In this document: in pieces, positions 1 to 64,000 of the stretch
Layout of the letters: each line of letters begins with the position of its first letter
Numbering within the stretch: position 1 is the stretch's first letter
Source of the DNA: Clostridia bacterium
GTDB lineage: Bacteria > Bacillota > Clostridia > Christensenellales > CAG-138
NCBI GenBank assembly: GCA_017395105.1
Contig: JAFPWD010000001.1
Span: 1,344 to 65,343, forward strand
Direction of reading: 5' to 3'
DNA: 64,000 nt
Translations under genes and position numbers: made by a program
Notes under the pieces: generated by a model
What the model was told of the DNA's origin: nothing
Databases searched by the model: none
The model's input: only the letters and a program-made list of their open reading frames with translations

Positions 1-1507
1 CCAAGCTGCCGCTCGTTTCAAAAACGGTCTGGCCGTTCACTTTGAAGCGGAAATAATCGCTGTTCTGCTGGGAGGATACCTTGTAGGAGAAGCTGATGCG
101 CTGATATGCGCCGAGCTTGACCTTGCTTTCAAGAACTGAAGAGGAGTTGTTCACACCCGCGTTTCCACTGTAAACGGAGTTGCCGTCCACGATCCACGGA
201 TGGTTTCCGGGGGAAGTGAAGTGCAGACTCGTGTTTTCACCGTTGAGATAAACGTCGTACTTGAGAAGATCGGTAACGCAGAGCAGACCGTCGCCGCCGC
301 CAACGAGACCTTCATCCACGGATGCCGCCTTGATAACGGAAACAATGCTGTCCGGATCAATGTCGGGATAATAGCTCTTGAGCATTGCGCAGGCCGCCGA
401 AACGTGCGGGGTGGCCATGCTGGTGCCGCTGTAGGCGTGGTAGCCGCCGCCGGGAATGCAGCTGTTGATGCTCTCACCCGGAGCGGTGATATCAACGCAG
501 GGGCCGATGTTGGAGAAGTTGGACATAGTTCTGTTCTGACCGTGCGATGCAACGGTGAAGGAGCGATCGATGCAGCCGGGAACGTAGCTCATAGCGTTGC
601 CGCCGTCGTTGCCGGAAGCCACGCAGTAAACCGTGCCGGAGTCGAAGCCGGTGTTTATGACCTCGGAATAAAGGGCGAACGCATCGTCGGTCTTGGGACC
701 GCGAAGGCTCGCGTTTGCGATCTGGAAGCCGTTCAGATGGGCGTATTCAAAGCCGTTTACGATGTCGGTGGTGGTGCCGTATCCGCCCGAATCCATGACC
801 TTGATGCCTACGACCTTGACGTTCGGCAGGGTGCCGTCCACAACGGTGCCCGCAACGTGGGTGCCGTGATAGTGGTCGTCGTCGGGGTTGGAATCGCCGT
901 TTGCAAAGTCGTAGCCGATGTTCAGAACACGGCCGGAGAAGAAGGGGTGGTTTGTATCGATGCCGGTGTCGATAACGCCGACGATGATCTCGGGAAGCTC
1001 GTCCACCGTAACTCCGTCCTCAAGCAGCCATTCGTTGTAGTTGAATGCGCCAACGTGGTTCGGCCGGTAGCCCCAGGAAAGGAAGGAGTCCTCGTGCGGC
1101 TGCTGCGCAATGCTCATAATGGCATCGGGCGCGGCATACTGAACGCAGTCGAGCTTTTTGTATGCTTCGGCGGCCTTTTCGGCGGCCTCGGGGCTTGCGT
1201 ACTGGATGATATGCCAGTCGTTATAGCCGTTCACATGGTCGATCGAGCCGGTGTAATCGAGCTGCTTTGCGCTCTTAACGATGATTCGCGCATTCGCATA
1301 GGGGTCGTCCATCGCCTTGGCCCTGTTCACCTCGGGAGCGCTGCGCTTTTCCATTTCGTGCAGGCGCTCGGAAAAGTCGAGGAGCTTTTCGATGCGTGCC
1401 TCGCGGCTCTCCTCGGCGGAGGCCGAAGCGGAGAAGGCACCTGCGGGCACGAGCGCGATCAGAAGCGCGGCCGCAAGCAGCAGAGAGAGAAGCTTTTTGA
1501 AGTTCAT
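1..1507 (-). CDS. Secreted S8 (subtilisin-family) serine peptidase, 3' end runs off the window
   Basis: Absent from the ORF track because it has no stop in the window. Manual translation from ATG 1507 (GGAGG RBS): signal peptide MNFKKLLSLLLAAALLIALVPAGA; triad motifs IIVGVIDTGID, HGTHVAGT, SGTSMATPHVS; then a C-terminal module LNGENTSLHFTSPGNHPWIVDGNSVYSGNAGVNNSSS. Confidence 0.93.
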   Translation of the reverse strand, partial: MNFKKLLSLLLAAALLIALVPAGAFSASASAEESREARIEKLLDFSERLHEMEKRSAPEVNRAKAMDDPYANARIIVKSAKQLDYTGSIDHVNGYNDWHIIQYASPEAAEKAAEAYKKLDCVQYAAPDAIMSIAQQPHEDSFLSWGYRPNHVGAFNYNEWLLEDGVTVDELPEIIVGVIDTGIDTNHPFFSGRVLNIGYDFANGDSNPDDDHYHGTHVAGTVVDGTLPNVKVVGIKVMDSGGYGTTTDIVNGFEYAHLNGFQIANASLRGPKTDDAFALYSEVINTGFDSGTVYCVASGNDGGNAMSYVPGCIDRSFTVASHGQNRTMSNFSNIGPCVDITAPGESINSCIPGGGYHAYSGTSMATPHVSAACAMLKSYYPDIDPDSIVSVIKAASVDEGLVGGGDGLLCVTDLLKYDVYLNGENTSLHFTSPGNHPWIVDGNSVYSGNAGVNNSSSVLESKVKLGAYQRISFSYKVSSQQNSDYFRFKVNGQTVFETSGSL

Positions 1508-1579
1508 TTGGTTTCCTCCGATGATTTTTTATATCAAACGGCGCAGCGAAGCCGTGCCGTTTGGATAGCGGATCATTTA

Positions 1580-2812
1580 TCATTCATCGCGATCTCTTTT
1601 TTTTCTTTTGCCGACAAGCAGCACGGAGGCTGCGGCAATGGCAAGCGCAGCGGCGCTGCCGATGACCAGATACCCTATCTTCGGTGCAGCGGAGGGCTCG
1701 GCGGGCTCGAGCGTCACGATGGGTGAGGGGGAGAAGCGCGCATAGGGATCGAAGGTTGAAGCGCCGTCCGGCGTTGCCGTATCCGTGCTCGAATCGGGTG
1801 CTGCGCTGCCGTCGGGAGCGGGCGTGATCTTGCCGCCGCTCGGGGTAATGCCGATAGTTGGGAAGGGCGTAGCGCCGAAGCGCGCGAAGGGATCGATGCT
1901 TGCCGAGGGATCGGCGGAAGGTGTGTGAGCCGCCGTATTGCCGGGGGTTACGGGCGCACTCGAGGGTCTCGGAATGAGAGTTGCACCGGGTCTCGGGGTG
2001 GGGGTTACGGGCGCGCTCGTGGGTCTCGAAGTCGGAGTGGCGGGCGCAGCCGTTGTTCCGGGTCTCGGAGTGGGTGTGACGGGGGCGTTCGTGGGTCTCG
2101 GAGTCGGTGTTGCAGGCGCATTTGAAGGCCTCGGAGTGGGGGTAACGGGTGCGCTCGTGGGAGTTGGAGTGGGGGTAACGGTGGGCGTGCCCGGAGTGGA
2201 TGTCGGTCTCGGAGTGGGTGGAGGCGTGGGGCCGGATTCCGAAACGATTATCTTGCCGGATGTGACAGAGTGAGACATATTCAGCGGATCGGTTACACCG
2301 ATGGGCATATAAATGAATTCGTGAACCTTGAGAGTAAGAGGGATAACGGTGCCGTCAGGAACATCCGGATTGATGGTAAGCATTGCGCTGAAAATGACGC
2401 CGTTCGCCGTGATGGGATCGACTGGCATTATAACGCCGAGGCGGATGGAATTTGGAATCGTTGTGTGGTCGAGAAGTATGATACCGCCGAGGCTTCCTAC
2501 CTGAGTCAATACCTCTCCGTATGCTGTGCTGAGAACGGTAACGGCAGAATTGTTATAGTCGAGCCAAAGATGGAGCCCGTGAGCCTCGAAATTACCGTAA
2601 AGCGTCACGGAAATGTTCACGGTCTCACCAGGGCGCGCCGTGATTGTGGGCGCGCTGAAGTTGCCGTAGTACGGTAGAGGAGTCGACTCGGATTCGATAA
2701 TCGTCGGCACGCTGAAAGCGGCGCTTGCGCGCTCCGCCTTAAGCGGGGCGGGGGAAAAGGAAAACAGCATCAGTATTGCGGCGGCAATAAGCGCCGCGGT
2801 GATTCTTTTCAT
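1580..2812 (-). CDS. Single-cohesin surface protein with Pro/Thr-rich linker and C-terminal membrane anchor
   Basis: Signal peptide MKRITAALIAAAILM. Cohesin-like domain (~2240-2660: ARPGETVNISVTL..FEAHGLHLWLDYN..TIPNSIRLGVIMP..ANGVIF) is clearly homologous to the cohesins of 55009..58539. TPTPRP repeats, hydrophobic segment and KRKKR tail follow. Confidence 0.8.
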   Translation of the reverse strand: MKRITAALIAAAILMLFSFSPAPLKAERASAAFSVPTIIESESTPLPYYGNFSAPTITARPGETVNISVTLYGNFEAHGLHLWLDYNNSAVTVLSTAYGEVLTQVGSLGGIILLDHTTIPNSIRLGVIMPVDPITANGVIFSAMLTINPDVPDGTVIPLTLKVHEFIYMPIGVTDPLNMSHSVTSGKIIVSESGPTPPPTPRPTSTPGTPTVTPTPTPTSAPVTPTPRPSNAPATPTPRPTNAPVTPTPRPGTTAAPATPTSRPTSAPVTPTPRPGATLIPRPSSAPVTPGNTAAHTPSADPSASIDPFARFGATPFPTIGITPSGGKITPAPDGSAAPDSSTDTATPDGASTFDPYARFSPSPIVTLEPAEPSAAPKIGYLVIGSAAALAIAAASVLLVGKRKKRDRDE

Positions 2813-3034
2813 TGGAAACAGCCTTTCTTTCGTATCCGATGGAATGTGAGAGATCGATCGTTCGCGCACGGCGAGGTGCGCACGAATCAACAGAATAATT
2901 ATACATTATAGAGCTTCAAAAGGCAAATTCAAATCCACCCGAAAGATAATATATTGAGGGCGCGGAGATACGGACCGGAAATCGGTAAAGCAGCGCTTCG
3001 ATCGAGAAATCTTCAAATATATGTTCAAAAAGCA

Positions 3035-3063
3035 TTTACACAGCCTTTTTAGGATGATATAAT
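3035..3063 (+). promoter_or_regulatory. sigmaA promoter for the MATE gene (near-leaderless transcript)
   Basis: TTTACA-17-TATAAT with extended TG; ATG at 3073 with no clear RBS. Confidence 0.6.
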
Positions 3064-3072
3064 TCCAAGGCT

Positions 3073-4476
3073 ATGGAAAAATCTCTAAATAAAGCAAAAA
3101 TCGCACCCAATATCCCAAACAAGATGGGCACGAAGCCGATAGGAAGGCTTCTTTTCGGCATGGCCGTTCCGCTCGTTATCTCCATGCTCGTTCAAGCGCT
3201 CTACAACGTTGTGGACAGCTACTTCGTTGCGCACTACAGCGACAGCGCACTCAAGGCGGTTTCGCTCGCCTATCCGATCCAAATGCTGATGATCGCCGTT
3301 TCGGTCGGCACCTCGGTGGGCATGAACTCCTATATTTCAAGAAAGCTCGGCGCGGGAGAGCACGATGCGGCGAACCGAGGCGCGGCAAACGGAATGTTTC
3401 TTCTGTTCGTGTCCTCGCTCGTTTTTGCCGTTCTCGGCTTCTTCACCCGTCCGTTCTTCAAGCTGTTTACGGACAAGAGCGATCTTTTGGAATACGGCGT
3501 TACCTATCTGCGCATCTGTATGTGGTTCTGCACCGGCGTATTTTTACAGCTTGGCTGTGAGAGGATACTTCAGTCCATGGGTAAGAACGGTCTTTCCATG
3601 ACCACTCAGCTCATCGGCGCGGTTACCAATATCATTCTCGATCCGATCCTCATCTTCGGCAAATTCGGCTTCCCCGCACTTGGCGTTGCGGGTGCGGCGT
3701 ATGCAACCGTTATCGGCCAATGGGTCGGTCTTGCCGTTGCGCTTGTGCTCGTTCTCGGCAAAAAGCACGAGGTAACGCTCAGCTTCAAGGGCTTCAAGCC
3801 CTGCGGCGAAACCGTGAAGGAGATCTACCGCGTCGGCCTTCCGAGCATACTGCTTCAGGCGATAGGCTCGGTTATGAATATCGGAATGAACACCATCTTC
3901 GCCCGCGTGCTCAATGATGACGGCGGCGTTGCGATAATGGGCGTTTATTTCAAGGTGCAGTCGCTTATCTTCATGCCGCTGTTCGGCGTAACGAACGCAA
4001 GTATGTCCATCCTTGCATACAATTTCGGCGCGAAAAACAGGCTGAGGCTCACGAAGGCTTGGCGGCTGACTCTGAGCGTTGCAATAGTTATAATGCTTAT
4101 TGGAACGATAGTTTTCCAGCTCTTCCCCGACCGCATAATCGCGCTTTTCGACAAGGACGGAAGCATAACCTCGGGCGGCACGGCGGCATTCCGCATCGTT
4201 TCGCTCTCGTTCGTGCTCGCGGCGGCTTCGATAACCAATTCCGTCACCTTCGGCGCGCTCGGCAGGGGTACGGCAAGCATGATAATGTCCCTCATTCGCC
4301 AGCTCTGCGTGCTGCTTCCCGCTGCGCTCGTGCTCGCACTCGTTTTTCGCACCGTGGAGTCTGTCTGGTGGAGCTTCCTTATCGCCGAATTCGTGGCGTT
4401 TGCATACAGCTTTATGATGCTCAGAAGGATCTGGAAGAAGGATATAGCGCATCTGCAGGACGGTGCAAGCGTGTAG
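3073..4476 (+). CDS. MATE family efflux transporter
   Basis: LYNVVDSYFVA, NIILDPILIFG, GVAGAAYATVIGQ motifs; ~12 TM segments. Confidence 0.93.
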   Translation: MEKSLNKAKIAPNIPNKMGTKPIGRLLFGMAVPLVISMLVQALYNVVDSYFVAHYSDSALKAVSLAYPIQMLMIAVSVGTSVGMNSYISRKLGAGEHDAANRGAANGMFLLFVSSLVFAVLGFFTRPFFKLFTDKSDLLEYGVTYLRICMWFCTGVFLQLGCERILQSMGKNGLSMTTQLIGAVTNIILDPILIFGKFGFPALGVAGAAYATVIGQWVGLAVALVLVLGKKHEVTLSFKGFKPCGETVKEIYRVGLPSILLQAIGSVMNIGMNTIFARVLNDDGGVAIMGVYFKVQSLIFMPLFGVTNASMSILAYNFGAKNRLRLTKAWRLTLSVAIVIMLIGTIVFQLFPDRIIALFDKDGSITSGGTAAFRIVSLSFVLAAASITNSVTFGALGRGTASMIMSLIRQLCVLLPAALVLALVFRTVESVWWSFLIAEFVAFAYSFMMLRRIWKKDIAHLQDGASV

Positions 4477-4521
4477 CATCGATAAACGCTTAATGCTTAT
4501 GTTAAAAATGAGATAACGAAA

Positions 4522-5736
4522 ATGATTCCTTTGAGCTTTAGCGAAATTAAGAAAAAATACAAGAACATTTGCTTTTTAAGCTTCGATCCTCAGTATCAAA
4601 AGCAAATCGATATGCTGCTGCTGTTCTTTTCAGCAGCCGGCTTCAACGCATTCATTGCGGCGGATTTTGACGGACTGATGGGCAAATATTTTAATTACAG
4701 GCTGAGCTATGGCGATCCTACTAACCCAAAGATCGAGCTGCGCGAGGATCTTATGCGCCATAAAGCTCTCTTAAAGGAGAAGGGAGTTCCGATAGAGGAA
4801 ACAGACGAAAGCGACACTCTGTTTGTGCTGTTGAACAGCATAAGACTTCATTCTATCAATGAGGAAGTACAGATCAGCCTTTGGAAGCTGGGCTTGGAAA
4901 AAGAATGTGCTTTTTATGATTTGAAAAGAAGGTGCTTCTATAAATGCTCCGGACCTGTTCTATCCAATGTGGAATACCATGTTGCGTGGCATTGCAATCT
5001 TAAATGCAAAGGCTGTTCCCATTACAGCAATCTTATCTCCGAGCCGTTATTCGGAACTATCGATTCTTTTACTCAAATATTGATGCGGCTTCGCGAGCTG
5101 TTCGACGATATACTGATCATTAATCTGGTCGGCGGTGAACCGCTTTTGAACAAGGACGTCGGCAGCTTTGTTCTTGTATCGAGAGAGCATTTCCCGAAAG
5201 CAGAGATCAGATTGTTCACAAACGGACTTCTGATCCCTCGGCTCGACGAACAGACGCTTGCCGTTTTCCGCGAAAGCAAAGTCAATGTAAGCATCACAAA
5301 CTATCCGCCTACGAACGCCATTAAGGCGCGGATCAAAAAGGTCCTGTCCGAGCATGGAATTGCTCATATATTCAACAGAAACGTGAGTACTTTTGATTAC
5401 GTTATCGGCGAAACCGAGCGCGATGCTGAGCGGAACTTCAAAAACTGCAGCCAGAAGCTCAATCATCTTAACGACGATGGCAGATTGAGCGTTTGCGGTC
5501 AGCCCTTGTTCTACGATACCATCAAGCATAAGCTTGAGGCGAAGCGCGAGTTATCCGATAGGGATTGGATCGATATTTACAAGGAAGCGAACGGATACGA
5601 GGTGTTGAGCAAGCTGCATACTCCCATACCGTATTGCAAATACTGCAACGAGACAAACAAAGTTTACTTCCAATGGGAGGCTCCATACACTAAGGAGCTT
5701 CACGAGGACGATCCCTGCCTGATTCGGGTGAAGTAA
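4522..5736 (+). CDS. Radical SAM protein
   Basis: CNLKCKGC (CxxxCxxC), LVGGEPLL, FTNG, C-terminal CKYC. Confidence 0.88.
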   Translation: MIPLSFSEIKKKYKNICFLSFDPQYQKQIDMLLLFFSAAGFNAFIAADFDGLMGKYFNYRLSYGDPTNPKIELREDLMRHKALLKEKGVPIEETDESDTLFVLLNSIRLHSINEEVQISLWKLGLEKECAFYDLKRRCFYKCSGPVLSNVEYHVAWHCNLKCKGCSHYSNLISEPLFGTIDSFTQILMRLRELFDDILIINLVGGEPLLNKDVGSFVLVSREHFPKAEIRLFTNGLLIPRLDEQTLAVFRESKVNVSITNYPPTNAIKARIKKVLSEHGIAHIFNRNVSTFDYVIGETERDAERNFKNCSQKLNHLNDDGRLSVCGQPLFYDTIKHKLEAKRELSDRDWIDIYKEANGYEVLSKLHTPIPYCKYCNETNKVYFQWEAPYTKELHEDDPCLIRVK

Positions 5737-5790
5737 AGCGGGCGCGGCGCGGGGCTGCTTATCTGGACACAGCTTCGCCCCGAAGCCGAG

Positions 5791-6075
5791 GTGATCGCCG
5801 TTGTGCCTACGCCAACGGGCGATGACAAAGGATTTGTATTCTATATCGGCGATCCCGAGGTTCTTCCCGAAGACGAAGTCGAGAAATACAAGCTCTCTTA
5901 TGAAGGTCTTGCCGATCATACCTACCCCCCGATGTGCGGCACAATGTTTTTGCAGGCGGACGGCAGCTTCCTGTACGATCATGACGTCTACACCCCCGAT
6001 ATGCTCGGCGAAAATCCCTCTTTGGACGGCGCGGAAAGCTATATAAGAAGCCTTCTTTCGGGGCTTGAGCTCTGA
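5791..6075 (+). CDS. Small acidic hypothetical protein, possibly a 3' gene remnant
   Basis: Coding-like composition, GTG start without a good RBS, followed by a terminator hairpin. Confidence 0.4.
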   Translation: MIAVVPTPTGDDKGFVFYIGDPEVLPEDEVEKYKLSYEGLADHTYPPMCGTMFLQADGSFLYDHDVYTPDMLGENPSLDGAESYIRSLLSGLEL

Positions 6076-6100
6076 TGCGCTCGGTATAAAACCGTTTGAA

Positions 6101-6138
6101 GCGAGCCGCTCCGTTTGGGGCGGCTCGTTCCGTATTTT
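6101..6138 (+). terminator. Intrinsic terminator-like hairpin
   Basis: CGAGCCGCTCC-GTTT-GGGGCGGCTCG followed by a T-rich tract. Confidence 0.6.
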
Positions 6139-6243
6139 GCCGTCAAAAGCATAAGTCTATGATCATCATCGTACTGGACAGCTCGCGGATTTCATGTTAT
6201 ACTGCATAATATAAAAATTCATTCCCAAACAACGGAGGTTTTT

Positions 6244-6732
6244 ATGAAAAAGAGGACTATCGGCATTATTGCCGCCGCTGCGCTGATAATCGCTTTTGCC
6301 GCTGCGCTTATACTGATGAACGGCAGGATATCCTCCATGCGTTTACTGAGTTATCAGGACGTGCATCTTGGAGAGATAATGGCTGCGGATATAGAAGCTA
6401 TGCAGATAGGAAGCTACAATCACCCAACCGAAAAGCGCAGCGTTACGGACGAGGCGCTGCGAAACGAGCTGCTTGATGAGCTGCGCGAGTATATCTCCCA
6501 CGGCAGCTTCCAGAAGGCAAGCGGGCCTGCTGCCTCAAGGAATCCCGGCAACGGCGCGTTTTCCACGATCATTCTGAAGACCGCGGACGGAAAGGAATTC
6601 AGCTTTACGGAGACGGGCGGTGCGCTCAAGCTCGTCACCCCCTACGGAAGCGGCTGGTATTATTCCAGCGTTCTTCCCGGCGTCAGGAGGATAGTTTGGA
6701 AGGCGGATCGGGCATTCACAAATGCGGACTGA
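6244..6732 (+). CDS. Hypothetical exported/membrane-anchored protein
   Basis: GGAGG RBS, N-terminal hydrophobic segment; TGGACA-17-TATACT promoter upstream. Confidence 0.75.
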   Translation: MKKRTIGIIAAAALIIAFAAALILMNGRISSMRLLSYQDVHLGEIMAADIEAMQIGSYNHPTEKRSVTDEALRNELLDELREYISHGSFQKASGPAASRNPGNGAFSTIILKTADGKEFSFTETGGALKLVTPYGSGWYYSSVLPGVRRIVWKADRAFTNAD

Positions 6733-6891
6733 AAAGGAGCTTGACCGATGAAGCCGAAATCAGCCTCCCGAAAATAACGCTCGGCATTATCATGCACTGC
6801 GCTCGAACCGTTCCGTATTCGGACGGTTCTTTTTCTTTACCGCAAATGCTGCGAATAATGTGAATAAAGCCAAAAAACCCGCTTTTATTTA

Positions 6892-6920
6892 TTGACAAAT
6901 CCGCATTTTATCCGTATAAT
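6892..6920 (+). promoter_or_regulatory. sigmaA promoter of greA
   Basis: Perfect TTGACA-17-TATAAT. Confidence 0.8.
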
Positions 6921-7009
6921 AAGCTAAATTGGTATGGTCATTTTTCCGTATGCTTTATCTGCGGAGCATTGACCCTTCCCTTACCCTTATTCAGAGGAGG
7001 ATACGATCC

Positions 7010-7495
7010 ATGGCAGAAGCCGTACATCTTACCAAAGCGGGCAAACAGGCGCTCGAAGAGAAGCTTAAATATTTGATCGACGTTCGCAGAGCCGAGATAG
7101 TTGAGGAAATCGCGACGGCGCGTTCGTTTGGCGACCTCAGCGAAAACGCCGAATACGATGCGGCGCTCGATGCGCAGGCGCATAACGAACTTGAAATAGC
7201 CGAGCTTCAGACGATGCTCGAAAACGTGGTCATAATCGAGGAAGGCGCATCAAGCGGCAACGTTGTGAATATGGGCGCGCTCGTTACGCTTCGCTTCGTG
7301 GATCAGAAGGAAGAGGACGAATTCCAGATAGTCGGCGAGGCGGAGGCGGATTATTTTGCCGTGCCCAAACGCATTTCAAACGATTCTCCGATCGGCGCGG
7401 GCGTTATCGGCCGCAAGGTCGGAGAGACCGTTTCCGTGGAGACCCCCGGCGGCATCACCCGAGTTCGCATACTCGGCATCCGCAAACAGAATTAA
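7010..7495 (+). CDS. greA: Transcription elongation factor GreA
   Basis: GDLSENAEYDAA motif, ISNDSPIG; GGAGG RBS before ATG 7010. Confidence 0.96.
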   Translation: MAEAVHLTKAGKQALEEKLKYLIDVRRAEIVEEIATARSFGDLSENAEYDAALDAQAHNELEIAELQTMLENVVIIEEGASSGNVVNMGALVTLRFVDQKEEDEFQIVGEAEADYFAVPKRISNDSPIGAGVIGRKVGETVSVETPGGITRVRILGIRKQN

Positions 7496-7561
7496 AATAC
7501 AAAGCTTTTTGCAAGCCGCGGTGCAGGCAAAGGGCTTGTTCCGCGGCATATTTAGTTATTA

Positions 7562-7625
7562 AATGAAGAATGAATGATGAAGAGTGAATAATGAATGGTT
7601 GTGGATGAAATTCCGTCGGAATTTC
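7562..7625 (+). repeat. Heptamer-array plus hairpin interspersed repeat (family H)
   Basis: Five degenerate (A/G)(A/G)TGAA(T/G) heptamers, then GGTTGTGGAT and GAAATTCC-GTC-GGAATTTC. Confidence 0.7.
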
Positions 7626-7662
7626 CCGCAATTAAAGCCATAATTCGAGAAAGGAATACCAA

Positions 7663-9180
7663 ATGGAAGAAAACAGAACGGAAAACACCGTGCAGAACGT
7701 TGAAGTTACCGAAAAGGAGCTCAATGAGCTGCTTCAGATCAGAAGGGATAAGCTCAGTGCGCTTCAGGCCGCTGGCAAGAACCCGTTTGAGATAGTCAGA
7801 TTCGATCAAAACGCATTCAGCGCCGATATCAAGGCGGATTTCGATGCGCTTGAGGGCAAGGAGGTCATGATCGCCGGCCGCATGATGGCAAAGCGCATCA
7901 TGGGCAAGGCAAGCTTTGCCGGCATCCGCGATGCAAAGGGCGATATTCAGGCGTATATTCGCAGAGATGATATTGGCGAAGAACCCTATGCCGATTTCAA
8001 GACCTACGATATCGGCGATATTCTCGGCATAACCGGCATCGTTTTCCGCACCAAGACGGGTGAGATCTCGGTTCACGCATCCGATGTGAAGCTGCTTTCC
8101 AAGTCGCTCCGCCCCCTTCCCGAGAAGTTCCACGGGCTGACCGATAAGGAGCTGCGCTATCGCCAGAGGTATGTTGACCTTATCATGAACCCCGAGTCCA
8201 AGCGCAATTTCGAGATAAGGAGCCGCTTCGTTTCGTTCGTTCGCCGCTATCTTGAGGAGCGCGGCTTCCTCGAGGTCGAGACCCCGGTATTGAGCGCGGT
8301 CGCAGGCGGCGCAACGGCTCGTCCGTTCATCACGCATCACAATGCGCTTGATATCGATATGTATATGCGCATCGCCACCGAGCTGCACTTAAAGCGCCTG
8401 ATCGTCGGCGGTATGGATCGCGTTTTCGAGGTCGGCCGCATCTTCCGCAACGAGGGCATGGACACGCGCCACAATCCGGAGTTCACCACCTGCGAGCTTT
8501 ATCAGGCATACACCAATCTTGAGGGCATGATGGATGTGCTCGAAGGCATAATCTCCGGCGCGGCGAAGGAGATTCTCGGCACTTATAAGACCACCTGGCT
8601 CGGTCACGAGATCGACCTTGCACCCGGCTGGAAGCGCATCACGATGGCGGATGCCGTTCTTGAACACACCGGCGCGGACTTCATGGCGATAGAGGGCGAT
8701 GCGGATGCGGCTGTCGCGCTTGCAAAGAGCGTTGGCGTGGATATGGACGGCGTGGATCACACCTGGGGCAATGCGCTTTATGAGACCTTCGATCAGAAGG
8801 TCGAGGAAAAGCTTATTCAGCCCACCTTTATCACGATGTATCCCGTTGAGGTCAGCCCCCTTGCAAAGCGCAGCCCTTCCGACCCGCATCTGACCGAGCG
8901 CTACGAGGCTTTCGTTTGCTCCTGCGAGATGGGCAACGCCTTCAGCGAGCTGAACGATCCGATCGATCAGTACGAGCGCTTCAAGGCGCAGGCCGCCAAG
9001 CGCGCCAAGGGCGACGAGGAAGCCGATATGATGGACGAGGACTTCGTGCTTGCGCTCGAGTACGGTATGCCCCCCACCGGCGGCCTCGGCTTCGGCATCG
9101 ACCGCTGCTGCATGATGCTCGCGGGAACGGACTCCATAAGGGACGTTATACTGTTCCCCACGATGAGGCCGATAGACTGA
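7663..9180 (+). CDS. lysS: Lysine--tRNA ligase (class II)
   Basis: RYRQRYVDL, FRNEG, HNPEFT, YGMPPTGGLGFGIDR; greA-lysS synteny. Confidence 0.98.
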   Translation: MEENRTENTVQNVEVTEKELNELLQIRRDKLSALQAAGKNPFEIVRFDQNAFSADIKADFDALEGKEVMIAGRMMAKRIMGKASFAGIRDAKGDIQAYIRRDDIGEEPYADFKTYDIGDILGITGIVFRTKTGEISVHASDVKLLSKSLRPLPEKFHGLTDKELRYRQRYVDLIMNPESKRNFEIRSRFVSFVRRYLEERGFLEVETPVLSAVAGGATARPFITHHNALDIDMYMRIATELHLKRLIVGGMDRVFEVGRIFRNEGMDTRHNPEFTTCELYQAYTNLEGMMDVLEGIISGAAKEILGTYKTTWLGHEIDLAPGWKRITMADAVLEHTGADFMAIEGDADAAVALAKSVGVDMDGVDHTWGNALYETFDQKVEEKLIQPTFITMYPVEVSPLAKRSPSDPHLTERYEAFVCSCEMGNAFSELNDPIDQYERFKAQAAKRAKGDEEADMMDEDFVLALEYGMPPTGGLGFGIDRCCMMLAGTDSIRDVILFPTMRPID

Positions 9181-9368
9181 AAAAGGCAGTAAATTAAGCT
9201 CTTTTCAACAAGCTTTACTGAAAATACACCCAAAATACACCCGAGCTTAAATACTCGCCCCCTCAAGCTTCGAGTGGGCGAGTATCCGTTTGTATCCGCA
9301 AAAAGCTGTTGTATTTTAGAGTTTTGCAGTTTTGCGGTTTAAAACCGCAAAACTTCCATGGAGGGAAA

Positions 9369-10061
9369 ATGAAACCAACCCTTTACACCTGCGATGACAC
9401 GGGACTCATCTTCGAGCAAAGCTATCGCTATCCGGCTACTTTTTGCGTTCTCAGAAGGTATGAGCCGATATACGAGGAAAATCTGCCGCGCTTTTCATGC
9501 CCGAGGCAGATCTACGCGCTGCCTTTCGGGAAAAAGCCGTTCAAGGTCTATCTCGGCACGGATCGCGAGGGCGCGAGCGAATACTCGCTCGGCATCAGAA
9601 GCGATCTGACGGACGGTGAAAGGGCGTTATTGGAGCGTATGCGCGAGCAATCGGGAGAGCTTTGCGCCCTGCTTCGATCGGAAGCCGATGCGGAGCTGTT
9701 TCACGGTATGCTTGAAGCGGCGGATGAGTATGAGCTTATCCACGCAAGGTGCGCGGGGAGCGACGAGCCCTATCCCGAGGACTATGAGTTTCTTGGGTAT
9801 GATGTGAGCTATCCTGTCGATTGCGGCGGCGCGTTTTCCATAATTTGCGACTGTATGTTTATATGCAGATGGCACGGCTGCGATGACGAAGGCACGCTGT
9901 TTTCCGAGGACTTCGATAAGCTGAATGAACACGGGCTTTTTTCTTCGTTTGACGATGCTTACGCATATATGGTAAAGTATCTGAACGAGGATTGGTCGGA
10001 GCGCGGCGATTATTCGATCTTCGAGGTGCGCGGAAGGAACTGCGGCAAACAGCATGCTTAA
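9369..10061 (+). CDS. Hypothetical protein
   Basis: GGAGGG RBS before ATG 9369; 230 aa ORF with normal codon usage. Confidence 0.7.
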   Translation: MKPTLYTCDDTGLIFEQSYRYPATFCVLRRYEPIYEENLPRFSCPRQIYALPFGKKPFKVYLGTDREGASEYSLGIRSDLTDGERALLERMREQSGELCALLRSEADAELFHGMLEAADEYELIHARCAGSDEPYPEDYEFLGYDVSYPVDCGGAFSIICDCMFICRWHGCDDEGTLFSEDFDKLNEHGLFSSFDDAYAYMVKYLNEDWSERGDYSIFEVRGRNCGKQHA

Positions 10062-10079
10062 AAACGAAAGGAATGTTTT

Positions 10080-11348
10080 ATGCCCAAGCTAATCGTTTCC
10101 TTAACCTCATATCCGGGCAGGATCGATTCGGTGAAGCGCGTTCTTGACAGCCTTTATGCGCAAACGCTTCGCGCCGATGAGATAATTCTTTGGCTTGCGC
10201 AAGAGGAATTCCCGCACGGGGAGGCAGAGCTTCCCGCGCCCCTGCTTGAGGATATCTCGGCGCGGCGTTTCACCCTGCGCTGGTGCGATAACCTCGGCTC
10301 ACATAAAAAATACTTCTATGCCATGCAGGAATATCCGAACGATATCATCGTTACCGTGGATGACGATACCTTTTACCATGCGGATTCATTGCAGAGGCTG
10401 TTTGATGCGCATACACGCTTTCCCAGTGCCGTTGCGGCGCTCACCACAGCGGCGGTGCCGCTCGATCGAAAGCTTGAGCCCTATCCGATAGATCAATGGA
10501 TATTCGATTTTTCGCTGATGAGCGAGCCGTCCATGCTTTTGACCGCCATTGGCGTGGGCGGGGTGCTCTATCCACCGAATGCCGTGGATAAACGGATATT
10601 CGATAAGGCGCTGATCCTCGAAAAATGCACGGTGCAGGGTAAGACCTGCGGGGACGATATCCTTCTGAAGGCAGGAGAGATGCTGAAGGGAACGCCTGTG
10701 GTTGCCGTTGAAGGCAAGCCCTACTACCGTCTGCCGAACACGCAGCAAACCGCGCTTTGCAGGCTCATGCCGCAGCAGGGGCATAAGGATATTATCATAG
10801 ACAGGCTGAGGCAAGCCTTTGCCGATTGCTTCGACGGGCGATCGGTGCAGCGCCTAAAGCGGGATGCGGACAGGTTTTCGCAAGAGGATAAGCGGCGCGG
10901 ACTAACGAAAAAGTATTGGATATCAAGACCCTCACGCGATATCGAAAAACAGATAGGGTATCTCTCGCTGCCGGGTTTTTCGAGCATGCTCGATGAAGCG
11001 GACTGCGTGAAGGTGGAGGATACGGTTCAATTTGCCGCAAGCGTTTTCAATCTCTATCCCCCCGAATCGCCAAACGACGGCTCCGCGGCGGCGATACGAG
11101 CTCTGCAAAAGCAGGTTCGCGAGATACCGGGCATCGAGGCTCGCGCGGAAGGCTTTATTGCGATAAGGGGTTTGATAGAATACGGAGTGCTGCTGGGCAT
11201 AAAGCCGCCCGATGGCATTCTCAGGGATAAGCTTTATATGAAAAATATGCTGAATTGGCAGAATTTTCTGCGCAAGCATCCGAACTGCGACGGCGCATAC
11301 AGAGCGGCATTTATGCGGATGCTCGGCAGCTTGGAATCGATGGAGTGA
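10080..11348 (+). CDS. GT-A fold (family 2-like) glycosyltransferase
   Basis: IVSLTSYPGRI, HKKY, TVDDD (DxD-like), GVGGVLYPP, GDDI motifs. Confidence 0.8.
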   Translation: MPKLIVSLTSYPGRIDSVKRVLDSLYAQTLRADEIILWLAQEEFPHGEAELPAPLLEDISARRFTLRWCDNLGSHKKYFYAMQEYPNDIIVTVDDDTFYHADSLQRLFDAHTRFPSAVAALTTAAVPLDRKLEPYPIDQWIFDFSLMSEPSMLLTAIGVGGVLYPPNAVDKRIFDKALILEKCTVQGKTCGDDILLKAGEMLKGTPVVAVEGKPYYRLPNTQQTALCRLMPQQGHKDIIIDRLRQAFADCFDGRSVQRLKRDADRFSQEDKRRGLTKKYWISRPSRDIEKQIGYLSLPGFSSMLDEADCVKVEDTVQFAASVFNLYPPESPNDGSAAAIRALQKQVREIPGIEARAEGFIAIRGLIEYGVLLGIKPPDGILRDKLYMKNMLNWQNFLRKHPNCDGAYRAAFMRMLGSLESME

Positions 11349-11484
11349 AACGCTCGCGCAAAAGGCGCGGGCGTTGCGCTTTTGCAATGGCGCGGGATCA
11401 AGGATGAGGGCGGCTCGCGGGAAAACCGTGGGTTTTTGCCGAAAGCGGCGTATTATAGTCAGAACAGTTCATTTGGAGGGAGCC

Positions 11485-12039
11485 TTGGCGCGTAAGCTGA
11501 GCGAAAACGAAAGAAAGACCGTCGAGCTGATGCGGCGGCATGACGAGGGGGGCATGGATGCGCTGCTCCTGTATTTCGCGCCCCTCATTCGCTACGTTGC
11601 CGAGCCGATAGCGGGAGAGGCGGAGGCGGAGGACTGCGTTCAGGAGGCCGCGCTGCGCGCATGGGAGCGGATAGATTCATTCGATGAAACGAAGGGCTCA
11701 TTCAAGGCATGGCTGACCGCGATAGCGAGAAATGCCGCGCTCGATAGGGCGCGAAAACGGAAACGCGCGGAAGCCGGCGAGCTTGAGGAAAGCATACCCG
11801 ACACCGCGCCCACAGCAGAGGAGCTTGTTATCAAAAAAGAGCGAAGGCAGGCGCTTTTGAGTGCGCTTGAGGGCTTGCACGCATGGGAAAAGGAGCTCTT
11901 TTACCGAAAATACTATTATATGCAGCCAACCGCCCAGATCGCCGCCGAGCTGGGAATGACCGAAAGAGCCGTCGAGGGCAGGCTGTACAGGGTAAAGAAA
12001 AAGCTGGCGGATAGACTTGGAAGGTATTTTAGTGATTAG
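11485..12039 (+). CDS. ECF-type sigma-70 factor
   Basis: AEDCVQEA, KGSFKAWLTAIARNAALD, region 4 IAAELGMTERAVEGRLYR; TTG start after GGAGG. Confidence 0.92.
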   Translation: MARKLSENERKTVELMRRHDEGGMDALLLYFAPLIRYVAEPIAGEAEAEDCVQEAALRAWERIDSFDETKGSFKAWLTAIARNAALDRARKRKRAEAGELEESIPDTAPTAEELVIKKERRQALLSALEGLHAWEKELFYRKYYYMQPTAQIAAELGMTERAVEGRLYRVKKKLADRLGRYFSD

Positions 12040-12077
12040 TGAGTATTCACTTACGGTTGAAAACTTTTGGAGGCAGT

Positions 12078-13946
12078 ATGAAGGATGATCTGTACGGCAA
12101 AAAGAATATGGAGGAGCTGTTGATGGGTGCAGGCGGCGATGAGCGCGCGCTTTCGGACGAGGAGATAGAGGAGCTGCTGTTTTCGGATGATGATATGCTG
12201 CCCGAAAACGCGGTCAAGCGGATATCGCCCACGCGCCGTGCGTTCCTGCTGACGGTTTGGGGGCTTGCGCTTTCTTCGCTTCAGCTTCCGCTGTTTGAAA
12301 TGGGAGTGCAGTTTGCCTTCAACGAATATTCGGAAAACGCCATGCGCTTTCCGTTCCTTGGGGTACTGATCCCGTTCGTTGGGCTGCTGCTCTCGTTCTT
12401 CGGGCTTCGCGCGCTGAAAAAAGTGAACCGCGGCTTCTGTTTTTCGTGGCTGTTGTGCTTCCTTCGCGCCGTGCTGTTCATATTCGGACTCGTGTTCACC
12501 TTCTCGGTGCTCCACGAGGGCGAAACGGGAAAAATTATTGCGAGGATACTCGGCGCGCTGAGCTTCTTTTCGATGCTCACGCAGATCTTCGGCGTTTTCG
12601 CGGGCTTTCGGAGTGTCCGCTCGAGCATCGGCTTTGAACCGAGAAGCGGCGAGCTGATCGCTCTTGCCGCATGGTATGCGCTGCGCTCCATGCTTGCTTC
12701 GACCGAAGCCTTTATGGAGCTGCCTTTGCTCATGTTCGGCGCTCAGGCGCTCTATCTTCTGATACTGCTTGCGCTGCATCTTCTTACGCAGAGCTTCGAT
12801 GAGGCGGGCTACAGCGTTCGCACCCGTGGTTCGCGTGTTTCGGCGTGGATACTCTCTTTGGCGGGCTCTGCGGCGGTGGTTTGCACGGTGCTGTTTGCGT
12901 TCTCCTGCCTTGGGAAATACCGTGTGCGCGAGATAAGCCTTCAAGCGAACGAGGGTCAAGTCTTTACCCCCGAGCAGCAGCAAAGAGCGGACGAGGCGGC
13001 GGGGATAAGGCAAAGGCTTATCGAGCTGGGCGTTCCAGAATACGCCGTGAACGATCTTTCGGATGCGGAAGCCATGCTCTTTGAAGGTGCGCAGCGGGCT
13101 GGCAGCGGCTCTCAAAGCTACAGATTGACGGAAAACGGAAGCAATATACACTATTTTGTTAAGCCGAACGATGGAAAATCGGAGTACGTGCTCGGCGATG
13201 CCGCGAGCATAAGCTTTAATTCGGACGGCATGAGTTGGGGGAGCTACGGCACGGAGAGCTGCATTCCCGTAGTGGTCGACGGGGCTTCGCTTTCAAGCGA
13301 CGGCGAATTGAAGCTTGGCATGCTTATGATGAACGCCGATATCCGCGTTACGAGCGTTGCTGTGGAGCTCGGAACAAGGGCGGATACGGAGCTTCTCAAG
13401 CGCTATGCCTTCATTCATTATTTTGAGTACAGCCCCGAGGTAAGTTTCCACGGCACCGAGGCCGTGCGCATACATCCCGTCAGCGGCCACCACCAGCAGG
13501 ACTTTGCCATGGATACTTCGGCACGAGGCAGGCTGCTCTATGAGCGCGGCGGCGAGAAGCTGAGCGCGGCCTTCAACAGCATAGAATCGCCGAGGATCAT
13601 TTTCTCAAACCCCACCGTAAGTGCTTCTGCGGATGCGGAGATGGCATCCTTCACGCTTACGGAGGCGGGCAGCAGTCCGGACGGCAATATCTACGCGGGC
13701 TTTTCCGTGCCGGACGGGGCGGAGAAGGTGCGCTTCTATATCGCCTACACGGTCACGGAGCTGAACAGTATGCCGTGGGCGGCATCGAACATGGGCTTCA
13801 CGCTCGTTCATCAGCGCAAAAACGCAAATGTAACGGGGAAAACCGCCTATGAGATAATAAGGTTCAACAGCAGAATGTCGGATACCTTCGATTGGCTAAC
13901 AGGGAGCATATTGCTGTGGAGCGATAAATTGAGGGTGGAGATGTGA
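12078..13946 (+). CDS. Multi-pass membrane protein with large extracytoplasmic domain (candidate anti-sigma factor)
   Basis: Directly follows the ECF sigma; short acidic N-terminus, ~7 TM segments, soluble C-terminal domain. Anti-sigma role is inferred from position. Confidence 0.7.
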   Translation: MKDDLYGKKNMEELLMGAGGDERALSDEEIEELLFSDDDMLPENAVKRISPTRRAFLLTVWGLALSSLQLPLFEMGVQFAFNEYSENAMRFPFLGVLIPFVGLLLSFFGLRALKKVNRGFCFSWLLCFLRAVLFIFGLVFTFSVLHEGETGKIIARILGALSFFSMLTQIFGVFAGFRSVRSSIGFEPRSGELIALAAWYALRSMLASTEAFMELPLLMFGAQALYLLILLALHLLTQSFDEAGYSVRTRGSRVSAWILSLAGSAAVVCTVLFAFSCLGKYRVREISLQANEGQVFTPEQQQRADEAAGIRQRLIELGVPEYAVNDLSDAEAMLFEGAQRAGSGSQSYRLTENGSNIHYFVKPNDGKSEYVLGDAASISFNSDGMSWGSYGTESCIPVVVDGASLSSDGELKLGMLMMNADIRVTSVAVELGTRADTELLKRYAFIHYFEYSPEVSFHGTEAVRIHPVSGHHQQDFAMDTSARGRLLYERGGEKLSAAFNSIESPRIIFSNPTVSASADAEMASFTLTEAGSSPDGNIYAGFSVPDGAEKVRFYIAYTVTELNSMPWAASNMGFTLVHQRKNANVTGKTAYEIIRFNSRMSDTFDWLTGSILLWSDKLRVEM

Positions 13947-13969
13947 AGTATGTGCGCCGTTTGCGCGCA

Positions 13970-14049
13970 GTGAAATTCGGCTGCGCCGAGCGAAATCTGC
14001 CTGCGGCAGGTGAAATTTGCCTTCGGCAAGTGAAATCCGGCTGTGCCGG
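13970..14049 (+). repeat. Four tandem 20-bp units: G(T/C)GAAAT plus a 5-bp-stem hairpin
   Basis: Units start at 13970, 13990, 14010, 14030; stems TCGGC/GCCGA, CTGCC/GGCAG, TTGCC/GGCAA, CCGGC/GCCGG. Confidence 0.8.
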
Positions 14050-14151
14050 GTTGAGGAAGAAATCCCACGGGGATTTCAAATAATGAATAGAATCTGAAGA
14101 AACGCCGCTCGCGGCGTTTCCACCTCAACTATTCATCATTCATTATTCACT
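14050..14151. repeat. Inverted pair of family H repeat cores
   Basis: GTTGAGGAAGAAATCCCACGGGGATTTC on +; GAAACGCCGCTCGCGGCGTTTC-CACCTCAACT plus ATTCA heptamers on -. Confidence 0.7.
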
Positions 14152-14173
14152 AATAAAGAAAGGGGTTTCATCC

Positions 14174-17100
14174 ATGCAGGCAATAAAGAACGGCTTGAAA
14201 ACGATTATCCGCACGCCCGGCACTTCGCTGCTGTTCGTGCTGATAATGAGCGTGCTTTCGGTGCTGCTCGCGGTTTCGTTCTGCGTGTTTTCCGCAGTGC
14301 GCGGCTATCTTCGCGATGCGGACGGGTATTTCCATACGGTCGCGGAGCTCGAGTTCATGGGCGAAAGCTACCCCTCGGAGGATCATTTCGAGCATGGTCT
14401 GCCCGAGGCGCTCGCTGATAACGCCGAAACGATCTCGCGGCTGCTTGCGCACGATGCGGTGATCTCCTTCAAGCCCAACGCCAACCGCGCCGCGCTCGTT
14501 CACGGCCTGCACCGCAAGGACAGCTCCGTTGCGCTGAATAAGGCGGCCGTTGCATCGTTTTACATAACGGGCTATGATGAGCAGACGGCGCTGTATACGG
14601 CCATCGTTTCAAAAACATATTATGCGCAGAAAAATTACGATGAAAAGCTTGTAAACATCAGGCTTGACGGCGAGGGCGAGCTTGAGATCAAGAAAAAATA
14701 CGTTATGAGCGGCGTTTTTTCAAACAGGCTCGGAGGAAACCTTGTCGGCTTCGCGCAGAAAGAGATCAGCTTTACGGAGAAGGGCGAAAGCTTCATCACG
14801 CCCGCTTTTGAGCTTATCGAAACGAACGAGCTGCCCGAAGATAATGCTTTCATGCGCCTTGCAAGGCGGTGGGAGCTTATAAACAACGCCTGCCGCGTAA
14901 CGGTCACAAACGCGATCGAGGACGAGCTTCCCTTCCATCAGCAGCAGCTCAAGCTCAAAAGCGGCAGATTTTTCACCGCTTCGGAGTATGAAAGCGGGGC
15001 GAAGGCAGCGATAATCAGCGATGCCGTCAGCTACGGCGCGGGCGAGCTCAAGGTGGGCGACCGCGTAAGGCTCAGCGTGTTTTCCTTCACGGGCAGCGCT
15101 GATGAGGCCGAATTCACGAGCCTTGACGAGGACGAATACGAGATAGTGGGCATCTTTGCGGAGCATCCCACCTACCCAAACCGCATCTATATTCCCGGGG
15201 AAGCGGAGCAGGCTCTTCGCTCGGTCACGGGCTCGAGCATAGGCTTCTTCAGGCTCAAAAACGACCGCGCCTCGGCATTTTTGAGGGAGGCGGAGAAGCT
15301 CGGCGAGAGCGGCTTCCGCGTTTGCGCTTACGATCAGGGCTACTCGGCGGCGACCGAACCGATGCGCGAGATGATGCTTATTTCGATCATCTTCCTTGTG
15401 GTATGCGTGCTGCTTGCCGCTGCCGCGCTGGTGCTGCAAAGCCATGTTTTCGTTTCAAAAAGGAGCGAATCGGCGCAGACCATGCTACTGCTCGGCACGT
15501 CCAAAGGGCATATACTTATTTACTTTTTGAGTGCGGCGCTGCTGATCGCCGCGCTTGCGGGCTGCATCGGCGTTTTCGTCGCGGGTCGCTTGGAGAGCCG
15601 CGTTTTCGACGTCATGCGCAGCTTTGCTTCCCAGTTTGAGCAGCAGGAAACGAAGTTTTCCGCTACGGGGCTTTCGCTCGTTCGAACGCTTGATTTCGCG
15701 CCGAAAACGGGGAAGGCGCCCTATATTGCCGCCGCGCTCGCGCTCGTGCTCGGCGCTGCGGTATCAACGCTTGCCTTCGCCCTCTCCGCCGCTCGGGACA
15801 GCGGAAAAAAGCGGAGCAAGAGCAAGAAAACGGAAAAGCTCGCTTCAGGCAGCCGCTTAAGGGGCGGCACAAGCCGCCTTTCGGGAAGGCTCAAGTATGC
15901 GCTTTTATCGCTCAGAAGAAGCCCCGCGCGAAGCCTTGCGATGCTTCTTGTGGCCTTCTTCGCCGCACTCTTCTTCTCAAGGCTGACGGCATCGCTTGCG
16001 GGCTATCGCTATCAGCTTGAGAGCTATAAGCGCGGCGCGGTGATAAAGGGCTATGCCACCGATCTGTACGGTAGAAGGCTCGAGGGCTTTTTGTTCAAGC
16101 CGATGAGCCCGTATCTGCTCGCTTCTTCGGGCGAGGTGAAGGATATGAACCTTACCATCGAGCTCGGCAACCTCAGCGTTGTCGGCGTTGCGATCACAAA
16201 GGACGGCGAGGAAAACCGCGAGCTTGCCTTCGATGAACCCAAGGATACTATGAGGCTTGAGCTTCTTCAGATCAGCATGATGGGCGATCTTAAATGGGTT
16301 GCCGCAAGCAGTGTGCAGGGCTGCCCCGCCTTCCATTTCAAGAGCGCGAAGGATATCCGCTTCCTCGAGGGGTACAGCGAGAGAAATTTCATGGTGATGA
16401 GCAACGCCTGCGCTCTTAGCGAGGATCTGATGGAGGAGCACGGCATAGAGCTGGGCGATGCGGTGATGTTCCAAGCGCTCGTGCGCGATAGCGATGGAAA
16501 GGGCGACTGGGATATCGGCAGGATAATTTTGAAGGTTATAGCCGCGTATTCCTCCAATTCAACGAAAAAAACCGTGTTTTCGCCGCTTGCCGATTGGTAC
16601 GTGATCTCTCAGTCTTACGATCCCGAGAATCCGGGGCCGAATCCCTATTATCAGTTCGATAACTATTACAGGTTTGAACCCACGCCGATCGATCCCACGG
16701 AAGCCGGCACGATGGACGAAGAGGTGCTGTGGCGGCTCGATACCTATGCCAACTCGCCGGACAGCGAGGAGATGACCTTGGCGGACGGCACGAAGGTAAC
16801 GATCTATCCCAGAAAACCGAGCTTCAGCAGCGTGCTTTTCACGGTGAAGGACAACCTGCGGCTCGATGAAGCCCGCGCAGCGCTCGAGGAGGCGGGCTAT
16901 GCCCCGGTCGGGACCTACGAGCGCACCAAGCCCTATGCGATAATCGACGACGAGATGTATCTGAACACAACGCGTTCGATGCAGCGGCAGATACAGTATG
17001 TTTCGGTGCTTTATACCGCGCTCTATGTCCTTGCGGGCGTGATCGGCGCGGCGCTGGCGTGGCTGCTGGCCGCTTCAAGAAGGAAGGAGATCGCGCTGAT

Positions 17101-17332
17101 GCGTGCGCTCGGCACGCCGAATTTCCGTATAATACTCAATTTCCTGTTTGAGCACGCGCTTTTGTGCCTCGTCGGGCTTGCGATAGGGCTTGGCGCCGTA
17201 ACGCTTATCTTCGGCTTGCAGGAGCGGTTCTGCTATATGCTGTGCATAGCGTTCTTCTCGCTCTGGTGCATAAGCACGATGCTCTGCCTGGCTTTCGGAT
17301 TGGCGAAGAAGACGCAGGGGGAAATTGAATGA
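14174..17332 (+). CDS. FtsX-like ABC transporter permease (tandem paralog 1)
   Basis: Two FtsX-type halves, GRFFT, RRKEIALMRALGT; paralog of the next gene. Confidence 0.9.
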   Translation: MQAIKNGLKTIIRTPGTSLLFVLIMSVLSVLLAVSFCVFSAVRGYLRDADGYFHTVAELEFMGESYPSEDHFEHGLPEALADNAETISRLLAHDAVISFKPNANRAALVHGLHRKDSSVALNKAAVASFYITGYDEQTALYTAIVSKTYYAQKNYDEKLVNIRLDGEGELEIKKKYVMSGVFSNRLGGNLVGFAQKEISFTEKGESFITPAFELIETNELPEDNAFMRLARRWELINNACRVTVTNAIEDELPFHQQQLKLKSGRFFTASEYESGAKAAIISDAVSYGAGELKVGDRVRLSVFSFTGSADEAEFTSLDEDEYEIVGIFAEHPTYPNRIYIPGEAEQALRSVTGSSIGFFRLKNDRASAFLREAEKLGESGFRVCAYDQGYSAATEPMREMMLISIIFLVVCVLLAAAALVLQSHVFVSKRSESAQTMLLLGTSKGHILIYFLSAALLIAALAGCIGVFVAGRLESRVFDVMRSFASQFEQQETKFSATGLSLVRTLDFAPKTGKAPYIAAALALVLGAAVSTLAFALSAARDSGKKRSKSKKTEKLASGSRLRGGTSRLSGRLKYALLSLRRSPARSLAMLLVAFFAALFFSRLTASLAGYRYQLESYKRGAVIKGYATDLYGRRLEGFLFKPMSPYLLASSGEVKDMNLTIELGNLSVVGVAITKDGEENRELAFDEPKDTMRLELLQISMMGDLKWVAASSVQGCPAFHFKSAKDIRFLEGYSERNFMVMSNACALSEDLMEEHGIELGDAVMFQALVRDSDGKGDWDIGRIILKVIAAYSSNSTKKTVFSPLADWYVISQSYDPENPGPNPYYQFDNYYRFEPTPIDPTEAGTMDEEVLWRLDTYANSPDSEEMTLADGTKVTIYPRKPSFSSVLFTVKDNLRLDEARAALEEAGYAPVGTYERTKPYAIIDDEMYLNTTRSMQRQIQYVSVLYTALYVLAGVIGAALAWLLAASRRKEIALMRALGTPNFRIILNFLFEHALLCLVGLAIGLGAVTLIFGLQERFCYMLCIAFFSLWCISTMLCLAFGLAKKTQGEIE

Positions 17333-17466
17333 AGCCGCTGCGCTAATGAAGGAATGAAGTGCGCCTTCGGCAGCGCCGTTGGCGAATGAAGCCGCTGCGC
17401 TAATGAAGGAATGATGTGCGCCTTCGGCGCTTGAGGCGTTTCATCCACAACTATTCACTATTCACT
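17327..17466. repeat. Two tandem copies of an ATGAA/hairpin repeat (family A) joined to a family H end
   Basis: GAATGAAGCCGCTGCGCTAATGAAGGAATGA(A/T)GTGCGCCTTCGGC at 17327 and 17384; third copy at ~20679. Confidence 0.8.
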
Positions 17467-17491
17467 GCGCTTGCGCCTTCGCCTGCATATA

Positions 17492-17520
17492 TTGCTTTTC
17501 CCCGTGTTTGTTGGTATAAT
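17492..17520 (+). promoter_or_regulatory. sigmaA promoter for the second permease and ATPase
   Basis: TTGCTT-17-TATAAT with extended TG. Confidence 0.65.
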
Positions 17521-17575
17521 ATTTGAGGCTGCTTCGGCCATAATCAGATAAACACGGATCCGATAGGAGTTCATA

Positions 17576-20500
17576 ATGCAGGCAATAAAAAACGGTATAA
17601 AGTGTACGCTCAGAACGCCCGGCAAGGCGATTCTGTTCACACTTATCCTCGCGGTGCTCGCGGCGCTGCTTGCGGTCGCGTTCTGCGTTTTCTCCGCCGT
17701 GCGCGGCTATCTAAAAGAGGCGGACGAATACTTCCACACCATCGCCACGATCGACTACGTGGGCAAGGACTACCCCGATCAGTCGGTCTACGATCCCGAG
17801 GTGCAGGAGGCGGTGGAGGAGAGCTTGGGCGAGCTCGAAGCGCTGAAGGCAAACCCCTCCGTTATGGGCTTTGAGCCCGCTTCGCCCGCGCTCGGCTATA
17901 TCGAGGGTATGCACAGGATCGACAATAACGTTTTCAACGGCGGCGCCGGTGTGCTTATTGTGAACGTATACGCCTACGATCCCGGCATCGATGCGTATCA
18001 GGTGATGCTTGAAAGGTCGCTCTACGCGCGAAGGGATTATACAGGCATCCTGATGTTTCTGTCTGCGGACAGCCCGGAGATCGAAAAGGGCAAGAAGTAC
18101 CTCATCAGCGGAAGATTCGTTGCGGGCAAGGTCAGCGGCGTTTGGTTCAGCATGGAAAGCATGAGCTTCGTTGAAAACGGCGAAACCGTTACCGTGCCCG
18201 AATTTGAGCTCGTAACGAACACCGATGTGGCCGAAACGAATGCCTTTTACAGGCTCGCCAAGGTGCTTGAAAAGCAGAACGATGCCTGCCGCGTGGTCTA
18301 TACCTCCGCGATAGAGGATTATTACCCCTTCCAGCAGCAGATACTGAGCCTAAAAGACGGCAGGCTATTCACCGAGCAGGAGCAGAAAAGCGGCGCTAAG
18401 GTCTGCCTTATAATGAACGATCTGGCGGGTCGCCTCGGGCTTTCCGTGGGAGACCGTATCCCGCTTTCGGTGTGTGCATCGGATGAAAGCATCTTTGACA
18501 CCAACACGCTCTATGAAAAGGACGGGGGAGAGTACGAGGTTATCGGCATTCTGAACGAGGATATCGACTATCCCTTCTATATTTTCCTTCCTGGCGCTTC
18601 GGGAGACGGCTTCCGTGCCACGACCGGCTATAACCTCGGGCAGTTCCGCGTTGTGAACAGCCGTGCGGATGAGTTCATCACGGCAACCGAAACACTTGCG
18701 CACAATGGCTTCCGCATCACGCTCTACGACCAGGGCTATGCCGCCGCCACCGAGCCGATGCGAGAACTGATGTTCATTTCCATAATCTTCCTTGCGGTCT
18801 GCGTGGTGCTTGCGATAGTTGCGCTGATCCTTCAGAGCCATATCTTCGTTTCAAGGCAGAAGGAAGCGGCAAACACGATGTATTCGCTCGGAAGCTCCCG
18901 TGCGCATATTGTGGCTTACTTCATTTCGGCCGTGCTTATCCTAACCATCCTTGGAGCGGTCATCGGTATGTTCGCCGCAAAGGCGATCGAGGGGCGCGTT
19001 TTTGAAACGATGCAGCGATTTGCAACGCAGTTTGCAAAGGAAAACACCGATTATTCGCTCAGCAGCACTTCCATAACGCGAACGCTCGATTTCGCGCCGA
19101 ACGCGGGCTATTTCCCCTACATCGCGGCGGGCGCGGCGCTGGTTCTCGGCGCGCTTATCACAACGCTGATCTTTGCAAGGCGCACCGTGACCGAAAGGCG
19201 CAAACAGGAGCGCGGCAGGATAAATGAGCAGGGCGGCAGCGTCAGCAGATTCTCCGTTAAATACGCGCTTTTATCCATAGTAAGAAGCCCCGTTCGCACG
19301 CTCGCCGTGCTGCTTCTGGCGGCGGTTGCAGCGCTGTTTTTCTCGCGGCTGACCGCATCGCTTCGCGGCTACAACGATCAGCTTGAAAGCTATAAGCGCA
19401 GCGCTGAGATAACCGGCTACGCCACCGATATGAAGGGGCGCTGGATGGACGGGTTGAGCATAAAACCCGATGCCGTCAAGGCGCTTATGGAGAAGGAGCT
19501 TGTACAGGACTATAACATCACAACGCGGCTCGGCTATCTCGATATCCTCGGCGTTGGAAGAACTGCGAGCGGCGCCAGTCGAGCGGTGCAGTTCAACGAG
19601 CCGCAATCCGAATTTGCGGTGGAAACGCGCGTTTACAATATCAGCCGCGCTATGAGGTGGGTGTCCACCACGGATGTGGAATCGAGCCCCGCATTCAAAT
19701 ACGCAAAGGCCAAAAGCATAACCTGGCTCGAGGGCTTCGATAAAAAGGATTTTTGGTTCCCGAACCCAGTTTGCGCACTGCCCGAAAGCGTTATGAAGGA
19801 GAAGGGCATAGAGCTTGGCGACTGCGTTGTTTTTGAACACACCTTTGAGATCGCGAACTGGAATTATCTCGGAACGATCATGCTCAAGGTGGTTGCAAGC
19901 TACTCCGCAACGACCTCTTCAAACACGGTGTTTGTGCCGTTTTCGGAGTATCCGCTTGCTTCAACGGAATACGGTCGGGAGAGCTATCATTATGATTATT
20001 ATGAGAAGGAATACAAGGAGATTTTTGCTCCGATCCTTGCCGATACGCTCGATGAGCGCATCGTGGACCGCATTATGAACGGCATTGAGACGAGCGGGTA
20101 TAACGATTGGTTCAGAAATCTCAGCTGGTACAAGGGTATCAGCTTCAAGAGCTTCCTGTTTACCCTCAAGGACGCGACGAGGCTCGATGAGCTGCGCGAG
20201 GCGTTCAAGGAGGCGGGCTACGGCACAGTCGGCAATATGAGCGACCGCGGCAAAACCTTCTTTGTGATCGAGGACGAGATGTATCTTAGCACCGTGCGCT
20301 CGATGCAGCGGCAGATACAGTATGTTTCAACGCTCTATGCCGCGCTGTACGTGATAGCGGGCGTTATCGGCTTTGCGCTGGCATGGCTGCTGACGGTTTC
20401 AAGAAGGAAGGAGATCGCGCTTATGCGCGCGCTCGGAACGCCGAATTTCCGCATTATCCTCAACTTCCTGTTTGAACACGCGCTATTGTGCCTTGCGGGT

Positions 20501-20665
20501 CTCGGCATCGGGCTTGGGATCGCAATACTGATCTTCGGCGCACAGGAGAAGATCTGCTTCATGCTCTCGGGCGCGTTCTTCATCCTCTGGTGCATATCCA
20601 CGCTTATCTGCCTTGTTTTCGGACTGGCGAAGAAGGCGCAGGCGGCGCTGGTGGAGGTGGAGTAG
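17576..20665 (+). CDS. FtsX-like ABC transporter permease (tandem paralog 2)
   Basis: Same architecture as 14174; shared YDQGY.AATEPMRE and SMQRQIQYVS motifs. Confidence 0.9.
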   Translation: MQAIKNGIKCTLRTPGKAILFTLILAVLAALLAVAFCVFSAVRGYLKEADEYFHTIATIDYVGKDYPDQSVYDPEVQEAVEESLGELEALKANPSVMGFEPASPALGYIEGMHRIDNNVFNGGAGVLIVNVYAYDPGIDAYQVMLERSLYARRDYTGILMFLSADSPEIEKGKKYLISGRFVAGKVSGVWFSMESMSFVENGETVTVPEFELVTNTDVAETNAFYRLAKVLEKQNDACRVVYTSAIEDYYPFQQQILSLKDGRLFTEQEQKSGAKVCLIMNDLAGRLGLSVGDRIPLSVCASDESIFDTNTLYEKDGGEYEVIGILNEDIDYPFYIFLPGASGDGFRATTGYNLGQFRVVNSRADEFITATETLAHNGFRITLYDQGYAAATEPMRELMFISIIFLAVCVVLAIVALILQSHIFVSRQKEAANTMYSLGSSRAHIVAYFISAVLILTILGAVIGMFAAKAIEGRVFETMQRFATQFAKENTDYSLSSTSITRTLDFAPNAGYFPYIAAGAALVLGALITTLIFARRTVTERRKQERGRINEQGGSVSRFSVKYALLSIVRSPVRTLAVLLLAAVAALFFSRLTASLRGYNDQLESYKRSAEITGYATDMKGRWMDGLSIKPDAVKALMEKELVQDYNITTRLGYLDILGVGRTASGASRAVQFNEPQSEFAVETRVYNISRAMRWVSTTDVESSPAFKYAKAKSITWLEGFDKKDFWFPNPVCALPESVMKEKGIELGDCVVFEHTFEIANWNYLGTIMLKVVASYSATTSSNTVFVPFSEYPLASTEYGRESYHYDYYEKEYKEIFAPILADTLDERIVDRIMNGIETSGYNDWFRNLSWYKGISFKSFLFTLKDATRLDELREAFKEAGYGTVGNMSDRGKTFFVIEDEMYLSTVRSMQRQIQYVSTLYAALYVIAGVIGFALAWLLTVSRRKEIALMRALGTPNFRIILNFLFEHALLCLAGLGIGLGIAILIFGAQEKICFMLSGAFFILWCISTLICLVFGLAKKAQAALVEVE

Positions 20666-20678
20666 TTTCGCTGTGCGA

Positions 20679-20918
20679 AATGAAGCCGCTTCGCTAATGA
20701 AGGAATGATGCTCGCCTTCGGCGCTTGAGGCGTTCCTTCGGAACATTGAGGAAGAAATCCCAAGGGGATTTCAAATTAAATCGAAGAAACGCGCCAAAAG
20801 CCTGCCCCTTTGAGGGGAAGGTGGCTGAGCGGGGCAGAGCCGCGCGAAGACGGATGAGGTGGAAATGATTGGAAGAAACGCCCGCGGCGTTTCAACAACA
20901 ACTATTCACTATTCACTA
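20679..20918. repeat. Composite repeat: family A copy, family H pair and a nested REP-like element
   Basis: Family A 20679-20735; H cores at ~20747 and ~20875-20918; CCCCTTTGAGGGGAAGGTGGC...GGATGAGG element between GAAGAAACGC direct repeats (20783-20792 and 20872-20881). Confidence 0.7.
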
Positions 20919-20941
20919 ACTTAGATTTGGAGGTAAAACCA

Positions 20942-21631
20942 ATGGCCGTTATCGAAGCAAGGGACGTAACATATCGTTACGTAAACAAGTATCAAACCGT
21001 GGATGCGCTGCGGGGCGTGAACTGCAAGTTTGAGGAAGGCAGGATGTATGCGCTGATCGGCAAATCCGGCTCGGGCAAGAGCACCCTGCTTTCGCTGATG
21101 GCGGGGCTGATGGTGCCGACCACGGGCGATATTCTCTACATGGGCAAGAGCACCAATAAGATCAATCTGACCCGCTATCGCCGCGAAAATGCCGCCGTTA
21201 TCTATCAGAGCTTTCGCCTGTTCCCGTTGCTGACGGTTTCGGAAAACGTGACCTATCCGATGGAGCTTCGCGGCTTCAAGGGCAAGAAGGCAAGAGAGAA
21301 GGCCGCCGAGCTTATCGAGAAGGTCGGTCTGCCCGAAACGGTGCTCAAGCGCTATCCCTCCATGCTCTCGGGCGGCGAACAGCAGCGCGTTGCCGTGGCA
21401 AGAGCCATGAGTATGGACACAAAGCTGCTGCTTGCGGACGAGCCCACCGGCAACCTCGACACAGAGAACGGTCAGCGCATAATCGAGCTGCTTTCAAAGC
21501 TCGCCCATGAGGACGGCTACTGCGTTGTGGTCGTTACCCACGACCTTGAGATAGCCGCAAGAGCCGACACGACCTATAGGATTCGCGACGGCGTGCTGTA
21601 TGAGGAAACGAATAAGCCGAGCGAAGAATAA
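20942..21631 (+). CDS. ABC transporter ATP-binding protein (LolD/MacB type)
   Basis: [35 protein letters not shown]. Confidence 0.95.
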
Positions 21632-21707
21632 GCACCGACAACTTAATTTATGGCAATAAAATATCCGAGGATACGGGCGATATCCTCGGATTTGTTATGC
21701 TTTTAAC

Positions 21708-22511
21708 TTATTTCTCGGGCGCGGCAACGAGGAAGCACATATCGTTCAGCTCGCCGCTCTCCTCATCGAAGAAGTTGTAGAAGGTGAAGTTATAAAGGAA
21801 CCTCTCGGCGGGGTAGATGCCGTAGCCGTCCTGATTATGGTCGGTGGTGTCGTAGGGATCGGCAACGATAACAACGTCGTCCTGCTCGGTCTCGGTGCCC
21901 ATGGTGTCATATCCGATGAGAACCTGCCAATGTCCGCCCCAGTCGTTCCAGCCGATCATGATGGGGTTGTTGTTTTTAAGGGTCTGCTTGATAAAATCGA
22001 AGGTGAAAACCTCGGAAACGTCCTCGCCTGCCTCGGCAACGTCGATCGCGGAATAGCACTTGAAGCCGCCCACCTTATTGAAGATCTCCACCATTTCGCT
22101 GAGGGAGGTCGCGCCGGGCTTGAGGCCCTGGGGACGGAGCTCGCCGAGGCTCTCCTCGGTGTACTCGCCGCGCGCACCGAAATGCTCAAGCACCATCAGC
22201 GCGCTTGCAACGCCGCAGCTCCACTCGCTGGACTGCTGGATGGTCTTGAAATTCGGGATGATGGTCAGCGAATCGGTGGATTTCATGTTGTAGAAGTCGG
22301 GGTGAACGAAGTAGGGGCTCTTCTCGTGGTCGCCGTCGCGCTCAACGCTGTCCGCACCGTCCTCGGCGGAGAGGTCGGCCTTGTCGTCAAACTTCATGGT
22401 GTCGGTGTAGTTCTCCTTCGCGGCCTCGGACTGATTCTCCTTGGCGGCGGGGGCGCAGGCTGCGGTGAACAGCAGAGCGGATGCGAGCAGGGAAACGATG
22501 AGTCTTTTCAT
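21708..22511 (-). CDS. C39-like (papain-fold) cysteine peptidase lipoprotein
   Basis: Lipobox FTAC; QQSSEWSCG (Q..C), GGHWQVLIGYD, VADPY. Confidence 0.82.
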   Translation of the reverse strand: MKRLIVSLLASALLFTAACAPAAKENQSEAAKENYTDTMKFDDKADLSAEDGADSVERDGDHEKSPYFVHPDFYNMKSTDSLTIIPNFKTIQQSSEWSCGVASALMVLEHFGARGEYTEESLGELRPQGLKPGATSLSEMVEIFNKVGGFKCYSAIDVAEAGEDVSEVFTFDFIKQTLKNNNPIMIGWNDWGGHWQVLIGYDTMGTETEQDDVVIVADPYDTTDHNQDGYGIYPAERFLYNFTFYNFFDEESGELNDMCFLVAAPEK

Positions 22512-22702
22512 TTTTCGATTGGGTTCTCCTTTGGATTTAGAATTGCTCGGCCTTCATTGGCGAATGCCTATAAAAAAGCCGAAATGGTTTATAACATAAA
22601 ACCCCGGAAAAAGTCAATTGATTTTGGCGCATTTTGCGGTTATATTTGTTTTTGCGCGGAAAAATCGCCGCTTCGAGCTTTTTAAAACCGCCTTGCCGCG
22701 CT

Positions 22703-22731
22703 TTGACAGTTCTCCCGCGCCGTGCTATAAT
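22703..22731 (+). promoter_or_regulatory. sigmaA promoter of the CLC gene
   Basis: TTGACA-17-TATAAT with extended TG. Confidence 0.8.
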
Positions 22732-22825
22732 CCGCTTATGAAATGAGCGGATAGCCGAGGATGGCTCTACACATTTCATTAAAAACAGTTCAGCGGTCGC
22801 TTGAACGAAAAACGGGTGAGTTGCA

Positions 22826-24097
22826 TTGAAAAAATCGTTTGCCGAATTCAAACGCTGGAGCTTGGCGTTTCTGAAATGGACGGGGCTTGCGCTGCTTGTT
22901 GGCGCTGTTTGCGGCCTTATCGGAACTGCCTTTCATTATTCCATCCATATCGCGGGGGAAGTGCGCGAAGCCAATTCGTGGCTGATATTTCTTCTGCCTG
23001 TCGGCGGCGCGGCGATAGTGCTGATCTATTCGCTGATGAAGCAGCAGATAACGCTCGGAACCGATCTTTTATTCCACTCCATCCACGGCAAAAAGCCCGT
23101 TCCGTTCGTGATGGCGCCGCTCATCTATATTGGAACCTTTATAACACATCTGTTCGGCGGCTCTGCGGGTCGCGAGGGGGCTGCGCTTCAGCTCGGCGGA
23201 AGCATGGGCAGCAGCATCGGCGTTTTTTTGAAGCTTAAAAAGGAGGAGAGCCGCACTCTGGCGCTGATGGGCATGGGTGCGCTGTTTTCCGCGCTCTTCG
23301 GAACGCCCCTCGCCGCCGCGCTCTTCGTTATGGAGGTGCTTGCGCTCGGGCACATGGTCTATTCAAGCTTCGCACCCTGCCTTATCGCAAGTCTTGCGGC
23401 ATACGGCGTTTCGCTGCTGCTCGGCGTTTCGGGCGAAAGCTTTGCGCTTGCTTCGTTGCCCGCGTTCGGTGCGGTGCCGCTGCTTCAATCAGCCGCGCTC
23501 GCGATCGCTTGCGCGATCCTGTCCGTTGCCTTCTGCAAGCTGATGCACCTATCCCATAAATCGGCGGCAAAATACCTGAAAAATCCTTATTTAAGAGCAG
23601 TTTTGGGCGGCGCAGTGATCGTGCTTATGACCCTCGCAGTCGGCACGCGCGATTATAACGGCGCGGGCGGGCAGGTTATCAAGCGCGCGATAGAGCAGGG
23701 GCAGGCGCGGCCTTGGGATTTTGCGCTGAAATTCATCTTCACCGCCATAACGCTCGCCTCGGGCTTCAAGGGCGGCGAGATCGTGCCAACCTTCTTCGTG
23801 GGCGCGGCGTTCGGCTGTACCGTCGGCCCCATTATTGGCATGGATGCGGGCTTTGCGGCGGCGCTTGCGCTGATCGCCCTCTTCTGCGGCAACACGAACT
23901 GCCCCATCGCTTCCATCCTTCTTGCCTTGGAGCTTTTCGGCGGCAAGGGGCTGCCGTTCTTCGCGCTCGCCTGCGCGATAACCTATATGCTTTCGGGAAA
24001 TATCAGCCTCTACCATAACCAGCTTATTGCAAACAAGGGTCTCAAGCTCGGCAGCCTGATACTGCCTGAGAGCGGGGAAGAACCGATTTCGAAGTGA
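22826..24097 (+). CDS. CLC family chloride/fluoride channel or antiporter
   Basis: GSAGREGAALQLG, FGTPLAAALF, GFKGGEIVPTF; TTG start. Confidence 0.9.
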   Translation: MKKSFAEFKRWSLAFLKWTGLALLVGAVCGLIGTAFHYSIHIAGEVREANSWLIFLLPVGGAAIVLIYSLMKQQITLGTDLLFHSIHGKKPVPFVMAPLIYIGTFITHLFGGSAGREGAALQLGGSMGSSIGVFLKLKKEESRTLALMGMGALFSALFGTPLAAALFVMEVLALGHMVYSSFAPCLIASLAAYGVSLLLGVSGESFALASLPAFGAVPLLQSAALAIACAILSVAFCKLMHLSHKSAAKYLKNPYLRAVLGGAVIVLMTLAVGTRDYNGAGGQVIKRAIEQGQARPWDFALKFIFTAITLASGFKGGEIVPTFFVGAAFGCTVGPIIGMDAGFAAALALIALFCGNTNCPIASILLALELFGGKGLPFFALACAITYMLSGNISLYHNQLIANKGLKLGSLILPESGEEPISK

Positions 24098-24116
24098 GCA
24101 TGACTGCCGCAAAGGG

Positions 24117-24704
24117 GTGGAGCGGATGCGCGCCATAGTGCGTGCGGTCGGCCTTTTTGAAACACAAATTCGCAGCGAACGATATGAAGCCGAAGGCAAC
24201 GACGTGTTAGGAGAGAACGACGATTACGGCGACTGCTTCGATGCGATAAACGCCCTATCGCCAAAGCTTGCCGAGCAATATCTCAGGATAATTTGGCTCG
24301 ACACGATCTGCTGCAGCATGGACCGCCACACCGAAAACTTCGGCTTTCTGCGCGATATCCGTACAGGCGAGATCGTTTCGATGGCTCCGAACTACGATAA
24401 CAATATCGCGCTCATCTCCCGCGGATACCCAAGCGGCACGAGCCGCGAGCATGACGGCATTATCCGCTTCTTCCGAGAGTTCGTGCAGAGCAATGAAACC
24501 GCAAAAACCATGCTCAAGGAAATGGAGCTGCCGACCATCACGGAGGAAATGCTCGACGAGTGCTTCGATGAAATACCCATTGAAGCGGATCGTGATTTCA
24601 TTAAAGCCTTCATCTTGAACGGACAGAGTGCGGTAAGAAGCATTATCGATGAAGATATTACCGAGAGCGAGGATGAGGAAAGCGGATTCGGGCTGATGCT
24701 GTAG
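24117..24704 (+). pseudogene. HipA-like kinase C-terminal fragment
   Basis: DRHTENFG and APNYDNN catalytic-loop motifs; no N-lobe or Gly-rich loop; weak start. Confidence 0.55.
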
Positions 24705-24749
24705 AAGCGAAGACTGCGTTGGTTTATGAAATCATATCGCCCCGCATGC

Positions 24750-24778
24750 TTGCAATTTTGCGTATAAAATGCTATAAT
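24750..24778 (+). promoter_or_regulatory. sigmaA promoter of the VUT-SDR operon
   Basis: TTGCAA-17-TATAAT with extended TG. Confidence 0.75.
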
Positions 24779-24801
24779 CCTACCTGCGCTTGGCGCAAAA
24801 A

Positions 24802-24839
24802 CGGGTGTCTCTTGAAAACCACCCCAAAAAAACAAGGAG
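24802..24839 (+). ncRNA. preQ1 class I riboswitch (translational type)
   Basis: P1 GGGTG/CACCC, loop TCTCTTGAAAAC, A-rich tail CAAAAAAA, and CAAG able to pair with loop CTTG; CAAG overlaps the AAGGAG RBS of a VUT gene. Confidence 0.85.
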
Positions 24840-24849
24840 CAATTTAATA

Positions 24850-25575
24850 ATGAAAACCATTTCCTCTTTCCGCAGAATGGTGCGCGAAGTGCCGCCCATC
24901 GTTGCCGCTCTGATGATCCTCTCCGTTGTGGGGATGAATCTGCTTGCGAATAAAAGCATCGACACGGGGCTGAGCTGGCTCGCGCTCGACTGCGGCATTC
25001 TTTTTTCATGGCTTGCCTATCTTTCCATGGATATTCTTACGCATTGCTGCGGACCGAAGGTTTCCTCCGCAATGTCGGTCATGGCGCTGCTTCTGAACCT
25101 CTTCATGGTGCTTATTTTCTTCATAGCAAGCCGCATACCGGGCGTTTGGGGCGAAAGCTTCGTTGAGGGCAGCGAGGGCGTTATAAATACCGCGCTTGAC
25201 CGCACCTTCGGCGGCACCTGGTACATCCTGCTCGGCAGCTCCATCGCGTTTCTTGTCTCCGCATTTATAAACAGCTTTTTAAACTATGGAATAGGAAAAT
25301 TTTTCAAAAAGGAGCTTAATTTCGGCGAATTCGCCGTGCGTTCCTATGTTTCCACCTTCGTTGCGCAGTTTGCGGACAACATGATCTTCGCGCTGCTCGT
25401 AAGCAAGGTCTTTTTCGGATGGAGCCTGCTCCAATGCTTCACCTGCGCGCTGACGGGCGCGGTGCTGGAGCTTGTGTTCGAGGTCGTTTTCTCGCCCGTG
25501 GGTTACCGCATCTCCAAACGCATGATGCGTGAAAGGATAAATAATGCAATAGAAGAAACGGAGCAATGGGCATGA
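24850..25575 (+). CDS. VUT/YhhQ family queuosine precursor transporter
   Basis: MNLLANK, LSMDI, R..VSTFVAQFADNMIF motifs; ~6 TM; preQ1 riboswitch upstream. Confidence 0.85.
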   Translation: MKTISSFRRMVREVPPIVAALMILSVVGMNLLANKSIDTGLSWLALDCGILFSWLAYLSMDILTHCCGPKVSSAMSVMALLLNLFMVLIFFIASRIPGVWGESFVEGSEGVINTALDRTFGGTWYILLGSSIAFLVSAFINSFLNYGIGKFFKKELNFGEFAVRSYVSTFVAQFADNMIFALLVSKVFFGWSLLQCFTCALTGAVLELVFEVVFSPVGYRISKRMMRERINNAIEETEQWA

Positions 25576-26219
25576 AAATAGTTATAAGCGGAACGGGCAG
25601 GGGAATAGGCAAGGCCATCGCCGAAAGGTTTATTGCGGCGGGCGATACCGTTTTCGGCTTCGACACGCGGGAAAGCGCGATAGAGCATCCAAGCTACCGC
25701 CATTTTGTTTTCGACATCGTTCGTGACGAGCTGTCCGAGCCGATCGAGCCGGATATCCTTATAAACAACGCCGGCACGCTCGAGGAAAAGGACGCGCTTT
25801 CGGTCAATCTTGAAGGGAACATCCGCTTTACGGAGCTTTTCAAGAACGGCGCGAATCTGCGCTCGGTGCTGTTCATCGCCTCGGCTTCGGCGCGAAACGG
25901 CGCGGAATTTCCGTACTACGTCGCTTCCAAGGCCGGAATAGTCGGCTATATGAAGAATCTTGCGCTCACTCTTTCAAAGCGCGGCATAACGGTGAACAGC
26001 ATCTCCCCGGGCGGCGTTATCACCGAATCAAACGCGCATATCCTCGAAAGCGAAAGCCTGTATGCGGCGGTTTTGAATGAAACGCTGCTCAATAAATGGG
26101 CGCAGCCCGAGGAGGTTGCCGAGCTTGCGTATTATCTTACAAAGGTGAACCGCTCGATCACGGGCGAGGATATTTTGATCGACAACGGCGAGATGCTCAA
26201 ATCGAATTTCATTTGGTGA
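25572..26219 (+). CDS. Short-chain dehydrogenase/reductase (SDR)
   Basis: SGTGRGIG, INNAG, YVASK (YxxxK), VNSISPGG; ATGA overlap with the VUT stop. Confidence 0.92.
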   Translation: MKIVISGTGRGIGKAIAERFIAAGDTVFGFDTRESAIEHPSYRHFVFDIVRDELSEPIEPDILINNAGTLEEKDALSVNLEGNIRFTELFKNGANLRSVLFIASASARNGAEFPYYVASKAGIVGYMKNLALTLSKRGITVNSISPGGVITESNAHILESESLYAAVLNETLLNKWAQPEEVAELAYYLTKVNRSITGEDILIDNGEMLKSNFIW

Positions 26220-26237
26220 AGCGCTGGGAAAAGATAA

Positions 26238-26266
26238 TTGACAGCCCGCAGATTTTTCAATATAAT
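26238..26266 (+). promoter_or_regulatory. sigmaA promoter of the ribonuclease-barstar pair
   Basis: TTGACA-17-TATAAT. Confidence 0.75.
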
Positions 26267-26372
26267 TAAACTGAATTAATATGCGAACGGCGCGGGTTCT
26301 TCGTTCAAATCGACCGAACCGCGCCGAAATCCGTTATAATAAATGTAACAAAATCCATCGGAGGAAAGAGAA

Positions 26373-27011
26373 ATGCGCCATAAAAGGCTATTCGCGCTTC
26401 TGCTCGCCGTGCTTGCCGCGCTCGGCTTCATCGGCTGCGGAGGTGGCGGCAAAACGGGCGAGATCGTGCTCAATACGACCGCGCCCACGGCGGAGGCAAC
26501 GGCGTTCCTTCCCACGGCGGCGAACGATGAAAAGCTGACCGCCGCACCGACCGAGGTGGCGACGAGCGTTCCCACGGATGCGCCCACGGCAACGCCCAAG
26601 CCCACGGCAACGCCCAAGCCCACGGCAACGCCCAAGCCGACCGTGACCGAGCCGCCGGTATCCGAGGACGGCATCTACGACAGCAAGCATGAGGTGGCGC
26701 TCTATATCCACCTTTACGGGCATCTGCCGAGCAACTACATCACCAAGAAGGATGCGCAGGCGCTTGGTTGGAGCGGCGGAAGCCTCGAACCCTATGCGCC
26801 GGGCAAGTGCATCGGCGGCGACTATTTCGGTAACTACGAGGGGCTTCTGCCGAGGAAAAACGGGCGCAAATACACCGAATGCGATATCGGAACGCTTGGA
26901 AAGAACGGGCGCGGCAGCAAACGCATAGTTTTTTCAAACGACGGACTGATCTATTATACTTCGGATCACTATGAGCATTTCACCCTGCTCTATGGGGAGG
27001 CAAACGGATGA
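26373..27011 (+). CDS. Barnase-like guanyl-specific ribonuclease lipoprotein
   Basis: Lipobox FIGC, PTATPK linker, LPSNYITKKDAQALGW, IGGDYFGNYEGLLP, RIVFSNDGLIYYTSDHY. Confidence 0.92.
   Translation: MRHKRLFALLLAVLAALGFIGCGGGGKTGEIVLNTTAPTAEATAFLPTAANDEKLTAAPTEVATSVPTDAPTATPKPTATPKPTATPKPTVTEPPVSEDGIYDSKHEVALYIHLYGHLPSNYITKKDAQALGWSGGSLEPYAPGKCIGGDYFGNYEGLLPRKNGRKYTECDIGTLGKNGRGSKRIVFSNDGLIYYTSDHYEHFTLLYGEANG
26582..26638 (+). repeat. 18-bp coding tandem repeat x3 (PTATPK)
   Basis: GCCCACGGCAACGCCCAA repeated three times. Confidence 0.85.
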
Positions 27012-27292
27012 GAATAGTTTTTTTGGACGGAAACAGGATAGCTTCGGCTCGGGATATGCACGAGGAATTTGCCCGTGCGCTCGAATTTCCCGAGTGGTAC
27101 GGCAATAATCTGGATGCGCTCCACGATATGCTGACAGAGGGAACGGAAGAGATCGGCGTTATCCTTGTGAACACAGATAAGCTTTCCACCACCCTCGGCG
27201 GGCGCTGGACGGCGATGCTTCGCCTGCTCGTGGATATGAAGCGCGAGCGCAGGGGCTTCCATGTTATGATGGAGCCTTTTGCGGGGGAATGA
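27008..27292 (+). CDS. Barstar family ribonuclease inhibitor
   Basis: LEFPEWYGNNLDALHDML; overlaps the RNase stop. Confidence 0.92.
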   Translation: MRIVFLDGNRIASARDMHEEFARALEFPEWYGNNLDALHDMLTEGTEEIGVILVNTDKLSTTLGGRWTAMLRLLVDMKRERRGFHVMMEPFAGE

Positions 27293-27466
27293 GGACAAAT
27301 TCCTTGGCATTGTATTGATGAGCAAACCGAATTCGGGCAAAAACGCAAAAAACTGCGCAAAACAGCCCGAATTCTCATTTTCCGGGAGTGATTTTCGGTC
27401 TTTGGGGTGGTGTTTTTCGCCTCGGTTATGTAGAATGGCGGCATCAAAGGCAAGGAGGAAACAAAA

Positions 27467-28627
27467 ATGCCGACAAAATCAATGGGTCAATTCATGGCCG
27501 CTTTAAGAAAGGCAAACGGCCTAACTCAGCAGGACGTTGCCGACAGGCTGAACGTTTCAAACAAGGCGGTGAGCCGCTGGGAGAGGGACGAGACCGCGCC
27601 CGATATCTCGCTGCTTCCCGCCATCGCGGAGATGTTCGGCGTTAGCTGCGACGAGCTCATCAGGGGCGAAAGGAATATGGACGATCAGCCCCGCTCAGAG
27701 GGAGCGAAAACGCGCACCGAAAAGCAGATAAAGTCGCTTATCAGCCGCGCGTCGGGCAAGTTTGAAACGCTTTCGATGATCGCGCTGCTGCTTGCAGCGG
27801 CGGGCTTTATAGCGATGATGGGTATATCCTACGGCGCATATCGCCCGCATATCGGCTTTGCCGTGATGCTTCTTTTTGAAGCGGGCGCGGCAACGCTTGC
27901 GGCGATCGCATATAGATCGGCATTCCGTACCGTTGAAGATAACGAGCTGATGGAAAACGCCGATCCTGCGCTTTCGGAGGGCTTCCGCAATAACGCGGCA
28001 AAGCGCAGCTTCATCGTTTATTTTGCTGCGGCCTGCGCCGTACTTCTGTCGATCCCGCTCGCGGTGCTTTCGAACGGTTTCTCGGTGCTTGACTTCAATT
28101 ATTATCTTCCGAACGCGCTTGCCGTTATCCTGATCCTCGTTATCGCATACCCCTTCCTTAAAAGGCTCTGCCTATCGCGCATGACGGGCAAAAAAGCGCA
28201 AAGCCGCAGCGAGGCGGATAGGGTCGTTTTCCGCATGAACCTAATCCAGATCGGCATGGTCGTGCTTTCGATACTGCTCGTTTTGATCTCGGTCTCGATA
28301 CAGTCGGGAATAGCCATCGGCGGAGTGGCTGTAATGAGCCTTGCCGCTGCAAGCGCGGCGGTGTTCCTGGTATTTTTGATAAAATATCCGCAGTATAAAA
28401 AGCTTATCGTCCTAAACGGAGTCAGAAATCTGCTGCTTATGCTGTCGCCGATTCTGCTCGCCATGGCGGTCGGCGGAGTGTATGAGATGAATGAAAACGG
28501 AGTGTTCGTTGAAAACAGCTTTTATCTTCAATATGATAAGCTCGCCCCCGCGCTTGGTTATCTTCTCGCCGTTATCCTCGTTTTCCGCGCGCTTACAGCA
28601 AGAAAACGCAGGGATGACAGGGAATGA
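27467..28627 (+). CDS. XRE-family HTH protein with multi-pass membrane C-terminus
   Basis: LRKANGLTQQDVADRLNVSNKAVSRWERDET.PD followed by ~8 TM segments. Confidence 0.88.
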   Translation: MPTKSMGQFMAALRKANGLTQQDVADRLNVSNKAVSRWERDETAPDISLLPAIAEMFGVSCDELIRGERNMDDQPRSEGAKTRTEKQIKSLISRASGKFETLSMIALLLAAAGFIAMMGISYGAYRPHIGFAVMLLFEAGAATLAAIAYRSAFRTVEDNELMENADPALSEGFRNNAAKRSFIVYFAAACAVLLSIPLAVLSNGFSVLDFNYYLPNALAVILILVIAYPFLKRLCLSRMTGKKAQSRSEADRVVFRMNLIQIGMVVLSILLVLISVSIQSGIAIGGVAVMSLAAASAAVFLVFLIKYPQYKKLIVLNGVRNLLLMLSPILLAMAVGGVYEMNENGVFVENSFYLQYDKLAPALGYLLAVILVFRALTARKRRDDRE

Positions 28628-28850
28628 AGCGGCTTTGCCTCCGCGTACCTGACATTTCGAAGAAACCCGTGGTTTTCCTTCGCCTACGCGCTGAACGACG
28701 TGATACTGATCGTGCTGTGGACTCTTGCAAGCCTTGAAAACGCTCGATATATCTCGGTCATCGTGTGCTTGGCGGTGTTTCCTTGTAAACGACGTGTATG
28801 CGTTCATAAGCTGGCTTAAAATGGAGCGGCGGCAGAGAGATGGTGGATGA
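28628..28850 (+). pseudogene. 3' remnant of a PnuC-like (nicotinamide riboside-type) transporter with a frameshift
   Basis: Reads YLTFRRNPWFSFAYALNDVILIVLW..., then after a one-base slip near 28778 LVNDVYAFISWLKMERRQ*. No start codon. Family recalled from memory. Confidence 0.55.
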
Positions 28851-28951
28851 AAACCGCGATTATTGCGGCAGGAGGCAGCGCGAAGGTTGAATAATAGCGC
28901 GTTTTATCCGAATATTATATGAAAAACACATGAAAAACGGGCAAAAAATGC

Positions 28952-29050
28952 TTGACAACGCTCCAAAATAATGATAACATAGTTCTTCGAGCCGCTCCGA
29001 AACGGTTTAAAGCCGCGCCTTGAAAAAGGAGCGCACCACAAGGGCGAGAC
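28952..29050 (+). promoter_or_regulatory. sigmaA promoter and probable L21 leader RNA
   Basis: TTGACA-17-TAACAT; structured leader ending GGCGAGAC ahead of rplU. Leader identity is inferred from position. Confidence 0.55.
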
Positions 29051-29072
29051 TGGTAAGAGGAGGAAAAGCATA

Positions 29073-29378
29073 ATGTACGCAATCATCGTAACCGGCGGCA
29101 AGCAGTATAAGGTCGAGGTCGGCAGCGAGATCATGGTCGAGAAGCTCGACAATGAGGTTGGCGATAAGGTCAGCTTCGATATTCTCATGATCGCAGACGG
29201 CAGCGATATCGAGATCGGAAAGCCCGTTCTCTCCGGTGTTTCCGCAAAGGGCGAGGTGCTGGAGCATGGCAAGGGCAAGAAGGTAATCGTTTTCAAGTAT
29301 AAGCCCAAGAAGGATTACCGCAAAAAGCAGGGCCATCGTCAGCCCTACACCAAGGTCAAGATCCTTTCCATCGGCTGA
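29073..29378 (+). CDS. rplU: 50S ribosomal protein L21
   Basis: [14 protein letters not shown]...GHRQPYT. Confidence 0.98.
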
Positions 29379-29389
29379 GAGGTAGTTAT

Positions 29390-29719
29390 ATGACCACTGT
29401 AACCGTCCTGTATAAAGGCGCAAGCATAATAGGGTTTCGCGCCAAGGGGCACGCGGGCTACGCCGAGCACGGCGAGGATATAGTCTGCGCCGCAGTCTCT
29501 GCGATAACCCAAACAGCGCTCATCGGCGTAACGGAGAACATAGCTTGTCCGTGCAAAGTCGATATTTCGGACGGAAGGCTCGAGCTTATTCTCAGCGATC
29601 AGGCAACTGATGAAAAGCGGGAAAAAGCGGAGCTGATACTCGGAGTGATGCTTTCGGGGCTTCGCTCCATCGAATCCCAATACGATAATTATCTCAAAGT
29701 TAAGAAGAAGGAGGTTTGA
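29390..29719 (+). CDS. prp: Ribosomal-processing cysteine protease Prp
   Basis: GHAGYAEHGEDIVCAAVSA; located between rplU and rpmA. Confidence 0.95.
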   Translation: MTTVTVLYKGASIIGFRAKGHAGYAEHGEDIVCAAVSAITQTALIGVTENIACPCKVDISDGRLELILSDQATDEKREKAELILGVMLSGLRSIESQYDNYLKVKKKEV

Positions 29720-29722
29720 ACT

Positions 29723-30013
29723 ATGTTCAGGATCAATCTGCAGCTTTTTGCACACAAAAAGGGCGTTGGTAGTTCCCGCAACGGCCGCGACAGCGAATCC
29801 AAGCGTCTCGGACCCAAGCGTGCGGACGGTCAGTTCGTTCTTGCAGGCAACATCCTCGTTCGTCAGCGTGGTACCCATTTCCACCCCGGCAACAACGTCG
29901 GCATCGGCAAGGATGACACCCTGTTTGCAAAGGTGGACGGCATCCTTCGTTTTGAAACGAAGCATGGCGGTCGCAAGTGCGTAAGCGTTTACCCCGAGGA
30001 GATCGCGGGCTGA
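29723..30013 (+). CDS. rpmA: 50S ribosomal protein L27 with Prp-cleaved N-terminal extension
   Basis: [24 protein letters not shown]. Confidence 0.98.
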
Positions 30014-30042
30014 GCTAACGCAATAACCGAATAGCTTATATG

Positions 30043-30071
30043 AACCGCTTCGGGCAGCCGGGGCGGTTTTT
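30043..30071 (+). terminator. Intrinsic terminator after rpmA
   Basis: AACCGCTTCGG-GCAG-CCGGGGCGGTTTTT. Confidence 0.75.
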
Positions 30072-30192
30072 CGTATGCGCAAAGCCGCGCCGCTCCTTTT
30101 TTATTGCAAGCCGATATGGTATAATTGAAGCATAGAATGCGCGGCTGCGATTTCTTTTGAATTCAAAGATCGCCGCGCTTTCGGGAGGGCGT

Positions 30193-31302
30193 ATGAGCTT
30201 CAGGCGAAAACTGTTTTTCGGGCGAGACCCCTATTCCCGCGAGGGAGGGGAGCTTTTTCTTGCCGCTATGCGCGAAACGCTTGAAAAGAACGCGGCTGGC
30301 TCTGATAAATACGCCGAAATACTGAAGCGCGAGGGCTTTTCGCCCGAAATGCTGAAAACCGAAGCCGATCTTGCGAACATCCCGCCGATACCCACGCTCT
30401 ATTTTAAAAGAAACAGGCTGTTCTGCGTGCCGGAAAGCAAGCTGATGATTCGCGCCGCATCCTCGGGAACGAGCGGCAGCACGAGCGAGGTGGGCTTCGA
30501 TCTTTCCACGCTGCTCATCGGCTTCGGAACGCTTCGCCGCTTTTTCCGATTTCACCGCATTACCTCGATAATTCCGACTAATTACATCGTGCTCGGCTAC
30601 GAGCCCGCGAAGCATAACAGAGCCGGAGCCGTTAAAACCGCCCATCTTACAACAAAATTTGCTCCCGCGCTGCGCCGCGAATACGCCTTGAAGGACAACG
30701 GCGCGGGCTACGATATCAATATCGAGGGCATACGAAAGGCGCTTTTGGGTTATGCAAAAAGCCCGTTCCCCGTGCGCTTCGTGGGCTTCCCGGCGTATAT
30801 GTATTTTCTTTTGAAAACGCTTGAAAAAGAGGGGATAAGCCTTGCTTTGCCCGCCCGCTCGGCGGTTTTGCTCGGCGGTGGCTGGAAGGAGTTTTCCGGG
30901 CAGAGCGTTGACAGAGCGGAGCTGCTTGAGCTTATAGAAGCGCGGCTCGGCATAAAAAAGGAGCGCTGCTTCGAGTTTTTCAGCGCGGTGGAGCATCCGC
31001 TCGCGTATCTTAAATGCGCCTGCGGGCATTTTCATATTCCCGCTTATTCGCGCGTGATAATACGCGATGCGGAAACGCTCGAGCCCTTACCCGAGGGCGA
31101 AGCGGGGCTTCTCAACTTCATAACGCCGCTCGTTTCGAGTATGCCGCTCTGCTCCGTGATAACGGACGATATCGCGATGATGTCTGCTGAACCCTGCCCC
31201 TGCGGAAATACCGCGCCGTACTTCGACCTGCTCGCAAGATCGGGTGTCAGCGGAATTAAAACCTGCGCGGCGGAGGCGGGGGAGAGGCTTGTTGATAGTT
31301 AG
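30193..31302 (+). CDS. LuxE-like acyl-protein synthetase
   Basis: IPPIPTLYFK, SSGTSG, GGGWK, VITDD, C-terminal KTCA; adjacent to a LuxC-like gene. Confidence 0.85.
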   Translation: MSFRRKLFFGRDPYSREGGELFLAAMRETLEKNAAGSDKYAEILKREGFSPEMLKTEADLANIPPIPTLYFKRNRLFCVPESKLMIRAASSGTSGSTSEVGFDLSTLLIGFGTLRRFFRFHRITSIIPTNYIVLGYEPAKHNRAGAVKTAHLTTKFAPALRREYALKDNGAGYDINIEGIRKALLGYAKSPFPVRFVGFPAYMYFLLKTLEKEGISLALPARSAVLLGGGWKEFSGQSVDRAELLELIEARLGIKKERCFEFFSAVEHPLAYLKCACGHFHIPAYSRVIIRDAETLEPLPEGEAGLLNFITPLVSSMPLCSVITDDIAMMSAEPCPCGNTAPYFDLLARSGVSGIKTCAAEAGERLVDS

Positions 31303-31364
31303 TGAATAGTGAATGATGAATGATGAATAGTGAATAGTTGTGGTTGAAATTCCGAAGGAATTTC
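31301..31364 (+). repeat. Family H heptamer plus hairpin repeat
   Basis: AGTGAAT/GATGAAT x5, AGTTGTGGTT, GAAATTCC-GAA-GGAATTTC. Confidence 0.75.
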
Positions 31365-31418
31365 ATAATATTTTATTGAAAACGAAAAGCGAAAAGCGAA
31401 AAAAGCAAGGGTTTTCAA

Positions 31419-32693
31419 ATGAATCTTGTGAACGGAAAAATACTGAATGATAACGAGGCGCGTGATGCGCTTGAACGGCTCGGGGAGCTCGTTCTTGAGG
31501 CGCGTTTTTCCGCGCCGCCGAGTGCGGAAACGGTGATAGCCGCCTGCGAAAAGCTCGGCGCGATGGGGACGGAGTTCATTCCGCTTCTCATGAAAGACGG
31601 GATGAGCCGCGAACGCGCGGAGGCCGAGATTGAGCTTGCGCGAAGTATGCTTTCAAGGGAAAAGCTCGAAGCGCGGCTCAAGCTTGAGCTCGGTGCGCTT
31701 GAAGCCGAGTTCACGCCGATAGATTCGCCCGTTCCCGTTCGCCACAGCCTTGCGCCGCTGGGAACGCTGCTTCATATCGCGGCGGGAAACGCGGAGGGTC
31801 TGCCCGCATTCAGCGTTATCGAGGGGCTTTTAACGGGAAACGTGAATATCTTAAAGCCGCCATCGAATGACGGCGGGCTGTCGGTAATTCTGCTTTCGCG
31901 GCTTATCGAGGTCGAGCCCGCGCTTAAAAACCGAATTTTCGTTTTCGATATTCCCTCGTCCGACACGGCACGAATGAAAAAGCTTGCCGCCGTTTCGGAT
32001 GCACTCATAGTTTGGGGCGGTGATGATGCGGTGCGCGGCGCACGGAGTCTCGCTTCGCCCGATACCGCTATCATCGAGTGGGGGCATAAGCTGAGCTTCT
32101 GCTATGCTTCGCTCGAAGCTTCGGATGCGGAGCTTCTCGGCGTTTGCCGAAATATCTGCGAGACCGAGCAGCTCTATTGCAGCTCATGTCAGGGCATATT
32201 CCTCGATACCGAGGATGAAGCGGAGCTTTTCGCGTTCGCGGAGCGCTTTGCGGATATCCTCGAAAGAGCGGCGGCGGAGGCCCCGTCCGCATACGGCGAG
32301 CGTGTTCGCGCACAAAAAACGCTTGAAATGCGCACTCTGGAGCTTGAAGGCTTGGAAAAAGGGATGCGCATAATAAAAAGGAAGGGCTGCGCGGTGATCG
32401 CGGAAAACAAAACGGCACTCGAACCCTCGCTGATGTTTCGAACGCCGTGGGTAAGGCCGCTTCCGAGAAAGCGGATTTTAAAAACACTGATTCCATATAA
32501 AAGCAGACTTCAAACAGCATCGCTGATCTGCCCGCAAAGGGATAGGGAAGCGCTTTCGGAGCTTCTTATAAGCAGCGGCGTGGTGCGCCTCTGCGCCGCC
32601 GAGAGGATGAGCGAAGCTTATTGCGGTATGCCGCACGACGGCTGTATGCCGCTATCGAGGTATGTGCGGATCGTTTCCGGGGAACTGTCGTGA
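31419..32693 (+). CDS. LuxC-like acyl-CoA reductase
   Basis: PLGTLLHIAAGN, GLLTGNVNILKP, WGGDDAV, EWGHKLS, QLYCSSCQ, HDG. Confidence 0.87.
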   Translation: MNLVNGKILNDNEARDALERLGELVLEARFSAPPSAETVIAACEKLGAMGTEFIPLLMKDGMSRERAEAEIELARSMLSREKLEARLKLELGALEAEFTPIDSPVPVRHSLAPLGTLLHIAAGNAEGLPAFSVIEGLLTGNVNILKPPSNDGGLSVILLSRLIEVEPALKNRIFVFDIPSSDTARMKKLAAVSDALIVWGGDDAVRGARSLASPDTAIIEWGHKLSFCYASLEASDAELLGVCRNICETEQLYCSSCQGIFLDTEDEAELFAFAERFADILERAAAEAPSAYGERVRAQKTLEMRTLELEGLEKGMRIIKRKGCAVIAENKTALEPSLMFRTPWVRPLPRKRILKTLIPYKSRLQTASLICPQRDREALSELLISSGVVRLCAAERMSEAYCGMPHDGCMPLSRYVRIVSGELS

Positions 32694-32850
32694 GGTTCCC
32701 GCCGTATCACCCGCAGCATAACGGTAATATATTTTTTGCTATTGCAGGGAAAAGGGAAAAGGTGTATAATAACGATAATTTGGGAAGGAAAAGGGATATC
32801 GGCGAAATTGCCGAAATAAGTTCGATTTTTCCTTTCGGAAAGGGCAGCTT

Positions 32851-33213
32851 ATGTTTTTTGAAAACGATCAGATCGTGAGCACGGTCGGCGCCTCGCAGGG
32901 CATGGATCCCTTGGTCGTTATGATCGTCGGTATGGCGGTCGTGTTCCTCGGGCTTATCATACTTATCGGCGTTGTTAAGCTCGTAAGCCTCATCTATCGC
33001 GCCGTTATCGGCAAGAATGAGGTGGATATTCCGACCTCCGCGCTCAATCAGCCGGTCTATTCGCCTACCAAGGCGGCTTCGCAGCTTGCGCCCTCCGCGC
33101 TTACGGATGAGCAGCGCCGTGAAACCGTGGTGGCGATCTCCGCCGCTATCGCCGAGGCGATGGGCAAGCCCGTTTCGGGCATCCGCATCAAGTCAATAAA
33201 GAAAATAGGCTGA
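32851..33213 (+). CDS. oadG: Oxaloacetate decarboxylase gamma-type subunit
   Basis: GMAVVFLGL TM segment, VAISAAIA, IRIKSIKK; first gene of the operon (TTGCAG-17-TATAAT at 32742-32770). Confidence 0.8.
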   Translation: MFFENDQIVSTVGASQGMDPLVVMIVGMAVVFLGLIILIGVVKLVSLIYRAVIGKNEVDIPTSALNQPVYSPTKAASQLAPSALTDEQRRETVVAISAAIAEAMGKPVSGIRIKSIKKIG

Positions 33214-33307
33214 ACCGCGCAAAAGCACGGTCTCGGCTTTTATCTTTTAAAACTCGTTATTTAAATTTTAAAGATCAAACCGCGTTTTTGCGGTGAAAGG
33301 GGATAAT

Positions 33308-33712
33308 ATGCGTAAATTTCTTGTTAAGGTAAACGGTTCTCAGTACGAGGTTGAGGTCGAGGAGCTTTCGGCGGACGAAGCGCGCGCCGCTTCAAGCGCA
33401 CCCGCGCCCGCTCCCCAGGCGGCGCCCAAATCCACTCCCGCGCCCGCGCCTGCTCCCGCTGCACCCGCACCTGCACCCGCCGCACCCGTTTCGGGCGGCA
33501 AGACCATCACCGCGCCGATGCCCGGCAGCATCATCTCGGTGAACGTTAAGAACGGCGACAGCTTCAGGAGCGGCCAGGTTCTGCTCGTGCTTGAGGCCAT
33601 GAAGATGGAAAACGAGATCATGGCGCCCTGCGACGGCAAGGTGCTTTCGGTGAACGTAAATCAAGGCTCCTCCGTAAATTCCGGCGATGTGCTGATCTCC
33701 TACGAGGGCTGA
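33308..33712 (+). CDS. Biotin carboxyl carrier subunit of the Na+-decarboxylase
   Basis: Ala/Pro linker, APMPG, LEAMKMENEI. Confidence 0.93.
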   Translation: MRKFLVKVNGSQYEVEVEELSADEARAASSAPAPAPQAAPKSTPAPAPAPAAPAPAPAAPVSGGKTITAPMPGSIISVNVKNGDSFRSGQVLLVLEAMKMENEIMAPCDGKVLSVNVNQGSSVNSGDVLISYEG

Positions 33713-33754
33713 GAAGCAAGGCTTCTTTCCTCATTATTAAACGGTAAACATTAA

Positions 33755-34942
33755 ATGGAAGCTGTCATCAACGTATTAAAAGACTTTTTCAGCTCGAGCG
33801 GCATCGCGGCCTTTTTCACCGTGGACGGCGCGTGGAAATATGGCGTGATGATACTGCTTGCCTGCTTCTTACTGTATCTTGCGATAGTCCGCAAGTTCGA
33901 GCCGCTGCTGCTTCTGCCGATAGCCTTCGGCATGCTTCTTACCAACCTTCCCGGCGCGGGTCTCTTCCACGAAGTTATCTTCGAAGGCGGCCACGTGCAT
34001 TGGGACAGGCTGACCGAGAGCGGCGGACTTATAGACTATCTCTATCTCGGCGTTAAGCTCGGCATCTACCCATCGCTGATCTTCCTCGGCGTTGGTGCGA
34101 TGACCGATTTCGGTCCGCTTATAGCGAACCCCAAGAGCCTGCTTCTTGGCGCGGCGGCGCAGCTCGGCATCTTCGCCGCTTTCCTCGGCGCTAAGCTCAT
34201 ACTCAATTATGACGATGGCCTTGCGGCTTCGATCGGTATCATCGGCGGCGCGGACGGCCCCACCGCCATCTACGTAACTTCAATGCTTCGCCCCGACAAG
34301 CTCGGCTCGATAGCTATTGCGGCGTATTCCTATATGGCGCTCGTTCCCGTCATTCAGCCCCCGTTCATGAAGCTTTTGACCACCAAGAAGGAGCGCTCCA
34401 TCGTTATGAAGCAGCTTCGTCCCGTTTCCAAAACGGAGCGAATTGTGTTCCCGATCGTGGTCACCATCGCGGTGGCGCTGCTCGTGCCTTCCGCTGCGGC
34501 GCTCGTTGGTATGCTGATGCTCGGCAATCTAATGAAGGAATGCGGCGTTACCGACCGCCTTTCCAAGACCGCGCAGAATGAGCTCTGCAATATCGTAACC
34601 ATCTTCCTCGGCGTAAGCGTTGGCGCAACGGCGACAGCGAGCTCATTCCTTCAGCTTGAAACGCTCGGCATTCTCCTGATGGGCATAATGGCGTTCATTC
34701 TCGGCACCGTGGGCGGCCTGCTGCTTGCAAAGCTGATGAACCTGCTCACCGGCGGCAAGATCAACCCCCTTATCGGCTCTGCGGGCGTTTCGGCAGTGCC
34801 AATGGCGGCGCGCGTTTCGCAGGTCGTGGGTCAGAAGGAGAACCCCGGCAACTTCCTGCTCATGCACGCGATGGGTCCGAACGTTGCGGGCGTTATCGGC
34901 TCGGCTATCGCGGCGGGCGTGTTCCTCTCGCTGTTCAGGTAA
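33755..34942 (+). CDS. oadB: Na+-translocating decarboxylase beta subunit
   Basis: [45 protein letters not shown]. Confidence 0.95.
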
Positions 34943-34996
34943 AAAATACGCGGAGTTTTCCGCAGACATATCTTAAAAATTCGGAAAGGAAATATT

Positions 34997-36448
34997 ATGG
35001 GCAAGCTTTATATTACAGATACCATACTGCGCGATGCGCATCAGTCCCAGGCGGCAACCAGAATGAAGACCGAGGAGATGCTCCCCGCCTGCGAAATTCT
35101 GGACAGCATGGGCTATTGGTCGCTCGAATGCTGGGGCGGCGCAACCTTCGACAGCTGCCTCAGGTTCCTGAATGAGGATCCGTGGGATAGGCTCAGAAAG
35201 CTCAAGAGGGCGCTTCCCAAGACCCGCCTTCAGATGCTTTTCCGCGGCCAGAACATCCTCGGCTATAAGCATTATGCCGACGACGTTGTGGAGCAGTTCT
35301 GCCGCAAGGCGATCGAGAACGGCATCGACGTTATCCGCATCTTCGACGCGCTGAACGACGTTCGCAACCTCGAATCCGCTATCAAGTTTACAAAGAAATA
35401 CGGCGGTCACTGCGAGCCCGCTATCAGCTACACGATCAGCCCCGTGCATAACGACGACTATTTCGTGAAGCTCGCCAAGGAGCTCGTTCAGATGGGCGCG
35501 GACTCGATATGCATCAAGGACATGGCAAACCTGCTTCTGCCGATGCCCGCCTTCAACCTTGTAACCAGGCTCAAAAAGGAGATCAAGGTTCCCATCCATC
35601 TTCATACGCACAACACCACCGGCACCGGCGATATGACGCTGCTCATGGCGGCGATGGCGGGCGTGGATATAGTCGATACCGCGCTTTCGCCCCTTGGAAA
35701 CGGCACCGCGCAGCCCGCGACCGAGAGCCTTGTTGCAACCCTTCAGGGCACCAAGTACGACACCGGCCTTGATCTTGCCAAGCTGAGCGAGGCTGCAAAG
35801 CATTTCCGCAAGGTCGCCGCAAGGCTTCAAAACGACGGCTTCCTCGATCCCAAGGTGCTTTCGGTCGATACCAACACCCTTATGTATCAGGTTCCCGGCG
35901 GAATGCTTTCAAACCTCATCTCCCAGCTCAAGCAGGCGAATGCCGAGGATAAATACTACGAGGTGCTTGCGGAGGTTCCGCGCGTGCGCGAGGACTTCGG
36001 CTATCCGCCCCTTGTTACCCCCACGAGCCAGATCGTCGGAAGCCAGGCGGTTCTGAACGTGCTTTCGGGCGAAAGATACAAGATGTTCACCAAGGAATCC
36101 AAGGCGGTGCTTCGCGGCGAATACGGCCGTCTGCCCGGCAAGGTGAATAAGGAAGTTCGCAAGAAGGCGATCGGTGATGATGCGGTCATCACCTGCCGCC
36201 CTGCCGACCTGCTCGAGCCCGAGCTCGACAAGCTCCGCGCCGAGATCGGCGATCTTGCCGAGAGCGATGAGGATGTTCTCTCCTACGCGCTGTTCCCGCA
36301 GGTTGCAAAGAAGTTCCTTGAGGATCGCCGCAAGGCGAACGGCGGCAGAAGAGCCGAGCCCTACGATGCGGAGAAGAACCATAACCCCGAATTCGATAAG
36401 GCGATCGAGCTTATCGTGGAGGATCTTACAAACGGCATGACGCTGTAA
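34997..36448 (+). CDS. oadA: Oxaloacetate decarboxylase alpha subunit (carboxyltransferase, no biotinyl domain)
   Basis: LRDAHQS, ECWGGATFD, HLHTH, GYPPLVTPTSQIVG. Confidence 0.92.
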   Translation: MGKLYITDTILRDAHQSQAATRMKTEEMLPACEILDSMGYWSLECWGGATFDSCLRFLNEDPWDRLRKLKRALPKTRLQMLFRGQNILGYKHYADDVVEQFCRKAIENGIDVIRIFDALNDVRNLESAIKFTKKYGGHCEPAISYTISPVHNDDYFVKLAKELVQMGADSICIKDMANLLLPMPAFNLVTRLKKEIKVPIHLHTHNTTGTGDMTLLMAAMAGVDIVDTALSPLGNGTAQPATESLVATLQGTKYDTGLDLAKLSEAAKHFRKVAARLQNDGFLDPKVLSVDTNTLMYQVPGGMLSNLISQLKQANAEDKYYEVLAEVPRVREDFGYPPLVTPTSQIVGSQAVLNVLSGERYKMFTKESKAVLRGEYGRLPGKVNKEVRKKAIGDDAVITCRPADLLEPELDKLRAEIGDLAESDEDVLSYALFPQVAKKFLEDRRKANGGRRAEPYDAEKNHNPEFDKAIELIVEDLTNGMTL

Positions 36449-36533
36449 ACAAAGCTTATCACAAGTAAAAACGATATTATTAAGGAAACGCCAAATGGCG
36501 CTTCCTTAATAATATAGAGGGGAGGATCGCACG

Positions 36534-37361
36534 GTGAAAATCAAGCTAACGTTTCTTCTTGCGCTTGCGCTCTGCTTAATTTTGACGGCGACCGCCTGCG
36601 CCGGGCCTAAGCTCGCGCCTGCCCCCGAGCCCATATCCACAATGCATACGGATGCCGTTAAAGCAACACAAACGCCCGAGCAGACCATTGAATCGGCTTC
36701 CATGCAAACGCTTGAGCCGACCGAACTCGGCTTATGGGATCGCTTGAGAAAGGAATGCTTCGCTTCCGTAGACGACTATTCGTATTCCGAACTGATCGAT
36801 GCGCTTTATGCCGAGGACGACGAAGCCGAGATATCCGCGAAAATGGATGAGCTGGGTTTTTCAACAATTTATGATTACCTGTTTTACAGGATACAGGAGG
36901 AAAAGCGGGCGATCTATGCCGAACAGGCAACACCCGAACCAACCAAATCCGTTGATGATATGTCCCTCTATGAACGAGCCTATTATTATGCCACGCCCGA
37001 ACAGCGCAAAAGGCTTGAGAACATAAAAAAGCCTTGGGGAGATGGCGTATATGAATACACTCGTCAGATACGCGAAATAATGGGCGAGATAGAAGAAAAC
37101 TTGCCGCACCTCACCCTCGAACAGGCGCGTGCAATATGCGAAGAAGCCAAGAACTTGACGGGGACGGAGGAGGATGCGATCGGATATATTGCCGAGCGTT
37201 TCTTTGAGATCGCGGGCGCGCCGGATGCCGTGGGAGGAAGCGGCATGATTGGTTACTACTTTTTCATTGACGATGACGGTGTGGAAGCGATCGGCTTTTT
37301 TGGAAGGCTGGTATCGTACGGAAACGAAGCCACCAAAGAAACGGAGACTCTTTGGCCATAA
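36534..37361 (+). CDS. Hypothetical lipoprotein
   Basis: GGAGG RBS, GTG start, lipobox-like ATAC, acidic body. Confidence 0.75.
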   Translation: MKIKLTFLLALALCLILTATACAGPKLAPAPEPISTMHTDAVKATQTPEQTIESASMQTLEPTELGLWDRLRKECFASVDDYSYSELIDALYAEDDEAEISAKMDELGFSTIYDYLFYRIQEEKRAIYAEQATPEPTKSVDDMSLYERAYYYATPEQRKRLENIKKPWGDGVYEYTRQIREIMGEIEENLPHLTLEQARAICEEAKNLTGTEEDAIGYIAERFFEIAGAPDAVGGSGMIGYYFFIDDDGVEAIGFFGRLVSYGNEATKETETLWP

Positions 37362-37486
37362 CAGAGAAAAGGTCTGTTAAACTGCCGAATCGGCGCGAAG
37401 GCAGTCGATGTGCTTCCGCGCCGATTTTGATTGACACGAACGGGCGTTTATGATAGCAGCCTATTGTTTGCAATAAATGCGAACAA

Positions 37487-37535
37487 ATAGGAATCCCGAA
37501 ATGCTCAGGCTGCTTCGGGATTCCTATATTTTTTG
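37487..37535 (+). terminator. Intrinsic terminator
   Basis: ATAGGAATCCCGAA...TTCGGGATTCCTAT followed by a T run. Confidence 0.7.
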
Positions 37536-37811
37536 AAAGAACGGCTTTACGGATCGCGGCCGCCAAGCCGCGCAGCTTACAACCATGATTTATATGCTGA
37601 TTTAACAGCCGGAAGGTAATATAAACGAGTACAATGCTCTATTATAGAACATGTCGCTATACCCATCACCACCGATATTCCGCGCCAAAAAGAAATTGAG
37701 ATATCCGTCTGGATACCTCAATCTTTTACTTAATCCATGACATTTGGAATTATGTGAGACCAATATTATATCCTACACAACCTAATACAGCAACTCCCTT
37801 TAAATCAGGGT

Positions 37812-38396
37812 TCAATTGTTTTGTGCTTCATCGATAATGCTGCAAATAACGGAATAGGTTATATCCGTTATTGCATCACTTATCTCTTTGAATTGGCTTT
37901 CGTCAGATGGAGTGTCGTAGCATGTTCCTCTGACAGTATACTCGCACCCGTCGATATATGCTACAAAAGCTTCGCCATACAACGCATTTGTATTACGTTT
38001 ATCCATGCGAAAGCGAGAGATTTTCACTCCGTTATAGGTCACCGATTCCACATCGGTTCTCAAGCTGTCAAGCTGCCCTTCATAGCCGACGACACCGAAA
38101 TCGATCTTAATTCCGTTTAGAAGACTGTCTCCGTAGACCGAATACTCAATAAAAGGCGAATCATTGTCCAGAGGATCCTTCCGAACAATCTCGTAACTAA
38201 CGCCGGAGTCTTCATAATCAAATACCGAAATATCTGGAAAGATGAAATGATCCTTGCCTTGGAAGGCTCGCTTTACGTCGTCGTAGGAGTTGACACGGAT
38301 GAATCCCGTATGATTGGGAGTGCATGCAAATGAAAAGAGAAGTAGTGCGACCATTACAAGAACCGCACCGTGTTTGGCCGCTCGAGTAGCGCTCAT
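37812..38396 (-). CDS. Hypothetical lipoprotein in an AT-richer segment
   Basis: AAGGAG RBS, lipobox SFAC, 194 aa. Confidence 0.72.
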   Translation of the reverse strand: MSATRAAKHGAVLVMVALLLFSFACTPNHTGFIRVNSYDDVKRAFQGKDHFIFPDISVFDYEDSGVSYEIVRKDPLDNDSPFIEYSVYGDSLLNGIKIDFGVVGYEGQLDSLRTDVESVTYNGVKISRFRMDKRNTNALYGEAFVAYIDGCEYTVRGTCYDTPSDESQFKEISDAITDITYSVICSIIDEAQNN

Positions 38397-38788
38397 AAAA
38401 ATCTCCTTGTTGCCCCGGCAAGCAAATTTGAATTGATTATACAGCAGGCCGGAAAATTTACCGTATGGAATACATTATACAGAATACTGCCCGGTTTGTC
38501 AACATGCAGGCTCTGTTCTTTCGGCAAAATCGCGAAAAATAATTACGGTTTTGGGAGCAGAGCAATAAAAAACTATGAAAGCGGAAACGAACCCCGCTTT
38601 CAATTCCCGTTAAACTCGCTATTCACCCGCCGCAAAGCCTTATATTACGCACTATATTGAAAATACGCCCTTTTCGGGGGTTGAAAAACATAAGAAAAAG
38701 GTATAAAATATCATTTGGTGCGTGCGGCAGGGAAAAACCTTGTTCGCACGGCATAAAACAATAACCACAAAACGCTTTGGAGGTCATT

Positions 38789-39091
38789 ATGAACATCATC
38801 ACTACCGGCGTTGCGGGCACGATGGAGTCGAGCGACATCATCGTTACCATAGAGCCGAAGGCGAACGACGGCATCGAGCTTTCCCTTGAGAGCGACGTTA
38901 TGCAGCAGTTCGGCAAGCAGATCGAAAAGGTCATTCGCGAAACGCTCGACGAGCTCGGCGTAAAGGCCGCGAAGGTCACCGCCGTGGATAAGGGCGCGCT
39001 TGACTGCACCGTTGCCGCGCGCACGATGGCTGCCGCCTACCGCGCCGCCGAGAGCACCGACTACGTGTTCAAAGAGGTAAAAGCAAAATGA
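38789..39091 (+). CDS. citD: Citrate lyase acyl carrier protein
   Basis: AGTMESSD, DKGALDC; TTGAAA-17-TAAAAT promoter at 38681-38709. Confidence 0.95.
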   Translation: MNIITTGVAGTMESSDIIVTIEPKANDGIELSLESDVMQQFGKQIEKVIRETLDELGVKAAKVTAVDKGALDCTVAARTMAAAYRAAESTDYVFKEVKAK

Positions 39092-39981
39092 GCGAAAGAC
39101 TTAGAAGAAGTATGCTTTTCGTTCCGGGCAACAACCCGGGCATGATCCGTGACGCGCATATCTACGGCTCGGATTCCATTATGTTTGATTTAGAGGACAG
39201 CGTTGCCATAACCGAAAAGGATACGGCTCGCTTTCTTGTTTATAAGGCACTCACAACGCTCAACTACGGCAAAAAGGAGCTGGTAGTTCGCATAAACGAT
39301 CTTTCCAGCGGCATCGGCATCATGGACCTTGAGGCGATCGTTCGCGCTCGTCCGGACGTTATCCGCCTTCCCAAGACCGAGACCGCGCAGGACGTTATCG
39401 ACTGCGAAAGGGAGATCGAGCGCATCGAGCGCGAAGCGGGCATCCCCGTCGGCTCCACAGGCATGATGGCGGCTATCGAGAGCGCTATCGGCGTTTTGAA
39501 CGCAAAGGAGATCGCCTTCTCCTCCAAGCGCCTCATCGGTATCGCGCTGGGCGCGGAGGACTATGTTACCGACCTCAAGACCACCCGCTCCCCCGAGGGC
39601 GTTGAGCTTATGTTCGCGCGCGGCATGATTGTGAATGCCGCGAAGGCCGCAGGCATCATGGCTCTTGATACCGTTTATTCGGACGTTAATAACGAAGAGG
39701 GTTTCCTTGCCGAAGCAACGCTTATCCGCAAGATGGGCTTCGACGGCAAGTCCATCATCAACCCCCGTCAGGTCGCTCCGCTCCATGCGGTGTTCACCCC
39801 CAGCGAGCGCGATCTCAAGAAGGCCATGGCCATCATGGATGCGATCGCCGAGGCGAACGCAAGGGGCTCCGGCGTTGCGAGCCTGAACGGCAAGATGATC
39901 GACAAGCCCGTTGTGGCAAGGGCGCAGTATCTGCTTGAGCTCTACGAGAGAAGCAAGGCCATGCCCGTTGAGGAGGTATAA
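39088..39981 (+). CDS. citE: Citrate lyase beta subunit
   Basis: RRSMLFVPGNNP, FDLEDSV, GFDGKSIINPRQ. Confidence 0.95.
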   Translation: MSERLRRSMLFVPGNNPGMIRDAHIYGSDSIMFDLEDSVAITEKDTARFLVYKALTTLNYGKKELVVRINDLSSGIGIMDLEAIVRARPDVIRLPKTETAQDVIDCEREIERIEREAGIPVGSTGMMAAIESAIGVLNAKEIAFSSKRLIGIALGAEDYVTDLKTTRSPEGVELMFARGMIVNAAKAAGIMALDTVYSDVNNEEGFLAEATLIRKMGFDGKSIINPRQVAPLHAVFTPSERDLKKAMAIMDAIAEANARGSGVASLNGKMIDKPVVARAQYLLELYERSKAMPVEEV

Positions 39982-39985
39982 TAAA

Positions 39986-41521
39986 ATGGACGTTAAGAAA
40001 ATACCGCATATAAACGAAGTTTCCGCATTCCACGGCGAGTACGATCCCAAGGATTGCGAGCCAAAGAGCACCGTTCGCTTCGATGAGAGGCAGAAGAACA
40101 GCAGGAAGGTGCTTCCCTCCATCGAGGAAGCCATCAAGCGTTCCGGTCTCAAGGACGGCATGACGATCTCCTTCCACCATCATTTCAGAAACGGCGATTA
40201 CGTTGTGAATATGGTCATCGACGAGATCGCCAAGATGGGCATCAAGAACCTGACACTTGCCGCTTCGAGCCTCACCGACTGCCATTGGCCGCTCATCGAG
40301 CACATCAAGAACGGCGTTATCACCCATATCGAAACCAGCGGTCTGCGCGGCAAGCTCGCCGAGGAGATCTCCAGGGGTCTTATGGACTTCCCGATCATCT
40401 TCCGCTCCCACGGCGGCAGGGCGGCTGCTATCGAAACGGGCGAGCTGCATATCGACGTTGCGTTCCTCGGCGCACCCTCCTGCGACCCCTACGGCAACGC
40501 GAACGGCTACAACCGCGATGATGAAAACTCCTCCTGCTGCGGCTCGCTCGGCTACGCAAAGCTCGATGCGCAGCACGCGGATAAGTGCATCATCATCACC
40601 GACCATCTTGTGAACTTCCCCAACGCGCCCTTCGGCATCGCCGAATCCCGCGTTGACTGGGTTGTGGTTGTGGATAATATCGGCGATCCCAAGGGTATAA
40701 TGAGCGGCGCAACCCGCTACACCAAGAACCCCAAGGAGCTGCTTATCGCAAAGACCGCGGCTGAGGTTATCGAAGCCAGCGGCTATTTCGAGGATAACTT
40801 CTCCATGCAGATGGGTTCCGGCGGCGCGAGCCTTGCCACCGCAAGATTCCTTCGCGACAAGATGATCGCAAAGGACATCAAGTGCCGTTTCGCACTCGGC
40901 GGCATCACCGGCCAGATCGTTCAGATGCACGAAGAGGGCCTCGTTAAGAAGATTCTGGACGTTCAGTCCTTCGACCTTATCGCGGCGAACTCCCTCAAGA
41001 ACAACCGCTTCCATCAGCAGATCGACGCTTCCTACTACGCAAGCTACGTAAACAAGGGCGCGGCGGTCAATCAGCTCGATTTCGTTATCCTCTCCGCTCT
41101 TGAGATCGACGTTGACTTCAATGTAAATGTCATGACCGGTTCGGACGGCGTTATCAGGGGTGCGGTCGGCGGTCATCCCGACACCGCTGCGGGCGCGAGC
41201 CTGACGGTTGTTACAGCTCCCTTGCTTCGCGGCAGGATCCCCACCGTCTGCGAGAGGGTAAACACCATCTGCACCCCCGGCAGCACCATCGACGTGCTCG
41301 TTACCGATCAGGGCGTTGCGGTCAACCCGAACCGCCCCGAGCTCAAGGAAAAGCTGATCGCGGCGGGTCTGCCCGTTACCACTATCGAGAAGCTCAAGGA
41401 GCGCGCGGAGAAGGTCGTCGGCAAGCCCGAGCCCATTCAGTACACCGACCGCATCGTTGGCGTTCTGATGTATCGCAACAACACCGTTATCGACGTTATC
41501 CGCCAGATCAAAGAGGACTGA
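39986..41521 (+). CDS. citF: Citrate lyase alpha subunit
   Basis: GMTISFHHHFRNGD, RSHGGR, CGSLGYA, GGHPDTA. Confidence 0.96.
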   Translation: MDVKKIPHINEVSAFHGEYDPKDCEPKSTVRFDERQKNSRKVLPSIEEAIKRSGLKDGMTISFHHHFRNGDYVVNMVIDEIAKMGIKNLTLAASSLTDCHWPLIEHIKNGVITHIETSGLRGKLAEEISRGLMDFPIIFRSHGGRAAAIETGELHIDVAFLGAPSCDPYGNANGYNRDDENSSCCGSLGYAKLDAQHADKCIIITDHLVNFPNAPFGIAESRVDWVVVVDNIGDPKGIMSGATRYTKNPKELLIAKTAAEVIEASGYFEDNFSMQMGSGGASLATARFLRDKMIAKDIKCRFALGGITGQIVQMHEEGLVKKILDVQSFDLIAANSLKNNRFHQQIDASYYASYVNKGAAVNQLDFVILSALEIDVDFNVNVMTGSDGVIRGAVGGHPDTAAGASLTVVTAPLLRGRIPTVCERVNTICTPGSTIDVLVTDQGVAVNPNRPELKEKLIAAGLPVTTIEKLKERAEKVVGKPEPIQYTDRIVGVLMYRNNTVIDVIRQIKED

Positions 41522-41547
41522 CGGTAAAATTGAAAGGATAATCTCGT

Positions 41548-42585
41548 TTGAGTTTTATTATTTCGGAAGCTGCGGGTCTATACGGCCCGCAGCTTGAAAA
41601 ATTGAATAGGTTCCTTGAAAAGATGGGGCTTAGATACGAAGGCGGCGCGGAATACACCGTTTTTTTGACCGATGAGGACGGCGAGGTGCTCGGCACGGGC
41701 TCTCTCTGCGGAAGCGTTCTCAAGTATATTGCGGTGGACGACAGCCTTCAGGGTGAGGGCGGCGCGGCGGCGATAGTTTCGCGCCTTGTTTCACGCGCCT
41801 ATATGATGGGAAGAAAGAAGCTCTTTCTTTTCACCAAGCCGCAGAACGAATACATGTTCCGAAGCCTCGGCTTCTTCCCGCTCGCCGAGGTAAACGGCGC
41901 GGTCTATATGGAAAACAGCCGCCGAGGGCTTTCTGATTATCTCGATTCGCTCGAAAAGGGCGAGGGCATGCAGGGTGCGATCGTTGCAAACTGCAACCCG
42001 TTTACGAACGGGCATAAATACTTGATGGAAACGGCGGCGGCGCTTGTGGACACGCTGCACGTTTTCGTGGTCAGCGAGGATGCATCCGACTTTCCGTTCA
42101 GCCTGCGCTATGAGATGGTAAAAAGAGGCACGGCGCATATAAAAAATCTTATTTTGCACCAAAGCGGGGACTACATGATCTCGCATTCCACGTTCCCTAC
42201 CTATTTTATAAAGGATATGGCGAAGGCGAAGGATGTGAACGTTGAACTTGATCTTACGTTATTTGGGAAAAGAATCGCCCCTGCGCTTGATATAAAAAAA
42301 CGATTCGTCGGCACCGAGCCCTATTGCGAGGTAACGGGCGCATACAACGAGGCAATGAAGCGGATACTGCCGAGATTCGGCATAGAGGTCATAGAAATAG
42401 AGCGCAAGGGCGGCATAAGCGCGAGCAAGGTGCGCGAAGCGATGAAAAACGGCGATATAAATTTGATAAAAAGGCTTGTTCCCGGCTCAACTTATGATAT
42501 AATAAAGGATATGGTCGTGCCGAGCAAAGGAGCGCGCGAATACGGGAGCACCGATCGCGGCGCTGATGCGGACGAAACCGTTTAA
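41548..42585 (+). CDS. citC: Citrate lyase ligase
   Basis: GNAT-like N-terminus, IVANCNPFTNGH, TFPTYF, RFVGTEP, ISASKVR. Confidence 0.95.
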   Translation: MSFIISEAAGLYGPQLEKLNRFLEKMGLRYEGGAEYTVFLTDEDGEVLGTGSLCGSVLKYIAVDDSLQGEGGAAAIVSRLVSRAYMMGRKKLFLFTKPQNEYMFRSLGFFPLAEVNGAVYMENSRRGLSDYLDSLEKGEGMQGAIVANCNPFTNGHKYLMETAAALVDTLHVFVVSEDASDFPFSLRYEMVKRGTAHIKNLILHQSGDYMISHSTFPTYFIKDMAKAKDVNVELDLTLFGKRIAPALDIKKRFVGTEPYCEVTGAYNEAMKRILPRFGIEVIEIERKGGISASKVREAMKNGDINLIKRLVPGSTYDIIKDMVVPSKGAREYGSTDRGADADETV

Positions 42586-42601
42586 TAAAGGAGCAGCGAA
42601 T

Positions 42602-44287
42602 ATGTTAAGAAAAAAGAGCATAATAATCGCAATAGTGCTTGCCGTGCTTGCGGTCGGAGCAGCTTATGCATACGTTGAATACGTTTACCCCAGGGTGGTG
42701 GAGCCCGCGGAAACCTATGCGCAGGCAAGAAACCTGTATAACAGCGGAAACTACGTTCAGGCCGCGCTGAAGCTTGAATCCATACCGAAGTATTCCGACT
42801 CCGTTAGAGTCTCAAAGCAGGCATGGAAGCTTGCGGGCGATAATGCCTATAATGAGGGTAATTTCGATCTTGCTTCGGCCTGCTATATGAAGGCGGGCTC
42901 AAACGCGGAGGACATTGCAAGGATGGATGACTGCTATCTCCGCCTTGCGGAAAATGCGTTTGAAAACGATATGATCTCCCGCGGTGAGGCGTATCTGGAG
43001 TGCGTTTCGGATGCGGACGGAAACTCGGATAGGATAGACAATATCAGAATTAACGCGGCAAGCGCGGCGCTCGCTGCGGGAGTGAACGCATCGAGTATAT
43101 CGCGAGCGGTGGAGAGGCTCGGCTTATGCAGCGAAAAGGCGATGCCGAGGGCTATCGAGCTTCTTATGAACAAGGGCAAGGCTGTGCTTGCGGTATTCGA
43201 TCTTGACTCTGCAAACTCGCTCTTCAATGCGGCAAGGCGATTTACCGCAGAGGATAAGCTGGCGGCGTTGGATGAAAGCATCGCTTCGGAATGGACGCAG
43301 ACCGGCATTGCCGCGCTGGAAAGAGGAATGACCTCGGTTGCCGAAAAATGCTTCAATATGAGCGGATACGTGCCCGAGCTGCAGAATGCCGAAGCGCAGT
43401 ACGCGAGGGCGGAGCAGCTCTATGCAAACGGCGAGGTCTTCGCTGCCTACAGTATTTTCAGAAAGCTCGGAGATTATAAAAACAGCAGGGATATGACGGC
43501 TGCTATAGTTGAGCTGATCAGCAGGATGCCGAATGCCGGCTCCGAAAACGCTTATGCGATGCTCGATCTGGACGGCACGGTCAAGCTTTATGGCGATGCA
43601 TGGGTGACGGGTGAACCGAATTGGACGGATATTAAGCAGATCTCCGTTGGCAAAACCCCGTTTATTCTTGCCGTGGGCAAAGACGGCAGAGTGCACAGCG
43701 CAGGCAGAAATACCGATGACTGCACGAACGTATCCTCCTGGGATCAGATAGTAATGGTTTCATGCGGCGCTGCCCATTCAATGGGTCTGAGAGCCGACGG
43801 CACCGTGGTGCTCACGGGCTCGATCGCCGATGGCGCAAACAATACGGCATCCTGGCGTGAGATCGTTTATATCGCATCAGGCATGGATTCCTGCTATGGC
43901 GTTATGCAAAACGGCAGAGCGGTCGCCTCGGGAGCGAACGGCTCCGGCCAATGCGACGTATCCTCCTGGGAAAACATTAAGCAGATCTCCGCAGGCAACA
44001 GGCATGCGGTCGGCCTCAGGGAGGATGGAACGGTCGCAGCCTGCGGCGACAATACCTATGGCCAGTGCGAAGTTTCCTCCTGGACCGACGTGGTCTTTGT
44101 TTCGGCGGGCGCTTACCACACCGTTGCCCTCAAGGCGGACGGAACGCTGCTCGCTTGCGGAAAGAACGACGACGGCGAATGCGGCGTAAGCAGGTTCAGC
44201 GGCGCGGCGGCGGTCTCCGCAGGAACGGGTTATACCATCATCGTTTTTGAGGACGGCACAAACAGGCTCATCGGCAGAACGAACTGA
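42602..44287 (+). CDS. Membrane-anchored TPR-like plus RCC1-repeat protein
   Basis: N-terminal TM; helical repeats with LGDYKNS; repeats SAG..H.VGLR.DGTV.A.G.N..GQC.VSSW. Confidence 0.85.
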   Translation: MLRKKSIIIAIVLAVLAVGAAYAYVEYVYPRVVEPAETYAQARNLYNSGNYVQAALKLESIPKYSDSVRVSKQAWKLAGDNAYNEGNFDLASACYMKAGSNAEDIARMDDCYLRLAENAFENDMISRGEAYLECVSDADGNSDRIDNIRINAASAALAAGVNASSISRAVERLGLCSEKAMPRAIELLMNKGKAVLAVFDLDSANSLFNAARRFTAEDKLAALDESIASEWTQTGIAALERGMTSVAEKCFNMSGYVPELQNAEAQYARAEQLYANGEVFAAYSIFRKLGDYKNSRDMTAAIVELISRMPNAGSENAYAMLDLDGTVKLYGDAWVTGEPNWTDIKQISVGKTPFILAVGKDGRVHSAGRNTDDCTNVSSWDQIVMVSCGAAHSMGLRADGTVVLTGSIADGANNTASWREIVYIASGMDSCYGVMQNGRAVASGANGSGQCDVSSWENIKQISAGNRHAVGLREDGTVAACGDNTYGQCEVSSWTDVVFVSAGAYHTVALKADGTLLACGKNDDGECGVSRFSGAAAVSAGTGYTIIVFEDGTNRLIGRTN

Positions 44288-44388
44288 GCGAAGCTTCCCG
44301 AATAAAAAACGGCGGCGCTCCTTTTCTTCAAGGAGAGCCGCCTTCTTTAAACGGTGCTCGGAAGAAGGGACACGGATTACTATTTGTA

Positions 44389-45882
44389 ATGAAAAAAGAC
44401 AGCGAAAAAAAGGAATATCTCTTCGCTCCCGCAAGCGTGGAGCAGATGGCAGCAAGGCGCGAAAGGCGCGTTTGGGAGCAGCGAGAAATGCTCGAGCGCG
44501 GCGGGGAAAACCGCTGCGTGGTGTGCATCGGCATGAATATTGCAGGGCCGAACAAGCGCAGCGGGCTTATCGATGCGGCGTTTTTGGATGCGGTGCTCCA
44601 TCTGATGATGAGCGCGGGAATCGGCAAGATGCTCGAAGCGAGGGATGGGAGCGGCGCGGAGCTGCGCTTTATAAATGAAAACACGGGCATAGAGGCGCTT
44701 ATCGCGCTCGATATGAGCCCCGAAAAACTCAAGCGAATATGCGTGGAGATAGAGGAGCAGCATCCCGCGGGCAGGCTCTTTGATATGGACGTTATCGCGA
44801 AAAACGGCGAAAAGCTCGGAAGGAGCGAGCCGCGAAAATGCTTTATATGCGCGAAAAACGCATCGGTCTGCGCCCGAAGCCGCGCTCACACGGTGGAGGA
44901 GCTGCAAAAGGCCGTGCAGAGGATGCTTTCATATTGGCTTGCACGGAAAATTGGGCTGCTTGCGAAAAATGCGCTTTATTCGGAGGTGCATATAACGCCC
45001 AAGCCCGGGCTTGTGGATGAAAACAACAGCGGCGCCAACACGGACATGGACGCTGAGCTTTTTGAACGCAGCGCTGAAAGTTTGCAAATGTATTATGAGC
45101 GCATTGCGGCAAGCACGATACAATACTGCTGCGGTGAAAAAAACGATGCTTCGGCAAAGGAATTCTTCAGCAGCCTGAGAAGCCTCGGCATCGATGCCGA
45201 AAAGGCCATGCTCGATGCTACGGGCGGAGTGAACACTCATCGCGGCGCGATCTATTCGCTTGGGCTGCTCGCAAGCGCGGCGGCGCATGATATCGCAAGC
45301 GGCATATTTGCGGCGGATGAATGCGGGCTTCGCGGCAAGCTCCCGAATGGATACGATCTTGCCGACAGCCTCGTGCGCACGGCGGCGGAGCTTGCCCGCT
45401 CGCTCGGCGACAACAGCACAGCCACCTCCAACGGCGCGAAAATGCGCGAAAAATACGGCGTGGAAGGCCCTGTTCAGCAGGCTCAGCAGGGTTTTCCGCT
45501 CGCAATGCTTGCAAAAGCCGCCAAAGGGGAGTATTATAATAGACACGGTCGGGGCGGCTCGGAGCTCGCGTGGGCGTATGCGCTTATCCGCGTTATGGCG
45601 GTGATGGACGACAACAACGCCCTGAAGCGCGGGGGAGAAGAGGGCGCGGCATTCGTGAAAAATCGCGCTTCGGAGCTGGCTTCGCTTGCCATGCGCCTCG
45701 ATCCCGCCGAATTCAGCGCGGCGCTTCTTGAGTTCGATGCCGAGCTGATAGAAAGAAACATTAGCTGCGGCGGCGCGGCTGATATGCTCGCCCTGGCGCT
45801 GTTTCTCGAAGAGATCGAAAAGCATTATGCGCGGGCTTTGGCGCTGCTCGCTTCCTCGGAAAGCAAAGATCGATCAATGTGA
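44389..45882 (+). CDS. citXG: Fused CitX-CitG (holo-ACP synthase / triphosphoribosyl-dephospho-CoA synthase)
   Basis: N-half GRLFDMDV and RKCFIC..A.VCARSRAH; C-half TPKPGLVD, GVNTHRG, SCGGAADML. Confidence 0.9.
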   Translation: MKKDSEKKEYLFAPASVEQMAARRERRVWEQREMLERGGENRCVVCIGMNIAGPNKRSGLIDAAFLDAVLHLMMSAGIGKMLEARDGSGAELRFINENTGIEALIALDMSPEKLKRICVEIEEQHPAGRLFDMDVIAKNGEKLGRSEPRKCFICAKNASVCARSRAHTVEELQKAVQRMLSYWLARKIGLLAKNALYSEVHITPKPGLVDENNSGANTDMDAELFERSAESLQMYYERIAASTIQYCCGEKNDASAKEFFSSLRSLGIDAEKAMLDATGGVNTHRGAIYSLGLLASAAAHDIASGIFAADECGLRGKLPNGYDLADSLVRTAAELARSLGDNSTATSNGAKMREKYGVEGPVQQAQQGFPLAMLAKAAKGEYYNRHGRGGSELAWAYALIRVMAVMDDNNALKRGGEEGAAFVKNRASELASLAMRLDPAEFSAALLEFDAELIERNISCGGAADMLALALFLEEIEKHYARALALLASSESKDRSM

Positions 45883-45907
45883 ATGCCGAATGAATATGAA
45901 TAACGAA

Positions 45908-45956
45908 GAGCTGCCTGCGTGAGCTCGACCTCAACTATTCACTATTCATTCTTCAC
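45908..45956 (-). repeat. Family H repeat (degenerate)
   Basis: GAGCT...AGCTC hairpin then GACCTCAACT-ATTCACT-ATTCATT-CTTCACC. Confidence 0.55.
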
Positions 45957-46001
45957 CATTAATTATTAAAAAGGGAATCCCTCACCGCAACGGAGCAAAA
46001 G

Positions 46002-46784
46002 ATGGATAACAGACCTATCGGGATCTTCGATTCGGGCATGGGCGGAGTGAGCCTCCTTCGGGATGCGCACCTGCTTCTGCCGAAGGAAAACTTCATATTT
46101 TATGGCGACAATAAAAACGCCCCCTACGGCGACAGAACCGAGGAGGAGATCCTTTCGCTCACCTCGGCAGCGGCGGATTATCTGGTTGAGCACGGCGTAA
46201 AGGCGCTGGTGCTCGCCTGCAATACAGCAACGAGCGCATCCATAAACATATTAAGAAGAAAGCTCGCCGTGCCGGTGGTCAGCATCGAGCCCGCGATCAA
46301 GCCCGCCTGCGAAAGAGCGGGGGAGGGCAAGGTGTTTATGCTCGCAACGGCGGCGACCACGCGGCTTGCCCGCTACCGCGCACTTTTGGAGCGCATGCCC
46401 GATCCTTCCCGCGTTATCAATATCGGACTCAGCGGCATGGTTGCAAGGGTGGAGCGCGGCGAAACCGAGATTGGCGCGTATGACGACATCCTCAACGAGT
46501 ACCTTGAGCCCTATTTCGGCGAAACGGCGGATGCGATCGTGCTCGGCTGCACTCATTACGTTTTCGCGGGCGAAGCGATCCGCGAGTATTTCCTGCGCCA
46601 TTTCAAGGGCGAGTGCAGGCTGTTTGACGGCAACCGCGCCACGGCGTGCCAGCTTGGAAGGGTGCTCGAGCGAAACGGGCTTTTGAATCCCGGAGGCTGC
46701 GGAAAAGTCGTATTCACGACCAGCGGAGAGCCGGAAAAGCTCGCGCCCATATTCGATAGGTTTTTAAACACCCCTTTGGATTGA
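46002..46784 (+). CDS. murI: Glutamate racemase
   Basis: IFDSGMGG, APYG, LACNTA, VLGCTHY. Confidence 0.96.
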   Translation: MDNRPIGIFDSGMGGVSLLRDAHLLLPKENFIFYGDNKNAPYGDRTEEEILSLTSAAADYLVEHGVKALVLACNTATSASINILRRKLAVPVVSIEPAIKPACERAGEGKVFMLATAATTRLARYRALLERMPDPSRVINIGLSGMVARVERGETEIGAYDDILNEYLEPYFGETADAIVLGCTHYVFAGEAIREYFLRHFKGECRLFDGNRATACQLGRVLERNGLLNPGGCGKVVFTTSGEPEKLAPIFDRFLNTPLD

Positions 46785-46936
46785 GGGGCAATTCGGCGCA
46801 ATAAGCGGGCAAAAAAGGCGCCGGAATAAATAATATATAACGAATAGGCAATACATAGTTTAAAAAACACTTTAAATCAAAGCAAATTAGACGAGCGACT
46901 AACGGCCCTTGGGTTTCAAAAATTGCATAAACCCCC

Positions 46937-47099
46937 TTACATTTTCGGCAACATTCTGATATAATAGTGATACGCATTATGGAATGGCTTTTCCCGTGCG
47001 CAGAATTCATCGAAGCTATAACTGCGGCCCACGGTTCCGGGCTTCCGGGCTTAGAGCCGGACGCGGTTTTAGACTTAAAAAAATCTTTGGAAGGAGATT
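46937..47099 (+). promoter_or_regulatory. sigmaA promoter and structured leader shared with the scaffoldin gene
   Basis: TTACAT-17-TATAAT (TG extended); CGAAGCTA, hairpin, TTAGACTT(A7)TCTTTGGAAGGAGATT. Confidence 0.7.
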
Positions 47100-47104
47100 C
47101 ACAC

Positions 47105-50083
47105 ATGAAGAAAATCTTCGCATTCGTGATCGCAGTCGCAATGGTTCTTTCCCTTGTAACCGTTCCCGCGATCGCAGAGACCCGCAAAGTCACCCCGTCC
47201 ACCGCGACGATGACTTTGCCCCGTGAATCCACCCGCGATGCAGCCAACCTCGATGAGGCGCTGAACGTTCCGGGCGGCAACCTCGTTTTCACCTCCGAGG
47301 GACAGTATCCTTGGGTAGTTGAAGGCGATGCGGCTAAGAGCAGCAACGCGGGCGTTGCAAGCTCCACCTCCGCCGTCAGCACCACCGCGACTGCGGCTGC
47401 AGGCGATATCGTGCAGTTCGATTTCAAGGCATGGGGCGAAGGCTCCAGCATGTACTGGGACAAGTGCGAATTCGCCATCGACGGCAGCGTTGTTTTCAGC
47501 AAGGGTGCTTATGCAAACGTAGACTGGGAAGCTTTCTCAACCGAGCTCACCCCCGGTTCCCACACCCTGACCTGGTCCTACACCAAGGACAGCAGCGTCA
47601 ACCCCAACGGTGACTACTTCGCGGTTGATAACGTTTACGTTGGCCAGCCCGTCATGGCTGAGTCCATCAACGTTGATCCCGTAAGCGTTCCCGAAGGCCG
47701 CAGGGCTACCGTTTCCTACGAGGTACTTCCCGCTGCTGCTTTCGACAAGAGCGTTACCTTCTCCATCGCCGATACTTCCATCGCGACCGTTGATGCAAAC
47801 GGCGTTGTGACCGGCGTTGCCGAAGGCACCACCACCATCACCGTTACCAGCGCCGCGGTTCCCACCGTTTCCGGCACTGCTGCCGTCACCGTAACCGAGG
47901 CTCTTCCCGCCGTCAACCTCGAGGGCTATGCGACCTTTGATCTCGCTTCCTCCGGCCTTGAGGGCAACTGGATCGGCTTCGCCGATTACGATCCCGCAAC
48001 CGTAAGCGTTCTCGCTCCCCTCGGCCAGCAGGCTTGGGCAGGCGCATTCGCGGGCGGCAGTGTATACGGCTACATCTACAATGAAGGCGGCGGCAATAAT
48101 TTCTACATTATGGATCCCGAGACCTACACCGTCAGCTTCCCCGGCACCAATGCGGACAGCGTGGGCGGTGTCATCGGCATGGCGTACAACCATGCGAACC
48201 AGACCATGTACGGTCTGAGCACCAACCGCGATATCGTTACCGTTGATCTGGCAACCGGCGTCCCCACCGTTGTGGCACCCATAGACAATGAAAACGTCCT
48301 CCTTCTTCTTGCCATCGATCAGGAGGGCAATGCCTATACCATGACCACCACGGGCAATCTCATGGCGCTCGATCTCACCAACGGTTCCACCGCTGTGATC
48401 GGCTCCACCGGCCTCTCTGCGAACTACGTTCAGTCCATGACCTATGACTTTGACACCGACATGATCTACTGGGCACAGATCTTTGATGACAGCAGCCATG
48501 GCCTCTATGCCGTCAATCCCCAGACCGCGGCTGTTGAGAGCCTCGGCGTTATCGGTTCCGGCGGCGTTGAAGTCGTTTCCATGTACATCAAGAACGATCT
48601 CCCCATCGACGATATCGAGATGCCCGACGTGACCGTTACCTTCGTTGACGGTATCGACAATGCGGTTCTCGGCACTCAGACCGTTGAGGCGGGCACCGTT
48701 CTCGATGAGAGCACCTTCCCCACCGCTCCCGAGCATGAAGGCTTTATCTTCACCGGTTGGGATTACGATGGCGCGGCGGTTTACACCGACACCACCATCA
48801 GGGCTATGTATCAGGATCCCAACGCCACCATTTGGGACTTCGAGACCGATCCCGCCGCTCAGGGCTTCCAGTTCATCGATCAGGATGGCGACGGCAACAA
48901 CTGGACTTGGGTATATCCCGCTCCCGACGGCATGGACTATCATGAGGGCGATGGCCTCATGGTTTCCGAGTCCTTCATCAACAATGTTGGCCCTCTTACC
49001 CCCGATAACTGGCTGGTAACTCCCGCGTTCTCCGGCATCCAGCTCAGCTTCTGGGCACAGGGTCAGGATCCCTCCTACGCTGCTGAGTACATCGGCGTAT
49101 TCGTATCCACCGACGGCGGCAGCACCTGGTCCGATGAGATCTTCAGCTGCACCCTCACCGGCACCGACACTCAGTACGTTGTAAACCTTGCCGACTATGC
49201 CGGTCAGACCATCAAGGTTGCTATCCGTCACTACAATGTAACCGATATGTTCCGTGCAAACGTTGACTACATCGAGGTAAGCGGCGGCGGCTCCGAGCCT
49301 TCCGATCCCACCCCCACCCCCGTTGATCCCACCGAGCCCCCTGTCACTCCCGAACCTGTCACTCCCGAACCTGTCACTCCCGAACCCGTTGATCCCGGCG
49401 AAGGCATCATCTGGGACTTCGAGCAGGATCCCGAGACCCAGGGCTTCGTATTCCTCGATCAGGACGGCGACGGCAACAACTGGACCTGGTGCTATGGCGC
49501 TGAGTTCAGCGATCACACCCACCACGAGGGCAGCGGCTTTATGGCTTCCGAGTCCTACATCAACTATGTTGGCGCTCTTACCCCCGATAACTGGATGGTA
49601 ACCCCCGAGTTCACCGGCACTCAGCTCACCTTCTGGGGCGCAGGTCAGGATCCCTCCTACGCTGCTGAGTACCTTGGCGTTTACGTATCCACCGATGGCG
49701 GCAGCACATGGTCCGATGAGATCTTCGGCTGCACCCTCACCGGCACCGACACCCAGTACACCGTTGATCTGTCCGCTTACGCAGGCCAGACCATCAAGGC
49801 GGCTATCCGTCACTACAATGTAACCGATATGTTCCGCGCTAACGTGGACTACATCGAGGTTCTTGGCGGCGGCTCCGAGCCCATCACCGGCGTTATCGGC
49901 GACACCACTCTCGACGGTGAAGTTACCATCGCTGATGCTATCCTTGCTCTGCGCCACATCATGGGTCTTGAAACCCTGACCGGTGATGCTCTTGCACAGG
50001 CTGATGCGAACCAGGACGGCAACGTTACCATCGAGGATTGTATCCTCATCCTCCGTGCGGCCCTCGGCCTCATCGAGCTGTAA
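47105..50083 (+). CDS. Secreted dockerin protein: shared N-module, Big_2 Ig, propeller-like region, InlB B-repeat, 2 cleaved-adhesin (choice-of-anchor J) domains, dockerin
   Basis: Signal peptide; IATVDANGVVTGVAEGTTTIT; QSMTYD..IYWAQ; EGFIFTGW; DQDGDGNNW/LTPDNW/AIRHYN x2; C-terminal GDTTLDGEVTIADA...DANQDGNVTIED. Confidence 0.88.
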   Translation: MKKIFAFVIAVAMVLSLVTVPAIAETRKVTPSTATMTLPRESTRDAANLDEALNVPGGNLVFTSEGQYPWVVEGDAAKSSNAGVASSTSAVSTTATAAAGDIVQFDFKAWGEGSSMYWDKCEFAIDGSVVFSKGAYANVDWEAFSTELTPGSHTLTWSYTKDSSVNPNGDYFAVDNVYVGQPVMAESINVDPVSVPEGRRATVSYEVLPAAAFDKSVTFSIADTSIATVDANGVVTGVAEGTTTITVTSAAVPTVSGTAAVTVTEALPAVNLEGYATFDLASSGLEGNWIGFADYDPATVSVLAPLGQQAWAGAFAGGSVYGYIYNEGGGNNFYIMDPETYTVSFPGTNADSVGGVIGMAYNHANQTMYGLSTNRDIVTVDLATGVPTVVAPIDNENVLLLLAIDQEGNAYTMTTTGNLMALDLTNGSTAVIGSTGLSANYVQSMTYDFDTDMIYWAQIFDDSSHGLYAVNPQTAAVESLGVIGSGGVEVVSMYIKNDLPIDDIEMPDVTVTFVDGIDNAVLGTQTVEAGTVLDESTFPTAPEHEGFIFTGWDYDGAAVYTDTTIRAMYQDPNATIWDFETDPAAQGFQFIDQDGDGNNWTWVYPAPDGMDYHEGDGLMVSESFINNVGPLTPDNWLVTPAFSGIQLSFWAQGQDPSYAAEYIGVFVSTDGGSTWSDEIFSCTLTGTDTQYVVNLADYAGQTIKVAIRHYNVTDMFRANVDYIEVSGGGSEPSDPTPTPVDPTEPPVTPEPVTPEPVTPEPVDPGEGIIWDFEQDPETQGFVFLDQDGDGNNWTWCYGAEFSDHTHHEGSGFMASESYINYVGALTPDNWMVTPEFTGTQLTFWGAGQDPSYAAEYLGVYVSTDGGSTWSDEIFGCTLTGTDTQYTVDLSAYAGQTIKAAIRHYNVTDMFRANVDYIEVLGGGSEPITGVIGDTTLDGEVTIADAILALRHIMGLETLTGDALAQADANQDGNVTIEDCILILRAALGLIEL

Positions 50084-50116
50084 GATACGATCAGTTCAAT
50101 AGCTGAATAGTTTATC

Positions 50117-50148
50117 GGCGCCCTTTCCCTTCGGGGGAAGGGCGTTTT
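50117..50148 (+). terminator. Intrinsic terminator
   Basis: CGCCCTTTCCC-TTCG-GGGAAGGGCG followed by TTTT. Confidence 0.8.
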
Positions 50149-50362
50149 ATACTATTGGTGAATAGTGAATAGTTAAAGAACCTGCGCGGGAATCTCTGCT
50201 TGGGCTTTTTAAAAGCGAATCGGTCTCCCAAACCGTCTTTTTAGGGGAGAATATAGCAAATAATCGGAATAATTCTTAAATCCGTATTGCAAATTCCGCC
50301 GCCGTTTAGTATACTGATAGAAGCGTATATGAAAAACGCAAATAAACAGCAAGGAGAACCGT

Positions 50363-52042
50363 ATGAAAAGAATCATCGCAACAGTCCTTTCCCTCGTGAT
50401 GCTGCTTTCGCTTGCAAACGTACCCGCGCTTGCCGAGCGTGAAGCCGCGCGCGATGCAGCCGATTTGAACGAGGCGCTGAACGTGCCGGGCGGCACACTC
50501 AGCTTCACAACAGGCGGAGCTTACCCCTGGGTCGTTGCCGGCGATGCCGCGAAGAGCACCAATTCCGGCGTTTCAAGCTCCACTTCCTCCGTTTCAACGA
50601 CCGTTACCGCCAACGCGGGCCAGCTTTTGAGCTTCGATTTCCTTTCCTGCGGCGAAGGCTCGGATGCAAACGCATGGGACGGGCTTCACCTCTACGTTGA
50701 CGGCGAGCTTGCAGCGAAATGGGGCGAGCATTCGGAGTGGGCGCATTTTGAATATGAGCTTACTGCCGGCTCGCACGAGGTGACCTTCACCTTCAAAAAG
50801 GACGGCAGCCTCAATATCGGCGAGGACTGCGCCTACGTTGACAACGTGCAGGTGGTCAGCCCCGTTATGGCGGAGCAGATCGTTGCCGCCGATATCAGCG
50901 TCAGCGTGGGCCGCCGCACCGAGATCGAATACGAGGTTCTGCCCGAGAACGCATTCAATAAGAACGTGACCTTTATGAGCGCGAATCCCGCCGTTGCTGC
51001 CGTCACGGCCGATGGCGTGATCAAGGGCATGGCCGAGGGCATGACCACCGTGACCATTACCAGCGCTGCGGTGCCGAGCGTTTCAACGGATATAACCGTT
51101 ACCGTGACCGAAGGTTTGCCGATCGCAGAGTTTTTCGGCTTTGCGACCTATGATTTCGGCGCGGATCAGAGCAATGATATGAAGTGGGTCAGCTTCACGG
51201 ATGCGGAGCCGGATATCGTGACCGCGTACAACACGATGCCCCATAACGTTTCCGCCGCCGCATACTTTGACGGCAGCGTTTACGGCTATTACTACGACGG
51301 CACGAACGAGGAGCCGATCAGGAACTATTTCGTGATGGATCATGCGACCCGTCAGCTTGAGGAGTACAGCCTCATGCACGATGCCGGCGTTTTTGCGATG
51401 GCATACGACTATACTCGCGGCAATATGTACGCCGTGTGCGGTGAAATGCAGACCCGAAATCTCGGCATTGTCGATCTTGAAACGGGCGAGATCGAGTACG
51501 TCGGCGAGCTGACCGCGCCGATGATGATGACCTTCGCTATCGATGCAAACGGCGTGGGCTACGGGCTTACGATGGACGTGAACAGCGCGAAGCTCTACCG
51601 CGTGGATCTCGAAACCGCCGAATGCACTCTTGTTGGCGAAACCGGTGTTGCGCTTGCTTATCTTCAGTCCATGACCTACGATCACCATACCGGCAAGCTC
51701 TACTGGGCGCAGGTTATCAACACCACGACCGATCACGGTCTGTACTGCATCGATCCCGAAACCGCGCAGGTCGAGTTCATCGGCGTTATCGGCGACGGCA
51801 CCGAGATCACAGGCATTTATACCGTTGCGCAGCCCGATGAAGCCGGAATTCTCGGCGATGCCGATCTGAACGGCAGTGTCACCGTTGCGGATGCGGTGCT
51901 TGCGCTTCGCCATACGACCGGACTCTACGAGCTGAGCGGACGCGCATTCATTCAGGCGGACGTGAACCTCGACGGCAGCGTCACCGTTGCGGATGCGGTT
52001 GCAATCCTTCGCTATGCGCTCGGACTTATAAATAATTTCTGA
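50363..52042 (+). CDS. Secreted dockerin protein: shared N-module, Big_2, propeller-like region, dockerin
   Basis: Own promoter TTGCAA-17-TATACT (50287-50315); GDADLNGSVTVADAV...DVNLDGSVTVADAV. Confidence 0.88.
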   Translation: MKRIIATVLSLVMLLSLANVPALAEREAARDAADLNEALNVPGGTLSFTTGGAYPWVVAGDAAKSTNSGVSSSTSSVSTTVTANAGQLLSFDFLSCGEGSDANAWDGLHLYVDGELAAKWGEHSEWAHFEYELTAGSHEVTFTFKKDGSLNIGEDCAYVDNVQVVSPVMAEQIVAADISVSVGRRTEIEYEVLPENAFNKNVTFMSANPAVAAVTADGVIKGMAEGMTTVTITSAAVPSVSTDITVTVTEGLPIAEFFGFATYDFGADQSNDMKWVSFTDAEPDIVTAYNTMPHNVSAAAYFDGSVYGYYYDGTNEEPIRNYFVMDHATRQLEEYSLMHDAGVFAMAYDYTRGNMYAVCGEMQTRNLGIVDLETGEIEYVGELTAPMMMTFAIDANGVGYGLTMDVNSAKLYRVDLETAECTLVGETGVALAYLQSMTYDHHTGKLYWAQVINTTTDHGLYCIDPETAQVEFIGVIGDGTEITGIYTVAQPDEAGILGDADLNGSVTVADAVLALRHTTGLYELSGRAFIQADVNLDGSVTVADAVAILRYALGLINNF

Positions 52043-52047
52043 TGCTT

Positions 52048-52088
52048 TGCTTTTCCCGCCGCAGTTTTTTTGCGGCGGGAAAAGCTTT
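52048..52088 (+). terminator. Intrinsic terminator-like hairpin
   Basis: GCTTTTCCCGCCGCA...TGCGGCGGGAAAAGC. Confidence 0.7.
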
Positions 52089-52186
52089 ATCAGCCCAAAC
52101 GCAGCGCGGCAGCATTAAGATCTGCGTAATAAAAGCGCGGCGTTCGGGCTAAAACTGCAAAATGCATAAAACACAATGGAGGAACT

Positions 52187-54544
52187 ATGAAAAGACTATT
52201 CGCATTTATTACCGCTGCGCTCCTCGCGCTTGTTTCGCTTCCGTTTGCTTCAAGCGTTACAAGGGCGGAAGCAAACGCCGCTGACGCCGCTTCGCTCAAT
52301 GAGGCGCTGAACGCGGCGGGTGTAAGCCTCAATTATTCGACGGATTCGCAGTATCCCTGGGTGGTTGACGGCGACGCGGCGAAGAGCAGCAACGAGGGAG
52401 TTGCCAACTCCACCTCTTCGGTTTGGACGAATTTCACCTCGGTTCAGGGAGACGTGCTCCAGTTCGACTGGATCAGCATGGGCGAAGGTCCGGATCTTCA
52501 GGATTGGGACGGTCTGCGCGTCTATTTAGACGGCACGAAGATCCTGCACAAGGGCGCGGGTCATCCCGATTGGGAACGCTTCCAAACCACGCTCGAGCCG
52601 GGCGCACATGAGCTCACATTCACTTATAAGAAGGATGGCGGCATCGACCGCGAGGGCGACTTCGCGAAGATAGACAATGTGTACGTCGGAAGGATCGTTA
52701 CGCCCTCATCAATAGCCGTGCAGCAGGTGAACGTTCACGCGGGGCGCACCGAAAGCGTTGTATATACCGTTCTGCCCGATGAAACCTTTGATAAAAGCGT
52801 CACTTTCTCCGTTGCGGACACCTCGATCGCAACGGTGGACGTAAACGGCGTTGTGAACGGCGTAAGCGCGGGCACGACCACGGTCACAGTCACAAGCGTG
52901 GCCGATCCCACGGTTTCGGGAACCGCCGCAGTGCATGTGCTCGATCCGCTAAACAATGCGTATCTTTACGGCTTCTGCCTTTTCGACGTTGGCATGAACG
53001 GCATGGAGGGGCATCTCGTTGGCTTCGACGAGGCTTCGCCCGAAAACATTGAGGACGTGTTCGATCTTGGCGAAACCACCTATTCCTCCGCATACGCGGG
53101 CGGCAAGGTGTACGGCTATCTCTACAACCACAACGCCACCGACACGCGCTTCTTCACTTTGGATACGCAGACATATGAAATCAGCTATCCCGGCGCGAGC
53201 TACGCAACGGGCATGATCGCGATGGCGTTCAACCATGCGGATCAGACGATGTACGGCATAAACGCCGCAACGCCCGCCAAGCTCGTTTCGATAAACACCT
53301 TCAGCGGCATCGTGACCGAGATCGCGCCCATAACCGGCATGAACGGCACGCCGATGACGCTTGCGATCGACCTTGACGGCAACGCATATTTCCTTGAATC
53401 GGTCAACAACGAGGCCGTGCTCTGTCGGCTCGACCTTGCAACGGGCGAAGCCACGGAGGTCGGAGGCACCGGCGTTTCGATGAAATACATTCAGTCCATG
53501 GTCTATGATTTCAATACCGACAAGATCTACTGGGCGCAGAATTATGACACGGAGAAAACCGGACTGTACGTCATCGACCCGCAGACGGCGCAGACCGAAC
53601 CGCGCGGCAAGATCGGCCCGGCAGGCATGGAGCTAACAGGTCTTTACATCAAAAACAATATCCCCGTGGATATTCAGAACCCGAACGTAACCGTCACCTT
53701 CCTCGATAATATCACAAATCTGGTGGTGGAAACGCGCTCGGTGCCGTCGGGCAGCGTGCTCGATCCGGAAACCTTCCCGGTGCCGCCTGCGCACCCCGGC
53801 TTCACCTTCATAGGCTGGAACTACATTGCCGGAACGCCGATCCACAGGGATACGACGATCACCACAAAGTATTACGATCCGCAGGCGACTACGGCGGTGG
53901 TGGTGCTGAACGTTCCAAACGATATCTGGGGCGACGGCTCGGGCTACCAGATGCTCATCGATGCGGATGCGACCGCCTACGGCAACGAGATACCGCTGAC
54001 TAACGGCGCGATTTCTGCGCCGGGAAACGTTCCCGGCTGGATTTACGCTGCGTTCGAGCACAGGATCCCGGAAAACGCCGACGGAGTGCTGACGACGCAG
54101 AATATAGTTGTTCAAAACAGCATTTCCATAGAGATTCCCGCGGGAACCTATGACTGGGTGATAGTGAACCCGGTTCCGAACGACCGCGTCTATATCGCCT
54201 CCGACAACGGCAATGCGGACGGACGCGCGAACGATTTCGTTTTTGAAGCGGGAAAAACCTATACCTTCACGGTTTCCGAATATCATACCTCCGATAAGGT
54301 CGATCTTACGATCACCCTCGGCGGCACGACCCCGCAGCAGCCCATCGGCGAGCCGGGAGACATCGATCTGAACGGCAGCATTACCATCGCGGATGCGGTG
54401 CTCGCGCTCCGCCATGCGCTCGGCCTCATCACGCTCGAAGGTCAGGCGCTCGCAAACGGCGACGTGGACGGCAGCGGCGGCGTTACGGTTGCGGACGCGG
54501 TGCAGATCCTTCGCAGGTCGATGGGACTGATGGATGGCTTTTGA
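52187..54544 (+). CDS. Secreted dockerin protein: shared N-module, Big_2, propeller-like region, InlB B-repeat, gingipain-type DUF2436 domain, dockerin
   Basis: DIWGDGSGYQMLIDADA...IPENAD...TTQNIVV...IPAGTYD...DFVFEAGKTYTF; GDIDLNGSITIADAV...DVDGSGGVTVADAV. Confidence 0.88.
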   Translation: MKRLFAFITAALLALVSLPFASSVTRAEANAADAASLNEALNAAGVSLNYSTDSQYPWVVDGDAAKSSNEGVANSTSSVWTNFTSVQGDVLQFDWISMGEGPDLQDWDGLRVYLDGTKILHKGAGHPDWERFQTTLEPGAHELTFTYKKDGGIDREGDFAKIDNVYVGRIVTPSSIAVQQVNVHAGRTESVVYTVLPDETFDKSVTFSVADTSIATVDVNGVVNGVSAGTTTVTVTSVADPTVSGTAAVHVLDPLNNAYLYGFCLFDVGMNGMEGHLVGFDEASPENIEDVFDLGETTYSSAYAGGKVYGYLYNHNATDTRFFTLDTQTYEISYPGASYATGMIAMAFNHADQTMYGINAATPAKLVSINTFSGIVTEIAPITGMNGTPMTLAIDLDGNAYFLESVNNEAVLCRLDLATGEATEVGGTGVSMKYIQSMVYDFNTDKIYWAQNYDTEKTGLYVIDPQTAQTEPRGKIGPAGMELTGLYIKNNIPVDIQNPNVTVTFLDNITNLVVETRSVPSGSVLDPETFPVPPAHPGFTFIGWNYIAGTPIHRDTTITTKYYDPQATTAVVVLNVPNDIWGDGSGYQMLIDADATAYGNEIPLTNGAISAPGNVPGWIYAAFEHRIPENADGVLTTQNIVVQNSISIEIPAGTYDWVIVNPVPNDRVYIASDNGNADGRANDFVFEAGKTYTFTVSEYHTSDKVDLTITLGGTTPQQPIGEPGDIDLNGSITIADAVLALRHALGLITLEGQALANGDVDGSGGVTVADAVQILRRSMGLMDGF

Positions 54545-54821
54545 TGTCGCTATAGCCGAAACGAGGCGGAGCGGCGCGCCGAGCGCCGCATATCTCAATT
54601 GAAGAAACACATACCGCCTGAAGAAAAACAGCCTGCCGCCGATGCTCGGAAGAGATCGGCGGCTTTTTGCTTTATCCGTATGGAAAAAGGGGCAAATCGA
54701 GCCGAAAACGGGCGGAAATGGCAGCGGCGGAGCCCTGCGTGAAAAATTCTTTAATATAATAACAATTGTGCATACTCGGCGAATTGGTAAAAATTTTTTA
54801 TCCCAAAAGCCGAAAAAACGA

Positions 54822-55003
54822 TTGCAAAATTGACGGCTTTCTGATATACTGCTATCGTATGGATATGTGCGTTCCGAGCAATAACGAAGAAAGCGCGTTC
54901 CGTGCAAAATCAATCCGAAGCTACTGCCGGCTTTGCCGGCTTCATCCGAGGGTGAAGCTTGTAAAGCCGAGCATTAGACTTAAAAAATCTTTGGAAGGAG
55001 ATT
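54822..55003 (+). promoter_or_regulatory. sigmaA promoter and structured leader of the scaffoldin gene
   Basis: TTGCAA-17-TATACT (TG extended); CGAAGCTA, long hairpin, TTAGACTT(A6)TCTTTGGAAGGAGATT. Confidence 0.7.
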
Positions 55004-55008
55004 TACGC

Positions 55009-58000
55009 ATGAAGAAATTTTTTGCAATGGTAGTTGCGGTAGCGATGGTTCTTTCCCTCGCTCTTCCCGCATTCGCCATGACGCAAACCTTGCCCCACGG
55101 CGATGAGGGCAAGCCCGGTGCTACCCCTGCCGACGCGGTCGTCTTCTCTGCTGAAGCGCCCGAAAATGTTGAAGCAGGCGAAACCTTTGACGCTGTAGTC
55201 AGTGTCAACGGCAGCTACGAGGCCCACGGCCTGAATCTGCAGTTCAACTACGACCCCGAGGTGTTTGAAGTAGTCAGCACCACCAACGGTCCCGTTATGG
55301 CTCAGATCCAGAGCCTCGGCGGCTTTGGTCTTCTCGACTACACCACCGTTCCCGGCTCCGTGCGCTACGGCGTTATGATGCCCACGAACGGCTTCACCGA
55401 GCAGGGTGTCATCTTCACCGTCACCTTCCGCGTTCTTGCAGGCGCGGCCGACGGCAACTATGACCTTGAGGTTCTTGTTCTCGAGTTCTTCAACATGCCC
55501 ATCGGCGGCAGCAACACTCCGATCGAGCATACCGATAACGGCGTTACCGTTACCGTAGGCAATCCCGCTGAGGAAACCCCCACTCCGGCTCCCGCGACCG
55601 CGACTCCGGTTCCCGCGACTCCTACCCCGGCTCCCGCAACCGCGACTCCGGCTCCCACCGCGCCTCCGGCTCCCGGCGTTATTTGGGACTTTGAACAGGA
55701 TCCCATCGCGCAGGGCTTCACCTTCCGCGATCAGGACGGCGATGGCAACAACTGGTACTGGCACATGAATACCGGTATGGGCAACTACAGCGCTCACAGC
55801 GGCGATGGTGTTGCTGCATCCGATTCCTATGACAACGACAGCAGCATGGCCCTCACCCCCAACAACTGGATGCTCACTCCCGCGTTCACCGGCAGCTCCA
55901 TCACCTTCTGGATGACTGCGCAGGATCCCAGCTACTCCAATGACTTCGTTGGCGTATATGTATCCACCGACGGCGGCAACACCTGGAGCGACGAGCTCTT
56001 CGGTCAGATGACTCCCACCGACTATCAGCAGTTCACCGTTGATCTTTCCGCTTATGCCGGTCAGACCATCAACGTTGCGTTCCGTCATTACAACTGCTCC
56101 GACATGTTCATCGCCGTTATCGATGACATCGAGGTAGCGGGCGGCAGTTCCGATCCCACCGATCCCACTCCCGTTCCCCCGACCAATCCTCCCACCAATC
56201 CTCCCGTAGATCCCACCAACCCGCCGGCAGTCGGCATCATCTGGGACTTCGAGCAGGATCCCGTTGCTCAGGGCTTCGCATTCCTCGATCAGGACGGCGA
56301 TGGCAACAACTGGGAATGGATGTATGGCGCTGAGTACAGTGATCACACCCACCACGAGGGTATCGGCTTCATGGCTTCCGAGTCCTACATCAACAATGTA
56401 GGCGCTCTGACTCCCGATAACTGGATGGTAACCCCAGAGTTCTCCGGCACCCAGCTCACCTTCTGGGCAGCAGGTCAGGATCCCTCCTGGGCAGCTGAGT
56501 ACCTTGGCGTATTCGTATCCGTCGACGGCGGCAGCACCTGGTCCAACGAGATCTTCGGCTGCACCCTCACCGGCACCGACACTCAGTACACTGTGAATCT
56601 CGCAGCTTATGCGAACGTACGCACCCCCATCAAGGTTGCTATCCGTCATTACAACGTAACCGACATGTTCCGTGCGAACGTTGACTACATCGAGGTAAAC
56701 GGCGGCGGCAGCTCCGAGCCCACCCCGGCTCCTCAGACTCCCACTCCCGCACCCGCAACTCCCACCCCCGCTCCCGTAACTCCCGTTCCCGGTGAGCCCG
56801 GCGAGGAAGTTCTCCTTGCAGGTTACTACTTCGAGAGCGGCAACGAGGGCTGGATCTTCAACGGTGTTGACAACACCAACTGGGTACATTCCAGCAACAA
56901 CCCCGGCGGCTACGACTACGCTTCGTTCGCACACGAGGGCAGCGGCTTCATCATGTCCTACTCCTTCGTTGACTATGTTGGCGCTTATCAGGCCGACAAC
57001 TGGGCGATCTCTCCCGCAGTTACCCTTCCCGCAGGCTCCGCGCGCGTAAGCTTCTATGCGACCAATGCGAACGTTGAATACCCCGAGGCATTCGATGTTT
57101 ACATCGGCACCTCCACCGACACCTCCGCAATGACTCTGCTCCAGGCAAACATCACCCCGAACAGCGGTTATGAAGATCCCTGGACTCATTACGAGATCGA
57201 CCTTTCCGATTATGTCGGTCAGACCATCTACCTTGCCTTCTACGATCATTGCTATGATATGTACGAGATCTGGGTAGACCAGGTTGAGTTCTTCGGCGCA
57301 GGCAGCGGCGATCAGCCCACCCCCGCACCCGCAACTCCCGTACCCGCAACTCCCACTCCCGAGCCCATCACCCCCGCTCCCGGTCAGGTAGTGTTCACCG
57401 TGGAAGCTCCCGAGTACGTTGAGGCAGGCGAGGAATTCGACGTTATCGTCCGCGTTGAGGGCGAGTACGAGGCTCATGGTCTCAACCTCCAGCTCAACTA
57501 CGACAATGCTAACTTCACCGTTCTTGGCACCGCCAACGGCGAGGTCATGGATCAGATGACCGCCCTCAACGGTTTCGCCCTTCTTGACTACACCACGATC
57601 CCCGGCTCCATCCGCCTCGGCGTTATGATGCCCACCGATCCCTTCACCGCGAACGGCATCATCTTCACCGCAACCTTCAAGGCGAGTGAGTCCATCGCAG
57701 ACGGTCAGTATGCCTTCGTTCCCGCTGTTGAGGAGTTCATCAACTTCCCGCTCGGCGGCGAGAATACCCCGATCGACAACATCGCTTACCCCGCTTACGT
57801 AACCGTTGGCGAGGTTGTAGAGCCCACCGAGCCTCCGGTAGAGCCCACCCAAGAACCCGTTGAGCCCACCGATGAGCCCACCAACATGGCGAGCTTCACC
57901 GTGGATCACGTAGAAGCGGTTCCCGGCGCACTGGTTCCCGTCACCGTACACGTTGAGGGCGACTACCTTGCCCACGGCCTGACCTTCTGGCTCGACTACG

Positions 58001-58539
58001 ATGCCGAGAAGCTCACCGTTGAGAGTGTTGAGAACGGCGACCTCATGAACGAGGTTCTTGACCTTGAAGGCTTCAACGTTCTCGATTATGAGACCATCGA
58101 AGGCTCCATCCGCTTCGCGGCCGTTGCTCCCATCCCCGAGCAGCCCTTCTCCACCGAAGGCACCGTATTCACCGTTTACTTCCGCGTTTCCGAGGAAGCG
58201 CAGGTTGGCGATGTTTATGAGCTCGTTGCCAACGTGACCGAGCTGGTCTACATGCCCGACTCCGAAGAGATCGCCGTTGATTGGGAATCCGAGGACGGCA
58301 GCATCACCATCATTGACGGCGAGCCCGTAGAGCCCACCGATGAGCCCGTAGAGCCCACCGACGAGCCCGTAGAGCCCACCGATGTTCCCGTAGAGCCCAC
58401 CGAGGTTCCCGGCGAGCCCACTCCCGAGCCCACCACTCCGCCCGCACCTCCCACCGGTACCATCGCTATGGTCGGTGCAGGTATCGCGGCTGTAGTTGCA
58501 GGCGCAGGCATCGTGCTCTTCAGGAAGAAGGAAGACTAA
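55009..58539 (+). CDS. Cell-wall-anchored scaffoldin-like protein: cohesin, 3 cleaved-adhesin domains, 2 cohesins, sortase-type tail
   Basis: Cohesin-like repeats (AHGL...YD...LDY.T..GS.R) at ~55138-55560, ~57388-57810, ~57889-58320; adhesin domains ~55678-57297; Pro/Thr linkers; APPTG, hydrophobic segment, RKK. Confidence 0.86.
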   Translation: MKKFFAMVVAVAMVLSLALPAFAMTQTLPHGDEGKPGATPADAVVFSAEAPENVEAGETFDAVVSVNGSYEAHGLNLQFNYDPEVFEVVSTTNGPVMAQIQSLGGFGLLDYTTVPGSVRYGVMMPTNGFTEQGVIFTVTFRVLAGAADGNYDLEVLVLEFFNMPIGGSNTPIEHTDNGVTVTVGNPAEETPTPAPATATPVPATPTPAPATATPAPTAPPAPGVIWDFEQDPIAQGFTFRDQDGDGNNWYWHMNTGMGNYSAHSGDGVAASDSYDNDSSMALTPNNWMLTPAFTGSSITFWMTAQDPSYSNDFVGVYVSTDGGNTWSDELFGQMTPTDYQQFTVDLSAYAGQTINVAFRHYNCSDMFIAVIDDIEVAGGSSDPTDPTPVPPTNPPTNPPVDPTNPPAVGIIWDFEQDPVAQGFAFLDQDGDGNNWEWMYGAEYSDHTHHEGIGFMASESYINNVGALTPDNWMVTPEFSGTQLTFWAAGQDPSWAAEYLGVFVSVDGGSTWSNEIFGCTLTGTDTQYTVNLAAYANVRTPIKVAIRHYNVTDMFRANVDYIEVNGGGSSEPTPAPQTPTPAPATPTPAPVTPVPGEPGEEVLLAGYYFESGNEGWIFNGVDNTNWVHSSNNPGGYDYASFAHEGSGFIMSYSFVDYVGAYQADNWAISPAVTLPAGSARVSFYATNANVEYPEAFDVYIGTSTDTSAMTLLQANITPNSGYEDPWTHYEIDLSDYVGQTIYLAFYDHCYDMYEIWVDQVEFFGAGSGDQPTPAPATPVPATPTPEPITPAPGQVVFTVEAPEYVEAGEEFDVIVRVEGEYEAHGLNLQLNYDNANFTVLGTANGEVMDQMTALNGFALLDYTTIPGSIRLGVMMPTDPFTANGIIFTATFKASESIADGQYAFVPAVEEFINFPLGGENTPIDNIAYPAYVTVGEVVEPTEPPVEPTQEPVEPTDEPTNMASFTVDHVEAVPGALVPVTVHVEGDYLAHGLTFWLDYDAEKLTVESVENGDLMNEVLDLEGFNVLDYETIEGSIRFAAVAPIPEQPFSTEGTVFTVYFRVSEEAQVGDVYELVANVTELVYMPDSEEIAVDWESEDGSITIIDGEPVEPTDEPVEPTDEPVEPTDVPVEPTEVPGEPTPEPTTPPAPPTGTIAMVGAGIAAVVAGAGIVLFRKKED
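58321..58401 (+). repeat. 21-bp coding tandem repeat (EPVEPTD linker)
   Basis: GAGCCCGTAGAGCCCACCGA(T/C), about 4 copies. Confidence 0.85.
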
Positions 58540-58570
58540 TCAAACCCGCTCTTAACTGAGCGAAGCAGTT

Positions 58571-58598
58571 GAGGAGGATCCCAACCGGGATCCTCCTC
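58571..58598 (+). terminator. Hairpin after the scaffoldin gene
   Basis: GAGGAGGATCCC-AACC-GGGATCCTCCTC. Confidence 0.7.
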
Positions 58599-58652
58599 AT
58601 TATGTTGCATAATATATTTGAAATTAGCGAATCGGCATAGTATAATATAGTA

Positions 58653-59366
58653 GTGATTACGAACATATATTTAGAGGAAGTTATAAGCTCGAGAACTGAG
58701 GCTGAGCGCGGAGAAGTGGATCTGCTCGATCCGCATTCTTTTCTGCCCATAATACTTGCTTCGGCCGCCGACCTCGCATCATTGATGTTAAAAGAGAGCG
58801 GAGATGGCGCGGCGATATCCGTGCATTCTACTCTCGCCGCCGTGAAGCTGCGTTTTCCCGCAGGCTTTTCCTGCACAAAAGAGCAATGCGGCGCTCAGCT
58901 TGAGCTTCTTAACGATAGTGCCGCAGGCCGCTGCGGCAATAGCGTTTTCGCTGCTCTGCATTTGGTAAAGCAAACGCTTATTCTGGAAGTTGACGATGGA
59001 TTCATGCTTGCTTTCGCCGAGAAGGCTGCGCGATGCTACAGGCATTCTCTTGTCGAATCGGTGGCTGTGCCAAAGGGCGGCGCCGCTGCCGACAGCGAGG
59101 CTTCAGCCTATGCACGTTCGCGCCTGTATGCCAATTCGAAAACGGCAGCATGCGCACATAAGCCCGAGGCAAGGAACGCTCTGTTTCGTTGCCTGTGCCT
59201 GTTTTCGGCGGAGATGGTCGCTCTTACAGATGCGCATTCCTCTGCTGTTCGCGCCGCGCTCGATGCCTGCAGCTCGGGCGCACTTGGAAGTGTTGATTCC
59301 GCGGCAATGGCTGCCGCGCTTCTATATGCGGAGACTCCGCAAAAGATCAAAGAAATAAAGGAGTAA
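58653..59366 (+). CDS. Hypothetical protein, probably leaderless
   Basis: TTGAAA-17-TATAAT (58618-58646) places the TSS at the GTG; ends 5 nt before the next gene. Confidence 0.6.
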   Translation: MITNIYLEEVISSRTEAERGEVDLLDPHSFLPIILASAADLASLMLKESGDGAAISVHSTLAAVKLRFPAGFSCTKEQCGAQLELLNDSAAGRCGNSVFAALHLVKQTLILEVDDGFMLAFAEKAARCYRHSLVESVAVPKGGAAADSEASAYARSRLYANSKTAACAHKPEARNALFRCLCLFSAEMVALTDAHSSAVRAALDACSSGALGSVDSAAMAAALLYAETPQKIKEIKE

Positions 59367-59371
59367 AATTT

Positions 59372-60049
59372 ATGCTGATAAGATGGTATGGACATTCATG
59401 TTTTCTGTTTACCGATTCCAACGGCACCACTGTGCTGACTGACCCATACGATTCCTACATTGGCTATGAGCTGCCCCAGATCTATGCCAATGCGGTCACC
59501 ATCAGCCACGATCACAACGACCACAACAATATCAGCGTTGTGAAAAGCAATACCACCATTATGCGCACCCCAGGCGAATATGAGATAGGCGGAGTGCGTA
59601 TCATCGGCGTGGAGACCGATCACGACCGTTGCGGCGGAACGCTTCGCGGAAAGAACATCATGTTTGTGTACGAGATGGACGGCATGCGCATCCTGCATTG
59701 CGGCGATCTCGGCGCGATCCCGAGCGAGGAAGTTATTAAAAAGGTCGGCCATATAGACGTTATGCTCGTTCCAATCGGTGCGATCTACACGATCGACGAT
59801 TTTGAGGCGCGCGAGCTTGCTAATATCTTCCGGCCGAAGATCGTTATTCCCATGCACTATAAAACGCCTAAGCTCAAAATCGAGCTCTGCACCCTTGCGC
59901 CTTTCGTGGATGCCGCCAAGGATTGCCGCATCCACTACCTCAATCAGTGCGATGCTTCCGTGCAGCTCACCACCCTTGGCGAGGATCGCGTTATTATCCT
60001 GCGCCCGTTCGATGCGGAGCGTGACGAAGCTAAAGCACCTGTTGCTTAA
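59372..60049 (+). CDS. MBL-fold metallo-hydrolase
   Basis: WYGHSCF, TDPY, SHDHNDH, HCGDLG, IPMHY. Confidence 0.92.
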   Translation: MLIRWYGHSCFLFTDSNGTTVLTDPYDSYIGYELPQIYANAVTISHDHNDHNNISVVKSNTTIMRTPGEYEIGGVRIIGVETDHDRCGGTLRGKNIMFVYEMDGMRILHCGDLGAIPSEEVIKKVGHIDVMLVPIGAIYTIDDFEARELANIFRPKIVIPMHYKTPKLKIELCTLAPFVDAAKDCRIHYLNQCDASVQLTTLGEDRVIILRPFDAERDEAKAPVA

Positions 60050-60144
60050 TATAATAGAAGTCTTTTTATGGAAAACGGGGCCCGATCGCAGTCGAGCCCC
60101 GTTTTGACTTATTGTTGAACCTGTTTTCGTTTTATGCGAACTCC

Positions 60145-60996
60145 TTACAGTTTCGCCTTGTAGCAAACGTATTTGCCCACCAAGCGGAAGCCTGCGGCAA
60201 TGGCATCCGGCTGCTCCCGATCCTCGCAGAAGAAGACCATGTGCTTCGCGCCATGCTTTTTATCGTAATTGAGCGCGGAGGCGAGCAGAAGGCGGAACAT
60301 TTCACCGCTGTAAACTCCGCCCTCGAAATCTATTCCGAATATTTCGGAGAGCTCAGGGAAGGAGCGGAAATACACCGCGCCGAGCGCCTTCCCGCCCTCG
60401 ACATAAGCAAAGATCTTCCAATCGTCGAGCTTTGCAAGGATACGCTTCGCCGTCCAGTACATATAGTCCTCGTCCTGCGTGTGGAGCGTGGCGAAAAGTA
60501 GATAGTTTTCGCGGGTTATCTCAATAACGTGCTCATCCTCGGGGCGAAGCTCATAGTTTTCATAATCCAGCGCGTTGTTACAGCTTTCCTCGATCCGCTC
60601 AAAGCCGAGCGATTCAAGCTCGGAAACGGCCTCGGAATTCTCTTCGGGGAAGCCGAGATGCAGATCGAAGCCGGGGAACCTTTCGCGTGCAAAGGCGATG
60701 AATTCATGGAGCGCCTCGCGGGTGCCGCTTTCGATGTTGAATGCGGCCGTTTGCATATACTTTTCCTCGGGCTCCGTGAAATAGCGTATCCAGCCGCAAA
60801 CTTTGCCGTCCCGCTCGTAAAGCAGGATGCCGTCGCGCTCGTCGGCAAGCGCCCGCTTCGAGGCCTCGATGAAATCAGCCTTGGTCTTGATGCCGTCAGT
60901 ATAGGTCGGGTAGTCGGAGCGAGTAGGGTCGAGCGCAAGCTCGTATGCAAAGTCGATATACCGATCGAATTCATTTTCATTCAGTGATCTGAGCAT
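60145..60996 (-). CDS. Probable tandem GNAT-fold protein
   Basis: GAGG RBS before ATG 60996; two halves with GKVCGWI/GKALGAV strands and LESLGF/IAAGF endings. Confidence 0.6.
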   Translation of the reverse strand: MLRSLNENEFDRYIDFAYELALDPTRSDYPTYTDGIKTKADFIEASKRALADERDGILLYERDGKVCGWIRYFTEPEEKYMQTAAFNIESGTREALHEFIAFARERFPGFDLHLGFPEENSEAVSELESLGFERIEESCNNALDYENYELRPEDEHVIEITRENYLLFATLHTQDEDYMYWTAKRILAKLDDWKIFAYVEGGKALGAVYFRSFPELSEIFGIDFEGGVYSGEMFRLLLASALNYDKKHGAKHMVFFCEDREQPDAIAAGFRLVGKYVCYKAKL

Positions 60997-61019
60997 GTTT
61001 ATACCTCTGTTTTTTAATT

Positions 61020-61721
61020 TCACTCATTTTTTGTTTTTGCTGCGGATTCGTCGCCGTCGATCGGTTCATCGACAGCTTCTGAGAGGTCTGCGAGGTGCAT
61101 TTTCCGCTTCTTCGGTGCGATGCCTGCGAACAGCTCGGTGTTTTCAAGCAGATACCAAAGCACGATAAGAAGCTGCAATATGCCGGCCACCACATATATA
61201 AGGAACATATTCTCGATGCGGAATATCACGTGCAGCGCCATCGCCGTGCTCCAAACTATGCCGCTGATGCAGATGAAGCGCAAAAGCTTTGGATGCCAAA
61301 GCGAGGTGAACACCGTTGCCACGATGAATGTCACGGGAACAGCAACGATGAACGCAAGCCACGCGCCCGAAAGCTGCGGTGCGGCAACGCGCAGAAAGAA
61401 GTATGCCACGGTTGCAACGAGCCAAACGAGCCCCAGCGACATCAGCGTTATGATATTGCGCTTGACCTGCGGCTGGGCGCAGCGGCGCTTTGGCTGCTTC
61501 TCGCTGATAAGGTCGTTTACCGTAACGGCGAAGATATCGGAAAGCATCACCAAAACGTAGATATCGGGCACGCCCTCGCCGCGCTCCCATTTGGAAACGG
61601 ACTTGCCCGAGTAATGGATCATCTCGGCAAGCTCATCCTGCGTGAGATTGCATTGCTTGCGGTAGCAGGCTATGTTTGCGGCGAGTGTTTGCCGCAGTTT
61701 TTCATCATCTCGAACGATCAT
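61020..61721 (-). CDS. XRE-family HTH regulator with 4 TM segments, leaderless
   Basis: LTQDELAEMIHYSGKSVSKWERGEGVPD; TTGAAA-17-TACAAT ends 6 nt before the ATG. Confidence 0.88.
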   Translation of the reverse strand: MIVRDDEKLRQTLAANIACYRKQCNLTQDELAEMIHYSGKSVSKWERGEGVPDIYVLVMLSDIFAVTVNDLISEKQPKRRCAQPQVKRNIITLMSLGLVWLVATVAYFFLRVAAPQLSGAWLAFIVAVPVTFIVATVFTSLWHPKLLRFICISGIVWSTAMALHVIFRIENMFLIYVVAGILQLLIVLWYLLENTELFAGIAPKKRKMHLADLSEAVDEPIDGDESAAKTKNE

Positions 61722-62086
61722 ACACCTATTGTACCTTAAGCGGCGGTTTTTTTCAAGTAGGCAGAATATAGTACAGCAAATTATTTGAAAATATGTATTT
61801 TTAGCAGCTCTACTCACAGTAGAATCGGCTTTTTGGAGCTCTACTCGGCCGAAGCCGAGCGGTAGAGAAGCAAATTGAAGCGGTAGGGTGCAATTTGCGC
61901 AGCTTTGTGGTAAAAAAGGATGTGAGCGGCGAAGGGTTCGCTGCGATGGGCTTTCGGAGCAGCCGAGTTTTGCGGCTCCGAAGAATGGCGCTGCCCGCTG
62001 CGGCCGCGCTCAAGCCGCTCGTTCTTGATGATACCGCCGTGCCGTTTGCGGGCGGAGGCGATCATAATAAGAAGGGAGAGAATAAA

Positions 62087-62749
62087 ATGGAGAGAATGAC
62101 TATGATGCTGCCCGGCGCCGAGGACAGAGCGGGGGAGAGCACCTGCCAAAAGGCGCGAAGGAGCGGCGCAAAGCTTCTGCGCATACTGACCGTGCCGCCC
62201 ATACTTGCGCTGTTTTTGGTCACGGCGCTCTATATCGGCATGGGGAAGGCAGCTTTTCGCGCTCCGATAAGGTATTTTGAAGCCGTATTCACTCTTTGCG
62301 TGCTTCCCGTGCTCGCGTATCCGCTCTGCGCGGCCGTGCCGTCGCTGAAGGCGCGGGGAAGAAAAACGGAGCGCAGCCTTGCAATAGTGTTTTCATTGCT
62401 CGGCTATATAATGGGAACGCTTTTCGCGCTTCTCGGCGGCGGCACACAGCTTGAGTTAGAGCTTTACCTTACATATATAATATCGGGTGCGCTGATGGGG
62501 CTGTTTTCCTTCGCGTTCAAATTCCGATCGAGTGGGCATGCCTGCGGCGTTTCGGGGCCGTTTGCCATGCTTTCCTACAAGCTCGGAGCAGCCTGGCTGA
62601 TCGGCTTTCTGCTGCTCATCCCCGTTTTCAGCTCATCCATACGACTTGGCAGGCACAGGCTCTCGGAGCTTATCGCGGGAGCGGCTATCTCCGTTGCCGC
62701 GCTGTTTGTCGCCGTTCTTATAGTGAAAAGTATAATGCCCGCCGTCTGA
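62087..62749 (+). CDS. Membrane protein, PAP2-like
   Basis: ~6 TM segments; SGHA and RLGRH motifs. Confidence 0.65.
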   Translation: MERMTMMLPGAEDRAGESTCQKARRSGAKLLRILTVPPILALFLVTALYIGMGKAAFRAPIRYFEAVFTLCVLPVLAYPLCAAVPSLKARGRKTERSLAIVFSLLGYIMGTLFALLGGGTQLELELYLTYIISGALMGLFSFAFKFRSSGHACGVSGPFAMLSYKLGAAWLIGFLLLIPVFSSSIRLGRHRLSELIAGAAISVAALFVAVLIVKSIMPAV

Positions 62750-62881
62750 AAAAGGAAACGTGAAAGAAAAACCGAAAAGAAAAATGAAAAAGGGATTGCG
62801 TTCGAGGCATTTCTGTACTATAATAAAAAGAGGCTTCGCCGAAAAACGCGCGGCGCAGCCGAACCTTTTAGGGAGGACAAT

Positions 62882-63511
62882 ATGCTTTTCAACAGAAGAA
62901 CCGAATTCAAACCCTTTATCGCCGCGATACTCGTAATTGCCATGCTCGTTTCCGTTATGATAACGGTCGGCTGCTCAAAGGATAAGCCCATCAAGGTTCC
63001 AGAGGAGCTCAGCCGCGAGGAAGCCGCGCTCTACGTTGCGCTTGCGACCGTTTGCCCCAAGGACGACAATAATACCAAAAAGGAGTATCTGACCTTCCGC
63101 TTCGAGGGCTGGAGCTTTGAAGAGCTGCCCGAATCAATCAATCAGTATATCGTCGATTACTGCACGTCCGGCAAATCCGCGCTCATGCAGTTCGACGATG
63201 CAGGTCTTGAACAGATCGGCCTGCTCGTTGTGAACACCGATCCCGAATCCTTCTACGCCGTGGGCGACAGGGTCTATGCCGAGGGCAAGGGCGCCATCAT
63301 GACGTTCACGCTCGGAGACACTCAGAACACGGATTCCGACGAGGTGCTCGTTTCTTATAAGAAGTTCATTTCGGACAGCGATACCAGCGGCTACGACATT
63401 GAATTAAAGCGCGTTGGCAGCGCATGGAAGTATGAGAAAACCTCCGGCGCGTGGAACCAGTATCAGTTCTTCACCCCAGATCCGAATAATTCAAAGGATC
63501 CGCAGAAGTGA
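62882..63511 (+). CDS. Hypothetical lipoprotein
   Basis: GGAGG RBS; lipobox TVGC. Confidence 0.78.
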   Translation: MLFNRRTEFKPFIAAILVIAMLVSVMITVGCSKDKPIKVPEELSREEAALYVALATVCPKDDNNTKKEYLTFRFEGWSFEELPESINQYIVDYCTSGKSALMQFDDAGLEQIGLLVVNTDPESFYAVGDRVYAEGKGAIMTFTLGDTQNTDSDEVLVSYKKFISDSDTSGYDIELKRVGSAWKYEKTSGAWNQYQFFTPDPNNSKDPQK

Positions 63512-63799
63512 TCCGAAACGGTATATTCACCGTTCAAATCATCGAATTAGCACCGGATTGAGTTAATTTAAAAATATATTTTCGCCGTTCCGATATGCCT
63601 TTTTTGAAGGTTAAATATATCGGAGCGGCGAAACTGTTTTTTATGGTATTTTAGGAAAAACAAGAAAGCAAGGCGTAAATATAATCTGCAGCTCAATTTG
63701 GATTAAATGTTACTGAATTGTGGCGAATTATGGCAGAAGGGGTTGAAATCGGGGCAAACTCATGATAATATAGGCCAAAAATCCGTTAGGAGATACAAA

Positions 63800-64000
63800 A
63801 TGTATTCAGAAATCAAACGCAGAACGCGAAGGCTCAAGCGACCCATGCTGCTTATGCTGGCTGTTTGCTTCGCTCTGGTAAGCATCCTGAGCATGGTTAT
63901 AAACGCGGAAGGCAAGATAATCGAGCGCTTCGAAGAAAGGAGCGAGGATTATCGCAAATGGGCGCAGGGCGACTTGCGTTGGGCGAACCTTACTCTCGGA
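63800..64000 (+). CDS. 5' part of a secreted protein, possibly C39-like peptidase domain
   Basis: AGGAG RBS; MYSEIKRRTRRLKRPMLLMLAVCFALV...; WAQGDLRWANLTLG resembles the QxDxRW start of C39-like domains; runs off the window. Confidence 0.5.
   Translation, partial: MYSEIKRRTRRLKRPMLLMLAVCFALVSILSMVINAEGKIIERFEERSEDYRKWAQGDLRWANLTLG

Follow-up and report, generated by a model that had tools for sequence, protein, structure and literature searches.

The window, a stretch of 64,000 nucleotides from the genome of an uncultured Clostridia bacterium of rumen or gut (G000 below), begins with two genes on the minus strand (Table 1). The upstream one, here called the anchor gene, encodes a protein with a signal-peptide-like N-terminus, one cohesin module, a stalk rich in proline and threonine, and a putative C-terminal membrane helix followed by a basic tail. 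The downstream one encodes a predicted subtilase of family S8. Elsewhere in the window, the main locus encodes three dockerin proteins and a scaffoldin, which probably starts at the ATG of MKKFF near 55009. Two of the three dockerin proteins carry Cleaved_Adhesin or DUF2436 between Big_2 and the dockerin. Pfam finds Cohesin, Cleaved_Adhesin and an InhA-like MAM domain in the scaffoldin, and no CBM.

Table 1. Features of the anchor-S8 gene pair and of the main locus, in window coordinates.
Feature	Position	Strand	Remarks
S8 subtilase gene	1..1507	-	first 502 of 872 codons in window; gene end 1112 bases left of window (G000:C9:232 = L001:232)
Jelly-roll modules 2 and 3 and dockerin (aa 812-872) of S8	left of window, L001:235-1212		
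First of three ~130-aa jelly-roll modules, aa 417-547	1..259	-	cut by window edge
Peptidase_S8 catalytic domain, aa 174-396	320..988	-	Pfam
S8 motif GTSMATPH	404..427	-	
S8 motif ASGNDG	602..619	-	
S8 motif HGTHVAG	848..868	-	
S8 motif VIDTGID	956..976	-	
Gap, anchor stop to S8 start	1508..1579	-	72 nt; GGAGG 8 nt ahead of ATG
Anchor gene	1580..2812	-	410 aa from ATG at 2812
C-terminal hydrophobic helix and basic tail	1583..1678	-	helix aa 379-401 (1610..1678); tail KRKKRDRDE (1583..1609)
Pro/Thr/Ala/Ser-rich stalk, aa 201-378	1679..2212	-	P 26%, T 20%, A 14%, S 10%; exact TPTPRP x4
33-bp (11-aa) tandem repeat within stalk	1988..2161	.	5.1 copies; TRF score 126, 68% matches
Strain-variable cassette over cohesin	2191..2690	-	boundaries approximate (150-bp bins)
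Cohesin module, aa 48-200	2213..2671	-	BLASTP to Pfam-positive cohesins; profile against PDB; AF2; Foldseek
Signal-peptide-like N-terminus of anchor, aa 1-26	2735..2812	-	MKRITAALIAAAILMLFSFSPAPLKA; read from translation
Two overlapping sigma-70-like promoter matches, upstream of anchor gene	2898..2932	-	TTGAAT-16-TATAAT; TTGCCT-17-TATAAT; consensus matches only
Three dockerin proteins, main locus	46967..54544 (46967-50083, 50363-52042, 52187-54544)	+	jelly-roll module, Big_2, ..., dockerin
Scaffoldin, three cohesins and Cleaved_Adhesin modules	54766..58539	+	ends PPTG, hydrophobic helix, RKKED

The listed reading frame of the anchor gene is longer than the 410-residue version and reaches a TTG at 2890. 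The strongest hydrophobic stretch of the protein is the C-terminal helix (best 19-residue Kyte-Doolittle window 2.49, at residue 382), and the second-highest hydrophobic window begins at residue 4. A long TPTPRP stalk with a membrane anchor had been proposed in a sequence-only reading of this DNA, and both are present: the motif occurs four times exactly, within a stalk that also contains the 33-bp repeat, and the helix is followed directly by the basic tail. No LPXTG-type motif precedes the helix, the protein ending in ...SAAPKIGYLVIG...VGKRKKRDRDE, so the anchor does not have the form of a sortase-anchored protein of the ScaE/Sca2 type. Its orthologues share no common motif ahead of the C-terminal helix. 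The genome contains one sortase gene. In both large scaffoldins, [AT]PPTG precedes the helix; read by eye, it may be a sorting signal.

No terminator-like site is found on the minus strand of the gap between the two genes. The promoter-like stretch upstream of the anchor gene is 99% identical to that of a related locus, L009. The shared strand, the 72-nt gap, the promoter-like sites upstream and the lack of a terminator-like site suggest that the two genes are co-transcribed. The gap also contains TGATATAAA, which by eye looks like an extended -10; on this by-eye reading the S8 gene may have a promoter of its own.

Because the S8 gene runs off the window edge, it is found only when open-ended reading frames are allowed. 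The part within the window matches Peptidase_S8 (E 2e-43), as had been supposed of a co-oriented downstream subtilisin missed by the list of reading frames. The complete protein of 872 residues, read on the full contig, matches PF00082 with E 5.6e-43. It aligns with the Vibrio proteinase 1s2n (E 5.3e-35), with the DTG, HGTH and GTSMATPH motifs (Asp, His, Ser) matched. A family model match, the Asp-His-Ser triad in order and the oxyanion Asn point to an intact subtilase.

The region after the catalytic domain consists of three modules that match the one at the start of each of the three dockerin proteins, in agreement with the sequence-only reading (E 5e-21 to 4e-11, 31-47% identity). Non-protease dockerin proteins and a scaffoldin begin with this module too. 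It is very widespread, and at an E threshold of 0.001 it matches 16,073 representative proteins; no Pfam model covers it in the S8 protein or in six picked matches. An AF2 model of the S8 module (pLDDT 94.4) has as its best VIA-align match the C-terminal beta-sandwich of VesC from Vibrio cholerae (6bqm; Z 15.5, rmsd 2.3 A, 122 of 131 residues), the next match having Z 11.5. Foldseek gives E 4.7e-6 for the same domain. In both proteins the domain is an accessory that follows a secreted serine protease domain, at 15% sequence identity. VesC, however, is of the trypsin fold and has one such domain, whereas the S8 protein is a subtilase with three, and its module occurs on non-proteases as well. 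The three MAM/VesC-like modules probably bind a ligand or substrate.

Another 1343 bases of the contig lie to the left of the window. There the S8 protein ends in two Ca-loop/helix repeats, DSNNNGSVEVAD-ALLALRFAMG and DMDENGTVSVGD-AVVILRTALG. Dockerin_1 (PF00404) scores 21.1 bits on the whole protein, just below the cut-off of 22.9, and 25.9 bits, above it, in the genome search. Two Ca-loop and helix segments with a PF00404 match are the mark of a type I-like dockerin, and the dockerin that had been predicted beyond the window edge is therefore present. It is 45-55% identical to the dockerins of the three window proteins. A dockerin is likewise the C-terminal module of all six S8 relatives taken from other genomes. 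In a poorly resolved tree, the dockerins of the S8 protein and of an S8 paralogue form a pair from which the three window dockerins are separate. Contigs from RNA libraries (four libraries, three studies) lie on the S8 gene; they give a weak hint of expression, which DNA carry-over could explain.

Evidence that the module of the anchor is a cohesin is provided by several comparisons. In BLASTP, it matches the second cohesin of the window scaffoldin at 45% identity over 162 residues (E 2e-32), the first at 43% (E 5e-24) and the third at 31% (E 5e-23). Homology follows transitively, since the module matches others that pass PF00963 and a profile of 18 related modules matches solved cohesins (6kg8, E 3.5e-8). 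The anchor itself has no PF00963 match at E up to 10 and is absent from the 14 Pfam cohesin matches of the genome; NCBIfam gives no match to the protein alone. The AF2 model of the module has a pLDDT of 95.4 and a pTM of 0.87. In a Foldseek search of the PDB, all listed matches are cohesins (best 6kgf, E 2.4e-11, TM 0.75), and the predicted fold is the flattened beta-sandwich (jelly-roll) of that family.

A close match to scaffoldin cohesin 2 had been noted earlier. It stands as a pairwise result, the second cohesin being the best of the three, and does not survive wider comparison. The anchor cohesin is 43-44% identical to the cohesins of a ten-cohesin scaffoldin on another contig, and in the tree it clusters with the anchors of related genomes (93/96), apart from scaffoldin cohesin 2.

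Across the whole genome, about 50 dockerin reading frames are found, together with 15 cohesins in four proteins. Because the genome is 68% complete, these counts are lower bounds. None of the four cohesin proteins contains a dockerin, and all have a hydrophobic helix plus a basic tail at the C-terminus, which suggests that they are cell-bound primary receptors. Among 49 dockerin reading frames scanned (of 50 found), the cargo includes five S8, seven redoxin-like, seven LRR and six Cleaved_Adhesin proteins; 14 have no domain besides the dockerin, or none at all. Five of the six S8 genes of the genome bear dockerins. Glycoside hydrolase families, the cargo of cellulosomes and amylosomes, occur in none of the 49, at E cut-offs of 1e-5, 0.01 or 10 according to the set, and dockerin-borne ones could lie in the missing part of the genome. 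With no such cargo in the set scanned and no CBM in the window scaffoldin, the system does not qualify as a cellulosome or amylosome in the strict sense. A search of 61 genomes of the family found 13 or more dockerin copies in 18, with G000 counted.

In most of the 50 dockerins, [VI][AS]-LR-G stands at the positions through which dockerins touch cohesins in known complexes. This common pattern favours broad cross-binding.

The pair was thus only partly what the sequence-only reading supposed, a second locus of the same system. The system is not a closed one of two loci, given the genome-wide inventory, the separate position of the S8 dockerin in the tree, and a putative anchor-S8 operon that adjoins another cluster, with six dockerin genes, on contig C16.

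The arrangement of the pair varies among relatives. Of six related loci, three have an orthologue of the anchor gene immediately ahead of the S8 gene, as does a metagenome contig (L075); the other three, a record of Clostridium sp. CAG:138 among them, lack it at that place. The loci with the pair favour a functional link between the two genes, and those without it count against one. A parallel pair on contig C10 of the present genome consists of the gene for a single-cohesin protein with a membrane tail and, 45 nt further on, an AhpC/TSA-dockerin gene.

Single cohesins on cell-bound proteins have precedents. OlpA and OlpC of Clostridium (Acetivibrio) thermocellum are surface anchors with a single type-I cohesin, which bind enzyme dockerins directly, without a large scaffoldin, and are held in the wall via SLH repeats. 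The OlpA and OlpC cohesin-dockerin structures, 3ul4 and 4dh2, rank high among the fold matches of the anchor cohesin, at 14-16% sequence identity. In contrast, the anchor described here ends in a membrane helix on a long stalk, in a genome with no glycoside hydrolase among the dockerin proteins scanned.

A monovalent anchoring cohesin is likewise found in a rumen Firmicute, Ruminococcus flavefaciens, as ScaE; 4iu2 and 2zf9 are fold matches of the anchor cohesin. ScaE is linked by sortase via LPXTG and binds the X-dockerins of ScaB and CttA. The anchor differs in lacking that motif, and the non-CAZyme cargo of strain FD-1 rides on a cellulosome, whereas no CAZyme cargo was found here. According to the available text of PMC2930009, the 222 dockerin proteins of strain FD-1 contain, among others, 16 peptidase and 28 LRR modules, so dockerin-borne proteases and LRR proteins are already known. 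Subtilisin is not mentioned in that text (0 occurrences). A combination of many dockerins and few cohesins has precedents in the single cohesin of Ruminococcus albus and in the amylosome of R. bromii, the latter also an example of uses beyond cellulose (PMC4611034). The cargo in those species is glycoside hydrolases; here it is proteases and adhesin-like, LRR and thiol-redox proteins.

The anchor and the S8 protease are best read as a cell-surface display pair within a genome-wide, non-cellulolytic cohesin-dockerin network, with a probability of roughly 0.6. Judged from sequence, the most likely task of the anchor is to present dockerin proteins on the cell surface, with the co-oriented S8 protease as a probable client. 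The anchor would be secreted via its signal peptide, held in the membrane by the C-terminal helix, the basic tail facing the cytoplasm, and its stalk of about 180 residues would take the single cohesin out through the wall. There the cohesin could capture secreted proteins with a C-terminal dockerin. The S8 protein is of this kind: besides its C-terminal dockerin it has a signal peptide and a pro-region, an intact triad and three jelly-roll modules. Since it has that dockerin and the cohesins are on cell-bound proteins, it would be tethered to the cell. Its holder would be the anchor or one of the two multi-cohesin scaffoldins, and its neighbours would be cleaved-adhesin, LRR and redoxin proteins with the same kind of dockerin. 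We infer the membrane topology of the anchor, binding by its cohesin and the choice of dockerins that it accepts from these features.

Cohesin-dockerin assembly has mostly been studied in cellulosomes. Here, a small-genome lineage of rumen and gut Clostridia (its genus includes 'Clostridium sp. CAG:138') devotes about 50 dockerin genes and four membrane-tailed cohesin proteins to cargo made up of proteases, adhesin modules of gingipain type, LRR proteins and extracellular thiol-redox proteins. If the system works as proposed, it would be a proteolytic and adhesive machine on the cell surface, which could matter for protein breakdown and attachment in the rumen or gut. No work linking dockerins with CAG-138, and no description of the dockerin expansion of the lineage, was found in the literature; the available text of PMC10266427 remarks only that Christensenellales genomes carry 'dockerins for cellulosomes'.

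A further likeness is to the gingipain system of Porphyromonas gingivalis (RgpA-Kgp/HagA), which combines proteases with Cleaved_Adhesin and DUF2436 on the cell surface. Gingipains are C25 cysteine proteases, their adhesin domains come from one polyprotein, and they are exported by the type IX system. The same adhesin families occur here. In the window scaffoldin and dockerin proteins, Pfam matches reach E 1e-34 to 7e-47 for Cleaved_Adhesin and 6e-44 for DUF2436; in the genome, the former is found in six dockerin reading frames and the scaffoldin, and the latter in one reading frame. Superposition of the S8 jelly-roll module and the K1 adhesin domain gives Z 8.8. The protease, however, is a serine protease of family S8, the assembly is putatively by cohesin and dockerin, and the bacterium is of Clostridia type; Peptidase_C25 is absent from the 49 dockerin reading frames. 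The resemblance is one of analogy, not membership.

By the same analogy, the S8 protein could serve mainly to mature the surface complex, by cutting back linkers or freeing adhesin modules in the way that gingipains cleave their own haemagglutinin/adhesin regions, with no nutritional or host-directed role. The adhesin families named from gingipain/HagA, on the scaffoldin and six or seven dockerin proteins, would suit such a role, as would the dockerins on most S8 genes and the long exposed linkers containing Arg (TPTPRP). It is nevertheless improbable: the triple binding module of the protease suggests external targets, and the gingipain resemblance, with no C25 protease, is at the level of domain families.

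Information about partners can be obtained by comparing strains. Against the near-identical genome G061 (locus L009), the cassette over the cohesin has 53-62% DNA identity, with a 19-residue insertion at the start of the cassette, and its flanks have 91-99%. The anchor cohesin is 43% identical in amino acids between the two genomes; of the 15 cohesins of G000, the remaining 14 have 81.5-100% identity. Divergence so extreme and so limited to one module, together with the lack of a Pfam match for the module alone, might mean that it is an exposed, fast-evolving surface module (for example a phage receptor, or one exposed to immunity) that keeps the cohesin fold and is not a working dockerin receptor. 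This is very improbable, as the fold prediction is confident, the residues common to all 18 aligned cohesins (H31, G52, P83 and P123) are kept, and dockerin genes lie adjacent in a genome rich in them.

The S8 dockerin is 93.5% identical between G000 and G061. Strictly cognate partners should diverge in step, so this contrast counts against an exclusive pairing of anchor and S8. Across four genomes, the anchor cohesins are 40-71% identical and the S8 dockerins 59-89%, which counts against such a pairing too. Replacement of the cohesin with conservation of the dockerin fits either broad specificity or a different partner.

The dockerin comparison covered 25 proteins with at least 90% identity between the two genomes over the 190 residues ahead of the dockerin. 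Identity is at least 93% in 21 dockerins, 82-86% in three, and 60.3% in one. The last belongs to a Cleaved_Adhesin-dockerin protein on contig C16 (C16:36779-38119), whose upstream residues are 93% identical. The anchor cohesin might thus be specific for another dockerin, with this protein as the best candidate; the S8 protease would then attach to the multi-cohesin scaffoldins, and the two genes would be neighbours through sharing a locus, without their products being a binding pair. Exactly one cohesin and one of the compared dockerins have diverged in this way, the S8 dockerin has not followed the swap, and in the colinear L009 the counterpart of the C16 protein lies about 2 kb past the S8 gene. 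Still, this is a single coincidence between two strains, with both changes in one recombination-prone region. The divergent dockerin keeps the LR/MR helix positions common to the family, and the best matches to the C16 protein in G062 and G063 are only 54-58% identical, which makes their orthology doubtful. A different partner is a less likely reading than the display pair.

It is rather unlikely, though suggested by the same sequences, that the strains carry alternative matched cassettes, the anchor cohesin and the C16 dockerin having been swapped together in a natural re-wiring of one pair, within a surface 'adhesome' of proteases, adhesins and redoxins that would be free of carbohydrate-active enzymes. 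If true, this would offer a ready-made pair of orthogonal cohesin-dockerin specificities, and would indicate allelic switching of surface modules, perhaps under phage or host pressure. The swapped cohesin is in itself a handle on the evolution of cohesin-dockerin specificity.

The single-cohesin membrane protein at the left of the window (here the anchor) and the subtilase (S8) gene directly downstream of it are part of an extensive non-CAZyme cohesin-dockerin system at the cell surface. What is most interesting and least expected at this locus is a strain-specific replacement of just the anchor cohesin, together with the parallel divergence of one neighbouring dockerin.

The S8 gene runs off the edge of the window, and the sequence-only reading had predicted that its protein would carry a C-terminal dockerin beyond that edge. 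The window covers positions 1344-65343 of contig C9, which continues for another 1343 bases to the left, where the gene can be read whole (locus L001), and the prediction proved correct: two Ca-loop/helix repeats are present, and Dockerin_1 is matched at 21.1 bits on the whole protein (cut-off 22.9) and at 25.9 bits in the genome scan. The complete protein has 872 aa and begins with a signal-peptide-like start followed by a pro-region. Its dockerin is 45-55% identical to those of the three dockerin proteins encoded at 46967-54544. Six relatives taken from public genomes, at 43-89% identity, all carry a C-terminal dockerin; by their record titles they come from sheep and rumen MAGs and from 'Clostridium sp. 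CAG:138'. The part of the protein behind the catalytic domain had been likened to the N-terminal module of the same three dockerin proteins, and the match holds at E 5e-21 to 4e-11.

A cohesin next to the S8 gene had also been proposed, and BLASTP to Pfam-positive cohesins, a profile search, and AF2 modelling with Foldseek all bear this out. In pairwise protein comparison, anchor residues 48-200 match cohesin 2 of the window scaffoldin at 45% (E 2e-32), cohesin 1 at 43% (E 5e-24) and cohesin 3 at 31% (E 5e-23), all three of which are Pfam-positive. The anchor sequence alone gives no matches in Pfam, NCBIfam or PDB; against these, its cohesin is recognised by profile and fold only. A profile of 18 related modules (A1) finds the solved cohesins 6kg8 (E 3.5e-8), 4ums, ScaE 4iu2 and the NagJ cohesin. 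The AF2 model has a pLDDT of 95.4, and the listed Foldseek matches are cohesins only. In a cohesin tree the module groups with the anchors of three related loci, L008, L009 and L010 (93/96), apart from scaffoldin cohesin 2. The TPTPRP stalk and membrane anchor noticed earlier are likewise present by composition, repeats and hydrophobicity. The protein is thus a genuine single-cohesin membrane anchor beside a genuine dockerin-bearing subtilase.

Features of the anchor-S8 locus and of the related cohesin and dockerin genes (positions of the window unless a contig, a locus or aa is given)
Feature	Position or size	Strand	Description or basis
S8 gene	2..1507, open at window edge	-	Peptidase_S8, E 2e-43
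S8 catalytic domain	aa 174-396	-	Asp, His, Asn and Ser motifs aligned to solved subtilases
Three ~130-aa modules of S8 protein	aa 417-808	-	alignment of module copies
S8 dockerin	aa 812-872, C-terminal	-	two Ca-loop/helix repeats
Anchor gene	1580..2812	-	410 aa counted from ATG
Anchor stalk	178 aa C-terminal to cohesin	-	P 26%, T 20%; four TPTPRP; 11-aa repeat x5
Anchor C-terminus	aa 379-401 hydrophobic helix, then KRKKRDRDE	-	hydrophobicity and sequence
Promoter-like sites	2932..2898	-	upstream of anchor gene; consensus matches
Window scaffoldin	54766..58539		3 cohesins
C43 scaffoldin	1892 aa		10 cohesins
Anchor and C10 protein (350 aa)			1 cohesin each
Dockerin cluster on C16	C16:26033-39847		five Cleaved_Adhesin and one LRR; Pfam scan
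Module copies	47249-47653, 50465-50866, 52295-52699; L001:427-1602		common to proteases, adhesins and scaffoldin

The 72-nt gap between the anchor and S8 genes holds no terminator-like site on the coding strand, and GGAGG stands just 5' of the S8 ATG. Three of six related loci (L008, L009 and L010) have the anchor immediately ahead of the S8 orthologue; in L011, L012 and L013 it is absent there. A similar arrangement is found on contig C10, where 45 nt separate the gene of a second single-cohesin protein with a membrane tail from a downstream AhpC/TSA-dockerin gene, so that the order anchor, then dockerin gene, is a repeated pattern. Upstream of the anchor and divergent from it, positions 3073-4476 encode a MatE efflux protein and 4522-5736 a radical SAM protein; in L009 and the metagenome contig L075, too, the MatE gene adjoins the anchor.

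Beyond the S8 gene, L009, which comes from the near-identical strain genome G061, is colinear with the end of contig C16. The anchor-S8 pair is therefore next to, and convergent with, six clustered dockerin genes. In the genome under study, a multi-copy repeat lies between the pair and this cluster, with one copy 26 nt past the S8 stop codon. Its ends, C9:1-205 (the same as L001:1-205) and C16:39974-40320, each match 13 other contigs at 91-99%, mostly at contig ends. The assembly breaks between C9 and C16 because of this repeat, which is probably an insertion sequence. A strong hairpin after the S8 stop (L001 175..144) was considered as the native terminator and rejected, as it lies inside the inserted repeat.

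Contigs from four RNA libraries (X15-X18) of three studies cover window positions 1-1543 at 90-100% likeness. They hint weakly at transcription of the protease gene, or of close relatives of it, in the animal gut or rumen, and DNA carry-over is possible. Only one short piece falls on the anchor gene (about 2127-2160, in the repeat); with contigs, a 90% threshold and a strain-variable cohesin, this is uninformative on anchor expression or co-transcription.

The locus had been described as the second locus of the same system. This two-locus picture gives way to a genome-wide network of 50 dockerin ORFs and four cohesin proteins. The genome assembly (1.90 Mb, 58 contigs) has 51 Pfam dockerin matches, and the 50 ORFs were found by an iterated custom HMM. 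There are 15 cohesins, in four proteins that all end in a hydrophobic helix and a basic tail; none of the four has a dockerin. Cargo was assigned by Pfam scan of 49 of the 50 dockerin ORFs, leaving out a 69-aa fragment on C12. No glycoside hydrolase was found by Pfam among these 49 in a genome that is 68% complete, and the system is a non-cellulolytic cohesin-dockerin network. The cargo consists of five Peptidase_S8, seven Redoxin/AhpC-TSA, seven LRR_4, six Cleaved_Adhesin, one DUF2436 and several Big_2 ORFs, and of one each with CHAP, Cthe_2159, CarboxypepD_reg, DUF285 and Glug. Fourteen have a dockerin alone or no domain match. Five of the six S8 genes of the genome carry a dockerin. Among 61 searched genomes of the family, which is CAG-138 of the Christensenellales in GTDB, this one included, Dockerin_1 is present in 55 and reaches 13 or more copies in 18; A1-type cohesins (profile, E up to 1e-5) are present in 18. 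The genome behind the 'Clostridium sp. CAG:138' record has its matches at positions and E-values identical to those of G059, a genome of the same genus as the window.

The seven redoxin-type ORFs encode secreted, thiol-disulfide oxidoreductase-like proteins that end in dockerins (C10:39046-41133, which is L061 and L016; L015, L034-L036, L043 and L044), and three of the genes stand in tandem on C36. Extracellular redox enzymes tethered by cohesin are unusual cargo. DUF2436 (E 6e-44) occurs on the dockerin protein at 52187-54544; the family is otherwise named from Porphyromonas gingipain/HagA proteins, and the host here is a Clostridia-type genome. At the C-terminus of both multi-cohesin scaffoldins (58440-58539 in the window; L060 on C43), [AT]PPTG precedes 20 residues of hydrophobic sequence and R(K/R)KED. 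These ends resemble a (S/P)PXTG-type sortase sorting signal. The single-cohesin anchors are without the PPTG motif, and the genome has one sortase gene (C45:74993-75367).

Proteases, adhesins and scaffoldin have the ~130-aa module in common. Modelled by AF2 from 24 aligned copies, it is a jelly-roll (pLDDT 94.4). In structure it comes closest to the C-terminal domain of VesC, a Vibrio cholerae protease (Z 15.5, rmsd 2.3 A, 122 residues), followed by MAM domains, reelin repeats, CBMs and a gingipain K1 adhesin domain (Z 8.8). Twelve ORFs of the genome carry the module, among them both S8 proteins of the same architecture and the 10-cohesin scaffoldin. Of 1.84 billion representative proteins searched with its profile, 16,073 match up to E 0.001 and 9,694 up to 1e-10; a single protein can hold as many as 33 copies. 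Five of six module-bearing proteins, picked by hand from the shorter matches and not at random, carry a dockerin, one of them weak (E 0.007, below cut-off). The module has no Pfam family in the S8 protein or these six proteins, and no NCBIfam family in the proteins scanned; CBM_6 and GOLD were set aside, their E-values being above 0.1. The module could be entered as a domain family of its own.

Evidence for the replacement of the anchor cohesin is provided by comparison with L009. The promoter, signal peptide, stalk, helix and S8 gene are 91-99% identical in DNA; exactly across the cohesin, the same alignment gives 53-62%. The anchor cohesins of the two strains are 43% identical in amino acids, and the other 14 of the 15 cohesins are 81.5-100% identical. 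No donor was found: the best match is 48% in five related genomes and 45% in the own genome. An allele search with a conserved 36-base signal-peptide stretch led to one metagenome contig, L075, which carries the L009-type allele and is 97.8% identical to the L009 anchor.

Dockerins were compared in 25 orthologue pairs that reach 90% identity or more in the 190 residues ahead of the dockerin. In 21 pairs they are 93% or more identical, in three 82-86%, and in one 60.3%. The last belongs to the Cleaved_Adhesin protein C16:36779-38119, whose gene lies close to the operon. In four further genomes (G062, G063, G016 and G059, the last of the same genus as the window) this protein has best matches of 38-58% or is absent, and orthology is uncertain at such identity. 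The anchor's real partner may be this co-diverged adhesin dockerin.

Alternatively, the cohesin may have been swapped without a change of specificity, in which case binding would be broad and the S8 protein would still be a client. The S8 dockerin is 93.5% identical between the strains. Most dockerins of the genome have [VI][AS]..LR...G in both halves, at positions which we take to be the contact positions of type-I complexes; judged from sequence, this common pattern points to dockerins that cross-react broadly and have a dual binding mode. In a dockerin tree of 63 columns, 30 of 46 forks are unresolved, and specificity groups cannot be drawn from it except for one long-branch group of five. 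Its nearest neighbour for the S8 dockerin is the dockerin of the C10 paralogue (support 91); both belong to a group of 20 members, separate from the three window dockerins.

Non-cellulosomal cohesins and dockerins have reportedly been reviewed by Peer and colleagues. Among 222 dockerin proteins of Ruminococcus flavefaciens FD-1, 16 peptidase and 28 LRR modules are recorded (PMC2930009), and in R. albus a single cohesin has been proposed to anchor isolated dockerin enzymes (PMC6118326). A 2008 survey (PMC2605481) includes subtilases that carry dockerin or cleaved-adhesin domains, and dockerins of Christensenellales single-cell genomes have been named as parts of cellulosomes (PMC10266427). In searches of the openly accessible literature on dockerins with CAG-138, cleaved adhesins or a non-cellulosomal or non-cellulolytic protease, no glycoside-hydrolase-free system of this kind came up.

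Other genes of the window include two adjoining giant FtsX/MacB-like permeases (14174-17332 and 17576-20665; 1052 and 1029 aa) with MacB periplasmic core domains. A TPR and RCC1-repeat protein (42566-44287) is encoded ahead of a CitX-CitG fusion protein (44389-45882) for apo-citrate lyase holo-ACP synthesis.

Follow-up and report, generated by a model that had tools for sequence, protein, structure and literature searches.

A predicted cohesin-dockerin set of gingipain-type adhesin modules without a recognisable CAZyme in a ruminant-gut member of the Clostridia

Introduction

What is a cohesin-dockerin locus for when none of its proteins carries a recognisable sugar-cutting enzyme? This question is raised by four genes, A to D, in a window of 64,000 nucleotides, the whole stretch of DNA analysed here. 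It comes from a metagenome-assembled genome (MAG) of a Clostridia bacterium of the ruminant gut. The locus runs from 47105, the ATG of gene A (in a frame opening at 46967), to 58539, where the stop codon of gene D finishes. Each of the four frames is intact and encodes a signal peptide. Domain searches support, at the level of sequence, a cohesin-dockerin set of gingipain-type adhesin modules without a recognisable CAZyme. Rather than being self-contained, the locus forms one arm of a cohesin-dockerin system that extends across the genome.

Results

Features of the locus

Table 1. Positions of genes, domains and candidate sites within the window.
Feature	Coordinates	Strand	Basis or remark
Promoter-like site, weak	46936..46965	+	upstream of A; 10/12 matches with TG
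Gene A, 992 aa	47105..50083	+	ORF, Pfam, NCBIfam
Cleaved_Adhesin pair of A, residues 579-725, 771-918	48839..49858	+	Pfam, NCBIfam
Dockerin of A	49898..50047	+	31.1 bits, above cut-off (C9:51241-51390)
Second terminator-like hairpin	50122-50142		after A
Gene B, 559 aa	50363..52042	+	ORF, Pfam
Dockerin of B	51851..52015	+	23.9 bits
Gene C, 785 aa	52187..54544	+	Pfam
Dockerin of C	54353..54508	+	25.7 bits; matches 4uyq_B, 2ccl_B
Gene D, scaffoldin, 1176 aa	55009..58539	+	ORF, Pfam, NCBIfam; identical 1176-aa entry in protein collection
Cohesin 1, residues about 36-183	55114..55557	+	44.1 bits
CA1 (226-378), CA2 (411-566), divergent CA3 (601-765)	55684..57303	+	Pfam, NCBIfam
Cohesin 2, residues 796-934	57394..57810	+	31.7 bits
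Cohesin 3, residues 958-1104, divergent	57880..58320	+	39 bits
Sorting signal: APPTG, hydrophobic stretch, RKKED	58444..58536	+	tail search
Terminator-like hairpin, 13 pairs	58570..58599	+	after D

The scaffoldin encoded by gene D

In D, the signal peptide is followed by Coh1, three Cleaved_Adhesin domains (CA1, CA2 and CA3), Coh2, Coh3 and a sorting tail. Pfam matched Cohesin in three stretches (5.9e-26) and Cleaved_Adhesin in four (4.7e-47), and NCBIfam matched choice_anch_J in three. All 17 PDB matches of the cohesin profile are cohesins, among them the NagJ chains 2jh2, 2ozn and 2o4e of Clostridium perfringens. Coh1 is 55% identical to Coh2. Coh3 is 27-40% identical to every other cohesin in the genome and matches 4uyp_A at 2.8e-6.

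The Cleaved_Adhesin domains match the solved Kgp K domains 3m1h (1.8e-16), 4itc and 3km5. The motifs DGDGNNW, PDNW/Y..VTPE, LTFW and AFRH align to 3m1h. Identity to the copies in A is 51-67% for CA1 and CA2, compared with 34% for CA3 (E 2.4e-11). Six Pro/Thr-rich linkers are found in D and one in A. They contain no Lys or Arg, which makes gingipain-style cleavage between the domains unlikely.

The D tail is composed of APPTG, 21 hydrophobic residues and RKKED. Seven frames in the genome carry such PxTG tails, and a sortase gene is present. Among the matches listed, 109 of 120 homologues have PPxTG, a transmembrane segment and a basic tail at the C-terminal end.

The dockerin proteins A, B and C

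A, B and C are, by sequence, secreted paralogues: A shares 44% identity with C across 657 aa, and likewise 44% with B across 462 aa. B is the minimal form and contains a signal peptide, an N-terminal beta-sandwich-like domain (NTD, about residues 29-168), Big_2 (173-236), a propeller region (about 250-490) and a dockerin; it has 452 representatives at E <= 1e-30. In A, the NTD, Big_2 (5.4e-13) and the propeller region are followed by a short repeat, two Cleaved_Adhesin domains (7.6e-35 in Pfam; choice_anch_J in two stretches in NCBIfam) and the dockerin. The Cleaved_Adhesin pair is joined by the Pro/Thr linker (residues 728-767), and shares 62-67% identity with CA1 and CA2 of D. C shares the front half of A and B, including Big_2, and continues with DUF2436 (residues 566-707, 6.1e-44) and a dockerin. 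This DUF2436 matches the solved chain 9isp_A (PrtH) at 8.9e-31.

The dockerin of A scores 26.5 bits as Dockerin_1 (cut-off 22.9). Those of B (19.6 bits) and C (19.8 bits) fall below this whole-protein Pfam cut-off, yet are above it in the six-frame genome search and match the solved dockerins 4uyq_B and 2ccl_B. Both Ca loops of the B dockerin follow D-x-D/N-x-N/D-G...D.

The middle region, called propeller-like in the sequence-only reading, may be a DUF4394-like propeller. It matches DUF4394/DUF6923 clusters by ESM-Atlas features with a score of 0.94, whereas its DUF4394 score in Pfam is 19-20 bits, under the cut-off of 29.6. An alignment of 34 homologues leaves just G259, Y307, G397 and Y400 as near-invariant residues, with no acidic, His, Ser or Cys residue among them.

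The other domain assignments of that reading agree with ours: three secreted proteins ending in dockerins, a scaffoldin with three cohesins, Pro/Thr linkers and a sorting tail, and Cleaved_Adhesin domains in both D and A, with the third D copy more divergent. It saw no glycoside hydrolase (GH) in the four proteins. Pfam likewise found no GH family in them at E <= 0.01, and NCBIfam gave two far-sub-threshold GH matches, at 15.4 bits (cut-off 175) and 18.9 bits (cut-off 1700). The latter spans just the dockerin.

Dockerins and cohesins across the genome

Across the genome there are 50 dockerin frames, along with 14 cohesin matches, of which ten lie in a second scaffoldin (C43) that carries a D-like tail; a single-cohesin membrane protein is also encoded. 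At the corresponding place behind its cohesin 1, the 10-cohesin scaffoldin has an NTD copy of the A/B/C type (49% identity, E 1e-31), so the suggested analogy of adhesin domains taking the place of a cellulosomal CBM is apt.

A census of dockerin partners had been proposed as the means of exposing an ordinary cellulosome variant. By Pfam rather than dbCAN, a GH catalytic family was found in 0 of the 50 dockerin frames; the MAG is 68% complete, so a third of such proteins could have escaped the census. The partners are five S8 subtilases, seven thioredoxin-like proteins (AhpC-TSA/Redoxin), seven LRR proteins (and two weaker ones), six Cleaved_Adhesin, one DUF2436 and one CHAP; 12 frames have a dockerin alone. 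GH9 is found in none of the 17 genomes of the genus and GH5 in two, one of which has 6% contamination. The census thus does not refute the adhesin reading. Its protease half fared less well: domain searches found no protease domain in A, B, C or D, and the five subtilases, encoded elsewhere in the genome, are the sole link to proteolysis.

Sequence comparison also shows that the locus does not stand by itself. Against cohesins 2-10 of the main scaffoldin, Coh1 and Coh2 of D reach 39-51% identity (39-48% for Coh1). Nor do the A, B and C dockerins cluster together. The nearest to that of B belongs to a subtilase (L073, 61%), with 55% to that of A and 54% to that of C.

Conservation and presence in RNA libraries

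Cohesins are found in all 16 other genomes of the genus, which are kin, so that counts across the genus are not independent. They are present in 22 of 24 genomes of the family; of 16 genomes sampled from the order's other families, just two have them. Among the matches listed, at least nine of the 17 genomes have the A/B/C module joined to cohesin frames or next to them. At least four have the full module and cohesins in one open frame (G001 C80, G013 C13, G014 C59, G015 C56), and in at least five more the full module and a cohesin frame are no more than about 4 kb apart (G000, G003, G010, G011, G012). Four metagenome proteins combine Big_2, DUF4394, DUF2436, Cleaved_Adhesin and Cohesin in a single chain. 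A MAG with a scaffoldin at 67% identity retains the order racemase-A-B-C-scaffoldin.

The architecture had been thought possibly new. Our literature search found no description of a scaffoldin combining cohesin and Cleaved_Adhesin. Among public MAG proteins the combination is nevertheless common (107 of 120 homologues among the matches listed), and NCBIfam already records the adhesin domain alongside several anchors, under the name 'choice-of-anchor J'.

Four RNA libraries (four studies) yielded contigs, which may contain DNA, over A and D with >= 95% identity. Promoter-like sites in the region are not above shuffles (10 vs 6.3 +/- 2.6), nor are terminator-like hairpins overall (9 vs 11 +/- 3.1).

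Discussion

We favour, with a probability of about 0.6, the reading that A-D is an arm of a genus-wide, sortase-anchored, Ca-dependent multivalent adhesin platform without glycoside hydrolase. D would be exported by its signal peptide and joined by sortase to the cell wall at the PPxTG tail. It would display three type-I-like cohesins and three beta-jelly-roll modules of the gingipain K-domain family, the latter standing between cohesins 1 and 2, where cellulosomal scaffoldins bear their CBM. A, B and C would contribute solely binding-like modules: NTD, Big_2 and the DUF4394-like propeller, with two Cleaved_Adhesin domains in A or DUF2436 in C. Their Ca-loop dockerins are expected to plug into cohesins on both D and the main scaffoldin, creating a multivalent adhesin platform at the cell surface. 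Since the cohesin types are shared, it could also hold the dockerin-bearing subtilases, thioredoxin-like and LRR proteins of the genome.

A glycan-directed complex is an unlikely alternative to this adhesin platform. Here Cleaved_Adhesin, NTD and DUF2436 would serve as CBMs for plant or host glycans in an unusual cellulosome variant, and the unrecognised enzyme partners would be the propeller, the 12 family-less dockerin proteins or genes in the third of the genome that the MAG lacks. The ruminant-gut habitat and the incomplete MAG fit this proposal. A carbohydrate-binding domain family, Cthe_2159, is found on one dockerin protein (1.1e-62), and sub-threshold CBM_6 and CBM60 matches on another; these suggest some contact with carbohydrate. 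For the NTD, leads from the Atlas are CBM_4_9, CBM6/35 and galactose-binding-like clusters (0.80-0.87; leads only). The dockerin-only proteins and the propeller and NTD regions lack an assigned function and could conceal enzymes. However, the GH counts in the dockerin frames and across the genus argue against it, as does the propeller's lack of a conserved acidic residue. The recognisable dockerin-borne enzymes are subtilases, thioredoxin-like proteins and a CHAP domain.

It is less probable again that the neighbours do not pair, with A, B and C docking on the 10-cohesin scaffoldin or the single-cohesin membrane protein and D taking other clients. Clustering would then reflect shared regulation or gene duplication instead of a dedicated complex. 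Coh1 and Coh2 fall into one sequence class with cohesins 2-10, the A/B/C dockerins are ungrouped, and adjoining genes by themselves rarely pass complex prediction. The conserved gene order and the repeated fusion or adjacency of the module and cohesin frames point the other way. Because shared cohesin classes permit both pairings, this alternative overlaps the adhesin platform without excluding it. That the locus is an inert or decaying cellulosome remnant, not made, is very improbable. Nothing speaks for it directly; in one MAG, the D ortholog spans two frames (L097 8972-10708, 11160-14282). The intact frames with signal peptides, homologues 67-96% identical in other MAGs, in-frame linker differences and RNA-library contigs over A and D all stand against it.

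The proposed adhesin platform has counterparts in known systems. The cellulosome of Ruminococcus flavefaciens has LRR and peptidase clients, and its anchoring motif is LPXTG, compared to PPxTG here. It is sortase-anchored, not SLH-anchored, and its primary scaffoldin has no CBM3, according to the part of PMC11557425 consulted. Multi-cohesin scaffoldins, many dockerin proteins and covalent sortase anchoring, probable here, are common to both. Its dockerin proteins are mostly CAZymes in that part of the source (PMC11557425), unlike the 0 of 50 here. The scaffoldins here also differ in bearing Cleaved_Adhesin or NTD modules. In C. perfringens, cohesin-dockerin pairs join secreted glycosidases, a non-cellulosomal use. 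There, and probably here, cohesin and dockerin link secreted proteins outside a cellulosome; the pairs are single, between enzymes with GH clients, and lack a multi-cohesin wall-anchored scaffoldin.

The gingipain-adhesin complexes of Porphyromonas gingivalis (RgpA, Kgp, HagA and PrtH), as presented in part of PMC11448926, contain both module families found here, Cleaved_Adhesin and DUF2436, in tandem on the cell surface. Unlike them, the proteins here have no T9SS C-terminal domain and no Lys/Arg in linkers for processing, and assembly would use cohesin-dockerin docking and sortase on a Gram-positive-type cell. No C25 protease was detected here: Peptidase_C25 matched nothing in the 17 genomes, but the control likewise matched nowhere, so this search shows nothing.

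Cohesin-dockerin parts also serve a job other than cellulose digestion in another gut member of the Clostridia, Ruminococcus bromii. Its amylosome has starch-degrading GH13 clients and is still a CAZyme complex (PMC6118326, in part). The genomic survey in PMC11557425, in the part consulted, describes 'scaffoldin-containing', presumably non-cellulolytic microbes with scaffoldins, tens of dockerin proteins and at most one lignocellulose GH borne on a dockerin. In both cases the dockerins are joined to unusual domains, and the survey systems are smaller than the one here. In that part, Christensenell, adhesin and protease each have 0 occurrences, and a Cleaved_Adhesin scaffoldin is not described. 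For the bacterium studied here, cohesin-dockerin parts with no sugar-cutting enzyme found among them point to a role other than fibre digestion.

Architecture of the locus

Pfam and NCBIfam searches confirmed the locus at 47105-58539 as the sequence-only reading had described it, with cohesins, dockerins, adhesin modules and a sorting tail. Three secreted dockerin paralogues, A, B and C, are followed by the scaffoldin D, which contains three cohesins (Coh1-Coh3) and three Cleaved_Adhesin domains (CA1-CA3). All four proteins have typical signal peptides (MKK or MKR, a hydrophobic run and Ala-x-Ala). The neighboring genes are unrelated to the locus. They encode citrate lyase components and a racemase upstream, and a metallo-beta-lactamase-fold protein and an HTH regulator downstream. 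A 573-aa RCC1-repeat protein (1.8e-31) is encoded at 42566-44287 (+), between the citrate lyase ligase gene and a citX/citG fusion gene. No Rfam families were found at 46000-59500, and promoter-like and terminator-like sites at the locus are no commoner than in shuffled sequences.

Genes of the locus and the other cohesin proteins of the genome (domains from Pfam for A-D)
Gene or protein	Position	Strand	Length	Content
A	47105-50083	+	992 aa	Big_2, two Cleaved_Adhesin stretches, Dockerin_1
B	50363-52042	+	559 aa	Big_2, dockerin
C	52187-54544	+	785 aa	Big_2, DUF2436 (6.1e-44), dockerin
D	55009-58539	+	1176 aa	Three Cohesin stretches (5.9e-26), four Cleaved_Adhesin stretches (4.7e-47)
C43 scaffoldin			1860 aa	Ten cohesins in one protein
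C10 cohesin protein			343 aa	Single cohesin, plain membrane tail

All three cohesins of D exceed the PF00963 cut-off of 24.1 bits, with scores of 44.1, 31.7 and 39. A profile built from the 14 cohesins of the genome matched 17 PDB sequences, all of which are cohesins, and Coh3 matches 4uyp_A. The dockerins of A, B and C score 31.1, 23.9 and 25.7 bits in a six-frame genome search (PF00404, cut-off 22.9); in the whole-protein Pfam scan those of B (19.6 bits) and C (19.8 bits) are under the cut-off. The latter two also match solved dockerins. Each dockerin is located at the C-terminus of its secreted protein, and the Ca-binding loops of the type I family (a duplicated 12-residue loop, each copy with a helix behind it) are readable in the sequence. 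In A, position 3 of the first loop is Thr. Family membership suggests that D would bind A, B and C through Ca-dependent cohesin-dockerin interactions. Complex prediction for Coh1 with the B dockerin, run without controls, scored 0.20 and 0.22 (mark 0.32), values that weigh neither for nor against binding.

The adhesin modules are equally well defined. Cleaved_Adhesin, named 'choice-of-anchor J' in NCBIfam, is matched in D (4.7e-47 and 1.2e-54) and in A (7.6e-35 and 2.2e-36) by PF07675 and NF038128, respectively. Among solved structures, these domains match the Lys-gingipain K domains 3m1h (1.8e-16), 4itc and 3km5, and the motifs by which they had originally been recognized recur in the aligned sequence of 3m1h. 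For DUF2436 in C, the matching solved structure is the PrtH domain 9isp (8.9e-31). The paper on the Porphyromonas DUF2436 structure likewise anticipates a role as a binding module, without naming a partner (PMC11448926).

A, B and C share 40-44% identity across their first 460-660 residues. This front half is composed of an N-terminal domain (NTD) of about 140 aa that matches no assigned family, Big_2 and a propeller region of about 240 aa. The propeller region has only sub-threshold DUF4394 matches in Pfam, and an Atlas feature match of 0.94 to DUF4394/DUF6923 clusters. The labels 'propeller' and 'beta-sandwich' are leads from such comparisons. B has 452 matching cluster representatives at E <= 1e-30, a number inflated by Big_2 arrays. 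In an alignment of 34 homologues, the only near-invariant residues of the propeller region are G259, Y307, G397 and Y400, which suggests a structural role more than a catalytic one. The NTD has Atlas matches of 0.80-0.87 (CBM_4_9, Cleaved_Adhesin, MAM, DUF642), under the trusted level of 0.9. Its assignment as a divergent Cleaved_Adhesin domain was dropped, with an hhalign probability of 2% against the Cleaved_Adhesin alignment.

Linkers and sorting tail

D contains six Pro/Thr linkers and A contains one, and all seven are free of Lys and Arg. Compared with the window, RNA-library contigs show in-frame indels of 3, 9 and 15 bases at 57326 and 57814-57872, within the linkers of D. This indicates that linker length varies between strains.

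D ends as a sortase substrate does, with a PxTG-type motif (APPTG), a hydrophobic stretch and a basic tail (RKKED), in a genome that encodes a sortase. The tail of the C43 scaffoldin is nearly identical (TPPTG, hydrophobic stretch, RRKED), and the genome has seven frames with tails of this kind. The search for a sortase, proposed when the locus was first read, returned a single gene, located within G000:C45:73900-77400 between two frames, one with an LPSTG-type and one with an SPPTG-type tail. The PPxTG tail of D resembles the (S/P)PXTG motif of Clostridioides difficile SrtB. Among the 120 best of 482 D homologues, 109 have PPxTG, a hydrophobic stretch and a basic tail at the C-terminus.

A genome-wide cohesin-dockerin system

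The four genes had been viewed as a closed system, which is too narrow. The genome, a 1.90 Mb MAG that is 68% complete, contains 50 dockerin matches, 48 of them above the cut-off, and 14 cohesin matches: three in D, ten in the C43 protein and one in the C10 protein. Coh1 and Coh2 share 55% identity, and their identity to cohesins 2-10 of the C43 scaffoldin is 39-51%, which makes D a second scaffoldin within one larger system. Coh3 has 27-40% identity to every other cohesin of the genome. The C43 scaffoldin repeats the NTD of A, B and C at residues 181-319, directly behind its first cohesin (49% identity, E 1e-31). Thus both scaffoldins have a putative binding module where CipA-type scaffoldins have a CBM: three Cleaved_Adhesin domains in D and the NTD in the main scaffoldin. 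No CBM family was found in D by Pfam.

The 50 dockerin frames were scanned with Pfam, pooled and then singly.

Domains found with the dockerin in the 50 dockerin frames (Pfam, E <= 1e-3)
Domain	Frames
S8 subtilase	5
AhpC-TSA/Redoxin/thioredoxin	7
LRR	7, plus 2 weak
Cleaved_Adhesin, A counted	6
DUF2436 (C)	1
Big_2 (B)	1
Propeller only	1
Big_2 only	3
CHAP	1
Cthe_2159	1
DUF285	1
Glug	1
CarboxypepD_reg/PEGA, dockerin N-terminal	1
Dockerin and nothing else	12 (about a quarter)

The sequence-only reading had named a predominance of glycoside hydrolases (GHs) among the dockerin proteins as the result that would count against it. The census does not refute it: in the Pfam scan of this 68% complete MAG, none of the 50 frames has a GH catalytic family. 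The carbohydrate-flavored matches (Cthe_2159, CBM_6, CBM60, the ChitinaseA_N Ig-like domain, the RGI_lyase beta-sheet domain and EndoS LRR) are all sub-threshold or non-catalytic. Across the 17 genomes of the genus, GH9 is found in none and GH5 in two, one of which has 6% contamination. The searches for GH48 and Peptidase_C25 (PF01364) matched in 0 of 17, but their controls matched nowhere either, so these two zeros carry no information.

Several dockerin genes are clustered. The contig of the locus encodes an S8 subtilase of 872 aa that has its dockerin at the C-terminus, and a 563-aa dockerin protein starting at about window 63800. The N-terminal 502 aa of the subtilase are at window 1-1507 (-), and its gene runs on to G000:C9:232. 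With A, B and C, the contig therefore has five dockerin genes. At G000:C16:26084-39850, six dockerin genes are in tandem (L045, L056, L046, L093, L061 and L084); five encode one to three Cleaved_Adhesin domains and the sixth LRR, and L056 also contains an NTD copy. The seven thioredoxin-type dockerin proteins (AhpC-TSA/Redoxin/thioredoxin fold) are secreted and about 250 aa long, one being 326 aa. Three of their genes (L062, L090, L071) are adjacent at G000:C36:29300-31669, and the others are L055, L069, L079 and L082. Thiol-disulfide oxidoreductases are unusual on a cohesin scaffold. A 1056-aa protein (G000:C1:11791-14961) has its dockerin at residues 46-91, followed by CarboxypepD_reg and PEGA. 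In another (G000:C45:11923-13794), the dockerin is fused to a CHAP domain of the peptidoglycan hydrolase type.

Conservation among relatives

Cohesins are present in all 16 other genomes of the genus and in 22 of 24 of the family, and outside the family in only 2 of 16 sampled genomes from other families of the order. Within the genus, 16 of 17 genomes have the module shared by A, B and C; these genomes are kin, so the genus counts are not independent. Module and cohesins were compared among the matches listed, with 30 cohesin and 17 module matches falling outside the lists. Among those listed, the full module shares one open frame with cohesins in G001 (C80), G013 (C13), G014 (C59) and G015 (C56), and lies no more than about 4 kb from a cohesin frame in the source MAG, G003, G010 (five consecutive copies), G011 and G012. 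In total, it is fused to or near a cohesin frame in at least 9 of 17 genomes. At least 11 frames, from 10 genomes, combine cohesins with the NTD alone. Four metagenome proteins of 1298-1821 aa combine Big_2, DUF4394, DUF2436, Cleaved_Adhesin and Cohesin in a single chain, and the order racemase-A-B-C-scaffoldin is kept in a sheep MAG (scaffoldin 67% identical). Fusions and gene order are the best available evidence that A, B and C would work with D-type scaffoldins.

The sheep MAG scaffoldin ortholog (L097 8972-14282) is in two frames of 578 and 1040 aa, which may reflect a frameshift, an assembly error in the repeat or a true split. In G003, an additional 588-aa frame with a propeller match is located between the C-like gene and the cohesin frame.

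Distribution and RNA libraries

D has 482 homologues at E <= 1e-10. Among the 120 best, 107 contain both Cohesin and Cleaved_Adhesin, and most also contain DUF2436. Their source names are generic, such as 'DUF2436 domain-containing protein [Christensenellales bacterium]' and 'choice-of-anchor J domain-containing protein [Clostridia bacterium]'. The genome records of relatives are MAGs from rumen and sheep, labeled Clostridia, Clostridiales or Christensenella sp. Gut metagenome runs from six studies besides the possible source are indexed as containing near-identical DNA.

A and D are covered at >= 95% identity by contigs of four RNA libraries from four studies (sheep gut, bovine and gut metagenomes), and B and C are covered too in two of the four. 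This fits transcription of the locus, although such libraries can also hold DNA. Cover of the flanks at 46000-46901 is scant or absent and sets no transcript limit. Some contig ends, near 46998, 54979 and 50110, are adapter-like and uninformative on transcript limits or relative expression.

Discussion

The analysis suggests a wall-anchored adhesin complex. D would be secreted and then fixed to the wall by sortase at PPxTG, as expected from its sorting signal, its conserved tail and the presence of a sortase gene. The cohesins of D would hold dockerin proteins by Ca-dependent binding. A, B and C would contribute further binding modules, which together with the three K-type domains of D would produce a multivalent surface adhesin.

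Two known systems resemble parts of this complex. A strict cellulosome has dockerin-borne GHs and a cellulose-binding CBM on the scaffoldin, whereas Pfam finds no dockerin-borne GH in this MAG, which is 68% complete, and no CBM family in D. A review lists proteases, serpins and other non-CAZy proteins as minor cellulosome clients (PMC12484212). Proteinase-adhesin complexes of the gingipain and HagA type have a C25 cysteine protease, either within the polyprotein or elsewhere in the genome, a C-terminal domain for T9SS sorting, and sites for Arg/Lys processing that separate the adhesin domains. In contrast, A-D are without Por_Secre_tail in Pfam, the tail of D is of the sortase type, and the linkers offer no Lys or Arg. 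No protease family was found in A-D by Pfam either. The sequence-only reading was correct about the hardware, the adhesin modules and the absence of CAZymes, and its terms 'protease' and 'gingipain-like assembly' were overstated for the locus itself.

Proteases do appear elsewhere in the system. The dockerin of B is nearest to that of a subtilase (61% identity), and the scaffoldins share cohesin classes. Subtilases and thioredoxin-like proteins may therefore occupy the same scaffolds as A-C. Such sharing leads to a bolder reading, a degradative complex directed at proteins or cells. This 'cellulosome for proteins or cells' would use gingipain-type binding modules, subtilases, thiol-disulfide oxidoreductases, LRR proteins and a CHAP peptidoglycan hydrolase on a wall-anchored scaffold to capture, unfold and digest feed protein or the surfaces of rumen microbes. 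A Gram-positive lineage would then have converged, by non-covalent assembly, on the proteinase-adhesin complex of the gingipains. We consider this reading tentative and put it well below even odds.

The architecture is common in public data and apparently undescribed. Among open-access papers and preprints, we found none that joins cohesins or dockerins with Cleaved_Adhesin or DUF2436, none that describes a Cleaved_Adhesin/DUF2436 scaffoldin or the present system, and none on DUF4394. A 2024 genome survey defines a class of 'scaffoldin-containing', presumably non-cellulolytic microbes (PMC11557425). In cockroach-gut Christensenellales SAGs, dockerins and one cohesin have been mentioned in passing and taken as cellulosome parts (PMC10266427).

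What cohesins and dockerins do beyond fiber digestion is still poorly answered. The lineage is widespread in ruminant guts, judging from the near-identical DNA and RNA-library contigs, and its large system, in which no glycosidase was found, has two multi-cohesin scaffoldins, at least 50 dockerin proteins and defined, clonable parts. Re-use of this hardware for adhesion or protein foraging is therefore directly testable. Through the same system, binding by Cleaved_Adhesin and DUF2436 outside Porphyromonas becomes testable, as does whether PPxTG tails serve as sortase substrates in this order. Our results also advise caution in reading dockerin counts of rumen MAGs as fiber-degrading potential.
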